A stretch of 64,000 nucleotides of DNA from Candidatus Marinacidobacterales bacterium. Its GTDB lineage: Bacteria; Acidobacteriota; Vicinamibacteria; Marinacidobacterales; SMYC01. The DNA is taken from the NCBI GenBank assembly GCA_965237955.1, contig OZ250169.1, positions 7,232,001 to 7,296,000 on the forward strand. Direction: 5' to 3'. The translations under genes and the position numbers were made by a program. Position 1 is the stretch's first letter, and each line of letters starts with the position of its first letter. This document shows positions 1 through 64,000 of this stretch, one piece after another. The notes under the pieces are model-generated. The model was not told the DNA's origin, made no database searches, and saw nothing but the letters and a program-made list of their open reading frames with translations.

Positions 1-367
1 CGACGATCTCGAGCCTTCGAATGACGGAGGGAGGGTTTATCTTGACGAGATGCTCAAGGTCGGTTCCCTCGAGGAGCTCCATCGCGATGAAGGGTGAACC
101 CTGCTGATCGTAACCAAGGTCGTGAATGGTGACGATGTTGGGATGGTGGAGACGAGCAACCGCCTTCGCCTCGCGCTCGAAACGATCCCTCATCTCCGCA
201 TCGTTGATCGAAGAGCCCGCCATGACCTTGATGGCGACGTCGCGCTCGAGAACGGGATCGTGCGCGAGGAAGACCATCCCCATATTCCCTTTGCCGAGCA
301 ACTTGCGAATCTCGAACTTGCCCAGCTTGTTGGGTGGGGAGCGCATGACGGCAGTCTTGTCCCGCAT
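1..367 (-). CDS. Ser/Thr protein kinase (Hanks type), N-terminal part; runs off the window
   Basis: Minus-strand translation gives LGKGNMGMVFLAHDPVLERDVAIKVM...FEREAKAVARLHHPNIVTIHDLG...FIAMELLEG (subdomains I-V). Starts at ATG 367 or 346. Confidence 0.9.
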   Translation of the reverse strand, partial: MRDKTAVMRSPPNKLGKFEIRKLLGKGNMGMVFLAHDPVLERDVAIKVMAGSSINDAEMRDRFEREAKAVARLHHPNIVTIHDLGYDQQGSPFIAMELLEGTDLEHLVKINPPSVIRRLEIV

Positions 368-686
368 GTTAGGAAGGAGGAGCAAGAACCGTGCCGGAAA
401 GTTCGGCCTCGACGGGGGGTCTAGCCGTCGGGCCGTCGCGATGTATGTCGAAACGGCAGAACCATTTACAGGAGAAAGCGTGGCGACACACCAACGAGTC
501 GTCGGGAAACGGTCGGGAGGCTTGAACGCGAGCTCAACGGGTTACGGTCTGAGAAAACCCACGCCGGTGGGTTGAAAACACCACAGGCTTGGGGCAACTT
601 TCACATCCTGGAGATGAGACGAATTTCGGCCCTGGAAACCTGCCTCTCGGTTGATTCGTCTCTCTCAAGCCGCTAGATTTCCCCCA

Positions 687-786
687 ATGGCCCTCACCTC
701 CGGAACACGCCCTAGGTCCTTACGAAATGGTGTCGCTGCTCGGCGCTTGGCAGCATGACAAAGGTCTATCGCGCGCGCGACGTCGA
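687..786 (+). pseudogene. Degenerate N-terminus of a second Ser/Thr kinase
   Basis: Removing two single-base insertions gives MALTSGTRLGPYEMVSLLGAGSMTKVYRARD, a typical kinase start. No continuation follows. Confidence 0.7.
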
Positions 787-1126
787 GCCCTCATGGTCGC
801 GGGGCGCTGGGCCGCGATTCCGGAGTTGTAAGCGGGGTGGACTGAAACCCAGAGCAGCTCACCATCCAACACGAAACCGGATCAGATCCAGCCTATCCTT
901 GACATTCGGGCTGCGCATCGGCGATCTCGCGTTAATAGGACGGTAGGACACGTGATTCCGGCGGTGTCCAGGAAGGTCGGCGTCAAGCTGAAGAAACCGG
1001 ACACGAGTGGATCTCCCGCGCCGAAGGCTTCACAATATCTGTATATGTCCAACACCGTTAGGAGTGAGTCGAGGGCCTCTGTGCTGTCGATGGCACTTCC
1101 TTGGATGTCGGAGCTCGTCGTGCGCC

Positions 1127-2426
1127 ATGGCTGAAACAAGCTCGAGAGACAAACGCGCGCGCTGGTACTTGGAGAGGTCCGTCGACTACGGCAAGACCAT
1201 CCAGCGGGTCGTCATTCAGAACCTTCCTTTGCAAATCGGTCGCTCCGATGAGTTAGACCTCCACCTCCCCGCACCGTCTGTTTCCTATCTTCATGCCGAG
1301 CTATTTCTCGAACGCGACGTGGTGACGATTCGGGACATGAACAGCACGAATGGTACCTTCGTCAACCGGGAGCGCGTCACGGTGGCGGAGCTGCAGGCAG
1401 GGGACGTCCTCCACATCGCCGAATTCGAGTTCCGGCTGGGACGTGATCCCGTTGACCAGCAAACCAGCGTCGGCACGGCCCCAGCAATCGCAACGGTCTC
1501 GCTAGTCCCCTGTATCAGAACAAACTAGATAAAGCAGAGCTTGCCGAAACCATTCTAAGTGCATGAATCTTATGAATCTTATGGGCTGGCGAAAAGCCTA
1601 ACTTTGTATAGTAATCAAAGATCCAGGGGACTAGACCCCATCGATCTGTCTGAGAACTTCCCCGGGGGCACCCGGGAGTTGTCTGAGCTCTTGGAGAAGT
1701 CCCTCACGTTTCCCGTGTTTCAGCCCATCGTCACGCTTCCAGAAGCCCGTGTCGTGGCCTACGAAGTCATCGGACGCGGACTGCATCCGTCGCTGCCAAG
1801 GGGGCCCACGGGAGCTTCTTCGCATAGCGGAGAGCGTGGGACTCGCGGCCGAACTCAGTCGCGTTTTTCGGCGCACGGCCGTCGAGCTCGTGAAACAAGC
1901 GGACAAGAAACCTCCTCTGCTGTTTCTCAACACTCATCCCACGGAGATTGGCAAACCCGAGCTGGTTGAATCGTTGGAGCAACTCAGGCAGACAGCGCCC
2001 GATCTCGATTTCGCGCTGGAGATCCACGAGGGCAGCGTCGCGGAAACCAAGATCATAGCTGAGCTCAAGACAACCCTCGAGGAACTACGCATCGCGCTTG
2101 CTTACGACGACTTCGGATTGGGAGAGCGCTTCCTCCAGCTCGCAGACGTGGCGCCCGACTACCTCAAGTTCGACATTCGCATCGTGAAAAAGATCGTCGC
2201 GGCTGCGCCTGCCGAGAGACGCCTGTTGTCGACGCTAGTGGATGCCACCCGAGAGATGGGGAGCCTCTCCATTGCCGAGGGCGTCGAGACACAGATGGAA
2301 GCCGAAGTGTGTTGCTCGCTAGGTTTCCAATTGGCCCAAGGCTACATGTATCGCAAGCCCTTGACCCTGGACCAAATTGGCCAGGACGGTGCTCCTCTCG
2401 AGGTCATCAGCGGATCGGCCGGGTAG
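1127..2426 (+). pseudogene. FHA + EAL domain c-di-GMP phosphodiesterase, interrupted by a MITE and a frameshift near 1800
   Basis: FHA motifs IGR, S..HAE, DMNSTNGTFVN. EAL motifs FQPIV, YEVIGR, LEIHE, AYDDFG, YLKFD, AEGVET, QGY. Removing the MITE restores the frame (...TVSL-DPIDL...). There is an extra G in the G run near 1800. Confidence 0.88.
1502..1634. mobile_element. MITE copy 1 (IS630-related), CTAG-bounded, 133 bp including both CTAG
   Basis: CTAGTCCCCTG...CAGGGGACTAG termini. Second copy at 36991-37123 has 2 mismatches. Ends resemble the IS630 at 51406-52594. Confidence 0.9.
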
Positions 2427-2656
2427 CCCGCTCTAGTGGTCTGGCAAGGCCGATGTTACGCTGAACGCGATTCTGGTGCTGCCGTCATTAAGTGTTGTTA
2501 AAACTCAGTTAAGTCTCAATAGCGCTATTGATTACGGCCGATTTTGGCACCGTTGACTCTAGCTCACGGAAAAAAGGTCATAAGCAACAAGTTCCCAAGG
2601 AGATAGGGGCGGATTAGCAACAGTAGATGGAGCAAGCACCGCTCGCGCCTTGCCAT

Positions 2657-5117
2657 TTAGCTAATCCTCTTTGTAAGACGCTCGGCACCGGAGCTCAGCT
2701 CAGCGGAGGAATGGAGCTCGGCCGGATCGAAGGCGTCGACCTGGATCGCCTCGTCGCGCGCCTCGTCCGCATCCTTCAACTTTTCGCGCTCGGCCTCGGT
2801 GATAACACCTGCCGCGAGCGCACACTCGACCTGCAGGTCACCGGGTACGCAATCGAGCAACCCCGCCCGCACCGCGTCGCGGATCTTGGTCTCGACCGCG
2901 AGGGCATCGACGGCCTTGCTGAGCGCCGCCTCCAGCCGCCCCAGACCGGGCTCCTCGGGACCCGGGATGTAAATGTCCGCAGTGAGGCGGCGGCGCACCT
3001 CATTATCCTCGAGCAGGCTCCGCGCCACGGAAGCCCCAAGGCGATCGCTCGGAGTCTTCTCGCGCTTGCCGAGAGGAAAGATCAGCGGGCGTAGGAGCCA
3101 TGCCACGGGCCGGTTGGGCAGGTTATCCAGCACTCCGGCGAGGGCGGTCTGGATGTTGTGTAGCGCGTGCTCAGCGGACCACTGGACGAACGGCACGTCG
3201 CGATCGAGCTTGCCGTCATCTGAGAACCGTTTCACTGCGGCGGACCCTAAATAGAGCCATGCCAGCGCATCGGCGAGCCGCCCGGTGATTTTTTCCCGGC
3301 GCTTGAGCTGGGCTCCCAACGTGCCCATGGCCGCGTCAGAGATCAGTGCAAAAGCGGCGCTGAACCGCGTCAGTCGCTGCAAGTAGGTCCGCACCGGTCC
3401 CCGCCCGGGAACCCGAGCCAGGTGCCCGTTCGTGAGCCCAAGCGCGAACGCCCTGACGGCGCTCTGGAACGTGAAACCGACGTGTCCGAAGAAGGCGCGG
3501 TCGAAGCGTGCCACGTTGCCCGCGGCAACCGAGGTGATCTCCTCCTGCACGTACGGGTGGCAGCGGATGGCACCCTGGCCGTAGATGATCATCGACCGTG
3601 TCAGGATGTTGGCTCCCTCCACCGTGATCCCGATGGGGACCGAGCTGTAGATACGCGCGAGGATGTTGCGAGGCCCGCGCATGATGGCGGCACCCGCACG
3701 GATGTCCATGGCGTCGTTCACGACCGTCCGCACGCCTTCGGTGAGATAGGCCTTGACGATCGCCGAGACGACCGCCGGCTGCTCTCCCGCGTCCACAGCG
3801 CTCGCGGTCAGGACGCGAGCGCCATTCATCAAATACGTGAGCCCGCCGATACGCGCCAGCGGCTCCTCGATACCCTCGAAGCGACCGATGGGCGTGTCGA
3901 ACTGCTCTCGTACCGTCGCGTAGGCGCCCACCACGCGCGTCGCCAGCTGTGCCCCTCCCACCGAGAGGGAGGGAAGGGAAATCGCACGGCCGGCAGCGAG
4001 GCTCTCCATAAGCATGCGCCACCCCTGCCCCGCCATTGCCGTCCCACCAATGATGAAGCTGAGCGGCACGAAGACGTCGCGTCCCGAGTTCGGTCCGTTA
4101 TGAAAAGGCACCCCCATTGGATCATGGCGCTTCCCGATCTCGATTCCGGGCAAGTTTGAGGGAATGAGCGCGCAGGTGATGCCGATATCCTCACGGTCTC
4201 CCAGGAGGTGGTCCGGGTCGCGCAGACGGAACGCGAGACCGACCACGGTGGAGACGGGGCCGAGGGTGATATAGCGCTTCTTCCAGTTGAGCCGCATACC
4301 GAGGACGTCCTTGCCCTCGAAGATTCCGCGGCACACGATTCCCTCGCTCTGCATGGCCGCCGCGTCACTGCCAGCCTCGGGCCCGGTGAGAGCGAAGCAT
4401 GGGATTTCCTCTCCGCGGGCAAGCCGCGGCAGGTAGTGTTTCCTCTGCTCCTCGGTACCATAGTGCAGTAGCAGCTCCGCGGGTCCGAGCGAGTTGGGGA
4501 CCATCACCGTCACCGTGGCGGCTGAGCTCCGGCTGGCGAGCTTCGTGACCACGGCAGAGTGCGCAAGCGCCGAGAAGCCCAGACCGCCGTACTCCTTCGG
4601 GATGATCATCCCGAAGAATCTCTGGCGCCCGATGAATTCCCAGACCTCGGGGGAAAGATCCCCGTCCCGAGAAACCTGCCAGTCGTCCACCTTCTCGCAG
4701 AGCTCTTCGACAGGACCGTCAAGGAACTGCCGCTCCTCGTCGGAGAGGCGCTGGATCTGGAAGTCGAGAAGTTTTTGCCAGTTGGGATTGCCGGAGAATA
4801 GCTCTCCATCCCACCAGACCGTTCCCGCTTCGAGGGCGATCCGCTCCGTGTCACCCAAACGCGGGAACATGCGAGCGGCGAGAGGTAGTAGTGCTGCCGA
4901 CACGACGGCTCGTCGCAGAAGAGGAACTCCAAACACGATGGCCACGGCCGCGAAGAGTCCGGCGGATATGAGCCAGGCGACGGGAATTGCCGGGTGTACG
5001 ACCGGCTGAAGCGAAGAGAATAGCCGCACCTACGAATACCCACGCCCAGTATCCTCGGCCGGCATAGAGCAGGGAGAGCGTGACGATGGCGACAGCCGCG
5101 ATGCCTGCGATCCACAT
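2657..5117 (-). CDS. fadE: Acyl-CoA dehydrogenase FadE-type; frameshift in the N-terminal membrane anchor (about 5005-5030)
   Basis: ALEAGTVWWDGELFSG, VMVPNSLGPAELLLHYG, CFALTGPEAGSDA, ITVEGANILTR, and a DUF1974-like C-terminus. ATG 5117 has an AAGGAGG SD but lies in another frame. Confidence 0.88.
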
Positions 5118-6195
5118 GGTTTACCTCCTTAGGCCGTTTTTGGCCTGGCCTTTGTATGTGATCCTTTGCCGGAATTCCGCGCTTCCTCTCGACCCAACCG
5201 TCCCGGGTTTTGGCGCAAGAGCGTAGCCTCCCCTGGCACCCCGCACCATTACCGTTTCAGTGATCGTGGAACGGGTTAACACCACAAAGCCAGTGCCTGT
5301 ATCACCTCATCAACCGCTAGATTCATACTTGAAGGACAGAGTTACTCTCGCACGGTAAGCGGAAACTTTCCCTTTCTCAACGGTCACTTCCAGGGGACTC
5401 CGGCGCCACAATTCTCTCAGTGGTCACCGTGATCTCGCGGCGAATGAGGTTCGTGTAGATCGCTTGGGCGAGCTTCGCCAAACCCTGGAGATCGCCGTAA
5501 TCGCCTTCTCCTTCCTCGAAGCTCGTCTCGCCGAGAAAGCGCCTGGGGCTGCGTTTGCCGTCTTTTTTTGAACTTTTCGTCCATCCCGAGCCAGCGATGG
5601 AGTCCTGGTCCTTCCGCTATGGTCTTCCGGAGGCGGCTGAAAAAGGATCCACCTGACTCTGAAGCCGTTCGAGTTGGCGATGGTGTTGCGTATGGCCTTA
5701 CCGCTCCTCGACGGGCTGCACTTCTGTGGCTTCGGCCCTCTTTTCTGTACCCTCTCGCACTTCTTTGCCAAACATTTTCTGGAATCTGCGCCTCCGCTCG
5801 ACCCAACCCTCACGCTTATTCCTGTCATGAATATCTCTCGCCATCATCTCAAAGCCTCCTTAGAAATCGGAATCGAGTGCGGTGGCCATCCCTCCCACGC
5901 GGCCGCGAAATCGGCTACGCATCGGGACTTGGGGACGAGCCACGCAAAGCAAAATATTCAATTTCGTGGCTTGCCCTTGCTAAGCCCTCGCTTCTCGATA
6001 GTGAGTGCACGAAGGGCATGATTTCTTACGCGTTGAATTGACGAAGAGCTGAGCCGTGGTCTCGCAAGGGGTTTCTGAAGAGCGCGGGCTTGAGTCCGTC
6101 CTTGGCCGGCCGCTCGAATGTAATGATTCCCGCCTTGGTCGCACTCACTATCACGAGGGCGCACTGAGGCGCGCTCATTATGAGGAGGAATTCTG

Positions 6196-6624
6196 ATGCG
6201 AAACGCAATAAAGAGTTTGGCGTTCGTGGCAGCAATAGCTGCCGCGGCATTCATATCGTTTCCGGCCGAGGCCGATGCGCAGCACCATGGCTATGGCCAT
6301 GGTTACTACGGCCATGGCTACGGGCACGGCTATGGGAGTTACGGCCCGTATGGTTATGGGGCGAGCCGATACTCCGATAGCGGAGCCGTTCGGATCGAAG
6401 TCAACCCGAAGCCATCCCGTGAGGACATTCAAGTTTACGTGGACGAGGCGCACGCTGGCGTCGTCGACAACTTCGACGGTTTCTCTCAGAGGCTTTATCT
6501 TTCTCCGGGAAAACACGAAATCGAGATTAGGCTTGATGGATATGAGACCCTTCGGCTGGCCATTTTAGTCAGCCCCGGTAACACCTACCACATTCGTGGC
6601 GAGATGAAGCCTCTCGCCGCATGA
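6196..6624 (+). CDS. Exported PEGA-domain protein with a Gly/Tyr/His-rich N-terminus
   Basis: Signal peptide ending ADA. GYGHGYYGHGYGHGYG tract. PEGA-like VYVDE..G.VDNFDG...L.PGKHEIEIRLDGY. GAGGAGG SD. Confidence 0.85.
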   Translation: MRNAIKSLAFVAAIAAAAFISFPAEADAQHHGYGHGYYGHGYGHGYGSYGPYGYGASRYSDSGAVRIEVNPKPSREDIQVYVDEAHAGVVDNFDGFSQRLYLSPGKHEIEIRLDGYETLRLAILVSPGNTYHIRGEMKPLAA

Positions 6625-6724
6625 GCTTAAGGAGATCCGGGACGCATGGTACCCATCAAAACAGTACTTGCGTCCCGTTCTCTCCGCCTATCACGGCTTT
6701 GTTGGATTCAACTTACAGTAGAAG

Positions 6725-7099
6725 ATGGAGGTCGATAGGGATATATGGATCGGAAACGAGTGGAAGAGGCCTTTCTTCACCCTCCTCGGCGAGAAGTTGA
6801 GTCTCGACAACGTCGAGCATGACCTCATCCGCGAGAAGGGCAATCTGACCACCTTCCGGGAGCCTCGGATCCATTTTGCTTTGAACTGCGCCTCAAAAGG
6901 CTGCCCCGCCCTCATGAACCGACTTTATGTGGCATCCAAGCTAGATCGACAGCCACGGCTTGCCGCCAAGACTTTCCTCAGAGATCGAAGCCGCAACTAT
7001 TTGACGAATCAACGGCCACGCTTCATCTCTCACCCATCCTGGCGATCTGGTACAAGTCGTATTTCAAAAAGTTCCATACCTCAGTCTGTAACTTTGTAG
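6725..7099 (+). pseudogene. DUF547-domain fragment
   Basis: LSLDNVEHDLIR...EPRIHFALNCASKGCPAL motif. N-terminus missing, C-terminus frameshifted. Confidence 0.75.
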
Positions 7100-7111
7100 C
7101 AACGTGGAATC

Positions 7112-7450
7112 ATGAGAGACACGACTGCTCGAAAAAACTCAGTCGCCCTGCTCACTCTACTGCTCCTTCTGTCCATGCATGGCGCAGCGGGCGCGGCCGA
7201 CCCGCTGCGGCTCGCACTCGGGTGGTACGACGGTTTTCACATCTGCAGTGTCATGACGAAGCCGATCCAATCCACCGTCGTCGATATTTTTGCGACGTTC
7301 GGCGTCCTAGCATTCTGGAAGGCGGAAGACGGGCTAATGTTCCGACATACGGTCCGAGGGCGACTGCTGCGACGCCGGCTGGAGGTCGACTCGGAGTACG
7401 TGCGCGAATTTCTCACAAAATTCCAGAGGCGATCGCAGCGTAAGTCATGA
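7112..7450 (+). CDS. Hypothetical exported protein, possibly a remnant
   Basis: Signal-peptide-like N-terminus (LLTLLLLLSMHGAAGA). No recognised domain. Confidence 0.35.
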   Translation: MRDTTARKNSVALLTLLLLLSMHGAAGAADPLRLALGWYDGFHICSVMTKPIQSTVVDIFATFGVLAFWKAEDGLMFRHTVRGRLLRRRLEVDSEYVREFLTKFQRRSQRKS

Positions 7451-7861
7451 GCCTCACTCAGATTCGACACCGGTCAAGTGGAGCGAATCATCGGGTTGGA
7501 TACAACGCGAGGTGACCACCTGCTTCTCGGCAAGCGAAAGGGTCATGGCTCTTTGGAGGCACGGCAAACGTTCCGTACAAAACGTCTCCCAGAAACGGCG
7601 GATTGAAATTAAAGTCTGCGTCGGGACATTCATGATGCAGCCTATGATGCCGGTTCTGATAATCTCTTATCCAGTTCAATAGGGGAATATAGCTAATTAT
7701 CCTATCGACGAAATTGTCTTCGACATGTCCAAACCAGTGGCTTACCTCGAAGACAACGTAATGCAAAACGACACCTCCGAAAAACGCCAGAAGCAATTGA
7801 CTCGGTAGGAGAGCCTGAACGACAACGTAGTGAACTAGAAAAGCAGCGGGAAACAAATACC

Positions 7862-9306
7862 GGAGGTGCCCCCACCATAGTTGAAGGTTCGAGGTGGTGG
7901 CGGCTCCTGACACATGGTTTACCCGACTTTGGCGTGCTTGTCGAGCGCTTGATTCTCAGTGACCTCCGCTAACTTCGCTTCGAGGATCGGTAGCGATTGG
8001 TATCCAATGATACGACGGAAATTTTTCTCCGTGGCGAGCAGAGCCGAAGCGGCCCATCTCAGAACCATCTTGCCATTGCGCCAGCGGGTGACGCGACGGG
8101 TACGACCTCGCGCACCGCTGAAGCACGACTCGATGATGTTCGTCGATCCAAGGCAGCGTTTCAGAGATGCGGGGAGGTCGAGCTCGTTGATGGTGAACAT
8201 CTCGTCGAGCCCCTCCCGGATGCTCTCCGCCGCCGAGGGGTAGTCGTCCTCGAGCCACTTCGCCTGTTGCTCCAACCGCGCTTTGTCCTTCTTTGCTGGG
8301 AGCTGCCAGGCCGAACGCAGGCTCGCTTGCACTTGCGGCTTCAGCTCCTGCGGCAGATAACCGAGCACATTGCGCTCCTTGTGCTTCCTGCAACGCTGGA
8401 CCTTGTTGTGGGTACCGAACACAGCGTCGACGGCGACCCGTAGCGCCTTGGAGCCATCGATCACGAACAGCCGACACCGCTCTGGGCTCAGGCCTCGTTC
8501 GACCAGGTCCTCCAGCAGCGCCTTGCACACTATCTGGTTCTCCGATGCTCCATCCCGAAGCCCCAGAACATGCTTGTATCCCTCTGTATCTACGCCGATT
8601 GCCGCCAGCGCGTGGTGCTCGCCGAAGCGAATCCCGTCCAGGTACACGACCGCGATCTCCAGCTCGTCCAGCGGACGCTCCATCAGCCCCTGCAACTGCT
8701 CCGCGCTTGCTTCCACGAACTCACGGCTCACCTCGCTCTTGCTAACCCCTACCGTCTCCGCCATCTCGGGAAGAACCGACGCGTACTTGCGCGTCGACAC
8801 ACCCAGCATCAGGATTTCCCAGATGCGTTGGCTCAGCCGAGACGAGTTGTTCACCGCTTCGTAGGCAGGAATCGCAACCTCCCCTCCCTCTGCCTTTCCC
8901 TTACGCCGCAGACGTGGCCGGCTCACTCTCAACTTCCGCTCCGCAAGGCTTACTACGCCACCCTGCCGGCCGTGCCAGCGAACATCGCTACCCTTCTTCC
9001 CCGGGTGTTTCTCCCCAGCCACACTTTGGGCTGACAGATCCAAGACCGCTTCGATCGTCGCTCGGCCAGCAACGTCGATCACTTCGTCGATCGCTATCTC
9101 GGTTCGCTCAATCGCATCCAAGAACGGCAACAGAGCTTGCCCCTTCGAGCTCAGTATCTCTCGAAGCTTCTTCCTGTTCTTCGCATCGATGATTTGGTAA
9201 TTTGACATCGTGGTGGCTCCTTTCTTTTTCCTTCACAGCCGGATTCTATCGAACCCGGCCTTAGGAGCCGCCACTCCTAACCTTCAACTATCTCAGGGGC
9301 ATCTCC
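7862..9306 (-). mobile_element. IS256-family element A
   Basis: Imperfect IRs GGAG(G/A)TGCCCC....ATAGTTGAAGGTT. 8-bp TSD CAAATACC at 7854-7861 and 9307-9314. Confidence 0.93.
7919..9208 (-). CDS. IS256-family transposase
   Basis: GVSTR, VYLDG, VIDGSKAL, QRCRKHK, STNIIES motifs. 429 aa. Confidence 0.93.
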   Translation of the reverse strand: MSNYQIIDAKNRKKLREILSSKGQALLPFLDAIERTEIAIDEVIDVAGRATIEAVLDLSAQSVAGEKHPGKKGSDVRWHGRQGGVVSLAERKLRVSRPRLRRKGKAEGGEVAIPAYEAVNNSSRLSQRIWEILMLGVSTRKYASVLPEMAETVGVSKSEVSREFVEASAEQLQGLMERPLDELEIAVVYLDGIRFGEHHALAAIGVDTEGYKHVLGLRDGASENQIVCKALLEDLVERGLSPERCRLFVIDGSKALRVAVDAVFGTHNKVQRCRKHKERNVLGYLPQELKPQVQASLRSAWQLPAKKDKARLEQQAKWLEDDYPSAAESIREGLDEMFTINELDLPASLKRCLGSTNIIESCFSGARGRTRRVTRWRNGKMVLRWAASALLATEKNFRRIIGYQSLPILEAKLAEVTENQALDKHAKVG

Positions 9307-9775
9307 CAAATACCAATTCGCTGCTATATGCTTCAGGTCACTCTCTTTTTGTGTGGTGAAATTATCGCCATTGAAAATCGTGTGGTGTTCCAGATGCTTC
9401 TTCCTGATAAATGCAAAATGTTCAATACCGCCATGCATAACGACTCTGTGGTGCCATATTCGAAGAAATGCGTGTAAACAATTCCCACCAAGAACAAAAG
9501 ACCCATGTTCCACGACAAGTCTCTACTTACCAGATCATCGAGATGAAGCAAGGTGATCAAAAGAAGGGGGGTGATGGCTGCAAGCACGACGATTACGATG
9601 GGTTTGTGAAGCTTTATTCCTGCCATGTCAGATTCCTCCTTCCACTCTCTCGATAGTGAGTCAATGCACTCATCGGGGCCTCGGTCGATCGCTGCGGGAT
9701 GCTGGACGCCGGTTCCAGAGAGCTGAGGGGAGCTCCGTGGAGCTCCCCCCATGGTCGTGCCGCTCCGTGTGTGGC

Positions 9776-10228
9776 TCAGGACGCTCCCGCCAAAGCCTCC
9801 GTCGAGTCGAAAGCGCGATGCCTCAGAAAAGCGTAGCTCGTCCCGAGGATGGCGCCATAGACGAGATGGCCAACCAGGCTAGGAAGCATGTTGCCGGCCG
9901 CAACAAGATTCCAATTCACGCCGAGCCCCATACCCATGGAAAGTGGCATCAAGGTCAACGGCCCCAACAGCCACCAGATCCCACCGTACGCGAGACCGCG
10001 GGCCAGGCCATCAACGAGGCGTCGGATGCCTCGCCCGAGGAGCACACCGAAACCAGCACCGATGATGGCACTGTTGACCATGTGGATGAAGAAGCCGAAA
10101 ACGGCCGAGGGATGGCCCGCCATCTTCCCTATCATCGGGAGCATTCCCATCATGCCCATCATGGCACCAAAGACGGCGCCTCCGGCGAGTCCGCCGTAGA
10201 TTCCCAGTCTAATATTCCTCACGTTCAT
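9776..10228 (-). CDS. Four-TM Gly/Met-rich membrane protein of unknown function
   Basis: Four hydrophobic helices with intramembrane His (IHMV, GHLVYG). GAGGAAGAG upstream of ATG 10228. Confidence 0.75.
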   Translation of the reverse strand: MNVRNIRLGIYGGLAGGAVFGAMMGMMGMLPMIGKMAGHPSAVFGFFIHMVNSAIIGAGFGVLLGRGIRRLVDGLARGLAYGGIWWLLGPLTLMPLSMGMGLGVNWNLVAAGNMLPSLVGHLVYGAILGTSYAFLRHRAFDSTEALAGAS

Positions 10229-10474
10229 CTCTTCCTCCAGGTAATTGTTAGGGTCGAATCGAGGATGGTGAGACCGAACGCGGGCCCGCAACCGATCATC
10301 TCCATTGCGAGCCGCTTCATCGGCTACTCGCTCGAGCGTCACTTTGCGATCGGCCCGAGCATCCCAGCCTCGATAGTGAGTGTGGGAAGGCGGGGATTTC
10401 TTACAGGCGGGAGTCGCGGGGCGAGCGGTGAGAACGATGCCGGATTCCTCAGGAGCGGTGCTCGAGGATAATGC

Positions 10475-10858
10475 TCAACTCGGCGTCCGCATCGGGGACG
10501 GCGAAGCGGAAGAGGCTTTCGGGGCAGTGCTATCCAGACGGGCGAAGTTACGTAGGCTCCTGAATACGTCGACGATGCGATTAGAGGCAATCTGGTTGAG
10601 CTTGCTAATTCCTTCGAGCACTTGGAGCGTTCGGCGCAGTTCATCGTTCTCCCGGAACTCGGCGGGAGCTGCCTTCAACAGCTCTAGAAGCTTGTCCATG
10701 GCTTGGACCATCAGCTGGCCGTTCGAGTCGATCACGCCAACCGGACTGTTGATCTCGCGTGCAACCCCAGCCACAAGAGTCCCCTGGCTTGTCATCTTTC
10801 GTCCAATCGTTCCGGTCACCACCGCAACTTCGGGTTTGTTAAGTTCGTGCCTTGCCAT
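10475..10858 (-). pseudogene. Sensor histidine kinase remnant (HisKA region only)
   Basis: LVAGVAREINSPVG (phospho-His replaced by Arg) ... SLRNFARLD. No HATPase domain follows. Confidence 0.65.
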
Positions 10859-10934
10859 TACTCTTCCCTTCTCCCGATCGTCAGTGTAAGAAGGCGAGGA
10901 TTTCTTACACTCCGGGTTGGCGAGGAGACGAGCC

Positions 10935-11549
10935 ATGGCAACGGCGGAGGGTTCCGACAGCATTACGGTGCAGATGGAGGATGCCAAGTTCGCCGCGCGA
11001 ATTCGGGCGGGCGAGCGTGAAGCCCTCCAAGCCGTAGTGCATGCCTACATGAGTCAGCTCCTGCGCGCCGCGCGGGGCGCGGGCTTGAGCCCCCATCGCG
11101 CCGAGGACGTGACCCAGGCCACGTTTGTGACTTTCATCGAGATCGCCCCCCGCTTCGAGGGAAGGTCCCATGTGCGCACTTTCTTGTTCGGCATCCTGTA
11201 CAAGAAGATTGCCGAGGCCCGCCGCGAACTCCAACGGAATCAACAATTTGACGCTATCGATGATGTCGTGGAACAACGGTTCAAGACCGACGGGAGCTGG
11301 CAGCGCCCACCGAGACCGATCGACCTCCAGCTCCACGATGCAGAAATTCGAGACGCGATCGACGGCTGTCTTGAGCACGTATCCACTCAGAAGAGAATGG
11401 CCTTTGTGCTTCGCGAAGTCGAAGGCCTCGCGACAGAAGAAATTTGTAAGATTCTGGAAGTGACGCGCACTAACCTAGGAGTGCTGCTATATCGTGTTCG
11501 CGACCACCTTCGGGAATGCCTGGAGGCAAAGGGTGTGAGAGAGCGTTAA
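10935..11549 (+). CDS. ECF RNA polymerase sigma factor
   Basis: AEDVTQATF, RFEGRSHVRTFLFGI (region 2). AFVLREVEGLATEEICKIL...VLLYR (region 4). Confidence 0.92.
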   Translation: MATAEGSDSITVQMEDAKFAARIRAGEREALQAVVHAYMSQLLRAARGAGLSPHRAEDVTQATFVTFIEIAPRFEGRSHVRTFLFGILYKKIAEARRELQRNQQFDAIDDVVEQRFKTDGSWQRPPRPIDLQLHDAEIRDAIDGCLEHVSTQKRMAFVLREVEGLATEEICKILEVTRTNLGVLLYRVRDHLRECLEAKGVRER

Positions 11550-11551
11550 TA

Positions 11552-11863
11552 ATGATGCTGAAATGCCGGGAGCTCACGCGCATGATTGCCAGCGACGAGC
11601 TACCCGAGGCCAGGTGGCCGGTGAGGATGGGAGGATGGCTTCACCTGCTAATGTGCCGGCACTGCCGCCGCTACGCAGCACAAATCCGCACCCTTGCCGC
11701 CGGAGCTCGGAGGTCTTGGGGACCGGAAGCCGAAGACTCAGCAAGGCTCGATCAGCTCGAGCGCAGAATCCTGGAGCGCTGTCTCGGTGAGTCGGAGAAC
11801 TCCATTTCGTCTGCCCGTGGACCGGGTACGCCTACGGATCCGGACGAGCCCCAGCGATCGTGA
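11552..11863 (+). CDS. Zinc-binding (zf-HC2/ZAS) anti-sigma factor
   Basis: MLKC...HLLMCRHC motif, 2 bp downstream of the sigma gene. Confidence 0.85.
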   Translation: MMLKCRELTRMIASDELPEARWPVRMGGWLHLLMCRHCRRYAAQIRTLAAGARRSWGPEAEDSARLDQLERRILERCLGESENSISSARGPGTPTDPDEPQRS

Positions 11864-12025
11864 TGCTCTCGCCGAAAATAAGGGCACAGCTCGCACGGCG
11901 TCATGCGCTTCTTGTGAACGAGGTCGAATCTGCTTCTGCGCCTCGTGTACGACACCCCGCCGTAAGCATCGGGTTCAACCGCGATGGCCGGATGCTCGGG
12001 AGGCTCAAACATGTACCGCTAGAGG

Positions 12026-14354
12026 TCATCTTTGTCCGGTCGTTGATCGCCGTTTCTTCTGCGCCTCTTCGATGGCTTCGAACATGGGAACGAGGTGGTC
12101 CATGTAGATGTGCTCCTCGCCCGAGAACTCCATGTACGGCTTGTCGTCTGTCAGCGCGGGGGCGTTCGCGGCCAGAATGCGCAGTCCTTCCCGCGTCGAG
12201 GATCAAGGTTTTGAGAACGTGTTCGGGTGTTGGGAACTCGAGTCGCTCCAAATCCTTCCGGACCTCCGGAATCTCGAACGCTCGCGCCAACGTTTCGGCG
12301 TTCAATCCGTGAGGGCCTTTGCTGCCCACGAGAAGGCCGGCGCCGTGAATCTCCCAAAGCGATGCGTGCGGAAACACTTCGATGAAAGTCTGGCTGATCA
12401 TCCGAACGTCTTCCAGAGACATCAAGTGAAACGGCAGCCACTGACAGATGACACCTTGTTCCGTGAGCCTCGTGCGAGCGGCTTCGTAGTATTCGCGTGT
12501 GTAGAAATTGATCATGCCCGAGAACTTGGGCGGCATGGGCTCGCTCGTGATCACGTCGTAGGTCTCGGCCGTCGCTTGAACGTGATTGCGCCCGTCTTCG
12601 ACGATTGCTCGGGTGCGTGGATCTAAGAGCACGTCGTGGTTGGATGTAGAGAAGTGAGGCGCGAGCCCATAGACCTCACCGCTGATGTCCACGATGTCGA
12701 GCTGCTCGATGGGGTGGAGCGTCGCGTCCCCAGCCGTACTACCGGTCCCGAAAGCTATGACCAGAACGCGCGTCGGATCATCGTGTAACAGCATTGGAAG
12801 ATGCGCCATCATCGGCATGTAGTGCGCGAGGCCCGAGTTCTCCGTCGCCATGAAGCCGTTGATATAGAGCTGCCGAACTCCGGAGTCTATGTGCTCGTAG
12901 ACGGCAAACGTCGCGTCCGCGGTCTCGCGATGATCGAGCAACTCCATTCCCAGGTCGGGATTCGCAAAGAGCCGGTCGTTAAGAAGGTCGGGGCGGTCGA
13001 TGGCTCTTAGCGTCATCACCGAAGCGAGCACAATCACAGCGGGCGCTGCGAACCAGGCTGCTTTTCGCGAAACGTAATATCCGAAAAGGGCGGCCACCGC
13101 GACATGCACGACGATCACCGTCAAATACGTTCGAGCGACTCCGACCGTCGGTATCAGCGCGAAGCTGAACACCAACGCGCCCACGGCGGAGGCCAACGCA
13201 TTGATCATGTACAGCGAACCGAGCGAGGCTCCCATCCGCGCCATGCGAAGGCTCAAGACTTGGATCGACAACGGAAACAACATGCCAGCGATCGTGGCTG
13301 GCACGAGCAAGAGCACGGCGGCCGTCAGGAACTTGGCTACCAGTAGGCCGGACGGGCCCAGGTGCGCGCGATACACATGGTGGAAGTCGACCAACTGCCC
13401 GAGGAGCGGCATCGTCAATAACAGAGCACCCGAAAAGGCGAGCTCTACGACCGCGAGTCGCTTCAACAAGGCGTGGCCCATGTCGGTATCGAGCGGGACA
13501 GCCCAGTGGGCGGCCAGAAAGCTTCCGAGCGCGAGCGCCAGCAGCACCGTGGCCAGAATGATCGCGAACGTCTGGCTCGTGCTCCAAAGCGCGTGTACGA
13601 GAGCACGGGTCCACAATACTTCGAGTCCGAGCACCGTAAATCCGGACAGCGCTGCGATCGACACCACGAGCTTCTCCGAGACGCTGAAGGATGGCAACGA
13701 CGCCTTCTCGGCCTCAGCGGCCGGCGTCAAAGGCTCGCGAACCAAGAAGCGGTCGATGGTGAAAAACGCCACCGCGAGGAGCATGTTCGCACCGGCGACC
13801 AAGCTGTTCGTGAAAGAGATCCCGAACTGCCCCAACAAGTAGATGCCGCCCGCAACGCTCCCGATCATGGCGCCCAGGGTGTTCATGCCATAGAGCCATC
13901 CGAAGTGCTGCCCGAACCTGTCGGGCACGCGCGCGGCGAAGCGCACCAAAACCGGCAGCGTCCCTCCGATGAGCGTGCAAGGAACGAGGAGAATCATCGA
14001 CGTGAAGGCGAGTCGCACGACGGGCAGCAGCCACCGCAGCTCCTCGGACGCGTAGACATGCGGGTAGACGGCGTTCAAGGAACGAAGCGCGACCGGCAAC
14101 AGGAGCGCCGAAACGGCAATCCCGAGCTCGATCGCGGCATAGAGGAGCAAGGGACGGCGGACGCGGTCGGCGATGCGGCCGAACAGCCACGCCCCGAACG
14201 CCAGGCCGAGCATGAAGCACGCGAGCACGGTTCCCACTGCCGACGTCGTCGCGCCGAACGAAAGCGTCAAAAGCCACAGCCACAGGACCTGGTACACGAG
14301 AGCCGTGGCGCCGGAGAGCAGGAAAAGAAGTAGCAGAAGCCCGCGGAATTTCAT
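12026..14354 (-). CDS. Membrane-fused spermidine synthase-like protein; +1 frameshift near 12190
   Basis: About 12 TM helices (SGATALVYQV, GTLPVL, LYGMNTLG) followed by a SAM-MTase domain (VIAFGTGST, EDGRN, YDVITSEP). The natural end LTDDKPYMEF...stop 12026 lies in the shifted frame. Confidence 0.85.
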
Positions 14355-14779
14355 CTCTAACGATGATACGACGCGGACCGAGGGCCGTCGAATCCTGGTG
14401 TCGACTAGAATCAGCGAGATTTGCCCCGAAGGGCATCCAACGGATGGATCCGTGTCGCCCGCCGCACCGGGACGTAGAGTGGTTCAATGCGAAACGGTCA
14501 TCTCCAATAGTGTGGTCAGTGCCCGCTACACGCCTGGGGAAGGGAATATCTGGTAGTTACTATTCTTTGAAGTTGGGAAAGCAGAAGAGAAAGGCACCTC
14601 CGTGAATTTTCTGCGGGTTCTGAGCGGCGGGCGAGGCTCGTCCAAGCCGGTCGGATGACGCGTCTGCCGGAGCGCGAAATTGCGGGTCAAGTAGCGAGAC
14701 CTGCGTGCCGCTGGCTACGTCCAAAAAAACACGCGATCGGCTCTTCATCACGAACACTGACGCGAGGTCCGCTGCTCTC

Positions 14780-14860
14780 GCATCCGATCTCGAGAATGCC
14801 ATGGACGCGGCCCGGCCGGTGCCGGTCCCTGCACCGGTGACCATGGCAACCTTTGAGTGG
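14780..14860 (-). pseudogene. SDR oxidoreductase N-terminal remnant
   Basis: SKVAMVTGAGTGTGRAASMAF Rossmann motif with no rest of the domain. Confidence 0.5.
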
Positions 14861-14914
14861 GCGCTCACGTTAAGCTGTCCGGGTGACGGCGCTACGGCAC
14901 CACTCCGGGTTCGG

Positions 14915-16810
14915 CTACGACCCGATGAAGTCGACGGCGACGAGCCGCCCATATCGCTCGGCGGCCCCGTCCTGCACGGGCGCGGGAATATAGCGAACCA
15001 CCACGAGCTCATCGAGGGGCCCACAGTAAAAGTCCCGCGTACCCACACGCTCTCCGTTCTCAAGTATCTCGACCCGGGCCAGATCGACGATGTCCAGAGC
15101 GTATACGAGATCGCCGGCGTCGACGATGAAGCGGTGCCCCTCGGTGCAGTCGAACCGAACCAGCTTGCCGCGAACTTCGACGTTCTCGGTGCTTGGAACT
15201 ATATCGCCTACAGGGGTCCGGGTGACATCCGCCACCTCGTCGGCCGTTGCGGCAGACGCGCTCTCGTCGACTCCGGCCACAGCTTCGCCCTCGGCAGCTC
15301 GCGCCGCGGCCGCGGCCTGCTGGGCCTCGAGCTTCAGCTTTGCGTCGGCATAGTCGTACTGCCGGCGCACGGAGGCATTGAATCCCGGATCGAGCTCGCG
15401 GTCGAGAAGCTTCTGATAGATCGCACGCGCGGTGGCGTAGTTACCGTCTTTGGCGTAGAGCTGACCCACCACGAACACGAGCGATGGATTGCCCGGATCT
15501 CTCTCCAAAGCATCCGTGGCGACCTGGAGCCCCTCTTCGCGCTTCTCGGCGTGGAACAACGCCAGGAAGCCGAAGAGCCGAGCCGCGTCCGTAAGCTCCG
15601 GGGCTTCGCGTATCACGAGCCGCAAGGAATCCATGACGGGAACCGTCGTCTCTTCCCTCAGCTTTGACGCGGTTCCGCCGTGCGAGCTCACAAACAGCTG
15701 CGCGTGCCGCAAATGGACGTGGGGATTGGTCGAGCCATTTCGGATGGCCCGCTCGAGGAAGCTCGTAGCCTCAGCTGATTTCCCCTGCCGGTCGCGGAGA
15801 ATCGCCATGGCTTTGTAGGCGGTCACCTGATCCGGATTCGCTTCAATAGAGTTCGCCAGGCTCGTTTCAGCCTCGTCGTAGTAACGCGCCGCCATGAAGA
15901 GTTGTCCCATGTGGGCCTCGGCGGCGTCGTCGTCCAGCTTCGTGATCCGAAAGTCCTTGTCCATTTCGAGCGGAGGAAGATCTAGTTTGAGGTATCGGGT
16001 GATGCGTTTCCTGATGTAGACAGCGACGTCCCTATCGATCTCGTCGAGCGTCTTGCCCATCGCTTCTTGAAAGGCGAGGAGGGGCTCCCCGCCTTGGCGA
16101 AGCATGTGCAGGTACTGGCCCAGACGCTGGGGACCGTTTTCTCGAAGCTGTCCGATCAAGAGGTAGTGCACGAGCGCCCAGGACTGCGCATCGAACAGCG
16201 AACGCTTGCTCAAGTCACGGTAGTAGTCGGACGAATGGTCTACCGCGAAGAGTTCACGGATTGGCACCCTGCGGAACTCGCCCATAACACGCCGGTACTC
16301 GTCGCGCATCTTGCCGATATTCGCCCGCTTGTTCGTGATTTCCGTATTGCCGTAGAAACGCGAGAGGCCGTTACTGAGCCAAACCGGGTAGTCCGCCTCG
16401 TTGTAGCTTCCGAGAAGATGCATGTAGTGGCCGAACGCCATCTGCCGCGCCGCTTTCGAAGATCCGTCGCCCCGCAGAAGCACGATGTCCCGGAGCGGGG
16501 TCGGGCGGTACATCCCGGCCCACTCCTCGCGCTCGCCCTCGGCCGTCGGCTGAAACGGACGCATCGATTTCTCGTTCTTGAAGAGGTAGAAGACGGCCGG
16601 CTTGGCGCTAGCCACCCGCTGCGCCGGAAAGATCTCGGTGATGAGACGCCTGAGCTGCTCGAGGTCTTCTAGAATCGCTTTGGCGCGCCCTTCTCGACCG
16701 TTGCTGACCACCGTGAAATGCTCGGATATCGCCTCGAACCATTTGTCCTTCGCCTCGGCGGTGACGCCAAGCGCCAAAATGAGGAAGAGTGTTGCCAGGA
16801 ACGGACGCAT
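14915..16810 (-). CDS. Exported DUF1570-like/TPR-repeat protein
   Basis: Signal peptide. SEHFTVVSN...PVWLSNGLSRFY...AQSWALVHYL gluzincin-like domain with degenerate HExxH. TPR-like helices follow. Confidence 0.75.
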   Translation of the reverse strand: MRPFLATLFLILALGVTAEAKDKWFEAISEHFTVVSNGREGRAKAILEDLEQLRRLITEIFPAQRVASAKPAVFYLFKNEKSMRPFQPTAEGEREEWAGMYRPTPLRDIVLLRGDGSSKAARQMAFGHYMHLLGSYNEADYPVWLSNGLSRFYGNTEITNKRANIGKMRDEYRRVMGEFRRVPIRELFAVDHSSDYYRDLSKRSLFDAQSWALVHYLLIGQLRENGPQRLGQYLHMLRQGGEPLLAFQEAMGKTLDEIDRDVAVYIRKRITRYLKLDLPPLEMDKDFRITKLDDDAAEAHMGQLFMAARYYDEAETSLANSIEANPDQVTAYKAMAILRDRQGKSAEATSFLERAIRNGSTNPHVHLRHAQLFVSSHGGTASKLREETTVPVMDSLRLVIREAPELTDAARLFGFLALFHAEKREEGLQVATDALERDPGNPSLVFVVGQLYAKDGNYATARAIYQKLLDRELDPGFNASVRRQYDYADAKLKLEAQQAAAAARAAEGEAVAGVDESASAATADEVADVTRTPVGDIVPSTENVEVRGKLVRFDCTEGHRFIVDAGDLVYALDIVDLARVEILENGERVGTRDFYCGPLDELVVVRYIPAPVQDGAAERYGRLVAVDFIGS

Positions 16811-17103
16811 GGTGCCTCCTTGGGGGGCTGACCCATTATGCCTAGACGGACTCCACTGTCAATTGCCTTCAGCGTCGATTCGCTCGAGTCCGACTGGCCG
16901 CGCGGTCAAGCGTCCATCGGAATGCAGTACATCATTGCAGGCTCGCTTGTCTCTTGGAAGTCGCATCCACTCCAGCGGCTCTGGGCTCCGATGGCTCGCC
17001 GCTGGCGAAAACCGATAGTTCCCGATCGGGGTGTTCGCGCTTGCAGGTCCTGACAGGGCTTATATAAGTCGTTCGGTCGAGTTTCGGCACATTACGCGGT
17101 TCG

Positions 17104-18549
17104 TCAAGTCTCGAGAGCCTCCCAGCCGCCGCCGAGAGATTTGTACAGCCGGATGAGACGGGTGCGGACCTCGGTCTCGCTGAGCGTCATCTGATCGTCT
17201 ACCTCGCGCAATCGCCGCTCGGCATCGAGCACGGTGAGGAAGTCCGCGAGGCCCAGACGATAGAGTGAGCGCGCGATCCCCGCGGCACGCTCGGCGTCCA
17301 CGCGTGCCTCCATGAGCCGGTCGAGCACGTTCTTCTCCTCGACGTAGCCCACGAGCGCCCCTTCGACGTCTTCGACCGCCACGAGCACTGCTTGCTCGTA
17401 TCGGGCGAGGGCCGCGTCGGATCGGGCATCGGTGGCTTCGATCTGTGCCCGAATCTCACCGCGCCGAAAGATCGGCCACTGGAAGAAGGCGCCCAGAAGC
17501 CCGGTGCCGCTCGACAGGCCAAAGAGATCCGATGGGGAGGTACTCTCGAGCCCGATGACACCGCGGACAAAGAAGCGTGGATAGAGCTCCGCGGTCGCAA
17601 CACCGATATCGAATCTAGCCGCGGCTAACTCGCGCTCGGCCCTTCTCAGGTCGGGGCGCCTCAACAGAAGCTCGGGTGCATGGCCCATCGGAACCTCTGT
17701 CGGAAAAGGCGGCAGGGGCGCAGGCACGAGAAGCTCGTCCAGAACATCGGCGGGCAGACGAGCGGTGAGCACGGCGAGCCGGTAGGCGCTTCGACGGATA
17801 GCGGCACGCACGCGTGGAACGCTGGCCTCGGTCGTCCTCAGCTGCGAGCGGGCCTGGGAGACTTCGAGCTCGCTGGCGAATCCCGTCGTTCTCTGGTCTT
17901 CCACGAACTCCAGGGTCTCGGACTGGATACGAACGTTGTCCTCGGCCACACCAAGGCGCCGTTGCGCTCCTCGAAGCTCGATGTAGCTGAGCGCGACTTC
18001 GGAGACCACCAAGAGCTGCACGTCGCGGCGGCTCTCGATCGCGGCGCCGAGCCGTGCGCTCGCGGCGTCCACGGCGCTTCGCGTCGCTCCGAAGACATCG
18101 ATCTCCCAGGAGGCGTCGACGTTGAGATTGACGAGATTGTCTTCCAGGCTTCCGAACCCTTCGCGGACCAGCGCGGGGCCCGGGCCGAAACCATTCTCGC
18201 TGGCGCGAAGACGTGCGGCGCCACCACCGGCCTCGACGTCGGGGTAGTGACCGCCGGCGGCCGAGCGCCGAAGGGCGCGTGCCTCGCGCACGCGGGCCAC
18301 GGCGATACGGATGTCATGGTTCTGGTTGACGGCGCGCTCGACGTACGACACGAGGGTCGGGTCCTCGAGCGTTTTCCACCACTCGAGAATCGGGGGCCCG
18401 CTCGACGAGGCCACAGGCTCGATCCAGCTCGAGGCCATCACAACGTCGGGCGTGACGATCTCGGGACCCACGGAGCAGCCTGCCACCGCTATCATTATTA
18501 ATAGCAACGCGATCCACATACGACGCATGGATTTCCTCCTATCTGTCAT
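17104..18549 (-). CDS. RND efflux outer-membrane lipoprotein (NodT/TolC family)
   Basis: Lipobox VAGC. ASWEIDVFG, LLRRPDLRRAE, LYKSLGGGW. Confidence 0.92.
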   Translation of the reverse strand: MTDRRKSMRRMWIALLLIMIAVAGCSVGPEIVTPDVVMASSWIEPVASSSGPPILEWWKTLEDPTLVSYVERAVNQNHDIRIAVARVREARALRRSAAGGHYPDVEAGGGAARLRASENGFGPGPALVREGFGSLEDNLVNLNVDASWEIDVFGATRSAVDAASARLGAAIESRRDVQLLVVSEVALSYIELRGAQRRLGVAEDNVRIQSETLEFVEDQRTTGFASELEVSQARSQLRTTEASVPRVRAAIRRSAYRLAVLTARLPADVLDELLVPAPLPPFPTEVPMGHAPELLLRRPDLRRAERELAAARFDIGVATAELYPRFFVRGVIGLESTSPSDLFGLSSGTGLLGAFFQWPIFRRGEIRAQIEATDARSDAALARYEQAVLVAVEDVEGALVGYVEEKNVLDRLMEARVDAERAAGIARSLYRLGLADFLTVLDAERRLREVDDQMTLSETEVRTRLIRLYKSLGGGWEALET

Positions 18550-21500
18550 GATTCGACGCTCTTCGCGGAAAAGAGCGGCCCGAGGCGGCGCGCCTCGGTG
18601 AGCCAGCGGAAACTGAAGCTCGGCGTCATCGTAAGCCGGTAAGCGGCGGGCACGAAGACCACCGCGAGGATGGTCGCTCCGGACACGCCTCCCGCCAGCA
18701 CGATCGCGAGCGGCGGCCAGAAGTCACCGCCGACGAAAATGAGAAGGGGCAGGAAGCCGCCCACCGTCGTCAACGTCGTCGAGATGACATGGCGCAGCGT
18801 TCCCATCACCTCATCGGCCGTCGCCTCCACCTCGCCCCGGCGGGCGGCGGGGTTCGCTCGAATGGCGGCGAGAACCACGATGCTGTCGTTGAGCGCGACG
18901 CCGATGAGCCCGAGCGTTCCCAGTATCGTCGTGAAGCTCACGGGAAAGCCGTAGGCCCAGGTAGCGACAAGAGCGAGTCCGATGGACTGGATGGCCACGA
19001 CTCCGAGCACGCCTGCCAGGCGAACGCTCGAAAACGTCAGAATGATCGTTGCGATCATGAGGATGAGGAGCACGGGGAGATAGATCATCAGGCTGCCTAT
19101 GGCTTTGTTCTCGTCCTCCGCATCGCCGCCGAATGAGAGCCGATACCCGGAGGGCAGTAGAAACCCCGCTTCTTCGAGCTGAGCAAGCACGTCATCGGTC
19201 ATATCGATGGCCAGGGCATCGTTTCGCGTATAGCCGTAGATCAGGTTGGCACGGAGGCCGTCGTGGCGAGTGATCGCGGATACCTCCGGACGAAGCACGA
19301 GCTCGCCGAGAATCGAGAGCGGCGTCCAGCCCGGGCGAGAGGCAGCCGTCAGCTGCGTCGAGCGAATGTCGAAGAGGTCGCTCCGGTGCTCGTCCTCGAA
19401 GCGGATCCGAACGTCGAGCTCCTCCAAGTCCTCGATGACGGAGCCCCCGAGTGTACCTTCGAGGCCTCCTTGAAGCTGGGTAGCGATATCCGAGAGGGTC
19501 AGGCCCGCGAGCCGCGCCTCGTCCTCGTCCGCGTCGAGCCATAGCTTGGGCTCACCCCGCCCCATCGTCGCCTGGGTATGCAGCACGCCCGGATGCTCGG
19601 CAAGGCGCAGACGGAGCTCATCGCCGAGATCTTGCAAGGTCTCGATGCTGGGACCGTAGAGTCGAAACTCCACGTCGGCCTCGACGGGTGGTCCCTGGGC
19701 AAACTGGCTCACCACAATCTGCGCTCCGGGAAAGGCTTCGTCGAGGCGCCGCTGGATTTGCGGGATGAGCCGTTTCACTTCGTCATTCGAGTGGGGCGAG
19801 CGGACGGTGACGACTGCCTGCGCGTGGTGGCGCGCGTCATCCTGATTCATGACGGCGTTGTAGTAGACCGAGGGGAAGCTTCCACCGATGAGCCAGTCCA
19901 CACGACGGATGGCCGGGTCTTCGCGTAGCAGGGCTTCGATCGCTTCGACTTCGCTCCGGGTGCGCTCAATGGAAGCTTCCGTCGGGAGCCACAGCTTCAG
20001 GTCGAACATGTCGCGATCGACGGGCGGGAAGAACTGGCTTCCGAGACTTCGTGACGCGACAAAGCCGGCTACGGGCAGCAAGGAGGCGAGGGCAAGCATC
20101 ACGATGGGGACGCGCAAACCCCGGACGAGTCCGCGCCGGGTCACTCGCGCGAACCGCTCGTTGCTGACACCGCTCCTCCACCAAGCACGCTTTTTGGCCG
20201 CGGGCCGCGCTTCGGCGAGCCACCCGGCGAGGGCGGGGATGATGGTCATCGCGAGCGCGAAAGATGCGATCAGAGCAAGGATGACGCTTCCTCCGATGGA
20301 GCCCACGAAGTCCCCGACACTCCCCGGCATGAGCACGATGGGCGCGAAAGCGAGCACCGTGGTGACCGTGGAAGCCGCGAGCGGGACGAAGAGATGATGC
20401 ACTGACGCGGAGACCGCCTCCGCCGGAGTGTCTCCTCGTTCGAGGTGCTTTCTCACCTCATCGACGACGACGATGGCGTTATCGATGAGAAGGCCGAGCG
20501 CCACGACCATTCCGAAGATCGAGATCTGATGGAGCGCCCCGCCGCTGAAGGCAGTGCCGAACAGCACGATCGCCGCGGTCAGGGGAAGCGCGGAAGCGAC
20601 GACGACGGAGGAGCGCCATCCCATAACGAAGAAGATGACGACGACTACCACCAGCGCTCCTGCGAGAAGATTCATAGCCAGCTCTCGGAGACGCTCGTTG
20701 GTGTAGCGTGTCTGATCGAATACGACCTCGATCGCCACTCCGTCGCCCACTCCGGCGGCGAATGAGTCCACGATTTCGAGAGACTCCTCGGCCCATTCGT
20801 CGACGCGCCGGTGCGCCTGGACTTTCGCTCCCACGTACACCGCGCGGCGTCCGTCCGCGAGCCCGATCTCTCGGGGCGGAGACTGCCAGTCGCGCTCGGC
20901 ACGAGCGATGTCGCTCAGTCGCAGCAGGGTCCCGTCGGTCCCTTGGCGCAAGGGGATGCTCCCGATCCGGGAAAGGAGTCGAGCTCTCCGGCGACTTCGA
21001 GAATCAAGTCGTCGCGACCGCTTCGTAGCATGCCCGCGGGGACCTTGGAGTCCGCCGCGCGGATGCTCGCCGCGAGATCCGAAGGCGTCATCCCGAGAGC
21101 GGCGAGCTCCTTGGGGTCGACGGTGACGGTTATCTCCTCGCGGGGAGCGCCGAAGAGACGGACGACCTGAGTGCCGGGGGTCGTGCGAAGCTGATCGGCG
21201 AGCTCTTCGGCGAGACGGTTCAGGATCCCGAGCTTGGGCTCTGCGGTGTGCTCCCAGATGACGCCTACGATCAGCGAGTAGGCCACCGGCCCTCTCTGGT
21301 CGTCGAGAAACGGAGTGGCGGCTTCGTCAGGTAATTCGGGCTCGGCTTCGGCAAGCTTGTCGCGAATGAGGGAGAAGACCTTCTGGCTCTCGTAAACCCG
21401 GTCGGCGAGCTCGACGGCGATGATCGAGACGCCGGCACGGGATGTCGATCGCATCTCCTGTATCTCCGGCACCTCTTGAAGTCGCTCCTCGAGCTTCTCG

Positions 21501-21691
21501 GTGACGAGGGCTTCGACTCGCTCGGCGGAGGCGCCGGGGACAAGGGTTACGATCAACGGGTTGCGGTTCACGATGCGCGGATCCTCGAGCCGGGGCATGG
21601 AGACGAGCGCGGAGAGGCCAGCGACGAAAATCACGAGCACCGAGAGGACGAGCAGGTATTTGTTTTTCAAGAAGAGGGTGGCTGAGGTCAT
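18546..21691 (-). CDS. RND efflux permease (AcrB family); frameshift near 20970
   Basis: ORFs 20915-21691 and 18546-20951 are consecutive parts. ALGLLIDNAIVVVD, GVALNDSIV, STTLTTVGGFLPL. Confidence 0.9.
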
Positions 21692-22836
21692 CGGTCCGAC
21701 TCCCCGCCGAGCGCCACGCGCTGGTTCGGGACCAGGCGTTGAAGACCCTCGGTGACGACGAGCTCGCCGCTGGTCAGAGTTCCGCGGACGAAGACGCTGT
21801 CTCCGTCAACGTGCAGCAGCTCGAGCTCACGGCGTTTCAGGATGTGCGTGGAGGGCCCGCTGGATTCGAGGTGTGCGGCAACGTAAGTCGCCCAGAGACC
21901 ACGGGAGCTTTCGGTCAGAGCGCTACGAGGCAGCCAGAAGCCGCTCTTTTCGATCGCCTGGGAGAGCTCCAGTTCGACGAGGTCGCCGTGCCGGAGAGCG
22001 TTCTCCTTCGTCGAAAGTGTCAGGACGACGTCGACCGTGCGCGTCTCGCGATTGCGTGCCGGGAGGAGGGCTCTGACCGTTGCGGAAAGCTCGCGACCAT
22101 CCGCGCGCACGACGCGCTCGTCACCGATCTTCAACGATTTCGCGAGCTCAGAACTGATGCCGACCCGGACCTCGGGACGTCCCATCTCGAGAATCCGAAA
22201 CAACGGCTCGCCTGCCGAGACCACGGCGCCCTCGTCGACGAAGCGCCTGGCGACGACGCCCGAGAAAGGCGCGCGCAGGCGCGACTTCGCGATATCGACA
22301 TCGACGCTCGCGATTTGCGCTGCCACCCTGCGCACCACGGCCTCCTCGGCCGCGTAACCACGATCGGCCTCGTCCCACTGCTGGGTGGAGACGGCGTTCA
22401 ACTCGAGAGCTTCGAGCGTGCGCTCGCGTGTGCTCGCCATCAAGGAGAGCCGTGCCTCCGCTTCGCGAAGGCGCGCCTAGAGCTCCGCCCGTTTCGCTCC
22501 GAGGCGTAGCGTGTCGACCCGCGCCAGGATCTGCCCTTTCGCTACGCGGTCACCTTCGTCGACGAGGATGCTGAGCACAGCGCCACCGAGCTCGAATCCC
22601 ATGTCGGTGCTGCGGCGCGCTTCGATGCGGCCCACGAAGGATCGGCGCACCACGTAGCTCGCCTGCTCCTGGACCGCCTGCGTCGCGACGACGAGCACTC
22701 GCGCTGGCACCGGGTCAATATCAGCCACATCCGTGCGAACGGTGTCACCTTTGGCAAGCGCCACCAGGACGCTCCCCACGGCGACCGCGAAAAGCCCGCT
22801 CACGCCAAGCTTCCCTTTCCTGCCTTTGGTTTTCAT
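21688..22836 (-). pseudogene. RND membrane-fusion protein with in-frame TAG at 22477-22479
   Basis: LVDEGDRVAKGQILA...KRAEL*ARLREAEA...LRAPFSGVV...VDEGAVV. Both halves are in the same frame. Confidence 0.85.
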
Positions 22837-22854
22837 CGGTTGGCCTCCATTCAA

Positions 22855-22864
22855 TGTATATACA
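22855..22864. promoter_or_regulatory. Putative MarR operator upstream of the efflux operon
   Basis: Palindrome TGTATATACA, matching the core of the palindrome at the marR promoter. Confidence 0.65.
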
Positions 22865-22882
22865 ACCAAAACGTCAAAAAAA

Positions 22883-23329
22883 TTACTGTGTCGGCAGATA
22901 GCGGTTAGCCACCGCCTTCAGCGTGGCCGCACCCTCGTCACCGAGAACCCCGACCGCCGCTTGCTGTGCTTTGCGCCATGACGGCAGGGCCTCCTCCAGA
23001 AGCTTCCTCCCTTTGGCGGTGATGGCGACGGTGTGGCTCCTTTCGTCCTCCCCGGGAAGCGTGCGCACCCAGCCGCGCTTTTTCATGAGTGAGAGGTTGC
23101 GGCTAAGCGTCGATTTCTCGATATGGAGATATTCCGCGAGCTGTGCCTGTTTGACAGGCCCCACCTGGTGAATCGCCGTCAGCATGTTGGCCTGGCTGGT
23201 GGTGATGCCGAGGGGCCTGAGGGCATCGTCATAAATGCTTGTGATGATGCGGTTTAGCATCCTGATCCGCACGGCGAGGCAGTTTCGCCCGATCTCGCGC
23301 CCAGCCCGACTTTCTGTGTTCTCGACCAT
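22883..23329 (-). CDS. MarR-family transcriptional regulator
   Basis: CLAVRIRMLNR...YDDALRPLGIT..Q...LAEYLHIEKSTLSRNL...DERS...T.KG winged helix. Confidence 0.92.
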   Translation of the reverse strand: MVENTESRAGREIGRNCLAVRIRMLNRIITSIYDDALRPLGITTSQANMLTAIHQVGPVKQAQLAEYLHIEKSTLSRNLSLMKKRGWVRTLPGEDERSHTVAITAKGRKLLEEALPSWRKAQQAAVGVLGDEGAATLKAVANRYLPTQ

Positions 23330-23336
23330 AGATTAT

Positions 23337-23365
23337 ATTGTATATACAACTATTGTCGATGTAAA
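23337..23365 (-). promoter_or_regulatory. Sigma70-type marR promoter overlapped by an operator; probably leaderless
   Basis: TTTACA (23365-23360)-N17-TACAAT (23342-23337), ending 7 bp before ATG 23329. Perfect palindrome TTGTATATACAA at 23338-23349. Confidence 0.65.
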
Positions 23366-23395
23366 GGAAAAAATTACTCCTTGATCCTGCCCATG

Positions 23396-24749
23396 CCGTC
23401 GTGTCCAAAAATACAAACGAACTCAAGACCGGCTCGACGGGACGTTTCGGAATAGACGTATCTACGCTTGATTGGCCAATGGGAGCTAGAATCCTCGGTC
23501 ATGAGCACGCCGATCCAGCCCTTGACATTGTTGGTCATCACCATCGCTGGTTGGATCCAGCGTGACCAACAGGCCGCTATGGTCTACTTGCTCGAGGAGA
23601 ACAAAGTCCTCAAAGATCGGCTTTGCGGGAGGAAGCTTCGTCTCACAGACGACGAGCGACGTCGGCTCGCGGTAAAGGGTAAGGCGCTTGGCCGGAAACT
23701 CTTGGCAGAAGTCGCCGGTATCGTCACACCGGAAACCCTTCTGGCTTGGCACCGAAGGCTGATTGCGCGGAAGTGGTACTACAGCGAGCGAGCGGCGGAA
23801 ACAGCCCGGACGGCCCCGGGTCATGGCCGAGATTAGCGAGCTCGTGGTGGGGATGGCGAAGTCAAATCCGAGGTGGGGGTATACACGCATTCGCGGCGCC
23901 CTCTCGAATCTCGGCCATACGGTAGCCAGGAGCACCATCGCCAATATTCTGCGAGAACATGGCATCGAGCCCGCGCCGGAGCGAAGTGAGCGGACGCCGT
24001 GGCGCACGTTTCTCGCCGCCCATTGGGAAACCGTTGCGGCGACCGACTTCTTCACCGTCGAGGTCGCCACAGTTCGCAGGCTCGTGACCTACTATGTGCT
24101 CGTCGTCATCGAGCTGTCTTCGCGAAAAGTGCACATTGCCGGAATCACTCCGGGGCCGGATGGCCCGTTCATGATGCAGGTCGGTCGGAATCTCACCGAC
24201 CCATTCGACGGCTTTCTGCGCGGCAAGCGATTCCTCATCCTGGACCGCGACAAGAAGTTCACCACGGAGTTTCGCGATTTGCTCGAGCACGCCGGAACGG
24301 ACGTCATTCGGCTGCCGCACCGTTCGCCGAACCTGAACGCTTATGTCGAAAGGTTTGTTTTGTCGATCAAGAGCGAGTGCTTGGAGCGGATGATCTTCTT
24401 CAGTGAGCAATCGCTGCGCCGTGCCGTCGCTGAGTTCATCCATCATTATCACGGAGAGCGCAACCATCAAGGGCTCGGGAACGCGTTGCTCGAAGCGGAA
24501 GAATGCGTCGGCAGTCCTCACGGGAAGGTGCGATGTCGTAAGCGATTGGGCGGCTTGCTCAGCTACTACCACCGCGACGCCGCATAGGAGTTCGGGCGCG
24601 CCAGTTGGACGGAACGGATGGTCTGCAGGAGAGGTCTGCTCGGGGTCGCCTATCGCAGAGCCAGTACCGCGTCGGCTGGTCTCCGCGAGTTTTGAGAACG
24701 CCTCTAGGATTCGACCTTGCCGCTCCGTTCGCGTTTTCGGACAGGACGG
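23396..24749 (+). mobile_element. IS481/IS3-like element with integrase-core transposase
   Basis: Imperfect IRs CCGTCGTGTCCAAAAATACAAACG / CCGTCCTGTCCGAAAACGCGAACG. No TSD; the right flank is ISL3 sequence. Confidence 0.75.
23501..24587 (+). pseudogene. Integrase-core (rve) transposase, frameshifted by an extra AGCG unit near 23785
   Basis: [46 protein letters not shown]. Encoded in two overlapping ORFs. Confidence 0.85.
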
Positions 24750-25545
24750 GCGCGAGCTCGATGGATTGCGGGTGATTGGGATGGACGAGATCAGCTACCG
24801 CAAACGCCACAAGTACTTAACAGTGGTAATAGACCATCTCAGCGGCCGGGTCGTCTGGGCGGGAAAGGAGCGCAAGGCCAAGACGCTGCTGCGGTTTTTC
24901 CGCAAGCTCGGACCACAAAGAGCCGCGGAGCTCGAAGCGGTCAGCATGGACATGTGGGAGCCGTACAGAACTGTCGTCGGCAAAAAGGCTCCTCAGGCAC
25001 GGGTGATCTTTGACCGCTTCCACATCGTCAAGCATCTGAACGAGGCCGTGGATAAGACCCGGCGCGAGCTGGTGCGCGAGCTCAAAGGGACTGCCCGGCG
25101 CAACCTCAAGAACACCAAGTTTCCCCTTCTCAAGGCCAAACACAACCGCAGCGCGAAAGACAAACGGGTGCTCCGCGAGCAGGTGCGAGCTAATCGTCGC
25201 CTCTACCGCGCCATGCTTCTGCGCGACAACTTCATGGACCTCTACACCTACAAAACCGAGACATGGGCCAAGAAGTTTCTCCGAGGATGGCTGCGGCGCG
25301 CTATGAGCTCGAGGATAGAGCCCGTCAAACGCGCGGCGAAGATGATCCGCAGCCACTTCGATGGCGTCATCGCGTGGGTCACGTGGAGACTCAGCAACGG
25401 CCGACTCGAAGGAATGAACAACAAAATCCGGCTGCTGAGCCACCGCAGCTTTGGACTCCACTCTGCCGAAGCTCTCATCAGTCTCGTCTACCTAAACTGT
25501 GGCGGTCTCACCCTCGAGAGGATCCACTGAAATGGCAGGAGAGGC
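24750..25545 (+). mobile_element. ISL3 element, 3' half only
   Basis: Nearly identical to the 3' part of the complete ISL3 at 38973-40691. Retains the terminal IR ...GGCAGGAGAGGC. Confidence 0.9.
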
Positions 25546-25987
25546 CTTATAACTACGACTACTCATGACTAGAACCCTTGCCCACCTTCCTGTCCGTCGG
25601 TCTAGCGCGAGGGTCAGCGGCGCGGCCACCCCTGGTGGCCGGCAAGCCGTTGACCAAACCCATACTAATAATGATACTGCCGGCGTGGAAGGGAAGGGCC
25701 ACGTCCGACCGACCCCCGCGACATGTCTTCTCGCTTAACAAATTGGTCGAATAAACGCGACACTATATGTGTGTATCCCTTGGCCTCAGGTACCGACAGA
25801 AGCCACGATCCCTCGTCTGCCCGCGAGAACCAAAGCCCGGTAGAGTCGTCGGGAACTCCGGGCGACAGGTCGCGATGGACTGAGCCAATGAAGTCACCGA
25901 CGTAAGGCAAAACTTTCACGTTGTAATGCCCGAAACGCTTATCACCGATCGCCCGTTGCAGTAACTGCTTATGCAGCTCTCTCTTTC

Positions 25988-27416
25988 GAGGATATCCTGA
26001 ATCTAGTTGAAATCGGTGAGTGACTCCCTTCAAGATCGTCGGTGTCAAAGCTGGCGATCAAAAAGAAAGGAGCCACCCGGTGAGAGCAGATACGAAGAAG
26101 AGAAAGAATGCAACACAGATGCTGAGGGCGACGCAGGAGCAAGAGTGGTGGGCGGATCAAGTTGTGCATGTGATGCTGGAGGGCAAGCGAGCGCTGGACG
26201 CCGCGATGCTCGATGTCGGACGCCTGGTAGCTGAGACGCTCATGTACATGGAGCGCGAAGAGAGATCTGGGCCAGACTACCATCCTACGTCGTCCGGGCT
26301 TCGCAAATGGGCGAGTCAACGTGGGTCGATCTATGTCGGTGACCAGAAGCTCCCTGTCGAGCACCCTCGATTGCGGGGCCCGGAGGGTGAGGTCGGGCTG
26401 AGAACCTACGAGCAGCTCAAGAATCGCGGGGGCTTTTCGGAGGAACTCCTGTCGGAGGTGCTTCGGGGAATGTCTGCTCGCAAGTACGAAGAGACGGTGA
26501 CGGCGGCAGGCAAGGCTTTCGGTGTGACGCCGAGCTCGGTGTCCCGCCATCTGGTCGAGGCGACGGCGAAGCAGCTGAAGCAGTTCCAGGAGCGCAGTCT
26601 CGAAGAGTTTCCGCTCTTCGCGATGTACCTAGACACGGTCCACCGCGGCGGTCAGGCGTTCGTGGTCGCGCTCGGCGTGGACCGTGAAGGGAAAAAGCTC
26701 CCCCTGGGCTTCTGGGAAGGGGCGACGGAGAACCACGAGATCTGCGAGGAATTGCTGGAAGAGTTGGAGCGACGGGGGTTAAAGCTCTCCAAACGGATCC
26801 TCTGGGTAACCGATGGTGGCGGGGGGATCATCAAGGCGCTCAAAGACCGATACGGCAAGAAGCTCATCCACCAGCGGTGTACTTTGCACAAAGACCGCAA
26901 CATCCAGCGCCACCTGCCCAAACGCTACCGCAAGCAGGCACACCACCTCTTCGCGACTGCCTTGGAGCAGAACAGCTACAAGGACGCGAAGAAGATGTTG
27001 CAGGAGTTCGAGCGCTGGCTTCGCGACATCAACGAGTCGGCGGCAGACTCACTCCTCGAGGCACTCGAGGAGGTGCTGATGCTCCACAAGTTGAAGGTCC
27101 CCGCTCTACTGCGCCAGAGCCTGCACTCGACGAATCCTATAGAGAGTATGTTCTCCATGGTTCGTAGTTGCGAGCGCAACATCAAACGCTACCGTAACAG
27201 CAAAATGCGCCAGCGACGGCTCGCCGCTGTGCTGCTGCACTGCGAACAACAGTTCAGACGAGTCAAGGGGCACGCATCCATCGACGTAGTGGTTGCGGCC
27301 ATCGATGCGATCCAACGAGAGGACGAGATGCCTGAGGCCGCGTAAGGTCAGGGGCGTAGAGCTGGAAATGACCACGAGTCGCTTATGATGGTTTCAACTA
27401 ATTCCTTGACATCCTC
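25988..27416 (+). mobile_element. IS256-family element B
   Basis: IRs GAGGAT(A/G)TC.......TAGTTGAAA. 8-bp TSD TCTCTTTC at 25980-25987 and 27417-27424. Confidence 0.93.
26080..27345 (+). CDS. IS256-family transposase
   Basis: MYLDT, VTDGGGG, QRCTLHK, STNPIES motifs. AAGGAG SD before GTG 26080. Confidence 0.92.
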   Translation: MRADTKKRKNATQMLRATQEQEWWADQVVHVMLEGKRALDAAMLDVGRLVAETLMYMEREERSGPDYHPTSSGLRKWASQRGSIYVGDQKLPVEHPRLRGPEGEVGLRTYEQLKNRGGFSEELLSEVLRGMSARKYEETVTAAGKAFGVTPSSVSRHLVEATAKQLKQFQERSLEEFPLFAMYLDTVHRGGQAFVVALGVDREGKKLPLGFWEGATENHEICEELLEELERRGLKLSKRILWVTDGGGGIIKALKDRYGKKLIHQRCTLHKDRNIQRHLPKRYRKQAHHLFATALEQNSYKDAKKMLQEFERWLRDINESAADSLLEALEEVLMLHKLKVPALLRQSLHSTNPIESMFSMVRSCERNIKRYRNSKMRQRRLAAVLLHCEQQFRRVKGHASIDVVVAAIDAIQREDEMPEAA

Positions 27417-27631
27417 TCTCTTTCATTGGTCACCTTCTGGCGCGCGCCCCTTACCACGATTCGCGGATTCTTTGTCGGCGGTCGACTGTAATCCGCGATC
27501 GAGTCGCTTTCGGGTCTATTGACTGCCTTTCCACCACGCCCGACAAGAATCCCCGATCGGCAACCTCGGTCGCGAGCGCGCTCGACTTTGGCGCCATGTG
27601 ACATAATACGTCGTCGGCTTGCCTTGAGAGG

Positions 27632-28486
27632 ATGACGATGGCAAATAAGCGGGCAGGGAGAAAGAAACTGCCCAAGAACTTGGACGCGAACCTCTCGGGC
27701 TCCAAGCGCGAGAAGCTCAAGAGAAAGACCTATACCAAGGCCCTGGCAGATTTTCAGGTCGAGCTGGTCAAGCTCCAGAAGTGGATCCAAGACAAGGGGC
27801 TCAGGGTCGTCGTTATTTTCGAGGGACGCGACGCCGCCGGCAAGGGCGGTGCCATCAAGCGCATCACCCAGAGCCTCAATCCACGTATCTGTCGCGTGGT
27901 AGCCCTCGCTACGCCCACCGAGCGGGAGAAGACCCAGTGGTACTTCCAGCGCTACGTTGCTCATCTCCCCGCCGCTGGCGAGATGGTGCTCTTCGATCGG
28001 AGCTGGTACAACCGCGCCGGCGTGGAGCGCGTGATGGGATTCTGTACCGAGGAGGAGTACCAGGAGTTCTTGCGCTCGTGTCCGGAGTTCGAGCGCATGC
28101 TGCTTCGCTCCGGGATCAAGTTGATCAAGTATTGGTTCTCAGTGAGCGATGAAGAGCAAGAGTGTCGCTTTAAACAGCGCATCAACGATCCAATCCGCCG
28201 CTGGAAGATCAGCGAGATGGATCTCAAGTCGCGGGCAAAGTGGGTCGAGTATTCCATGGCCAAAGACGAAATGTTCAACCACGCCGATATCAAGCAGGCC
28301 CCTTGGTTCGTGGTCCGAGCGGATGACAAGAAGCGGGCTCGACTCAACGTCATCGCACATCTGCTGAGTCAGATCCCGTACAACGAGCTCAAGGACCCGG
28401 AGGTTAAACTGCCCCGGAGGCAAAAGAACGTCGGGTACCTACGGCCCCCGATTTCGGACCAAACGTTCGTGCCGGAAGTGTTCTAG
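27632..28486 (+). CDS. ppk2: Polyphosphate kinase 2
   Basis: FEGRDAAGKGG Walker A, QWYFQRY, FDRSWYNRAGVERVMGFC. Confidence 0.96.
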   Translation: MTMANKRAGRKKLPKNLDANLSGSKREKLKRKTYTKALADFQVELVKLQKWIQDKGLRVVVIFEGRDAAGKGGAIKRITQSLNPRICRVVALATPTEREKTQWYFQRYVAHLPAAGEMVLFDRSWYNRAGVERVMGFCTEEEYQEFLRSCPEFERMLLRSGIKLIKYWFSVSDEEQECRFKQRINDPIRRWKISEMDLKSRAKWVEYSMAKDEMFNHADIKQAPWFVVRADDKKRARLNVIAHLLSQIPYNELKDPEVKLPRRQKNVGYLRPPISDQTFVPEVF

Positions 28487-29027
28487 GTCTGTAGAAACCA
28501 CGGTGCTTCCGCCGTGTACTGTTGCTGATGTGTACGCATTCTCTTGCAAAGAAGGCGCTTACGCCCAGTTTAACGCGAACCGAAGTCGACGGGGCCTAAT
28601 TTGACTGTAAGCCATTGCACGATAACGCCCTGCATTGCACCAACGTTTCTTGACGGAAGCACCGCTGGCGCAGGCCTTTTTGCCCTCGTGAAGCTGATCG
28701 AGGGAGGCTGACGTCTAACAGGAAGGCTGACGTCAAGCCCAGGGAGCGGACGCGATGAAGCATTGGCGGCGCCTATCGGGGACGCGAGAAACAGCAGTTC
28801 CACGCCACGACGATCCCACCGGCGATCGCCGTCTCGGCAGCCCCGCGGCTGGAGGCTGTGACCGCTCAAGAAGACGACGACCTTACTCCTCACGACGAGG
28901 CGATCCTCGACGAGCTGCACAACTTGTATTCCACGAAGTCAACGTGCTTCACGAGTGCACAGGGTGATTGCCAAGGCTATGATGGGCGTATTGAAACGAG
29001 GCGACAAGGCGTAGTGGATTGAATCTC

Positions 29028-29249
29028 ATGCACAAAGCCGAGATCGTTTTTCTGAGTTTCTTGCTCACCTTTGCGGGCCTGTCGCCGGCGGAAGACCTAT
29101 CTGCGCTCCGGAAGGACATCCAGGCCTTCAAAAGCGACCCCCGCGGTCCCTATCAAGCCGTCCGTTGGTTCTGTCCCGACGGCTCGGTAATCCCCCCTCA
29201 GGATCGCTGTCCAGAGCCGGGCGGCATACAGCACGCCCTCCCCAAAAGC
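29028..29249 (+). pseudogene. N-terminus of an exported protein truncated by IS5; resembles large PEP/pyruvate-binding-domain proteins
   Basis: Signal peptide, then DPRGPYQAVRWFCPDGSVIPP...GGIQHA, cut at the IS5 end. Family recalled from memory. Confidence 0.55.
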
Positions 29250-30336
29250 TGCCTTGGTGCACAACTCCGATAGAGGCCGAGAGCTCGCTTGGCCCCGACT
29301 CCCATCATCCGATCATCTCGCTATCAGGCATCCCGAGCGCCGTCATCGTGTTGAGAATCTTGCACCCGATCCTTGCCTCGACTCTCTGTGCCGCCAACCC
29401 TCTCGCTCGCATCGCTGAGCCCACGATAGCCTTGTAGCGATGGAACGTTGTCTCGACTTTGATCCGTTTGCTGTAGCCCGATTCTGTGTGCCACTTTCGT
29501 TTGCCGAGCCGAGCTTGTGCTGCAATGTTGCGATTGCGCTGTCGGCTGCTCGCCGGCCCCGATGCGAGCTGGGCGCCCTTGCGCGGCGGTATCAGCACCC
29601 TCGGCGAGCAATGAGCGCTGTGATTCTCGATTGCCTCATAGACGCCGCCGGCGTCGTATGCGGTGTCAGCTCTGGCAGATGAGATGGGACTGTCGATCTG
29701 TCCGACAAGCGATGCAACCCGCGATGAATCGCGGGCTCTTTTGCTCGTCAGCTCGCCGGCGACGACTTCGCCACTCTGCTCGTCGACACACAGATGGAGC
29801 TTGCGATAGTCCCTGCTCTTTGGTGCTCTGCGCAGCTGGCCGGCGTGGACAGCGAGACCGCTGCTGTCGATCAAGATGTGCAACGGCGTCTTCTGCTTGT
29901 CTTGGTAGAAGGGGACCTTACCCAGCTTCGCCTTGCGCCTCGAGATCGTGGTGTGATCGGGCACATCATTGTCTAGCTTCATCAGAGCGAACAACGATCG
30001 CAGCAATCCCTCGCTCTGCCTAGATGACAGATGAAACACCATGCCCAGGGTGACAGCCGTCTCGATGGCGTGGTTCGAGTACTTGCGTTGACGGCCCGGT
30101 TTCCTCCTCCTCGGCCGGGGCGCGTCCCAGTTCACAAGCTTGCCGGCGGTGAGCGAGATCCAGACGGTCAGGCTCCCACGGTTGCGTAGACCCGCCTCAT
30201 ATTCACGCCAATTCCTCACGCGATAGGCCTTCTTCACATACTTCCGCTGAGTGCGTTTGAAAATGCTCATGGGGAACCTCGAATCCGTGAGTAAAGGACA
30301 ATTGTGGACCGAGATCGCGAGTTGTGCACCAAGGCA
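29250..30336 (-). mobile_element. IS5 family (IS903-like) copy 1, 1087 bp
   Basis: Perfect 18-bp IR TGCCTTGGTGCACAACTC. Near-identical to the copies at 32848 and 49604. No TSD. Confidence 0.93.
29305..30270 (-). CDS. IS5-family transposase
   Basis: YRVRNWREYEAGLRNRGSLTVW, IDSSG, RKLHL, ADTAYD, GYSKR..VET. Confidence 0.93.
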   Translation of the reverse strand: MSIFKRTQRKYVKKAYRVRNWREYEAGLRNRGSLTVWISLTAGKLVNWDAPRPRRRKPGRQRKYSNHAIETAVTLGMVFHLSSRQSEGLLRSLFALMKLDNDVPDHTTISRRKAKLGKVPFYQDKQKTPLHILIDSSGLAVHAGQLRRAPKSRDYRKLHLCVDEQSGEVVAGELTSKRARDSSRVASLVGQIDSPISSARADTAYDAGGVYEAIENHSAHCSPRVLIPPRKGAQLASGPASSRQRNRNIAAQARLGKRKWHTESGYSKRIKVETTFHRYKAIVGSAMRARGLAAQRVEARIGCKILNTMTALGMPDSEMIG

Positions 30337-30692
30337 TCGACGACGTGCTAGTCGGTGAGTTCGACGGCCTGCCACCCCACGTCGTAGAGAAAGTAGACGA
30401 GAGGATACAGCGGGCACTGGAGAAGAGTGCTGCCCGAGACAGCGACGACTATGCCGCGCTCCCTGGCAAGCTCGAATTCTGCGACCTGCGAGAACTCCAG
30501 GACACCATTACCAGCAGATCACTTTGGCCGCAGTTCTCTGAACGCTTCTCCAATAAGGAGACGCTGGTCGGAAAGTTCGGGCAACTGGCGGAGCTTCGCA
30601 ATGGTATCCGGCACGCACGAAGGGTTGACGAGGTGACCCGCAAAGAGGGTGAAGCCGCCATTCTCTGGTTCGAAATAGTGCTTGAATCGTAA
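30337..30692 (+). pseudogene. C-terminal HEPN (Swt1-like) domain of a defence protein, truncated by IS5
   Basis: LEFCDLRELQDTI...LAELRNGIRH has an intact Rx4H motif. An in-frame GTG at 30324 lies in the IS end. Confidence 0.7.
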
Positions 30693-30767
30693 CCCATAAC
30701 CTCGGGCAGGATCCGGCGATGAAACATTCCGGGGTAGACTACCGAGGAGATCGTTGGGGAGGTTACA

Positions 30768-32648
30768 GTGACTGGGGAAATTAAATGGAGTACATCTGCC
30801 GCTATAGCCCGACGTCTGGGCGATCAGCTCATCAAAGACCCACATACTGCCTTTTTTGAATTAATCAAAAACAGCTACGACGCTGATGCGACTAAGGTGG
30901 AAGTAAATTTCCACCGGCCTTTATCTGACGCTGCGAAGATCGTGATCCGAGACAATGGAACAGGTATGACGATCGGCGACCTACAAACGAAGTGGGCTCG
31001 AGCAGCTGGAGAAAACAAAGTGCAGGAGCCGTACACACCCTGCTTCTCAAGGCGTCGACTCGGAGCCAAAGGAATAGGTCGTTTCTCCTTGGCAAAGCTC
31101 GGTGACAATGTCAAAGTCATCACGAAGACGGAGCGAGATCGGTTACAGATCCAATTCACGATTAACTTCGCAGCATTTACAGATGACAAAGATTTTGAAG
31201 ATATGGATTTTCAGTATACAGAAGGCGCGCCGCGTCGCGGGTTCCAGCGCGGTACGATTCTTGAACTTTCGGCACTACGTGATCGCTGGGGGAAGCGGGA
31301 AATCCGCAAGATCCGACACCAGCTCTCCCATCTCATCGATCCTGATGTAGAAGACCAGAATTTTCGTATCATCTTCAAATGTCGGGAATTTCTTGAATTT
31401 GACGGCCCTCTCGATAATCCAATCGCTGGTAAAGAGACGCATCGCGTCGGATTCTCGATAGAACCGGACGGTCGCTACGAAAGGACTGTTGAAATTAATG
31501 GACTTCCAAAGAACGAAAAGGAATTACGAACTCCGTTGCCTTGCGGGCCAGTGAAGGGCGTTATTCGCTATTACAAGCACGGAGTGAAGCAGCAAGACAG
31601 AAAGCTTTCGGAAGGCGCTGAGGAATCCCACATGGGGGTAAAAGTCTACCGGGACGGCTGTCGCGTGCGGCCTTATGGTGAAACGTCGGACGATTGGCTT
31701 TCGATCTCCTCTAAACGGGCCAGGGCAGGCGGTAAGTATTATGTTCAGCCTCTTGCCGTTGCCGGGTCGGTCCATATTTCCGCAACTGGAAATAATAACC
31801 TAACGGATGCGACCAACCGGGAGGCAGGAATGATCGAGAACGAAGAGTTTGGAGCGTTGCAAAGGTTCGTTTTAGAACACGTAGAACTGCTGAACAAACT
31901 TCTTGAGCAGGAGACACGTTCCGAATCGATCAAACAGAAACGACATACGGTGAAGAAGATCCTCAACACCGTAATCGACTGCCTCCAACGCCAAGACAGC
32001 GAAGTATATAAGGGCTATGTGTCCGCGCTCGATCGGAGGAAGCGCGGTGAAAGTGGACAGACTGTCACGCGGAAGGAGACACGCGTCATTGACGTCAAGC
32101 CAGCGACAAAAGAAGAATGGTATTGCGCTAGCTGCGATGCTAGATGGAGAGTACCGAGCGGTCAGACGCCGAAGGTTTGTATGGACGTAGCCGTCAATCG
32201 CAAGGGGCAGCCGCAAAAGTCTGAAGGCTGCGGCAGTGCGAACATTCACAGATCAAAGCACGAATCGCGGACCGGCGGTGCAGAGTTCGGGGCTATCGTT
32301 CCCGGGAAGTACGCAACGATTAGCGGCAAGCAGATCAAGGTGAAGGTAGACTACGAGATGGGCGAGGATGATGATGAGTTTAGCGTTGACGAAAGAGAGA
32401 TTGTCATAAATGGTAACCACCGTGCGTATCGTTTAGCAGAATACCTTGATCAAGTGAGCGGAAAGAAATACGAAATTGGAGATGACGTCTTCGTACCGGC
32501 ACTCACAATTCACATCACCAAGAACGTATGCTTGGCATGGGCGGAGTTGCATTTCCACACAACAAAGGAGTGGAGTGAGTTTCGCAACCGCTACGAGAGC
32601 CTTCAAGCAGAAATCTGCGGATCCGTTTTGACGAAGCTCGCTCTCTAG
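30768..32648 (+). CDS. MORC-like GHKL (HATPase_c_3) ATPase with a Cys-rich C-terminal region
   Basis: ELIKNSYDADA, IRDNGTGM, GAKGIGRFS, GT motifs. S5-like VYRDGCRVRPYG...DDWL. CxxC...C...C. AT-richer than the flanks. Confidence 0.85.
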   Translation: MTGEIKWSTSAAIARRLGDQLIKDPHTAFFELIKNSYDADATKVEVNFHRPLSDAAKIVIRDNGTGMTIGDLQTKWARAAGENKVQEPYTPCFSRRRLGAKGIGRFSLAKLGDNVKVITKTERDRLQIQFTINFAAFTDDKDFEDMDFQYTEGAPRRGFQRGTILELSALRDRWGKREIRKIRHQLSHLIDPDVEDQNFRIIFKCREFLEFDGPLDNPIAGKETHRVGFSIEPDGRYERTVEINGLPKNEKELRTPLPCGPVKGVIRYYKHGVKQQDRKLSEGAEESHMGVKVYRDGCRVRPYGETSDDWLSISSKRARAGGKYYVQPLAVAGSVHISATGNNNLTDATNREAGMIENEEFGALQRFVLEHVELLNKLLEQETRSESIKQKRHTVKKILNTVIDCLQRQDSEVYKGYVSALDRRKRGESGQTVTRKETRVIDVKPATKEEWYCASCDARWRVPSGQTPKVCMDVAVNRKGQPQKSEGCGSANIHRSKHESRTGGAEFGAIVPGKYATISGKQIKVKVDYEMGEDDDEFSVDEREIVINGNHRAYRLAEYLDQVSGKKYEIGDDVFVPALTIHITKNVCLAWAELHFHTTKEWSEFRNRYESLQAEICGSVLTKLAL

Positions 32649-32847
32649 GATCCAGCTCGCCTCCATTTCGATAAACGGAACGAGCGTCAATCGGCGGCGG
32701 TCCGGCTCGTCAAGACCTCCCGCAATCACGATGCTTTAAGAGATTGCCACTAGCCGTCCACAGAAATCGCCGTTTTAAAAAGGCTCCGCAGGGGGTGGGG
32801 CTGCACTTTGTGGACCCGGAAATTACCCGGCGTAGCTTGAGAATCGA

Positions 32848-33934
32848 TGCCTTGGTGCACAACTCCGATAGAGGCCGAGAGCTCGCTTGGCCCCAACTCC
32901 CATCATCCGATCATCTCGCTATCAGGCATCCCGAGCGCCGTCATCGTGTTGAGAATCTTGCACCCGATCCTTGCCTCGACTCTCTGTGCCGCCAACCCTC
33001 TCGCTCGCATCGCTGAGCCCACGATAGCCTTGTAGCGATGGAACGTTGTCTCGACTTTGCTCCGTTTGCTGTAGCCCGATTCTGTGTGCCACTTTCGTTT
33101 GCCGAGCCGAGCTTGTGCTGCAATGTTGCGATTGCGCTGTCGGCTGCTCGCCGGCCCCGATGCGAGCTGGGCGCCCTTGCGCGGCGGTATCAGCACCCTC
33201 GGCGAGCAATGAGCGCTGTGATTCTCGATTGCCTCATAGACGCCGCCGGCGTCGTATGCGGTGTCAGCTCTGGCCGATGAGATGGGACTGTCGATCTGTC
33301 CGACAAGCGATGCAACCCGCGATGAATCGCGGGCTCTTTTGCTCGTCAGCTCGCCGGCGACGACTTCGCCACTCTGCTCGTCGACACACAGATGGAGCTT
33401 GCGATAGTCCCTGCTCTTTGGTGCTCTGCGCAGCTGGCCGGCGTGGACAGCGAGACCGCTGCTGTCGATCAAGATGTGCAACGGCGTCTTCTGCTTGTCT
33501 TGGTAGAAGGGGACCTTACCCAGCTTCGCCTTGCGCCTCGAGATCGTGGTGTGATCGGGCACATCATTGTCTAGCTTCATCAGAGCGAACAACGATCGCA
33601 GCAATCCCTCGCTCTGCCTAGATGACAGATGAAACACCATGCCCAGGGTGACAGCCGTCTCGATGGCGTGGTTCGAGTACTTGCGTTGACGGCCCGGTTT
33701 CCTCCTCCTCGGCCGGGGCGCGTCCCAGTTCACAAGCTTGCCGGCGGTGAGCGAGATCCAGACGGTCAGGCTCCCACGGTTGCGTAGACCCGCCTCATAT
33801 TCACGCCAATTCCTCACGCGATAGGCCTTCTTCACATACTTCCGCTGAGTGCGTTTGAAAATGCTCATGGGGAACCTCGAATCCGTGAGTAAAGGACAAT
33901 TGTGGACCGAGATCGCGAGTTGTGCACCAAGGCA
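32848..33934 (-). mobile_element. IS5 family copy 2, 1087 bp
   Basis: Same IRs, direct repeat of copy 1. Truncates ppsA. Confidence 0.93.
32903..33868 (-). CDS. IS5-family transposase
   Basis: 321-aa ORF as in copies 1 and 3. Confidence 0.93.
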   Translation of the reverse strand: MSIFKRTQRKYVKKAYRVRNWREYEAGLRNRGSLTVWISLTAGKLVNWDAPRPRRRKPGRQRKYSNHAIETAVTLGMVFHLSSRQSEGLLRSLFALMKLDNDVPDHTTISRRKAKLGKVPFYQDKQKTPLHILIDSSGLAVHAGQLRRAPKSRDYRKLHLCVDEQSGEVVAGELTSKRARDSSRVASLVGQIDSPISSARADTAYDAGGVYEAIENHSAHCSPRVLIPPRKGAQLASGPASSRQRNRNIAAQARLGKRKWHTESGYSKRSKVETTFHRYKAIVGSAMRARGLAAQRVEARIGCKILNTMTALGMPDSEMIG

Positions 33935-34339
33935 CGCGAACGATGCATCCGCCGTGTCTTCGGCCGTCGCCGAAGAGCGGACCGCAAAGGAAAGCTCGGC
34001 GTCGAGCTCTCCGAACGCGTCAGCGATGGCGTCTCGCACCGCGTTGGGCAGCTCGGCGGTCTCGACAGCGGCACGAATCTCGCGACCGACCCGGGTGAGC
34101 GCGTGGACGTCGCGGACGTCGAGTTTCGCGAGCGCATCATGAACGCGCTCTTCGAGCCCGGCTTCCTTCATGAACAGATGGTAGGCCTCGGTGGTGGTGG
34201 CGAAGCCGCCGGGCACACGAACTCCGAGCTCGGTAAGGTGGTGGAGCATCTCACCGAGGGAGGCGTTCTTGCCACCGACGGACGCGACGTCGCCCATCCC
34301 CGTTTCACGCAGTGACTTGACGTAAGATGACGTTGACAT
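33935..34339 (-). pseudogene. ppsA: Phosphoenolpyruvate synthase, first 135 codons only
   Basis: DVASVGGKNASLGEM, VPGGFATT, AVRSSATAEDTADASFA, cut before GQ by IS5. Confidence 0.92.
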
Positions 34340-35159
34340 GAGGACGATGTTTTACGTTTCCGATCGCACCGCGATTACCGCCGAGACCATCGGCCATAGC
34401 CTTCTGGCGCAGTTCGAGGGCAGCCCCGATTACAAGGAAGTTACCATACCGTATATCGACACTCCGGAAAAGGTGGCCGACGTCGTCGCGCACATCGACG
34501 CCGCGGCCGCGGCCGACGGAGAAATGCCACTCGTCTTCAGCACTCTCGCCGACCCCCAAACCCGCGCTCGCGTCATCGCGTCCCGAGGCCTCGTGCTCGA
34601 CCTGTTCCACGTCTTCATCGAGCGGCTCGCGGACGCGCTCTCGGCCGAGCCGGTCATCAAGCGGACGCGCTCGCACCGTATCAGCAACTTGTCGTCGTAT
34701 GAATCGCGCATCGGCGCCATCGACTACAGCCTACAGCACGACGACGGCGCGCGGACGAAGGACTACGACAAAGCTGACATTATTATGGTGGGCGTCTCCC
34801 GCTCCGGGAAAACCCCGACGTGCCTGTACCTCGCGATGCAGTTCGGGATCCGTGCTGCCAACTACCCCATCACCGAGGAAGACCTGCATACGTCCCAACT
34901 GCCCGATCCGATCGCACCCTATCGCGACCACGTGCACGGCTTGACGATCGACGCCAAGCGGCTAGCGAGCATCCGCGAGGAACGGCGCCCCGCAAGTCGT
35001 TACGCCTCAATCGAGCAGTGCCGCGCCGAGGTGCGCAAAGTAGAATCTCTCTTCAAGACCTTCCAGATCCCGTTCATCAACTCGACGAACACGTCGGTCG
35101 AAGAAATCTCGACGAGGGTCGTTCAAACAAGAGGCCTAGACCGCCACAGCGTCTTATAA
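34338..35159 (+). CDS. ppsR: PEP synthase regulatory kinase/pyrophosphorylase (DUF299)
   Basis: YVSDRTAITAE, HDDG, GVSRSGKTPTCLYLA, AANYP, SVEEI. Divergent from ppsA. Confidence 0.93.
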   Translation: MRTMFYVSDRTAITAETIGHSLLAQFEGSPDYKEVTIPYIDTPEKVADVVAHIDAAAAADGEMPLVFSTLADPQTRARVIASRGLVLDLFHVFIERLADALSAEPVIKRTRSHRISNLSSYESRIGAIDYSLQHDDGARTKDYDKADIIMVGVSRSGKTPTCLYLAMQFGIRAANYPITEEDLHTSQLPDPIAPYRDHVHGLTIDAKRLASIREERRPASRYASIEQCRAEVRKVESLFKTFQIPFINSTNTSVEEISTRVVQTRGLDRHSVL

Positions 35160-35162
35160 CCG

Positions 35163-35180
35163 CTCCCCCGAATGGGGGAG
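35163..35180. terminator. Hairpin between convergent genes
   Basis: CTCCCCC-GAAT-GGGGGAG directly after the ppsR stop. No U tract. Confidence 0.35.
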
Positions 35181-35258
35181 GCGCCGCCGAAGCCAAACAC
35201 GACTCTGAGCCTTCGAAGCCGATCTCCCCGCGTCGGTACCAACCCCGTTTCGGGACTC

Positions 35259-35696
35259 TTACGCAAGAATCTCTTCCAACTTTTGCGCGGCCCCGTGGCC
35301 GGTGTAGTACACGTCCTTCAGGCACCGATCGCGGCGATCTTTCGCGCGGATTCGATCCCCGAGACTGCGCTCGTCGTCCTCGGCGAACGCCTCGATCATC
35401 ATTGTGCGGGCCTCGCGGTAGGACTCCACGCACTGATAGAACGTTTCCACGGCGAAGTAGTGCTCGCTGGACAGAACTTGGGGCAGCCGTTGGTGGTGCG
35501 CTTCGTAGTGGCGTGCGCGATTCGGCTCACCATCGGACGGACTCTTCGGGTCCGCCGAATCCATCAGAGCTCGAATCTCTGGAAGGAGCTTTCTGGCGAC
35601 GTCGCGCGCTCGCCCGAGCCGCACCGCGCGGCGACGACTTCGCGCAAGCCAGCCTGCGCCCCCCAGTGCGAGCGCGGCGACAATTACCCAGATCAT
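35259..35696 (-). CDS. Hypothetical membrane-anchored protein
   Basis: N-terminal TM helix. Start overlaps the upstream stop (ATGA). Confidence 0.7.
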   Translation of the reverse strand: MIWVIVAALALGGAGWLARSRRRAVRLGRARDVARKLLPEIRALMDSADPKSPSDGEPNRARHYEAHHQRLPQVLSSEHYFAVETFYQCVESYREARTMMIEAFAEDDERSLGDRIRAKDRRDRCLKDVYYTGHGAAQKLEEILA

Positions 35697-36274
35697 GATT
35701 GCGCCGGCGCGCTACCGCTCGCGAGACGCCGACCGACGAGGAACACCACCACCGTCGCTGAGAGAGCGATCCCGATTGTCAGATAGTTCTCTTGAAGCGC
35801 GGCCATGGCGCGGTCGCCCAGACGAACCGCAAGGTAGGCCTCCCCGAGATAGCGAACGACCCGCCCGAAAAACACCGCGGCGACGAAACGTCGCCAGTCC
35901 ATCCGCACCACGCCCGCCACGAGGATGAAAAGCTTCGTCGGAAACGGTGGTGGACCGAGCATGGCCACGGTCACGGCGAGGATATCGTTGCGGCGGACTT
36001 TCTCCGTCACCCACTGTTGTTTTTCCTTCGGAAAGCGCGCGAGCATCGTGTCGCCCCCGACCCGGGCGATGCGGTACAACACCCAGCAGCCAGCGGTCGA
36101 ACCGACGGCGGCGACGAGCGCGACGAGGATGGGGAGCGACGGCCGCTGCCACGACAACAGCATGACGACGAGGTCGACTCCGCCCGGAAGTGGTACGCCT
36201 GCCGAATCGAGAAAGGCAATCGCGAAAAGCCCCGGCAGACCGAAGGCGAGAAGATATTCTTTGAGAGAGTCCAC
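35693..36274 (-). CDS. DedA/VTT-family membrane protein
   Basis: AFLDSAGVPLPGGVD, GSTAGC..LY.IAR.GG, PPPFPTKLFIL.AG, GRVVRY. Start inferred. Confidence 0.85.
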   Translation of the reverse strand: MDSLKEYLLAFGLPGLFAIAFLDSAGVPLPGGVDLVVMLLSWQRPSLPILVALVAAVGSTAGCWVLYRIARVGGDTMLARFPKEKQQWVTEKVRRNDILAVTVAMLGPPPFPTKLFILVAGVVRMDWRRFVAAVFFGRVVRYLGEAYLAVRLGDRAMAALQENYLTIGIALSATVVVFLVGRRLASGSAPAQS

Positions 36275-36379
36275 GGTTAGAATCGCGACTACCCTATCAT
36301 CTCCGCGCAAGCCTGGGCTTGCATCAGGCTCACAGGCTCCCTGCAGGAGGCGGCCGCGAGGGCTGCAGATGTGTTTTTC

Positions 36380-36850
36380 AGCCCTGCTAGCGTCTCGGCG
36401 AACCCCGGCTTCGCCCGCGCCTGGATCGCTTATCGGGAGCCCGTGCACCCACCCGGCCGGAACGGTCACGTTGGGATAGCCGGCCACCGTGGCGGGCTCG
36501 AAGTCTCCCGCCGTTCGCGATCGAGCTCGTCGGCCAGCGTGAGGGCGTGCTCGTTCGTTTCGAGTATCGAACGCAGCTCGGGACCGCTACGGTCGAGCGC
36601 ATCGATACGATCGAGGTCCAGCTCGACGATGGAGCGTGCCGTGTAACGACCCGCTTCCATCCCCTCCTGAAGCTCCCCCATCGTCTTTTCGTCCAAACTC
36701 GAAGTCCGAATCGAAACCCGATCCGCCGTGCGGGGCGCGGGTCGACCTCCCCGTCTTGTCGTCGCCACATGTGGATGCGCCCGCGAACGCCGCCCCCGCT
36801 GCCAGTCTGCGGCCCATAAATGCCCTTCGGTCAATGTCTTGCTCGGTCAT
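36380..36850 (-). pseudogene. Tat-exported amidase with a large internal deletion
   Basis: IDRRAF Tat motif. ELQEGMEAGRYTARSIVE..LDRIDALDRSGPELRSILETN..AL..ADELDRER joins directly to the C-terminal AGYPNVTVPAGWVHGLPI. Confidence 0.8.
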
Positions 36851-36902
36851 GCTGAGATCTCCCGGAAACGTCCTCATATTAGAACAATGCTCCCCTTGAG
36901 GG

Positions 36903-36931
36903 TTTACAAGGTGCGGGTTTGTGGGTACACT
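36903..36931 (+). promoter_or_regulatory. Putative sigma70 promoter for the 37246 gene
   Basis: TTTACA-N17-TACACT. Confidence 0.5.
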
Positions 36932-36990
36932 TGCGGCCCGGTTGCAGCCCGTTGGCCCGCACCGAGCTATTAAAAAGGGAGTTGTAGGCT

Positions 36991-37123
36991 CTAGTCCCCT
37001 GTATCAGAACAAACTAGATAAAGCAGAGCTTGCCGAAACCCTTCTAAGTGCATGAATCTTATGAATCTTATGGGCTGGCGAAAAGCCTAACTTTGTATAG
37101 TAATCAAAGATCCAGTGGACTAG
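36991..37123. mobile_element. MITE copy 2 (IS630-related)
   Basis: 133 bp, CTAG-bounded, 2 mismatches to 1502-1634. Confidence 0.9.
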
Positions 37124-37245
37124 GACAAATTTTTCGTGTGGGTGTAGACACAGATCCAGCGGCACTCGATGCGCTCCTGCCGCGCCAGTGCATCGACAGA
37201 TTCGACGTCAACCCGCCCGCCATCACGACAAAATAGGAGTTGACT

Positions 37246-38862
37246 ATGTCACTGTGGCAGCGTTCTCTGCTCTTCCGGTCCCTGAAACCACGGAAGATAT
37301 TGGGGTTAGCCCTGGTCTTCGTCGTACTCATGACAGCGGCGCTCGGCTCGACGGCGTTCGGGCAAGAGTACACCGACATCCGCAGGCTCGGCACGAGCAA
37401 TGCGGTCTTCAAGCCGGGACCGCAGACCCGAGCAGACCTTCAGCGCGTATTCCGCGACCATCGGGCCGACTACGAGAAAGTCTTGCGCGACACCAATTGG
37501 CCCGGCGATCCCGATGATCTGTTCAGCGCAGTGGAAAACGGAGATTTTAGTGAAGCGCAGTACCCCGTAGGCCACACGTTCGAGTGGATGGCAGTACGCA
37601 AGCGCGGTGTCGTCCAGGCGACAGGACGCATCCGATGGGCGGGACGTGACCCGTTCGAGGCGTTCGAGATTCGCTTCGAGTCGAATGGTCGGGAGCACCG
37701 ATTTCTCGTTCCCAAAGCGTGCGGCAACTTGTCGCTCATTCAGATGCGTGACGCCGGCCCGCCGCCGTTGACCGCGGTACCTCGAGTGAACGTGCAAAGC
37801 CCCAACCAGTGCACGGGCACCAATGTCACCGTGGACGTCACCATACCGGGTATGCCCGATGGGGCGAGCCTCGAGCTCACGCTCACGCGGCCGAGCGGCC
37901 AGCGCGAGACCATCACCCCGTCTCGCGCCGGCGGCGGGTATCGCTGGGAAGGCCAGCTCGACGACGCGGGAGCCTACACGTTCAGCGCAACCGTGACCCG
38001 CGGTTCGGAGCGAACGCAAACGGTCACCGAGCGGCTCAACCTGCAGCCGTGCGAGCCGACGTGCAACCTCCAGCTCACGCGCCCGCCGGTCGACCCGGCC
38101 CCGAGGGCCGGACGGGCGACGCTCGGCATCGACATGTGCTCGAGCGCTGCACGCGCGGGGAGCCTGACGAGTAAGAAGGTCAGCATCTACCACACGCCCA
38201 TCGATGGCGCGGAGCTGCTGCTCGAGACCCTATCGCTGGACGCGGAGTGCAGCGCCAACTACGTGATGCCCGAGTACGGCGGCTATCGCCTCGAAGGTAC
38301 GGTCGTCGACGACCGCAGCATGCAATCGCCGTGTCAAGAGAGCTACACGTTGCTGAAGCCGGAGGGTCTGTACGGGCCGTACTTCACGATTTTCGGTGGC
38401 AACGAGCGGCGTTGGCGCCCGGGTATCGAAGCCGCCCCGACTGCCGCGACCGCATTCACTAAGGGCGATCTTGCCCGAGGGGAGGATAGCTTCCAGTTCG
38501 ATCGCTCGGCGCCACTGTTTGGTGGCACGTTCGGTTACATGTGGCCCATCGCGAACGGAGGGGCCGGCGTCTTCGCTCAGGGTGGTGGCGCGATCAACTC
38601 TCGGGATAGCGACAACAGCTCGATCTTCGCCGATGTGGGTATCGACAAGATGTTCGAAAGCGGCTTTTTCGGTGGCGGTATCGGCATCTGGGATCTCAAC
38701 CACAGCGATACGCGCGACGGCACGATTTTTGTGCACGGCGGCTGGAACCTCAACGAGAAGATGCAGTTCTATCTCGAAGGCCGCCTGTTCATGGACATGC
38801 TCAGCATGATCGACAACAACTACGTGTACATGGGCGGGATACGCTACTTCCTCAAGAACTGA
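37246..38862 (+). CDS. Exported multidomain protein with Ig-like middle and probable C-terminal beta-barrel
   Basis: Signal peptide (AFG), Cys pairs, amphipathic strands ending YMGGIRYF. AGGAG SD. Confidence 0.75.
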   Translation: MSLWQRSLLFRSLKPRKILGLALVFVVLMTAALGSTAFGQEYTDIRRLGTSNAVFKPGPQTRADLQRVFRDHRADYEKVLRDTNWPGDPDDLFSAVENGDFSEAQYPVGHTFEWMAVRKRGVVQATGRIRWAGRDPFEAFEIRFESNGREHRFLVPKACGNLSLIQMRDAGPPPLTAVPRVNVQSPNQCTGTNVTVDVTIPGMPDGASLELTLTRPSGQRETITPSRAGGGYRWEGQLDDAGAYTFSATVTRGSERTQTVTERLNLQPCEPTCNLQLTRPPVDPAPRAGRATLGIDMCSSAARAGSLTSKKVSIYHTPIDGAELLLETLSLDAECSANYVMPEYGGYRLEGTVVDDRSMQSPCQESYTLLKPEGLYGPYFTIFGGNERRWRPGIEAAPTAATAFTKGDLARGEDSFQFDRSAPLFGGTFGYMWPIANGGAGVFAQGGGAINSRDSDNSSIFADVGIDKMFESGFFGGGIGIWDLNHSDTRDGTIFVHGGWNLNEKMQFYLEGRLFMDMLSMIDNNYVYMGGIRYFLKN

Positions 38863-38880
38863 TTCTGGAGGCGGCAACAG

Positions 38881-38912
38881 AAAGGGAGGGTCCAAGGGAC
38901 CCTCCTTTTTTT
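38881..38912 (+). terminator. Rho-independent terminator
   Basis: GGAGGGTCC-AAG-GGACCCTCC stem followed by T7, 19 bp after the stop. Confidence 0.85.
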
Positions 38913-38987
38913 CGGCCGGTGCGCCGTCGGCCGTCAGCCATCAGCCATCAGCTCGCTGACTCTTACCTTTTTGCCTCTCCTGCCATT

Positions 38988-40208
38988 TCAGTGGATCCTC
39001 TCGAGGGTGAGACCGCCACAGTTTAGGTAGACGAGACTGATGAGAGCTTCGGCAGAGTGGAGTCCAAAGCTGCGGTGGCTCAGCAGCCGGATTTTGTTGT
39101 TCATTCCTTCGAGTCGGCCGTTGCTGAGTCTCCACGTGACCCACGCGATGACGCCATCGAAGTGGCTGCGGATCATCTTCGCCGCGCGTTTGACGGGCTC
39201 TATCCTCGAGCTCATAGCGCGCCGCAGCCATCCTCGGAGAAACTTCTTGGCCCATGTCTCGGTTTTGTAGGTGTAGAGGTCCATGAAGTCGTCGCGCAGA
39301 AGCATGGCGCGGTAGAGGCGACGATTAGCTCGCACCTGCTCGCGGAGCACCCGTTTGTCTTTCGCGCTGCGGTTGTGTTTGGCCTTGAGAAGGGGAAACT
39401 TGGTGTTCTTGAGGTTGCGCCGGGCAGTCCCTTTGAGCTCGCGCACCAGCTCGCGCCGGGTCTTATCCACGGCCTCGTTCAGATGCTTGACGATGTGGAA
39501 GCGGTCAAAGATCACCCGTGCCTGAGGAGCCTTTTTGCCGACGACAGTTATGTACGGCTCCCACATGTCCATGCTGACCGCTTCGAGCTCCGCGGCTCTT
39601 TGTGGTCCGAGCTTGCGGAAAAACCGCAGCAGCGTCTTGGCCTTGCGCTCCTTTCCCGCCCAGACGACCCGGCCGCTGAGATGGTCTATTACCACTGTTA
39701 AGTACTTGTGGCGTTTGCGGTAGCTGATCTCGTCCATCCCAATCACCCGCAATCCATCGAGCTCGCGCCGCTCATCCCGCTGCTCGGCAACCACTCGCTG
39801 GATGATCCGTCGCACCGAACGCCACGTCACTCGGAAATAGTTCGCTACGGCGCTGACGTCCGTCCTCTGTGCCAGCCACGCTACCTCTTGTTCGAAGCTT
39901 TTGGTAAAGCGGCTTCCCTTGTCTGCCCAAGGCACCTTTTCTCTGACCACTCCACACCGCCGACATACCACTCGTCGGATCGAGTAGCGAAGATAGGTCC
40001 GGACTCCGAACAGGTCCAAGTGCCGCCAGTAGCGATTGTAGCGATCTTTGTTCTTGCGGACCTTTCGTCCGCAAATCCCGCACAGAGGCTTCCTCCTCCG
40101 TGGTACTACATCCACCACCACTCTGTCTTTGTCCGCCTGGAAGTGGAAACCTCGGACCCACAGGCCTTGCAATCCGATGAGCTTGTTGACTAACGTAGTA
40201 ACGCGCAT
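38988..40208 (-). CDS. ISL3-family transposase
   Basis: zf-ISL3 CGIC...CRRC, IGMDEISY, SMDMW, DRFHI, SNGRLEGMNNKI. Confidence 0.94.
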   Translation of the reverse strand: MRVTTLVNKLIGLQGLWVRGFHFQADKDRVVVDVVPRRRKPLCGICGRKVRKNKDRYNRYWRHLDLFGVRTYLRYSIRRVVCRRCGVVREKVPWADKGSRFTKSFEQEVAWLAQRTDVSAVANYFRVTWRSVRRIIQRVVAEQRDERRELDGLRVIGMDEISYRKRHKYLTVVIDHLSGRVVWAGKERKAKTLLRFFRKLGPQRAAELEAVSMDMWEPYITVVGKKAPQARVIFDRFHIVKHLNEAVDKTRRELVRELKGTARRNLKNTKFPLLKAKHNRSAKDKRVLREQVRANRRLYRAMLLRDDFMDLYTYKTETWAKKFLRGWLRRAMSSRIEPVKRAAKMIRSHFDGVIAWVTWRLSNGRLEGMNNKIRLLSHRSFGLHSAEALISLVYLNCGGLTLERIH

Positions 40209-40333
40209 CGCGGGAACGCTCTTTTCTCTTTCGGGAAAAAAGATTCTAGCGTTCTCGCCGATGCGCATCTACACATGGCTTACCCTCTCAACCCACGGGC
40301 CTCACCAAATGCCACTGCCCCTCAGCGGGAGAC

Positions 40334-40646
40334 GAGGCTGTGGGAAACGCCCCCACGGTTCTGGTCGTTCAGACCTTGCTCACGACTGAGTTCTCTTCGA
40401 AGCCTGGAAGGGCGTTTTCCATAGCCTCCACTAATCGAGCCCCCCCTTCCTTATTCCATATGAATTAATCTTTCTTGTATATATATCAGGAGGGGCCTGT
40501 GGGCGCTCGTGGGAAACGCGAAGCGTTTTCCAAGCGATTGTGGAAAACGCCGCTCCACGTTTGTACGTGCTCACAACCTTTCCCTAAACGCCTCTCTCGC
40601 CCGGAGTTTCCGGCGTTTTCCACAATCGCGGCAGCGTCCATAGGCC
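40334..40646 (+). repeat. Two long nested inverted-repeat structures in the ISL3 leader
   Basis: Stems 40334-40352/40410-40428, 40494-40507/40633-40646, 40534-40552/40611-40629 and 40510-40519/40523-40532. Confidence 0.85.
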
Positions 40647-40805
40647 ATGCCCTCCAACACAAATCAGATCCCCCGAAACGACAGGAGAACCACCTTTTTA
40701 TACATTCCAAGTTGTGGGGATTCTCCTACTGCCGCGCGCCTGGGTAGACACACTCGAGAAGAAAACTACTTGGCTTTCATAGGGATGCGGGGCTCGCCCC
40801 CCTAA

Positions 40806-42731
40806 GGGCCGGCGACAAAATAAGTTCCCGTTTTCAAGACGGTCGGATGGTGTAGTTCCATTTGGGTAGAGTCTGGTCCTTTGTAACGGAAAGCGCCTGC
40901 ATCCGCTCGTCAGTGATTTTGACGCCCTTCGGATAACGACGCCGGATAAGGTGTGCGCGTACTCGCAAACCGGAAGAGGTGGTGGTCGTGCGGATGTATT
41001 TGAGGATGGTTTCGTAGCTGTCGAGAGGCCTGCCCGCCCAGTTCTTGCTGATCTCGCTGAACAGACGGTGCTCCACTGGATTCCACTTGGATGAACCGGA
41101 CGGATAGTGGGCTATGGTGATAGCGATGTCGTGGCGATTGCAAATCCGCGTTTGAAGCCCGTGCTTCCAACCCCGACACCGATAGCCATTGCTGCCCCCG
41201 GCGTCTGCCAATATCGCGAGGTCACGGGCTGCAGGATAGCGTCGCCGTCCTTCCGTTCGCCACCACTTCTCGATGGCATTCACGGCGAAGTCCGGGGTGT
41301 TGTACGAGGTACCAATGAACACTGTCCCGCGGTTCGCGAGCAGATCGTAGACGCCGTAGGGGATTGCGATGCCGTTCGATTCGGAACGGAAGTCATGGTC
41401 TTTGACGAGAGTCGGCTCGCGGTTCCAGGCCTGCCCGCCGTTTTTGAATAATCCCACCAGCTCCCGTTTCTTCGTGTCTACGCTGATGATGGGATGACCA
41501 GCTGCGGCAAAACGCTCGCGCAGTTCGGCGATACACGCGAATTGGGTATCGCGATCTTCGGACGTGGCACCGCACAGCTTCTTGTGGTTCACCCGCAACG
41601 AGAAGCCGAGCTGTTTGAGCAGTCGACCGACGGTTTTGCTGCTGACGTTCACACTGAGGCTTCTTAGCTCGCAAGCAATCTTGTCGGTGGTCCGCCGCGT
41701 CCATTTCACTCCCGTCATCGGATCGCCCGCGGTGTCGTGCTTCATGAGTTCTTCGATCTTGGCGATGACTTCTGGCGTTTTTTTTGCACGGCGCGCCGTC
41801 CGCCACCCTTTCGCCGAACTCCGTCGAGCTCAACATCTCTCATTAGTAATTCCCTACGACCTCTGGCTACCGTGCTCGGATCCATCCCGAGCAGTTCGGC
41901 AATCTGTTGGTCGCCACCGTGACCGAGCTTCATGGCCTCGACCCCCGCGTAGAGACGGCGCTGCTTTTCATCGAGCAGGCTGTAGAAAAGAACGATCGCA
42001 GCCTTCAACTCCACGGGGAGCACGCGGACTCCCCCGACCCAGCCCAACGTGGAAGGTGACGCCTCATGTACCTGGCGGGCCGAGAGCTGTTGCTTGCGCG
42101 TGCTCACATCGGTGGCCAGATACAGATATCGGCCGAACACCTGCTCGCGCGCCAATCTTTTCTCTCGGACCAGTTTCAACAGAGGAGCCTTGACGTCAAC
42201 CTGCACCTCGTCCTCGAGCTCGTCGACGTAGTAGCCTGCCTCACAGGCCGCGACCAACGCTTTTACCGTCGCAAGCAACGTCCCGTACTTCGAGAACCAC
42301 ACTGAGCGCAACGACCAAAGACCTTTTCGATCGAACTGGGCGATCTCGTCCAACGTGTAGTAGCTACCACGGTGGGAGTAGCTTGTCCGATACGCCAACT
42401 CATTGAGCTTTCGGAAGACGGTCGAGTCCACATCGGTACCCAACACTGCCTTCAAATCATCGAGGGTAGCTATTTTGTGCTTCCTCAACAGGCGGTCGAG
42501 ATCTTCAGACTGATAGCTCGTAGGTCTCATAATAGGAGAAGTGCTCCTTGATAGGCGTAATCCTCCCTAAAATGAGGACCGTTTGTCAAACACGCGCTGG
42601 TTGCTGAAGATCTACAAATGTTCCGTTTCTAGGGAGCTTGCCAGGCTCTCGTGATGCCAGACGACATCGCGATCACGACCTGAAACAGGAAGAGTGTGCT
42701 CAAAACTAGACAGTTATTTTGTCGGCGGCCC
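40806..42731 (-). mobile_element. ISAzo13-family element, complete
   Basis: IRs GGGCCG(G/C)CGACAAAATAA. TAA duplicated at 40803-40805 and 42732-42734. Confidence 0.9.
40834..42530 (-). CDS. ISAzo13 transposase in two ORFs joined by a probable -1 frameshift at an A8 run
   Basis: ORF1 41742-42530 (LDEKQRRLYAG...TVARGRREL). ORF2 has TAGDPM..KWT, ISVDTKKRELVG, ADAGGSN, SKWNPVEHRLFS. T8 at 41778-41785. Confidence 0.85.
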
Positions 42732-42742
42732 TAAGGGTGGAT

Positions 42743-42757
42743 CGGCACGGAACTTGC
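42743..42757 (+). promoter_or_regulatory. Putative sigma54 (-24/-12) promoter
   Basis: CGGCACGGAACTTGC, with exact GG-N10-GC spacing. Confidence 0.5.
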
Positions 42758-42768
42758 GACTGAAACCC

Positions 42769-43965
42769 GTGCCATTGAAGGGCACCATCGAACTCGACTC
42801 CGTGCGCCGGCAATTCGGCCGGGGGACGGTCATCTTCGAAGAACGCGAGCCCGCGAGCTACGCGTACGTGATCGAGACCGGCCTCGTCGAAATCTCGACC
42901 GACGTCGACGACGAGAGGCGGGTGCTGGCCACGATGGGTCCCGGTGAGATGTTCGGTGAGATGGCGGCGCTCGACGGTACCGAGCGCTCGGCCACAGCGA
43001 CGGCCATCGAAGATACCGAGCTCACTCTCATCGTCAGCGACCAGCTACGCTCACGCGTGGAATCGGCCGAGCCGATCCTGAAACTTCTGCTCCGGGTCAT
43101 CCTCAATAGATTTCGGCACGAGCAGAGACTCTTTCGGCATCCGGGAAACGGAACGTTCGAAGCCATAACCCTCGACGCCGAATACGATGTATCGAAGGGG
43201 GCTATCGACAAGATCAAGCTCGAAAGCGATCTGCGCGGCGCACTCGATAGACGTGAGCTCGCTCTTCACTATCAGCCGATCGTGAGCCTCGCTTCCGGTG
43301 ACGTCGCGGGTTTCGAAGCGCTTCTCCGCTGGCGGCACCGAGAGCTCGGAATGATCCCACCGCAGAGTTTCATCGGCCTCGCCGAGGAGACCGCGCTGAT
43401 TGTTCCCATCGGACGTTGGGTGCTGGAGCAAGCGTGCCGGGACCTCGTGCGTTTCCAAGCGCACGCGCGCGACGACGTCACCATGAGCGTGAACGTCTCC
43501 GGACGCCAATTCTCCGAGCCGGCGTTCATCGGTGAGCTCGCGAACGTGATGGCGGAAACGAGCATCGACCCGGAAACGCTCAAGCTCGAGATTACCGAAT
43601 CGGTCCTCATGGACTATCAGTCGGCGCCGCTACGCTGGATCGAGCAATGTAAACGCCTGGGTGCTCAAATCGCGCTCGACGACTTCGGAACCGGGTTCTC
43701 GAGTCTCAGCTATCTCGCGAGCTTTCCCATCGATACCCTGAAGATCGATCGATCGTTCGTCGCCGCGATGCATAAGGATCCGCGCAGTCTCAAGATCGTG
43801 CGCGCGATCAATCAACTCGCCCACGGCATCGGCCTCGACGTCGTTGCCGAGGGGATCGAAGAGCCGGAACAGCGCGACGAACTCGCGCAAATGGGTTGCG
43901 CGCTCGGTCAAGGCTTTCTTTTCTCGAAAGCCGTCCACTTCGACGAGGCCGTCGAGCTCCTCTGA
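42769..43965 (+). CDS. cNMP-binding + EAL c-di-GMP phosphodiesterase
   Basis: GEMFGEMA...RSATA (cNMP). YQPIV, FEALLRW, VNVS, LEITES, ALDDFGTGFSSL, LKIDRSF, VAEGIE, QG. Start inferred. Confidence 0.92.
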   Translation: MPLKGTIELDSVRRQFGRGTVIFEEREPASYAYVIETGLVEISTDVDDERRVLATMGPGEMFGEMAALDGTERSATATAIEDTELTLIVSDQLRSRVESAEPILKLLLRVILNRFRHEQRLFRHPGNGTFEAITLDAEYDVSKGAIDKIKLESDLRGALDRRELALHYQPIVSLASGDVAGFEALLRWRHRELGMIPPQSFIGLAEETALIVPIGRWVLEQACRDLVRFQAHARDDVTMSVNVSGRQFSEPAFIGELANVMAETSIDPETLKLEITESVLMDYQSAPLRWIEQCKRLGAQIALDDFGTGFSSLSYLASFPIDTLKIDRSFVAAMHKDPRSLKIVRAINQLAHGIGLDVVAEGIEEPEQRDELAQMGCALGQGFLFSKAVHFDEAVELL

Positions 43966-43967
43966 TC

Positions 43968-44159
43968 TCAGTATCCGTGACCGGTGTTCCATAATCCCCG
44001 GATGCGGAAGCCGCTGGAACTAGAAAAAGAGGATCGCGTCGCGATCGCAGCAATCATGTGGTTGCCATAGAGGGTCGCAACGCCTTTGAAGTTGTCGTTG
44101 GCTCCGTTGGCGTAGGCCACGAACAGCGCACCGAGCAAGAGACCGGCGACAATCACCAT
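43968..44159 (-). pseudogene. PiT-family phosphate/anion transporter, first 32 or so codons
   Basis: ANGANDNFKGVATLYG signature, then unrelated sequence. Confidence 0.8.
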
Positions 44160-44173
44160 GGCTTTTCCAGCCG

Positions 44174-45340
44174 TCAGCAGCAGTTACCGTCGGGTCCGCA
44201 GTACGGCGCGTCGGTTGTCTCGGTGGCGTCGTAGTCGAGCCCCTTGGTCTCGCGCGCATGGCGCACCGCGTCCTTCCGGCAATCGAACGGTACCGCTTCT
44301 GAAAGAGGAATCTCCTCGTAAGGCTCTACGGCTTCGATGTCCGCTGCGTAGGGCTCGGATTTGTAAATGTTGAAAGTCTTGTCGCAGACCGCCATGCGTT
44401 GGCCTCGAAAAAGCGCGTGCCCGTCATCGTCGGTGACGCTCCGCCATGGCCCTTTGTAGATCACGGCTTGATGGCGCTCGAGGCACGGGCCTTCCTTCCC
44501 CTTGAAGGCTCGGACCGTGAGCGCGCGGAACTCGATGCCCTCGACGCTCTGCCAGGGTCTTTCGTCCCGCGCGAGGATCTCGACGCCGTAGAACCCGGCT
44601 TCCTCGAATGCCTTCAAGAACAGGTCTTCACGAAACGCACCGGAAATGCAGCCGCTCCAGAGATCGGGATCGGCTTGCAAGTGCTCGGGCACGTCTTCGT
44701 CGCTAACGATGTCCGAGATGACGACGCGTCCACCCCTCTTCAGGACACGATGCATCTCGCGGAAGAGCCCGGATTTCGACTGCGGGTCGACGAGGTTGAG
44801 CACGCAGTTACTCACCACGACGGCGATCGAGGCCGACGGGATCATCGGGTTCTCCCTCCGCTCCTTCTCTTTCCAGTGGCCCACGGCCTCGAGCTCCTCG
44901 ACGGTGCGTACAGGATGAGACTCGAGATGGGCCTCGAGCCGTTCTTGATCGAGAGCGAGGTCTTGAATCTTGCCTTTGCGGAGCTCGACGTTGTGATAGC
45001 CGAGCGCGTCCCCGATGCTCTGCCGGTAGTTGCGCGCCAGCGCGAGCATGTCATCGTTTATTTCGACGCCGATGACGCGGCCTTCCGGCCCCACCACCTG
45101 AGACGCGATATAACAAATCTTGCCGCCACCGCTTCCGAGGTCCAGAACCGTTTCTCCCGGATGCAGGTGCTTCGAAGGGTCCCCGCAGCCGTAGTCCCGC
45201 TCGAGGATCTCTTCGGGAATCACCGACAGGTATCGCGGGTCGTAGTCCACGGGACAGCAGAGCTCTCGCTCTCGCGCCGTTGCCGCCTGCGAGTAGCGCG
45301 ACTTCACGGCTCGTTCGGGGTTTATCTCGGTTGTCGCCAT
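44174..45340 (-). CDS. arsM: Arsenite S-adenosylmethionine methyltransferase-like protein
   Basis: LCCPV, YGCGDP, VLDLGSGGG, SNCVLNL, WSGCISGA and terminal CC. Start overlaps the upstream stop (TGATG). Confidence 0.82.
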   Translation of the reverse strand: MATTEINPERAVKSRYSQAATARERELCCPVDYDPRYLSVIPEEILERDYGCGDPSKHLHPGETVLDLGSGGGKICYIASQVVGPEGRVIGVEINDDMLALARNYRQSIGDALGYHNVELRKGKIQDLALDQERLEAHLESHPVRTVEELEAVGHWKEKERRENPMIPSASIAVVVSNCVLNLVDPQSKSGLFREMHRVLKRGGRVVISDIVSDEDVPEHLQADPDLWSGCISGAFREDLFLKAFEEAGFYGVEILARDERPWQSVEGIEFRALTVRAFKGKEGPCLERHQAVIYKGPWRSVTDDDGHALFRGQRMAVCDKTFNIYKSEPYAADIEAVEPYEEIPLSEAVPFDCRKDAVRHARETKGLDYDATETTDAPYCGPDGNCC

Positions 45341-46134
45341 CAGAAGCTTCCTTTCTTTCGCTCTTTCGCCGGGAGAATCTCGAGGCAGGTGGTCCACCAT
45401 CCGTGCCGGATCGTGTCCATGAACTCCACCGGGAGACCCTCCTGCTTCATCTCGAGCGCCAGGCTCTCGTGGTCGTAGTCCACGGGGACGAACTCGGCGT
45501 CGAAGCCGTTGCGGGCGTCGAGAATCGTGTACCAGACGTTGGTCCGTCCATCGTTGGCGGGCCGCCCCACGACACCGACGTTGACGAAGTGCCGGTCGCC
45601 GGTAAGCTCGCGCTTCCAATGAAGACCGGTATGCGTGGCTAGCACCACGTCGGCGTGATGCGAGTCCACCATCTTCTCGAGAAAATGCGTCGGGGTCGTA
45701 GACTCCCAGAGGAACTCGTTCATCTTTCGAGGCGAACCGTGGCTCATGAGCACCCGGTAGCCGCCGAGCTCGATGCGGATCGACTCCGGGAGCGATCGCA
45801 TCCACGACTTCCATCGGTCCGAGGTTCGGTCGAAGGTGTAGTCGTAGGAGATCTTCGCGAAGAAGTTGTCGCGGGGGTCGGTGTACCCGCACTGGCAGTC
45901 GTTGAGTCCGCGCCCGATGGAGTTGTCGTAGTTCCCCTGCATCACCCGTACGCCCGCTTCGAGCAACAAAGGAAACGTCTTGTCGGGGTGCGGCCCGAAG
46001 GCGCCGAGATCCCCGAGACAGAATATGGCGTCGACGTCGCGCCGGCGGGCGTCGGCAATGGCGGCCTCGAGGGCGATATGGTTGCTGTAGACGCCGCCGA
46101 GAGCGGCGATTCTCTCGAAGCGCTCAGGCCGCAT
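45340..46134 (-). CDS. Atypical metallophosphoesterase-family protein
   Basis: CLGDLG, GNYD, HGSP, THTG motifs. Motif I is GGVYSN rather than DxH. CQCGY insert. Confidence 0.8.
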   Translation of the reverse strand: MRPERFERIAALGGVYSNHIALEAAIADARRRDVDAIFCLGDLGAFGPHPDKTFPLLLEAGVRVMQGNYDNSIGRGLNDCQCGYTDPRDNFFAKISYDYTFDRTSDRWKSWMRSLPESIRIELGGYRVLMSHGSPRKMNEFLWESTTPTHFLEKMVDSHHADVVLATHTGLHWKRELTGDRHFVNVGVVGRPANDGRTNVWYTILDARNGFDAEFVPVDYDHESLALEMKQEGLPVEFMDTIRHGWWTTCLEILPAKERKKGSF

Positions 46135-47014
46135 CGCCGCCTCCCGCGCTCACATTGCTGCAAATGGCGCCGCCTACATAGCAGGTGTAGCAGGCTCCAT
46201 GCGCGAGCGGATAGGAGCCGAGCGACTCGGACAGGGTCTTTCCCATGCGGGCTTCCGGCGAGTCGATGAGGATGGGGCAGACGTAGACGCCCTTGTCGGT
46301 CACGATCCGCGAGTGGGTGCAGATGAGCTGAGAGACGTCGAAGTCCTCGAGCATCTCCACGGTCACCTTCTCCGACGGGTGATAGCCGCGATTGCGTTCG
46401 ACTTCCGCGCCGATCCGCAAGGTCGGAATGATCTTCACTCGGGGGCGCTCGTATCCTGCATCTCGCAGCACGCTCACGAAACGCGCGAAGACGTCGTCGT
46501 TGCGATCGTCGTCCCAGGTTTGCGCCACGGTGATGATCGGGAGGAAGCCGTGCTGCAGAAGAAGCCGCACACCGGCCATCGCGCGCACGAACGTCCCGTC
46601 CCCGCGAATGGGATCGTTCGTCTCGCTCGAGTAGCCGTCGATACTCACCCGAAACTCCAGGCTGTAGGGCGAAAGCACCTCGGCCCGCTCCAGCCGGGCG
46701 GCGGCCTCCGGTTTCAACAACGTCCCGTTCGTGAGCACGGTCGCCGGACCGAGCTCCAGGGTGCGCTCGAGAATCTCGACCATGTCCGGGTGTATGAAGG
46801 GCTCTCCCCCCGTGTAGTAGTACTCCTTGACGCCGAGCTCCCGAGACTCTTCGAGTGCGAGGAGCACGGCCTCACGGGAGAGGAGCTCGAACGTGTGGTT
46901 CGTCGGACCACACGAGATGAAGCAGTGGTGGCACGTCAGATTGCACAGCGTTCCCGAGATCTGGAACCAGAGATCGTCGAGGGCGCGAAGCTCGACCTGG
47001 GCACTCGCGCTCAC
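46124..47014 (-). CDS. Radical SAM protein with C-terminal Cys cluster
   Basis: CNLTCHHC, TGGEP, LTNG, VSIDG. C...C...CYTC....C tail. GTG overlaps the upstream stop (GTGA). Confidence 0.9.
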   Translation of the reverse strand: MSASAQVELRALDDLWFQISGTLCNLTCHHCFISCGPTNHTFELLSREAVLLALEESRELGVKEYYYTGGEPFIHPDMVEILERTLELGPATVLTNGTLLKPEAAARLERAEVLSPYSLEFRVSIDGYSSETNDPIRGDGTFVRAMAGVRLLLQHGFLPIITVAQTWDDDRNDDVFARFVSVLRDAGYERPRVKIIPTLRIGAEVERNRGYHPSEKVTVEMLEDFDVSQLICTHSRIVTDKGVYVCPILIDSPEARMGKTLSESLGSYPLAHGACYTCYVGGAICSNVSAGGGDAA

Positions 47015-48222
47015 GAGGCTCGCTCCTTCCGCCCCTCGGCGGCCAGCAGTCCGAACACTTCTTCGATCTGCTGGAGCCCGATGCGGATCAGGAAGTTCGA
47101 GCCTTTGCCGTAGCTCTTGGCCCCGAGAATGAAGAAATTCGGTTCCGGATTTCTGAGAACCTCGGCACCTTTGGACGTCTGCGCCAGGCAGTCGACCGGG
47201 CTTTCGCCGAGAAGAGCTGCGGCAAGTTTCATCGGAGCCAGCGAGGCGTAGCACTCGTGGACTTGGAGCTCTCGATAGAGGCTTCGGTCCGGATGGTACC
47301 CGACGTGGGCAAGGATCCGGTCCACGGTCACGAGCTTGGTTACCCGCGACGAGCGAAGCTCGACTTCGAACGCGGAGCTCTCACGCCGTACCGACTCGAC
47401 GGTGTGCTCTGGATAGAAGTGGACCCGGGCGTCGCCTCCCGCCGCGAGCTCACCTGCGAGCTCGGAGAGCCTCTTGCGCTCGGGAAGCGGATCGTCGGCG
47501 ATGACGGCGGGCGGCTTCTGTCTTCGCGCGACCCAGTGGACCGTCGTTTCGGGAAGGGCCCTCAAACCGTCGAGCGCCGTGCTCGCCGAGTGACCGTCGC
47601 CGACGAGGAGAACACGCTTTGCCTCGTATCTCGCGCGATCCGTCCCGGGGACGTCTTCGAGCTCGTAGGCAATGTGCTCCTCGAGCGCGCGCTCTCCGAG
47701 AGCCGGTACGTTCCCGTTTCCCATCCAATTGTGGTTTCCATACGTCCCCGAACAGTCGAAAAGGACGTCTGCCTCCACGAGCTCTTCGTCGCCGGCCTCG
47801 CTTTCGACGAGAAGCCGGAACGGATACCGCTCCCGCGGACCGCCGATGAGGTCGCCCTTCCCGATGCCGTCGCGGCCGACCGAGACCACGCGCGTGTTCT
47901 GGTGGATGCATCCCGACAGAGGGGCTGTGCGCGACAGAGGCTCGAGATAGCGCTCGAGGTGCTCCTCCCCGGTGAGATACTCCCCGGCCTCGGGAAGCTT
48001 GAAACCTTCGGCTTGGAGAAGGCGCGCACCCCGCCCCGAGTGATCGAGCTCGAAGGAAGAGAAGAGCCGCACGTGTCCCCAGCGCCGCAGGTTCCCGCCG
48101 ACGGCTCCACGCTCATAGACGCGAACGTCGTATCCGAGCTCGCGCCCGGCGAGCGCGGCCTCGATTCCGATCGGGCCAGCGCCGATGATGGCTAGTCTGT
48201 GCAAGTCTATGGGCCTTTCCAC
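47011..48222 (-). CDS. FAD-dependent oxidoreductase/monooxygenase of the type seen in ars clusters
   Basis: GAGPIG, DCSGTYG, VGDGHSA, HECYAS, EPNFFILGAKSYG. GGGAG SD before GTG 48222. Confidence 0.82.
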   Translation of the reverse strand: MERPIDLHRLAIIGAGPIGIEAALAGRELGYDVRVYERGAVGGNLRRWGHVRLFSSFELDHSGRGARLLQAEGFKLPEAGEYLTGEEHLERYLEPLSRTAPLSGCIHQNTRVVSVGRDGIGKGDLIGGPRERYPFRLLVESEAGDEELVEADVLFDCSGTYGNHNWMGNGNVPALGERALEEHIAYELEDVPGTDRARYEAKRVLLVGDGHSASTALDGLRALPETTVHWVARRQKPPAVIADDPLPERKRLSELAGELAAGGDARVHFYPEHTVESVRRESSAFEVELRSSRVTKLVTVDRILAHVGYHPDRSLYRELQVHECYASLAPMKLAAALLGESPVDCLAQTSKGAEVLRNPEPNFFILGAKSYGKGSNFLIRIGLQQIEEVFGLLAAEGRKERAS

Positions 48223-48266
48223 GGATACACTCCCGGTCCGCCTTTCGCGGATCTCGAACAGAAGGA

Positions 48267-49034
48267 TTAGAGCGTCGTGCAGGAAGGCAGCGGCGGAGCG
48301 CGCAACCGGTGGGCGGCGGCGGGTGAGAGGCGCTTGAGAGAGTGATGAGCCTCTTCGATGGTCCAAAGTTCCGGTACGGAAAGTCGTCGAATCCGAGAGA
48401 CGAGCCTCTTCAGAGCTACTCGGGCCCGCGGTCCATGGCTCGAGATGCGGTTCAAAAAGCGCACGAGCTCCTGAGCGCTATCGATGTCTTCGAGCTTCCG
48501 AAGTTGCGCCACCCCGAAGCCGCTTTCCTGAAGCCGCTCCACGGTCCGTTGCGCAACCTCGGCCGAGCCCCAGGGCATCGCTTCGAAGGCCGCGATGCAC
48601 GGCTCCGTCAGGCCGATAAGGTTGTAGCCTCCGTCGGTCGCCGGACCGACGACGGCCTTCCGTTCTCCTCGTGAGAGCTCGTCGAGAGCGGTTTTCACGT
48701 AATCCTGAGAGATCTCCGGCGCATCGTTCCCGATGACGACGACCCGCCGGTAGCCGCGCGCGAACGCCTCCTCGACCGCAAGCCTGAGCGATTCTCCGAA
48801 GTCTCTCCCTCGTTGACGGAGCCACTGAGCTCCCGGCGGGAGATCGACCGGTGCCTCGCTGGCGACGAGTAGATCGGCGCCGCTCAGACCCGTGCACACC
48901 GTCTGAACGTGCTCGATCAGGGTGGCAAAAAGAGCCGTGGCACGCTGCGACCCGTGGAGCCCGAGGGGTTTTCTAACCGCTTCCGCCTCCGGCGTCAGCG
49001 TGAAGAGGACGACCGCCGAGCTCGAGCGCCGCAT
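48267..49034 (-). CDS. DUF2064 / TIGR04282-like (CofC-like) transferase
   Basis: QRGRDFGESL, VVIGNDAP, VVGPATDGGYNLIGL, MPW, LEDIDS. Confidence 0.85.
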   Translation of the reverse strand: MRRSSSAVVLFTLTPEAEAVRKPLGLHGSQRATALFATLIEHVQTVCTGLSGADLLVASEAPVDLPPGAQWLRQRGRDFGESLRLAVEEAFARGYRRVVVIGNDAPEISQDYVKTALDELSRGERKAVVGPATDGGYNLIGLTEPCIAAFEAMPWGSAEVAQRTVERLQESGFGVAQLRKLEDIDSAQELVRFLNRISSHGPRARVALKRLVSRIRRLSVPELWTIEEAHHSLKRLSPAAAHRLRAPPLPSCTTL

Positions 49035-49138
49035 GACGCTACTCTACCAGACCACACGGCCGGGGCCTATGAATCCTTTCACAGGATCTGCTCGCACCTC
49101 CTCGTCATGCACCTATACGTCTGACGGCACATCTATCA

Positions 49139-49603
49139 GGCTACGCCGTCTTCTCAGCGATGGAAGAGCTCGAGCCTGATTTTCTCGTCGCGAACGGCGA
49201 CATGATCTACGCGGACAGCGAGTGCGCCGCGGAGCGCGCCGAAGGTGGCCGGAACATCCCCGGCGATTTCCCCAAGATCGACGATCCGAGCGTCGACTGG
49301 ACCAACGCGTCAGCCGTGAGAGAGATTTACCTCGCGCATTGGCGGTACAACCGCGCCGACCCCCACTTCCAGAGTCTCCTATCGAAAGCGTCGATGTACT
49401 CCCAGTGGGAAGACCGATGTCGATGGCGACGGCGATCGGCTGTTGTTCCACGAGCTCATAAGCGGCCCGCTGAGCGCGTTCAAGTCCGCGCCGCGGGGTC
49501 CCGACCCTACTTTCCAGCCACGCATCCTCTATGCCGAAGGCGAGCTCTTCAACTTCTCCTTCGTGCGCATCGAGCGTCGTGACGGCGTTTCCCACCTCCT
49601 CGC
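49139..49603 (+). pseudogene. PhoD-type alkaline phosphatase remnant, internally deleted and truncated by IS5
   Basis: PDFLVANGDMIYAD...YSQWED, then jumps to HELISGPL...NFSFVRI. Confidence 0.7.
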
Positions 49604-50690
49604 TGCCTTGGTGCACAACTCGCGATCTCGGTCCACAATTGTCCTTTACTCACGGATTCGAGGTTCCCCATGAGCATTTTCAAACGCACTCAGCGGAAGT
49701 ATGTGAAGAAGGCCTATCGCGTGAGGAATTGGCGTGAATATGAGGCGGGTCTACGCAACCGTGGGAGCCTGACCGTCTGGATCTCGCTCACCGCCGGCAA
49801 GCTTGTGAACTGGGACGCGCCCCGGCCGAGGAGGAGGAAACCGGGCCGTCAACGCAAGTACTCGAACCACGCCATCGAGACGGCTGTCACCCTGGGCATG
49901 GTGTTTCATCTGTCATCTAGGCAGAGCGAGGGATTGCTGCGATCGTTGTTCGCTCTGATGAAGCTAGACAATGATGTGCCCGATCACACCACGATCTCGA
50001 GGCGCAAGGCGAAGCTGGGTAAGGTCCCCTTCTACCAAGACAAGCAGAAGACGCCGTTGCACATCTTGATCGACAGCAGCGGTCTCGCTGTCCACGCCGG
50101 CCAGCTGCGCAGAGCACCAAAGAGCAGGGACTATCGCAAGCTCCATCTGTGTGTCGACGAGCAGAGTGGCGAAGTCGTCGCCGGCGAGCTGACGAGCAAA
50201 AGAGCCCGCGATTCATCGCGGGTTGCATCGCTTGTCGGACAGATCGACAGTCCCATCTCATCGGCCAGAGCTGACACCGCATACGACGCCGGCGGCGTCT
50301 ATGAGGCAATCGAGAATCACAGCGCTCATTGCTCGCCGAGGGTGCTGATACCGCCGCGCAAGGGCGCCCAGCTCGCATCGGGGCCGGCGAGCAGCCGACA
50401 GCGCAATCGCAACATTGCAGCACAAGCTCGGCTCGGCAAACGAAAGTGGCACACAGAATCGGGCTACAGCAAACGGAGCAAAGTCGAGACAACGTTCCAT
50501 CGCTACAAGGCTATCGTGGGCTCAGCGATGCGAGCGAGAGGGTTGGCGGCACAGAGAGTCGAGGCAAGGATCGGGTGCAAGATTCTGAACACCATGACGG
50601 CGCTCGGGATGCCTGATAGCGAGATGATCGGATGATGGGAGTCGGGGCCAAGCGAGCTCTCGGCCTCTATCGGAGTTGTGCACCAAGGCA
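49604..50690 (+). mobile_element. IS5 family copy 3, 1087 bp
   Basis: Same 18-bp IRs, inverted relative to copies 1 and 2. No TSD. Confidence 0.93.
49670..50635 (+). CDS. IS5-family transposase
   Basis: 321 aa, same translation as copy 2. Confidence 0.93.
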   Translation: MSIFKRTQRKYVKKAYRVRNWREYEAGLRNRGSLTVWISLTAGKLVNWDAPRPRRRKPGRQRKYSNHAIETAVTLGMVFHLSSRQSEGLLRSLFALMKLDNDVPDHTTISRRKAKLGKVPFYQDKQKTPLHILIDSSGLAVHAGQLRRAPKSRDYRKLHLCVDEQSGEVVAGELTSKRARDSSRVASLVGQIDSPISSARADTAYDAGGVYEAIENHSAHCSPRVLIPPRKGAQLASGPASSRQRNRNIAAQARLGKRKWHTESGYSKRSKVETTFHRYKAIVGSAMRARGLAAQRVEARIGCKILNTMTALGMPDSEMIG

Positions 50691-51405
50691 GATAAATGGC
50701 AGGACTTCTGCAACGAGTGCGCGACGCGGGAGATTCCGGAGCGGCCTAGTAGGGAAGTGGCCCCGCGCCTGCGCGTGATTCGTGGCGGCAAGTCCAGTTG
50801 GGGAGCGGCCCAGTTCCAAGAGAAGCGGCAACCGCTGGCTCACGCCGGTGTCATCACCGAGACCGAGGCCACCCGAGCACTAGCGCTAGCGTCAAACGGT
50901 TTGGGTGATCTCTTCGACCCCTTTGCCGGGTCGAAAGCGCTTGACCTTGCGCGTCATCTCCTCGTTGAAGAACAGAGCCGCACATCGTGCCTAGAAGGAC
51001 GAGCAGCGCGGCGCGCGTGTGCCTCAAGCTTGTGCTGTTTCGGTCTTGGACCCCAAGATCTTCGAGGCGATCACACCTACGAGCGTGCCGACGCCGACGG
51101 TCCAGATGCCGATCCAGACGACGAGTTGGGCGACGACCCCGCCGAGCAGGAACTTTCCCGCCGCAGACGTTGCGGGGAAGTCCGGTGGAAACGCGTCGTA
51201 ATGCGTGCCCCACTCCCCGAAGATGGCGAGACCCATAATAATGATGACGGGAATGCGCGCTGCCAGTCCGTAGTAGAAGAGCGTCTTCGCCAAATTCTTC
51301 CAGAAAGTTCCGGAGGCACCGATGAGCTTGGTCGCGAAATACACCGCGAAGATCGGAACCAACCACACAATGCCGATGACGGCGCCACCTCCGCCCGACT
51401 CCTTG

Positions 51406-52594
51406 CTAGTCCCATGGAACAGAAAAAGCTAGACAACACTGGCACTTCTGTGATCTGCTAAATGCATGAAACACAAGGGCCGGCGAAAAGCCGAATTGAA
51501 GCTGTCGTCTCAAGAAAGCGAAGCGCTGACGCGACTGGCGCGACGCAGCCGTAGTTCGCCGCACCAAGCCTTCCGAGCGAAGATCGTGCTGGATTGCGCG
51601 GCGGGTCTGACGAATATGGAAGTTGCTAGGAAGATGCACACCATGAGGAGCACGGTGGGCAAGTGGCGAAGACGCTTTGTAGAACAACGAATGGAAGGGT
51701 TGTACGACGAACCTCGGCCGGGAGCGGCTCGCAAAATCGGCGATGACCAGATCGAGGAAGTCGTGACCAAGACGCTGGCGACGACTCCAAAGGGGAGAAC
51801 CCATTGGAGTACGCGCTCGATGGCCAAGCATCTTGGGCTGAGTCATTCGACGATTGGACGTATTTGGCGAACGTTCGGGCTTCAACCGCACCGCTCGGAA
51901 TCGTTTCGTCTCTCGCAAGACCCACAACTGGTCGAAAAAGTACGCGACGTTGTTGGCCTGTATATGAACCCACCGGATAACGCGGTCGTCCTGTGCGTCG
52001 ACGAGAAATCGCAGATTCAAGCGCTCGAGCGTGCTCAACCTGTCCTGCCCATGAGCTTGGGCCAGCCCGAGCGACAAACCCACGACTACATTCGGCATGG
52101 AACGACTGACCTGTTTGCCGCACTCGACGCCGCAACAGGTGAAGTCTTCGGAAAGTGCTACGCGCGACATCGAGCGCTAGAGTTCAAGAAGTTCCTCGCT
52201 GAGATCGAAGCAGCCGTTCCCAGCGAGTTGGACATCCACGTCGTGCTCGACAATCTCGCCACGCACAAGACACCGGCGATCAAACGCTGGCTTTCCAAGC
52301 GACCTCGGTTCCACTTTCACTTCACACCGACACACGCCTCTTGGCTCAACTTCGCTGAGCGCTTCTTTGGCTTGCTCACCGAACACGCCTTGCGACGAGG
52401 CTCGCACACGAGCGTGCCTCAGCTCCGCGTTGCGATACAAGACTATCTCGATGCTCACAACGAGAACCCAAAGCCGTTCAAGTGGACGAAATCCGCCGAC
52501 CAAATCCTCGAAACCATCGCTCGGTTCGCCCAGCGAACGCTCGATACACATGGCAAATCGAATTTGGACAGTAATTAAAGATCCAGGGGACTAG
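51406..52594 (+). mobile_element. IS630-family element (coordinates include both CTAG)
   Basis: CTAGTCCCATGGA...TCCAGGGGACTAG, with the CTAG/TA target typical of IS630. Confidence 0.93.
51466..52578 (+). CDS. IS630-family transposase
   Basis: [47 protein letters not shown]. Confidence 0.95.
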
Positions 52595-52815
52595 CGAGCC
52601 ACGCTGGCAGGTTGCCGAATTCCGCCAATAGTCTGACGATGGTGACCACGGCGGTGATGATCGCCGGGACGGTGATGAGTTTCTTGATATCGATTCCGTT
52701 CGTGTCGGTCATTTGCCCCTCCTGCTCTCGCTTAAGTACACCAAGGGAGCCGTGAAAGCAACTTCGTTGGGTCTCCGTATTACTAACACCCATGTTTTCC
52801 TGGAAAAAAACTCGC

Positions 52816-52849
52816 CGCAGAGGCGCAGAGGACGCAGAGATTCGCAGAG
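52816..52849 (+). repeat. Four CGCAGAG units at 8-10 bp spacing
   Basis: Units at 52816, 52824, 52833 and 52843. Confidence 0.7.
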
Positions 52850-53061
52850 AGTATTTGTTGGAGGAAGCTACGCGCTTGAGTGGTGAGAGAACCTTTTCCG
52901 CTGCCGTGAACCGGGCCCTCGACCACTACGTTCGGCGGGCAAAAGCTGGCCGAATTCTGGAGTTGGCTGGAAGAGGACTGTGGGAGGGAAACCTCTCGGA
53001 AATGAGGGGCGATCGCAGCGCTCGCTCGAACAAACACAAGGCCGGTCGTGGTACTCGTTGA
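52850..53061 (+). pseudogene. vapB: VapB-type antitoxin lacking its usual N-terminus
   Basis: LLEEATRLSGERTFSAAVNRAL...ILELAG..LWEGNLSEMR overlaps the vapC start. The upstream part is repeat-derived. Confidence 0.65.
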
Positions 53062-53437
53062 CACCTCTGTCTGGATTGAGATCTTCAAGAAGCCGCCCGG
53101 GCTCGATTTGACGGCATTGGTGGACATCGACGAGGTGGCAGTCTGTCTACCCGTGATTCAGGAGGTCGTTCAGGGTTTCCGCGATGAGCGCGCGTTCGAC
53201 GTTGCGCGGGAAGCCATGCTCTCCTTTCCGGTAGTGGAGTCCCCTCTTGAAGAGTCGGTTTTCATGGAAGGCGCCTCGCTCTATCGGAGCGCCCGGCGCC
53301 GCGGATTTACTGTGCGCTCGAGCGTCGATTGCCTGATCGCGACGTGCGCGATCCGAAACGACTTAGAAGTGTTGCACCGTGACCGAGACTTCACCACTCT
53401 GGCTGAAGTGTCGCCGCTAAAGCTGCGTTCGCTGTGA
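53048..53437 (+). CDS. vapC: PIN-domain toxin
   Basis: VLVDTSVWI, VIQEV, RSSVDCLIA, HRDRDF. Confidence 0.9.
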   Translation: MVLVDTSVWIEIFKKPPGLDLTALVDIDEVAVCLPVIQEVVQGFRDERAFDVAREAMLSFPVVESPLEESVFMEGASLYRSARRRGFTVRSSVDCLIATCAIRNDLEVLHRDRDFTTLAEVSPLKLRSL

Positions 53438-53463
53438 GAGCGATCCGGTGTGCGGCTCTCTTG

Positions 53464-54156
53464 CTAGACGCCGGCTTCGCGTAACGCTTTCTTTGCAGTG
53501 CGGGTGATCAGGATGGTCACCGCGAGCGTGGCGAGAAGGCCTACGACCTGGAGCACGATCTTCAGGGTCTCCGCGCTCTCGGCGCCCGAGGCGGCTTCGA
53601 GGCCGCTTCGTCCCAAGGTTCCGAAATACACGTAGAGGAACGTTCCCGGGATCATGCCGATCCACGTCGCCAGCGTGTAGTGCCAGAAGGTGACGCTGGT
53701 CAGCCCGTACGCGTAGTTCTGGAAATTGAACGGAAAGATCGGCGATAGCCGGGTGAGGAAAACGATCTTCCAGCCCTGTTTCGCGACGGCCTTGTCGATC
53801 ACGTTGAACGACGGCTTTTCCTGAATCCAGCCTTCGACGCGCTTTCGTGCTACGAACCGCGACACGAGGAATCCGAGCGCGGCCCCGAGCGTGGCGCCAT
53901 GCAAGACGGTGACGAATCCAGGAAGCAACCCGAACACGGCTCCGCCCGCGAGCGTCAGGAGCGAGCCCGGAATCATCAGAACCGTGGCGACAGCGTAGAC
54001 GAGCGCGAACAGCACCATCCCCAAGACGCCGAGCTCGCTGACCCAGGCACTGAAGACCTTGAGCCAATCGGCGACGGGTAGCATGCGCGCGGCGACGATG
54101 AAGCCGACAAGAACCACCGCGATCAGACCGTATTTGACGTAGTTCTTGGCCGCCAT
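53464..54156 (-). CDS. TVP38/TMEM64 (SNARE-associated, VTT) membrane protein
   Basis: PGSLLTLAGGAVFG, RLSPIFPFNFQNYAYGLT, GMIPGT. Coupled to the upstream gene (TGATG). Confidence 0.9.
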   Translation of the reverse strand: MAAKNYVKYGLIAVVLVGFIVAARMLPVADWLKVFSAWVSELGVLGMVLFALVYAVATVLMIPGSLLTLAGGAVFGLLPGFVTVLHGATLGAALGFLVSRFVARKRVEGWIQEKPSFNVIDKAVAKQGWKIVFLTRLSPIFPFNFQNYAYGLTSVTFWHYTLATWIGMIPGTFLYVYFGTLGRSGLEAASGAESAETLKIVLQVVGLLATLAVTILITRTAKKALREAGV

Positions 54157-55613
54157 CAGGAACGCCCCCGTTTGTAGAGCCATTTGAAGATGTTAGCGAC
54201 CGTCGCCGTCAGCTTCGTTTTCTGGAACGAGTCGGCGACGCGCTGCACCGAAGACGACAGATTCGGATACGCGTGGATGGTTCCGGAGAGTTTGGAGAGA
54301 CCAATGCCGTGTTTGGCGGCGACGAGCACTTCGTGGATGACTTCGCCGGCGTGGACGCCGGTCACCGTCGCACCGAGAATCTTGTCTTTGCCGGCCTCGG
54401 TGAGAACTTTGATGAAGCCTGTAGTCTCGCTGTCGGTGATCGCGCGATCGAGATCGTTCCAGTCGAAGCGGAAGACGTCGTAGGCGACGTTTTGCTTCTT
54501 GGCCTCGTCCTCGGTCAGACCGCAGTGGGCGACTTCCGGATCGGTGTAGGTGACCCAGGGCATCCAAGTATAGTCCGCCTTGGTCTTGAACCACGGAATG
54601 AGAATGTTCCGAACGACGATCCGTGCCTGGTAGTCGGCGGAGTGCGTGAACTGATACGGGCCGGCGACATCGCCGCAGGCGAAAATGTGTGGCTGCGACG
54701 TCGTCAAGGTCTCATCGACTTTGACGCCCCCGCGGTCGAACTCGACGCCGGCTTCCTCGAGACCGAGGTTGTCGACGTTCGCTTTGCGGCCAGTTGCGAC
54801 CAACAGCGCCTCCGATTCCAGCTTCCTCTGCTCTCCGTCTTCATTCTCGACGGTCGCGACAACGAGCTCGTCCTTCTGTTCGAAGCTCGTCGCTTTTGTG
54901 CCGGTGAAGACCTCGATGCCTTCTTCCGCGAAGCGCTTGGTGATGAGCGCGCTCGCGTCGGCGTCGTCGCGCGGTAAAAGCCTCGGCAGAAGCTCGACGA
55001 GCTTCACCTGAACGCCGAGCCGCCTCATAACTTGAGCGAACTCGCAGCCGATGGGCCCGCCCCCGAGGATGATGATCGACTTCGGCGCCTTCGGCATGTC
55101 GTCGAAGATGGTCTCGTTCGTGAAGTAAGGAACCTTGTCGAGACAGGGGATGGGCAGAACGAGTGCTTTCGTCCCGGTCGCGATCACGAAATTCCGGGCT
55201 TTCAGCCGGGTACCGTCATCGATTTCGACTTCGTGCGGGGAGACGAACTTCGCGCGCCCTTGGAACACGTCGACGCCGAGGCCTTCGAAGCGTTCGACGG
55301 AGTCGTTGGGCTCGATCTTGGCCCGCCGCTCGCGCATGCGCGCGAACACGTCTTCAAATCGAAACGACGGTTCCATGTCGGAAAGACCCATCTTCTTCGC
55401 GTGGCGGATACGCTCGATGAGCTTCGCCGACGAGATGAGTGCTTTCGAAGGAACGCATCCGTAGTTCAAACAGTCGCCGCCCATTTTTCCGGCTTCGATC
55501 AAAGCCGCCCGCCCGCCCAGCCCGACCGTGCCGGCGGACGTGACCAGGCCCGCGGTGCCGGCGCCGATGACGACGACGTTGTAACGCCCGTTTCCCTTGA
55601 CTTCTTCGCTCAT
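54156..55613 (-). CDS. Pyridine nucleotide-disulfide oxidoreductase (MerA/Lpd-like, no C-terminal Cys pair)
   Basis: GAGTAG, GGDCLNYGCVPSK, GGGPIGCE, GDVAGPYQFTH, IHAYP. Confidence 0.88.
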   Translation of the reverse strand: MSEEVKGNGRYNVVVIGAGTAGLVTSAGTVGLGGRAALIEAGKMGGDCLNYGCVPSKALISSAKLIERIRHAKKMGLSDMEPSFRFEDVFARMRERRAKIEPNDSVERFEGLGVDVFQGRAKFVSPHEVEIDDGTRLKARNFVIATGTKALVLPIPCLDKVPYFTNETIFDDMPKAPKSIIILGGGPIGCEFAQVMRRLGVQVKLVELLPRLLPRDDADASALITKRFAEEGIEVFTGTKATSFEQKDELVVATVENEDGEQRKLESEALLVATGRKANVDNLGLEEAGVEFDRGGVKVDETLTTSQPHIFACGDVAGPYQFTHSADYQARIVVRNILIPWFKTKADYTWMPWVTYTDPEVAHCGLTEDEAKKQNVAYDVFRFDWNDLDRAITDSETTGFIKVLTEAGKDKILGATVTGVHAGEVIHEVLVAAKHGIGLSKLSGTIHAYPNLSSSVQRVADSFQKTKLTATVANIFKWLYKRGRS

Positions 55614-55725
55614 GAGCTACCTGAGTCTCCAATATCGACAGGTGCGCACCTGTGAGGTGGCTCATACTTGTACAGTGTTGGAGTTCATTGTTGCAACCAG
55701 GACGTCCGATCGGAAAACATAGGGT

Positions 55726-56391
55726 GTGATTCTTGGAATCGACGAGGCGGGTCGTGGGCCGGTCCTGGGTCCCATGGTCGTCGCCGGTGTCGTGCTCAAA
55801 CCTCAAGCGGCTTCGGCGCTCACCCGGCGCGGTGTCACCGACTCCAAGGATTTCGGGGCCGGAGCACAAGCCCGCGAGCGGCGCTCTGAGCTCGCGGAGC
55901 ACGTGTTCCGACTTGCCGAAGATGTGCAGGTCGAAGTCTACGACCACGAGGAAGTGGATCGTTATTGCGACCAGGGTCTGCTGAACGAGCTCGAGCGCAA
56001 GGCGGCGTCGAACATCATCGAGCGTACCGTGCCGGTCAAAAGGATCGTTGCCGACGGCGAGAAGGTTTTCGGGTTATTGCGCCGGCGCTACGCCCACCTG
56101 AGGGCATTCGACTTTGGCGAGCAGCATCATGTCGCGGTCGCCGCGGCCTCGATCGTTGCCAAAGTTAGGCGCGACGCGCTCTTCGGTGACATCGCCGCGC
56201 GCTACGACGCCGAGTTCGGCCCGATCCGCGGCGGCGGCTACGTGAACGCCGCCACCGCCGACTTCCTGAGACGTTATCACGAGCGCTATCAGCGATTACC
56301 GGACGAGACCCGGCGAAGCTGGAGCTGGAAAGTGCTAGCCGAGCTAGAACCGCGCCCGCTCCCCCTGTTCAACGACTCCGAAACCGGATAG
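55726..56391 (+). CDS. rnhB: Ribonuclease HII
   Basis: ILGIDEAGRGPVLGPMV, DSK, VAAASIVAKVRRD, GY. Confidence 0.92.
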   Translation: MILGIDEAGRGPVLGPMVVAGVVLKPQAASALTRRGVTDSKDFGAGAQARERRSELAEHVFRLAEDVQVEVYDHEEVDRYCDQGLLNELERKAASNIIERTVPVKRIVADGEKVFGLLRRRYAHLRAFDFGEQHHVAVAAASIVAKVRRDALFGDIAARYDAEFGPIRGGGYVNAATADFLRRYHERYQRLPDETRRSWSWKVLAELEPRPLPLFNDSETG

Positions 56392-56533
56392 AGGACAGCC
56401 GGATCCTCACGCGTCCACTGTTTGGACGTTCGCGGTTCACGACCTATACTGGTCGTCGGGAGCCGGAAAATTTTTCAACTGACTTGGTCGATGCTCGGTT
56501 CTACCGGGCGACCTGTCGGCCAGAGATTAGCTT

Positions 56534-58366
56534 TTGAAACAGTCAATAATCAGGCGACGTGTCCTCGATACGTTGGTGGGCGGAATAGCGCTCACATTGA
56601 TCGGAACGAGTCATGCTGCTGAATCGCCCCGCTTCGATCGCAAAGCTCTCGAAGAGCACATCCACTATCTAGCTTCCGAAGAGCTCGGAGGCCGCGGTAA
56701 CGGCACCGACGGGTTACGGCTCGCCGCTCTTTACGTTGCTTCCGAGTTCGAAAAGCTCGAGCTGAGCCCGGCGGGCGAGAGCGGTACATACTTCCAGACG
56801 TTCCGCCTCATAGTCGGCAAAGAGATTGGCCGATGGACGCAGGTCTCCCTGCGCTACTCCGAAAGCGCGCAGCTCCTCGAATACGCTTCTGATTTTCAGC
56901 CGATGACGTTCAGCTCCGCAGGCGAGCTGTCCGCGCCGGTGGTTTTCGCAGGTTACGGAGTGACGGCGCCCGAGCACGACTACGACGACTACAGCGACGT
57001 CGATGTCGAAGGGAAGATCGTCATGTTGCTCCGCTACGTACCGGGGCAGTCACTCGAGCAAGGTCCGTTCGAGAAGAACGGGTGGCACGCGACGTTCGTG
57101 CGGAAGGCGGAGAACGCGGTAAGCCATGGCGCCGCGGGAGTCATCATCGTCAACGGGCCGCTTCACAATCGCGAAGACCGGCTCATCCCTTTTGGTGTCG
57201 ATGTCGGCGCCGAGAGCATGCCCGTTCCCGCGATGCACTTGAGGCGTGAGTTCGCGGAGCAGCTTCTGCGAGCGGCCGGGGCCAGCCTCGGTGACATCCA
57301 GCGGAGCATCGACGAAAGGCTCGTGCCTCGCTCGTTCGAGTTGGAAGGCGTCTCCGTCGATATCACTATCGACGTTCGCCGGACCATCGTCGAAGTCTCG
57401 AACGTTCTCGCGTACTTGCCTCCGACGACGGGTGACTCGCCCGAGCACATCGTCATCGGTGCGCACTACGATCACTTAGGACTCGGTGGTTCGGGAAGCC
57501 GCGAACGACAAGCGCACGGTAAGATCCACAACGGTGCCGATGACAATGCGTCAGGCGTTGCCGGCGTTCTCGAGCTCGCACGCGTCTTCCGTGAGCTCGA
57601 AGACCGGCCGCGAGGGATCTTGTTCGCTGCGTTCGCGGGAGAAGAGTTGGGCTTGCGCGGCTCGTACCACTACACCGATAACGCGACGTTCCGCCTCGAA
57701 GACGCGGTGGCGATGATCAATCTGGATATGATCGGTCGATTGCGGCACAAACGCCTTTTCATCGGCGGCGTCGAGATTGTGCCCAGTCTACAACCGACCC
57801 TCGATCGCCTCACCGGCGACGAAGAGCTGACGTATTCGACGCGGTTTTCGGCCGAATCTGCCAGCGATCACGCGTCGTTCATCCGCGCTGGTGTCCCTGC
57901 GCTCTTTTTCTTCACCGGCCTCCACGGTGATTATCACAAGCCCACCGATGATCTGCAGTTCGTCAACTTCGAAGGTATGGAGCAGGTGCTTGAAGTCGGC
58001 TACAACTTGTCGGACCACTTGCTGCGTGCGTCGAAGCGTCCGGTGTTGACCCCGAGGAGAGCGAGCGGCGACCGCGATCTCGTATCCCGTCGCGCGGCGG
58101 AGAGGGCTTACTTCGGAGTTGGTGTCGACAATAGCTTCAAAGGCGAGGGCGCGCGTTTTTCCTACGTGGCGGACGGTGGACCCGCGGCCGAAGCGGGACT
58201 GCAAGCGGGCGATGTGTTGCTCGAGCTAGACGGTCGCGCGGTGCTCTCGGGCGAGCGTGCGGGAGCGATGATCCAACAGCGACGCCCCGGTGAGACCGTC
58301 AGCGCCAAAGTACGCCGCGACAACCGCATCCTCGAAGTGAAGATTCAATTGTCACGCTGGCCGTAA
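56534..58366 (+). CDS. Exported M28 peptidase with PA and PDZ domains
   Basis: LASEELGGRG, IGAHYDHLG, NGADDNASG, FAGEELGLRGS, NLDMIGR, SDH, DYHKPTD. C-terminal PDZ. Confidence 0.92.
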   Translation: MKQSIIRRRVLDTLVGGIALTLIGTSHAAESPRFDRKALEEHIHYLASEELGGRGNGTDGLRLAALYVASEFEKLELSPAGESGTYFQTFRLIVGKEIGRWTQVSLRYSESAQLLEYASDFQPMTFSSAGELSAPVVFAGYGVTAPEHDYDDYSDVDVEGKIVMLLRYVPGQSLEQGPFEKNGWHATFVRKAENAVSHGAAGVIIVNGPLHNREDRLIPFGVDVGAESMPVPAMHLRREFAEQLLRAAGASLGDIQRSIDERLVPRSFELEGVSVDITIDVRRTIVEVSNVLAYLPPTTGDSPEHIVIGAHYDHLGLGGSGSRERQAHGKIHNGADDNASGVAGVLELARVFRELEDRPRGILFAAFAGEELGLRGSYHYTDNATFRLEDAVAMINLDMIGRLRHKRLFIGGVEIVPSLQPTLDRLTGDEELTYSTRFSAESASDHASFIRAGVPALFFFTGLHGDYHKPTDDLQFVNFEGMEQVLEVGYNLSDHLLRASKRPVLTPRRASGDRDLVSRRAAERAYFGVGVDNSFKGEGARFSYVADGGPAAEAGLQAGDVLLELDGRAVLSGERAGAMIQQRRPGETVSAKVRRDNRILEVKIQLSRWP

Positions 58367-58400
58367 TTCACCTCGGTTCAGCCATCGGCACCGCCCGTCG

Positions 58401-59078
58401 CTAGGCTGGTGGCGGCTGATGGCCGATGGCCGATGGCCCATGGCTCTTCCTAAACAATCCATTCTGCTCCAGGTAGCGCCGCAGGTGTTTTACGTGGTTC
58501 CACATGGCGGGCTTTAGTTTCGCGTTGTAGAGTAGAGCAGCGGGGTGGTAGAACACCATGAACTGGATGCCTGGGTAGTCGCTCAGCGCGAAAAACTTTC
58601 CTGCTTCTTCGGACATTTGGAAGGTCGTTCTCGACTTGTCCATGTGCTTCAAAGCGGTCGCGCCGAGCAACACGATCACTTTGGGCTTCACGATCTCGAT
58701 CTGCCGCTTCAGAAAGGGAATGCACTCGGCGGCCTCTTCGGTGCGAGGGTTACGGTTCTCCGGAGGACGGCACTTCACGACGTTGGCGATGAGCATGTCG
58801 CGATTCGTGTCGAAACCGACGGAGCTCATGATTTTGTCGAAGAGTTGACCGGCACGCCCGACGAAAGCGAGGCCTTGCTTGTCTTCGTTCTCACCCGGAC
58901 CCTCACCGATCACCATGATGTAGGCGGAAGGATTTCCGCGATCGACCACGATGTTCGTGCGCCCCGTGTGCAACGCACACTTGGCGCAGCCGCTGCCACG
59001 GAGCTTTTCTTTGAACTCCGCGTAGCTCGGCGAGCCGAGGATCGTATTGCTAACCGCGTCGAAGAGATCGAATTGCAT
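58401..59078 (-). CDS. Family-4 uracil-DNA glycosylase (Fe-S)
   Basis: CAKCAL, GEGPGENED, FVGRAG, NVVKCRPPENR, YHPAALL. Confidence 0.92.
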   Translation of the reverse strand: MQFDLFDAVSNTILGSPSYAEFKEKLRGSGCAKCALHTGRTNIVVDRGNPSAYIMVIGEGPGENEDKQGLAFVGRAGQLFDKIMSSVGFDTNRDMLIANVVKCRPPENRNPRTEEAAECIPFLKRQIEIVKPKVIVLLGATALKHMDKSRTTFQMSEEAGKFFALSDYPGIQFMVFYHPAALLYNAKLKPAMWNHVKHLRRYLEQNGLFRKSHGPSAIGHQPPPA

Positions 59079-59397
59079 GGTTTTGCAGTATATCAAGATC
59101 GGCATTCGGCATCTGGGTCAAACCGCACTCTGCCGGTAAGGACGGCTGCGCATGGGATCATCACACTGCGATCATCACACTGCCAGCTCGGCGCGTTGCT
59201 GCTACGAGAGGAGCGGCGAGCCGATGTGGCCATGGTCCCGTCGTCTACCACCCCTCACCTGGGCCCGTCCGTTCGCTCGTCAGCTCGGTCTTGCGCCCGG
59301 GCCCTTTTGAGCGATTGTGGTTGTTGGTTCTAATGAATCATCTACCGAGCCGACTTCCGCAGAGCCACCTGCTGAGACAACAATTTCTTCTATGAAA

Positions 59398-60792
59398 TCA
59401 ATTTATGTCCATCTTTTCTGTAGCTTCAGCGAATTCGGCCCAAAAGCCTGTATCTACTCTCTGACACATAAGCTGTCGGGCGGTTCTCATCGCTTCCCAT
59501 GATGCATCAGCAGCAATCCCGAGTGCTTCACGCATGGAATCAAGTGTCTCACCATGAGAATATTTTGTTCCTTCATCATAATCAGACGAGTAGCTTGCTC
59601 CACGTTTTACTGCTTCATTATTAATGGCTGCTATCGCCATAAGATCTAACGCTCCCCAGTTTGTGGGTTGTGTAGTCTTGCTATTAGGAGATCGCATTTG
59701 ACTATATTCGCAATAGTTGTGATGTAGTCCAAGAGCATGTCCCAATTCATGGAAGACTGCATTTCGTCTGGTCATCCTTCTTGCTTTGCGATCCGAGGAG
59801 CTGTTATGTGAAATGAAGCCACGATGAGTTTCATACGCTTCAGGTAAATCATCGGGTCGGTATGGAAAAGAATAAGATCCGACGTATTTACAGCCTTCGC
59901 CATGAAGCCTTTCTCCCAATTCCTCAACTGAACAGTTGCCAACAAAATGAATGGGCAAGGTGACTTCATCGATCGAAGTTGCAAAGCCAATATCGAGGGA
60001 CGGAGCTATAACTTTTAGAATTTCTAGTGCATCACGATAGTCACGAATATTCTCTTCACTTACATCACCAAAGAAAGCCATTCTGATGGGTGCAATTCGT
60101 TTATGTACGTACAAGTCTACATAGACACCGTCTCCATGCGTATAGTTTCCATCTGAGTCATAATCTTCCCACCAGCTAGCCGCTAGGGAGACCGCCTGAG
60201 CAGTTGGCTCGGGTAGCTCCATTGATGCAAAGCGTGACCATTTCGAGAAATCGGGCTGTAGGTCATCCGGAACCAAAAGAGTCGGGTCCTGATAGGCATC
60301 AAGAGGTCTATTGTAGTTTTCGGCTAACCTAATCAGGCAATTTGGGCCTGATACGAATTCAATATTCAAAGAAATGTCCAGGCTTACCGGCACTGGAGAT
60401 CTTCCATTATGGATGGCAATAACTTGATCCATCCGAGACACACTCAACGTTTCACGGTGATATTCGTGGGTAGAGAACCCGAATGTTTCAGCTAATGCTC
60501 TGTTTCTATCACCAGATGGCTCAAATGCGAGAGACGCTTCTGAGATACTCAAGGATTCAGGTGTAACGGGGATGAAGGGATCCAACGATTCTGAAAATGA
60601 CAGCGAGGTCTGCAAGTCCTCGATTTGATACTTGACAGCGAACGGATAAGAGACGGAGTTATCACACGTATCAGAAGACACGGATCGAGTCGACGTAGTG
60701 TCTCGAGCAATCGAGGTTGCTGTTTCTTGGTCTGAACTGGAGCAGGAAGTCAGAAAGCCAAAAACTATAAATATTGGCAGCGGTCTTCTCAT
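59398..60792 (-). CDS. Lipoprotein with a metzincin zinc-metalloprotease motif; AT-rich
   Basis: Lipobox LTSC. HELGHALGLHH followed by Met-turn-like SQMR. GGGAGG SD. Confidence 0.8.
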   Translation of the reverse strand: MRRPLPIFIVFGFLTSCSSSDQETATSIARDTTSTRSVSSDTCDNSVSYPFAVKYQIEDLQTSLSFSESLDPFIPVTPESLSISEASLAFEPSGDRNRALAETFGFSTHEYHRETLSVSRMDQVIAIHNGRSPVPVSLDISLNIEFVSGPNCLIRLAENYNRPLDAYQDPTLLVPDDLQPDFSKWSRFASMELPEPTAQAVSLAASWWEDYDSDGNYTHGDGVYVDLYVHKRIAPIRMAFFGDVSEENIRDYRDALEILKVIAPSLDIGFATSIDEVTLPIHFVGNCSVEELGERLHGEGCKYVGSYSFPYRPDDLPEAYETHRGFISHNSSSDRKARRMTRRNAVFHELGHALGLHHNYCEYSQMRSPNSKTTQPTNWGALDLMAIAAINNEAVKRGASYSSDYDEGTKYSHGETLDSMREALGIAADASWEAMRTARQLMCQRVDTGFWAEFAEATEKMDIN

Positions 60793-61358
60793 AAAAATAC
60801 CTCCCTGAATGTATCTGCCGTTAGAATGAAGACCATTGACCTGATCGTTCTTTCCCGGCGTCGCGGCCCTTGCACCTCGCAGCGCGCGCTCGCGGCGGTC
60901 AATTCTCAGACGACTTCGTCGTTCCGCAGCTCCGCCATCACGGCAGCCTCACATCGGTCGCACATGCCGTGTGTGAGTTGTGGAAGCTCGTCATAGTACG
61001 TCGAGCTGCATTCCCAAGCACGCTTCGCGCTCCACGAACGCCTTCGCTCTGTCGTCACAAAAAGCGAAAGCAATAGCGGGCGCTGCTACAGAACAGAAGC
61101 ACCAGGTTACGACTCGCCACACTTCAATCCCTCGACCCGTTCAACAGCGCGGTCAGTGTCGGGCGCCGGTCACGCGATAGACCGAGCCAGCAACTCTTTG
61201 TTGAAAGGCTCTCATCCTCTATTTTTGCACATTGCGGTCGTGCACGACGGACGGGGTTTTGCCGGACGAAGAAGGTCACGTCTCCTCGGGAGGTACTTTC
61301 GAGTGAACGAACGGAGTTCGTTCACTCCCCGATGACCTCCGCCCACACGGGCGGTGCC

Positions 61359-62165
61359 ATTGCTGTCAAGTTCAGCCGGTGAATGGCAGACTTGCCCGAT
61401 GACAAACGACACGCCGAGCTACCGGGGATATCGATTTCCTGCGGAAATCATCAGCCACGCTGTCTGGCTCTACCATCGATTCTGCGTCAGCTTTCGAGAT
61501 GTCGAGGATCTGCTGGCGCAACGCGGCATCACGGTTTCTTTATGAAGCCATCCGACTTTGGTGCATCAAGTTCGGGCCGGAATACGCTCGTGGACTGAAG
61601 CGCCGCCAGGGTCGCCTGGGAGACACGTGGCACTTGGACGAGGTCTTCGTCACCATCCAGGGACAGCGCCAATATCTTTGGCGTGCCGTCGACCAAGACG
61701 GCGACGTCATCGACATCCTCGTGCAGTCGCGTCGCGACCGCCGGGCTGCCAAACGCTTCTTCCGGAAGCTGTTGAAGGGGCAAGGTCGCGTGCCCGGCCG
61801 GCTAGTGACGGACAAGCTGAGAAGCTACGGCGCTGCTCACCGCGAGGTCATGCCATCCGTCATTCACAGCACCAACCAGTACGAAAACAACCGGGCCGAG
61901 GTCTCACATGAGTCGACGCGGCAACGAGAGCGGCAAATGCGACGGTTCAAATCTCCTGGTCAAGCACAACGATTCTTGAGCGTGCACGGACTTGTTCAAA
62001 ATTTCTTCCGCGTCGGGCGTCACCTGTTGCGTGCTCCCAATCATCGAGAGCTCAGAGGCCGCGCCTTCCTCGCGTGGGACGCGGTAGCGATCGCGACGTG
62101 ATCCGAGCGGGCAAGTTCACTCCGGCGGCGCCGGCGTGCGTGCGCAACGTCAACTTGACAATACC
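61359..62165 (+). mobile_element. IS6-family element with a degenerate left end
   Basis: IR cores TGTCAAGTT / AACTTGACAATACC. Confidence 0.8.
61399..62101 (+). pseudogene. IS6 transposase, +1 frameshift near 61540
   Basis: YRFPAEIISHAVWLY...GITVS | YEAIRLW...WHLDEV...VTDKLRSY...NNRAE. Confidence 0.88.
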
Positions 62166-62190
62166 CCCTATTCTTCACGCGAGACTCCTC

Positions 62191-62892
62191 CTACGGGGCC
62201 ACCTTTTGGTAGTTGCTGTTCACGATCCGGACCTCGATGTTGCTTGCCGGAATCTTCAAAAGTGTCTCGCCTACGTAGCTGACACCGTCCGGCATCGACT
62301 GGAAGCTCACCTCGAGGGTCACTTTGTTATCCGGTTTGTCGAGCCAGGTGTCGACGGCTACCTGACGTAGCGCCTTCACCTCGGAGTCGAACATAAGCGT
62401 CAGCGAGTCGCCGCTCTTCAGGTAGTCCGGGAATCGAAGAGCGGCCGCGCCGGGTCCGGCCTGGGAGATCGAGACTTTGCCGGCCGCGATGACCGCCTGG
62501 AGCTTTTGCGGATCCGGGGGCGCGTAGCTGTGGGCGAGGGCGGCGGCGCTCTGGAGCTCTTCTTTCATCTCGCCGGTTTTCTTCGCGACGATCTTGCCTC
62601 TGAGGCCGCGTTTCTTCTTTGGCGGCGCCGGCGGATCCGTGAGCAGGGTCTTCTGCACTTTGCCGTCCGGCCCGTACTTGCAGGACTCGATCTTGGTGTT
62701 CTTCACCTCGCCCTTGACGCTGAGCTCGGTCTTCGTGATCCATGAATAAGACCGAAGGGCCTGCTGGTTTCGAGCCGCGGCCTCCTTGGCTGCCGCCGCT
62801 TTCTGCTGGATCTGCTCGCCCAGCGTCTGTATCGCGACCACAAGGCCGCTGAACGCAAACAGGAATGCGCACAAAAGCCCCATACGTTTCAT
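62191..62892 (-). CDS. Exported hypothetical protein
   Basis: Signal peptide, AAAGGAAG SD, clean high-GC3 ORF. Confidence 0.75.
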   Translation of the reverse strand: MKRMGLLCAFLFAFSGLVVAIQTLGEQIQQKAAAAKEAAARNQQALRSYSWITKTELSVKGEVKNTKIESCKYGPDGKVQKTLLTDPPAPPKKKRGLRGKIVAKKTGEMKEELQSAAALAHSYAPPDPQKLQAVIAAGKVSISQAGPGAAALRFPDYLKSGDSLTLMFDSEVKALRQVAVDTWLDKPDNKVTLEVSFQSMPDGVSYVGETLLKIPASNIEVRIVNSNYQKVAP

Positions 62893-62924
62893 TGTTTTCT
62901 TCCTTTCTTTATCGAATGCAAAAC

Positions 62925-63205
62925 TCATCGCACCGCCACACTCGTCATCACGTGAACCTGGAACGGCACGGCTACGGTGAACGACTCGAGCTTCTGGGCC
63001 GGGATAACGGCCGCGTCGACGCTCCCTGCGGCTGCCGCGGCACCTCCCGCACCCGCGCCGACGGCGGCGCCGATGGCCGCACCCAGGGCCGCGCCGCCGG
63101 CGAGCTTCTTGCCGCCCGAGGAGGCTTGGCCCTGCACTTGAAGGGGCTTGGTCTTGAGCGACACCACCTGGTTGCCCGCCTGGACGTCGGTGAGCTCGAC
63201 GCTAA
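62925..63205 (-). pseudogene. C-terminal part of a glycine-zipper protein interrupted by ISAzo13
   Basis: LSVELTDV...GGAALGAAIGAAVGAGAG. The ORF abuts the IS end. Confidence 0.65.
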
Positions 63206-64000
63206 GGGCCGGCGACAAAATAAGTTCCCGTTTTCAAGACGGTCGGATGGTGTAGTTCCATTTGGGTAGAGTCTGGTCCTTTGTAACGGAAAGCGCCTGC
63301 ATCCGCTCGTCAGTGATTTTGACGCCCTTCGGATAACGACGCCGGATAAGGTGTGCGCGTACTCGCAAACCGGAAGAGGTGGTGGTCGTGCGGATGTATT
63401 TGAGGATGGTTTCGTAGCTGTCGAGAGGCCTGCCCGTCCAGTTCTTGCTGATCTCGCTGAACAGACGGTGCTCCACTGGATTCCACTTGGATGTACCGGA
63501 CGGATAGTGGGCTATGGTGATAGCGATGTCGTGGTGATTGCAAATCCGCGTTTGAAGCCCGTGCTTCCAACCCCGACACCGATAGCCATTGCTGCCCCCG
63601 GCGTCTGCCAATATCGCGAGGTCACGGGCTGCAGGATAGCGTCGCCGTCCTTCCGTTCGCCACCACTTCTCGATGGCATTCACGGCGAAGTCCGGGGTGT
63701 TGTACGAGGTACCAATGAACACTGTCCCGCGGTTCGCGAGCAGATCGTAGACGCCGTAGGGGATTGCGATGCCGTTCGATTCGGAACGGAAGTCATGGTC
63801 TTTGACGAGAGTCGGCTCGCGGTTCCAGGCCTGCCCGCCGTTTTTGAATAATCCCACCAGCTCCCGTTTCTTCGTGTCTACGCTGATGATGGGATGACCA
63901 GCTGCGGCAAAACGCTCGCGCAGTTCGGCGATACACGCGAATTGGGTATCGCGATCTTCGGACGTGGCACCGCACAGCTTCTTGTGGTTCACCCGCAACG
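63206..64000 (-). mobile_element. ISAzo13 copy 2, partial (runs off the window)
   Basis: Near-identical to the element starting at 40806 and also preceded by TAA. Transposase stop at 63234. Confidence 0.92.

Follow-up and report, generated by a model that had tools for sequence, protein, structure and literature searches.

The window, as the whole 64,000-nucleotide stretch of DNA analysed is called here, carries six co-oriented genes on its minus strand, at the positions given by the earlier note. Five of these genes are intact and the sixth is a remnant, and Pfam and NCBIfam searches have been consistent with their earlier family labels. The features are as follows:

43968..44159, minus strand: remnant of a PiT (PHO4) transporter gene, a 63 aa open reading frame with ~32 homologous codons
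44174..45340, minus strand: long-form ArsM-type methyltransferase, 388 aa
45340..46134, minus strand: metallophosphoesterase-fold protein, 264 aa, with Metallophos Pfam matches
46124..47014, minus strand: radical SAM enzyme of an unnamed ArsS-related family, 296 aa
47011..48222, minus strand: ArsV-like flavoprotein related to ars-operon flavoenzymes, 403 aa, Pyr_redox_3
48267..49034, minus strand: DUF2064 / TIGR04282-like CofC-fold transferase, 255 aa, intact, Pfam DUF2064 at 92 bits
44156..49110, no strand assigned: five-gene block, likely a recently transferred unit, with 97% DNA identity to related genomes

The junctions described earlier have been recovered as a 4-nt GTGA overlap, an 11-nt overlap and a TGATG (1-nt overlap), with gaps of 44 nt between the DUF2064 and flavoprotein genes and of 14 nt between the methyltransferase gene and the PiT stub. 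The flavoprotein starts with GTG and has GGGAG upstream. No Pfam match has been obtained for the PiT stub, in which homology to full PiT proteins, at their N-terminus, is confined to the initial ~32 residues, the remainder being unrelated read-through; full PiT genes aligning with it occur in ArsS and related clusters. A promoter scan returned 0 sites, and 2 terminator-like sites were found against 4.2 expected. RNA data were compared for 4 of the 15 listed runs: parts of the five genes are matched by short contigs from three libraries, contigs being unable to show transcription, and the neighbouring EAL gene is matched by no contig of those libraries, a comparison that has no silent control.

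The reported absence of TIGR04283, ArsR, ArsC and Acr3 holds for the open reading frames of the window, but a TIGR04283 gene above the cut-off (242.5 bits; G000:C1:6888088-6888738) lies outside the locus, at a distance of ~390 kb. Acr3 (TIGR00832) has been found nowhere in this genome, which is 98% complete. Membership of the operon was also considered for the VTT and PRK06370-type oxidoreductase genes at 53464-55613, which are typical of ArsS clusters, and was not supported. IS elements intervene between these genes and the cassette in the window, and their counterparts lie ~70 kb from the cassette in G001 and ~1 Mb from it in G003, at 77-78% identity.

The radical SAM enzyme and its methyltransferase partner

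In the reviews covered, ArsS and ArsL are the only radical SAM enzymes named as C-As bond formers, and literature searches have found no description of the present cassette. ArsS converts DMAs(III) and SAM to DDMAA (PMC13598754). The view that the window's radical SAM enzyme is not ArsS has been upheld, as it reaches 53.5 bits against TIGR04167 (cut-off 300) over residues 13-157 only; a plain ArsS orthologue is thereby ruled out, and no ArsS above the cut-off is present in the genome. A C-terminal DUF3641 domain is associated with ArsS, and none has been detected in this enzyme, for which Radical_SAM is the only Pfam match at E 0.01. The CxxxCxxC motif region and the C-x2-C tail are present as described, the cysteines being C24/C28/C31 plus the auxiliary C232, C246, C275, C278 and C285.

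A more distant relationship to ArsS is nonetheless indicated. When compared with 35 ArsS proteins, the family profile aligns end to end over 276 columns (99.67%), although at only ~21% profile identity, with the auxiliary cysteines in register with ArsS C243/258/295/298/306. These are conserved in 44, 44, 44, 44 and 40 of 44 family members, respectively, and in 35/35 ArsS proteins. The family and ArsS group at 87/87 in an IQ-TREE analysis (21 and 12 rows against 16 other radical SAM proteins), where ArsS occupies a long branch, and at a support of 0.24 in FastTree (41, 12 and 16 rows). A comparison restricted to the C-terminal domains of the two families was not significant (19.6% probability), and their HMMs produced no significant cross-hits. 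The HMM score of the core is higher for the Rv1681 family (NF049973, 100.3 bits over residues 23-186, below the cut-off of 380) than for ArsS; true members of that family group apart from the enzyme. The structure model (pLDDT 91) has SkfB and BlsE as its nearest solved folds, with Foldseek against the PDB retrieving generic SPASM/Twitch enzymes only (best TM 0.67) and the ESM Atlas generic radical SAM clusters only. On these sequence comparisons, the enzyme belongs to an unnamed family whose kinship to ArsS is distant but spans the full length, with only moderate tree support.

The methyltransferase carries all of the ArsM hallmarks in its sequence, in keeping with its earlier ArsM-like label. 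It possesses the four As-binding cysteines and the class I SAM-binding motif, with C28/29, C52, C179 and C231 kept in 66-67 of 67 homologues at the same spacing as BgArsM 30/54/181/233, and it aligns with its PDB matches, 5/5 of which are arsenic methyltransferases. Its scores lie below the cut-offs of the NCBIfam ArsM models (337/500, 185/263 and 128/400 bits), the best match being arsinothricin ArsM at 337/500. It is likely that this protein methylates As(III). The best model and the identical cysteine spacing could point to an ArsL-like reaction, where transfer of a 3-amino-3-carboxypropyl group would yield an arsinothricin-like compound, and the locus shares with arsQML of Burkholderia gladioli a long-form ArsM of matching cysteine spacing beside a radical SAM gene. 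No ArsQ has been seen in the five-gene block, however, and ArsL (428 aa, CX3CX2C at 194-201, C-terminal RCCLKC) differs from the 296 aa enzyme in length, in motif position (24-31) and in its tail, RCCLKC being absent from the latter. No ArsL model appears among the best 25 of 50 NCBIfam matches. Moreover, this ArsM subfamily works with ArsS as well, a copy beside a true ArsS scoring alike against the arsinothricin ArsM model (334/500), so that the ArsL-like reaction is regarded as highly improbable.

Of 50 genomes selected because they carry the radical SAM enzyme, 42 contain this ArsM subfamily and 2 have ArsS above the cut-off. Among 200 sampled Planctomycetota it is found in 9/22 genomes with the enzyme only, 28/54 with ArsS only and 4/123 with neither. 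In one locus (L130) it adjoins ArsS, TIGR04283, DUF547 and PiT, and a quick tree of 67 rows has shown copies partnered with ArsS and with the new family to interleave.

The accessory proteins

The flavoprotein is 32-34% identical over ~90% of its length to plasmid proteins, and the three inspected all reside in ars operons. One relative, with 34% identity over 396 residues, belongs to a marR-arsN1 ars operon, a context described for arsV, which encodes a flavin monooxygenase conferring MAs(III)/Sb(III) resistance; the likeness to ArsV stands on this relative in an arsV-type context rather than on a characterised ArsV sequence. ArsO (NF040505, cut-off 425 bits) is not among the 17 matches of the flavoprotein at E 0.01. 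C324 and C345 are cysteines in 61/61 homologues. When compared to ArsV-type proteins, the flavoprotein has an extra invariant cysteine (HxCY) and is fused to the radical SAM enzyme in some genomes; it also does not have the Cys-rich tail of its ars-operon relatives.

The (de)phosphorylation step previously suggested for the metallophosphoesterase-fold protein has not been sustained. In place of the canonical binuclear ligands DxH, GDxxD, GNH, H and GHxH, the protein has GxY, GDLG, GNY, H132 and THTG, with Y16 and Y69 in 49/49 homologues, and a phosphatase role has been rejected on the loss of these ligands. The cysteines C80 (48/49), C82 (49/49) and C250 (49/49) are conserved, and the C80/C82 pair falls at the Car1 position, aligning with C74/C76 of ars-operon metallophosphoesterases, including a Bacteroidota protein with 34% identity; all three relatives inspected reside in ars operons. 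Car1 of Rufibacter tibetensis is, as far as its available description goes, a metallophosphoesterase-fold arsenate reductase in which CxC is essential (PMC12124457). With the metal ligands lost and CxC kept, the window's protein is likely a reductase of As(V) rather than a phosphatase. Its CxC pair has been matched through the ars-operon proteins, Car1 itself being known by description only, and, within the compass of that description, it departs from Car1 in GxY for DxH, in THTG for GHxH, in a C-terminal WWTTC extension and in its tie to a radical SAM enzyme instead of arsR/acr3.

The DUF2064 protein reaches 125.7 bits over the full TIGR04282 model (cut-off 134), and another TIGR04282 copy, outside the locus, reaches 183 bits. 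In the window's own phylum, TIGR04282 is present in 18/24 genomes with the enzyme only against 20/131 with neither. It also flanks other radical SAM families and is thus not a specific marker.

Conservation, linkage and transfer

Neighbourhood analysis has shown homologues of the cassette to co-occur widely in other genomes. In 80 related loci, the flavoprotein gene lies directly upstream of the radical SAM gene in 62/73 with room and the phosphoesterase gene directly downstream in 50/71, a grouping that exceeds chance. ArsM adjoins the radical SAM gene in only 6/80 close loci. This low figure could speak for a module with a non-arsenic substrate (Sb, Se, a thiol or some organic compound) and a passenger ArsM gene. 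Likewise, 0/5 of the proteins reach an arsenic-family NCBIfam cut-off, and the arsenic label of TIGR04282 is itself an annotation. Against this stand independent arsenic links for four genes (the ArsM cysteines, the ArsM fusions and the ars-operon relatives of flavoprotein and phosphoesterase, 3/3 in each case), and a non-arsenic substrate appears very unlikely. Every component of the cassette has an arsenic link.

Fusions have been observed of the radical SAM enzyme to ArsM (P0132, P0207 and L162-L164), in the reverse order (P0253), and of the flavoprotein to the radical SAM enzyme (P0122, P0124). Both orders of ArsM fusion and the translational coupling to ArsM fit synthesis, as does the kinship to ArsS, itself a synthase, and they argue against degradation or recycling of organoarsenicals, where the C-As bonds of arsenosugars or DMA would be cleaved by radical chemistry and the released arsenic handled by the flavoprotein and the reductase. 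Some observations do lean toward such breakdown: no Acr3 is found in the genome, a distant branch of the enzyme is usually free-standing in metagenome loci (ArsM-like neighbour in 2/80 and DUF2064 neighbour in 6/80, with only 38 loci of at least 6 kb), and one of its members sits on a plasmid with a PhnD/E-type ABC importer, a setting reminiscent of C-P lyase loci. Overall, breakdown is judged unlikely.

The radical SAM family is present in 24/201 Planctomycetota genomes and in 28/199 other genomes of the window's own phylum, mostly in genomes without ArsS. Both enzymes are found together in 1/23 Planctomycetota genomes against 6.3 expected, but in 4/28 of the own phylum against 6.2 expected (p 0.34), all p-values being overstated as kin are not independent. 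Strict mutual exclusion held in Planctomycetota only, so the two enzymes can occur side by side in one genome, perhaps without being redundant. Stronger p-values for genomes carrying TIGR04282 or the methyltransferase have been left out, as conditioning on a shared partner itself creates exclusion. Recent transfer as a unit is likely for the five-gene block, since it is 97% identical at the DNA level to its counterparts in related genomes, against 71-80% for the housekeeping genes. In the window the block is intact and translationally coupled with its core genes together; in Planctomycetota these are often scattered.

In Planctomycetota, the flavoprotein and the phosphoesterase-fold protein occur in an identical set of 17/201 genomes, each of which is one of the 24 that have the radical SAM enzyme, an association that holds even when the genes are unlinked. 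With window-type thresholds, these partners are found in 0/54 ArsS-only genomes, a hint of different chemistry. The cassette could make a different, undescribed organoarsenical, as the earlier note proposed, but with reduction replacing dephosphorylation. A C-As bond would still be formed, with a difference in the acceptor, the methylation state or a later step, and the flavoprotein and the CxC protein, both obligate, would be true pathway enzymes. The exact three-gene profile (17/17), the low identity to ArsS with a diverged C-terminal domain, and the flavoprotein's extra cysteine and missing tail favour this, as do genomes holding both enzymes (G022, G026, G155, G292, G329, G364, G376), one of which (G026) keeps two ArsM copies, one adjoining ArsS. 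However, the ArsM subfamily and the accessories (TIGR04282, PiT, DUF547 and TIGR04283 in trans) are shared with ArsS clusters, and ArsM-fused members occur in G099, G151 and G249, where neither partner has been found, indicating that the core reaction does not depend on these partners. A distinct product is accordingly viewed as rather unlikely.

A proposed route to carbon-arsenic compounds

The five genes are likely a second, widespread bacterial route to carbon-arsenic compounds, and the reading tentatively preferred is an alternative ArsS-like route in which methyl-As(III) would be adenosylated. Weighing against it are the non-significant match between the isolated C-terminal domains, the FastTree value and the long ArsS branch, the higher score for the Rv1681 family, the coexistence with ArsS in the own phylum, the missing partners of ArsS-only genomes, the low specificity of TIGR04282 and the scarcity of ArsM-like or DUF2064 neighbours in the distant branch. 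When set against the ArsM and ArsS pathway, the cassette shares the ArsM subfamily, a TIGR04282-type gene, the PiT neighbour of a real ArsS cluster (L130), the N-terminal CxxxCxxC and five auxiliary cysteines in register, and TIGR04283 in trans; it differs in having TIGR04283 outside the locus and in its flavoprotein and Car1-like partners. The proposed scheme builds each catalytic step on the observed gene content, linkage, fusions, conserved residues and family distances. Using its CxC cysteines, the Car1-like protein would reduce As(V) or methyl-As(V) and so maintain a trivalent substrate under air; ArsM would then give MAs(III)/DMAs(III), and the radical SAM enzyme would add a 5'-deoxyadenosyl radical to this methylated arsenic, forming an As-C5' bond and a DDMAA-type product as ArsS does. 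The flavoprotein would, by a slight preference, oxidise the trivalent organoarsenic product or its excess; nearly as plausibly, it may pass electrons from NADPH to the reductase or the Fe-S cluster. DUF2064 and the unlinked TIGR04283 gene would carry the product on to arsenosugar-type compounds. Considering the relationship to ArsS, the shared ArsM subfamily and TIGR04283 in the genome, the product may be a known arsenosugar precursor.

A bolder reading, held to be comparatively doubtful, is that C-As bonds are formed here by a third kind of radical SAM enzyme beside ArsS and ArsL, whose family occurs in ~1/8 of the sampled genomes of two phyla; together with an obligate flavoprotein and a repurposed phosphoesterase-fold reductase it would convert methylated arsenic to an undescribed organoarsenical, and the five-gene unit would still be mobile. 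Should the enzyme carry out the ArsS reaction, a large part of the bacterial capacity for arsenosugars would escape surveys based on arsS counts; should it make another product, this would constitute a new and common arsenic metabolite.

The cassette locus and its surroundings

A previous description of six open reading frames with three overlaps was borne out, coordinates included, on re-reading of the window: five genes are intact, and the sixth is a PiT remnant of which about 32 N-terminal residues can be aligned to complete PiT proteins. The nearest related loci share 96-97% amino-acid identity. At the DNA level, 97% identity to the related genome G002 extends over exactly the five intact genes, and most of this stretch is matched at the same identity in two further relatives, G001 and G003. 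The nearby RNase HII, peptidase and uracil-DNA glycosylase genes are 71-80% identical to those of the three genomes, a difference which suggests that the five-gene block was recently transferred. In G001 the methyltransferase gene is split and DUF2064 is absent from the locus, while in G003 the methyltransferase gene is frameshifted. The following features occur in the window:

6725-7096 (+): DUF547 fragment
10935-11546 (+): ECF sigma factor
29308-30270, 38988-42530, 49670-50635, 51466-52578 and 63234-63998: some of the many transposases
44156-49110 (-): the five intact cassette genes
49160-49582 (+): PhoD-like phosphatase gene fragment, flanked by the cassette and an IS transposase
about 49600-50690: repeated element
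52792-53437 (+): VapBC-type pair of a small antitoxin-like gene and a PIN-domain gene
53464-55613 (-): genes for a VTT-domain protein and a FAD oxidoreductase of the PRK06370 type

Five related genomes contain dozens of copies of the repeated element at 98-99% identity, against only 69-80% identity for their housekeeping genes. The VTT/PRK06370-type pair lies 4.4 kb upstream of the cassette with IS elements between, shows no synteny to the cassette in G001 or G003, and is also present in a true ArsS cluster (L130), where ArsS is flanked by DUF547 and an ECF sigma factor. A near-identical sigma gene is found directly upstream of the flavoprotein gene in G001 (L138:5407-5931). The window's genome also encodes a further ArsM-like methyltransferase, a short one, and another TIGR04282 protein scoring above the cut-off (G000:C1:2255762-2256448 and 5765555-5766148), neither of them linked to the cassette.

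Relationship of the radical SAM family to ArsS

The earlier note had doubted that the radical SAM protein is ArsS, and the HMM scan agrees, with 53.5 bits on TIGR04167 against a cut-off of 300. The Rv1681 model gave 100 bits against a cut-off of 380, and no cut-off was reached in the best 25 of 50 model matches. The length, motif position and tail of ArsL are all lacking in the window's protein, and ArsS was not found in its genome, a single contig that is 98% complete. A profile built from 44 diverse members of the family and one built from 35 ArsS proteins aligned at 99.67% probability across 276 columns, and C232, C246, C275, C278 and C285 coincided with the five auxiliary cysteines conserved in ArsS; restricted to the C-terminal parts, the comparison reached 19.6% probability, and none of the HMM cross-matches was significant. 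In trees with only 16 outgroup proteins, the family and ArsS were grouped at 0.24 by FastTree (69 rows) and at 87/87 by IQ-TREE (49 rows, with the 41 family rows reduced to 21). Taken together, HMM scores, profile alignments and trees argue for a family separate from ArsS and probably distantly related to it. The predicted structure (pLDDT 91) resembles SPASM/Twitch enzymes in general. No description of the family was found in the mostly open-access literature searched (including PMC12159101, PMC9807832, PMC13188914, PMC11237643 and bioRxiv 10.1101/2021.08.12.456183).

Other radical SAM loci were also encountered. A radical SAM/SPASM protein of about 820 aa, fused to ArsM and different from the cassette family, adjoins TIGR04282 and a PRK06370-like gene at one locus (L346:2054-4501, minus strand) and phosphate-ABC-like genes at another (L347:5472-7958, minus strand), possibly representing a further undescribed arsenic radical SAM family. 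In two genomes (L345:4982-9570 and L344), a cluster of the Rv1679-Rv1680-Rv1681 type (acyl-CoA dehydrogenase, binding protein and a radical SAM protein above the cut-off) adjoins TIGR04282 and a glycosyltransferase, so that either the arsenic link is wider or TIGR04282 is not arsenic-specific.

Partner proteins of the radical SAM enzyme

Of the best 80 among 194 genome stretches carrying a relative of the enzyme, 70 contain the flavoprotein, 53 a phosphoesterase-fold gene, 21 DUF2064 and 6 the methyltransferase. Where there was room, the flavoprotein lies directly upstream of the enzyme (62/73 loci) and the phosphoesterase directly downstream (50/71). The methyltransferase, usually unlinked to the enzyme, was detected in 42 of 50 tested genomes from these loci, and ArsS in two of the same 50. 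Five long proteins, drawn from the best 150 matches of a search over 1.84 billion representatives, comprise two enzyme-ArsM, one ArsM-enzyme and two flavoprotein-enzyme fusions. In a divergent cassette (L352:3221-9326), an aquaporin gene and an intact PiT gene follow ArsM, which suggests uptake of As(III) and As(V).

All five PDB matches of the methyltransferase are arsenic methyltransferases, and its C28/29, C52, C179 and C231, kept in 66-67 of 67 homologues, match cysteines 30, 54, 181 and 233 of BgArsM (PMC8552651). Its subfamily adjoins TIGR04283, ArsS, DUF547 and PiT in L130, and a quick tree shows the copies of ArsS genomes intermixed with those of enzyme genomes; one ArsM type would thus serve either radical SAM enzyme, which points to methylated As(III) as their shared substrate.

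In the phosphoesterase-fold protein, the DxH and final His ligands have been lost, and an invariant C250 is present in addition to C80/C82. The three plasmid relatives examined are all encoded in ars operons and carry C74/C76 (75/77 in one), a pair reported as essential in the arsenate reductase Car1 (PMC12124457), and C80/C82 align at this position. Judged by alignment, the protein is likely a Car1-like reductase. Plasmid matches to the flavoprotein number 153, of which 147 span 80% or more of its length and the best 25 are 32-34% identical. Three of three relatives inspected lie in ars operons, one of them in marR-arsN surroundings of the kind reported for arsV. Of its two invariant cysteines, one is missing from the ars-operon relatives, and roles as an ArsV-like oxidase or as an electron-donating reductase would both fit.

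Distribution and proposed pathway

In an evenly drawn sample of 201 Planctomycetota genomes, 24 carry the enzyme, 56 ArsS and 43 the methyltransferase; the flavoprotein and the window-type phosphoesterase (counted at E below 1e-100, excluding three weaker matches) are found in 17 each. The same 17 genomes carry both, and all of them belong to the 24 enzyme genomes, including those in which the genes lie at a distance from each other. With the centre genome left out, ArsS occurs in 1 of 23 enzyme genomes against 6.3 expected, and the methyltransferase in 9/22 enzyme-only, 28/54 ArsS-only and 4/123 other genomes. Of the 13 enzyme-only genomes lacking the window-type methyltransferase, three carry ArsM fused to the enzyme, and among the other ten all five tested have another ArsM-family match, a raw count uncorrected for background.

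Within the window's own phylum (199 other genomes, leaving out an unpublished one; 14 weaker partial matches discarded), the enzyme occurs in 28, ArsS in 44 and both in 4, against 6.2 expected (p 0.34, ignoring kinship; p-values overstate significance because kin genomes are not independent). Mutual exclusion of the enzyme and ArsS is thus at most a tendency. TIGR04282 is present in 18/24 enzyme-only, 40/40 ArsS-only and 20/131 other genomes of this phylum.

The most likely reading, held at somewhat below even confidence and with every catalytic step inferred, is that the CxC protein would perform a reduction and ArsM a methylation, after which the radical SAM enzyme would adenosylate arsenic by radical chemistry, as ArsS does (PMC13598754); the flavoprotein may then oxidize or supply electrons, and DUF2064 with an unlinked TIGR04283 protein would convert the product onward. 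The main rival, that the cassette makes a new product, is considered less likely. A catabolic reading finds its main opening in a distant branch of the family, whose arsenic-type neighbours are rare among 80 metagenome loci; in the window's own phylum this branch adjoins the same ArsM (L330, L331, L334 and L336). On a Roseomonas plasmid (L225:2992-9952), a 31%-identical family member occurs with TIGR04282, DUF547, a TrsS/Tes-like second radical SAM protein, a PhnD/E-type importer and a CxC phosphoesterase-fold protein.

Judged from sequence comparison, this arsenic cassette is real, conserved and mobile; it has an unnamed radical SAM family at its core and is akin to ArsM-ArsS, with a fair chance of new chemistry.
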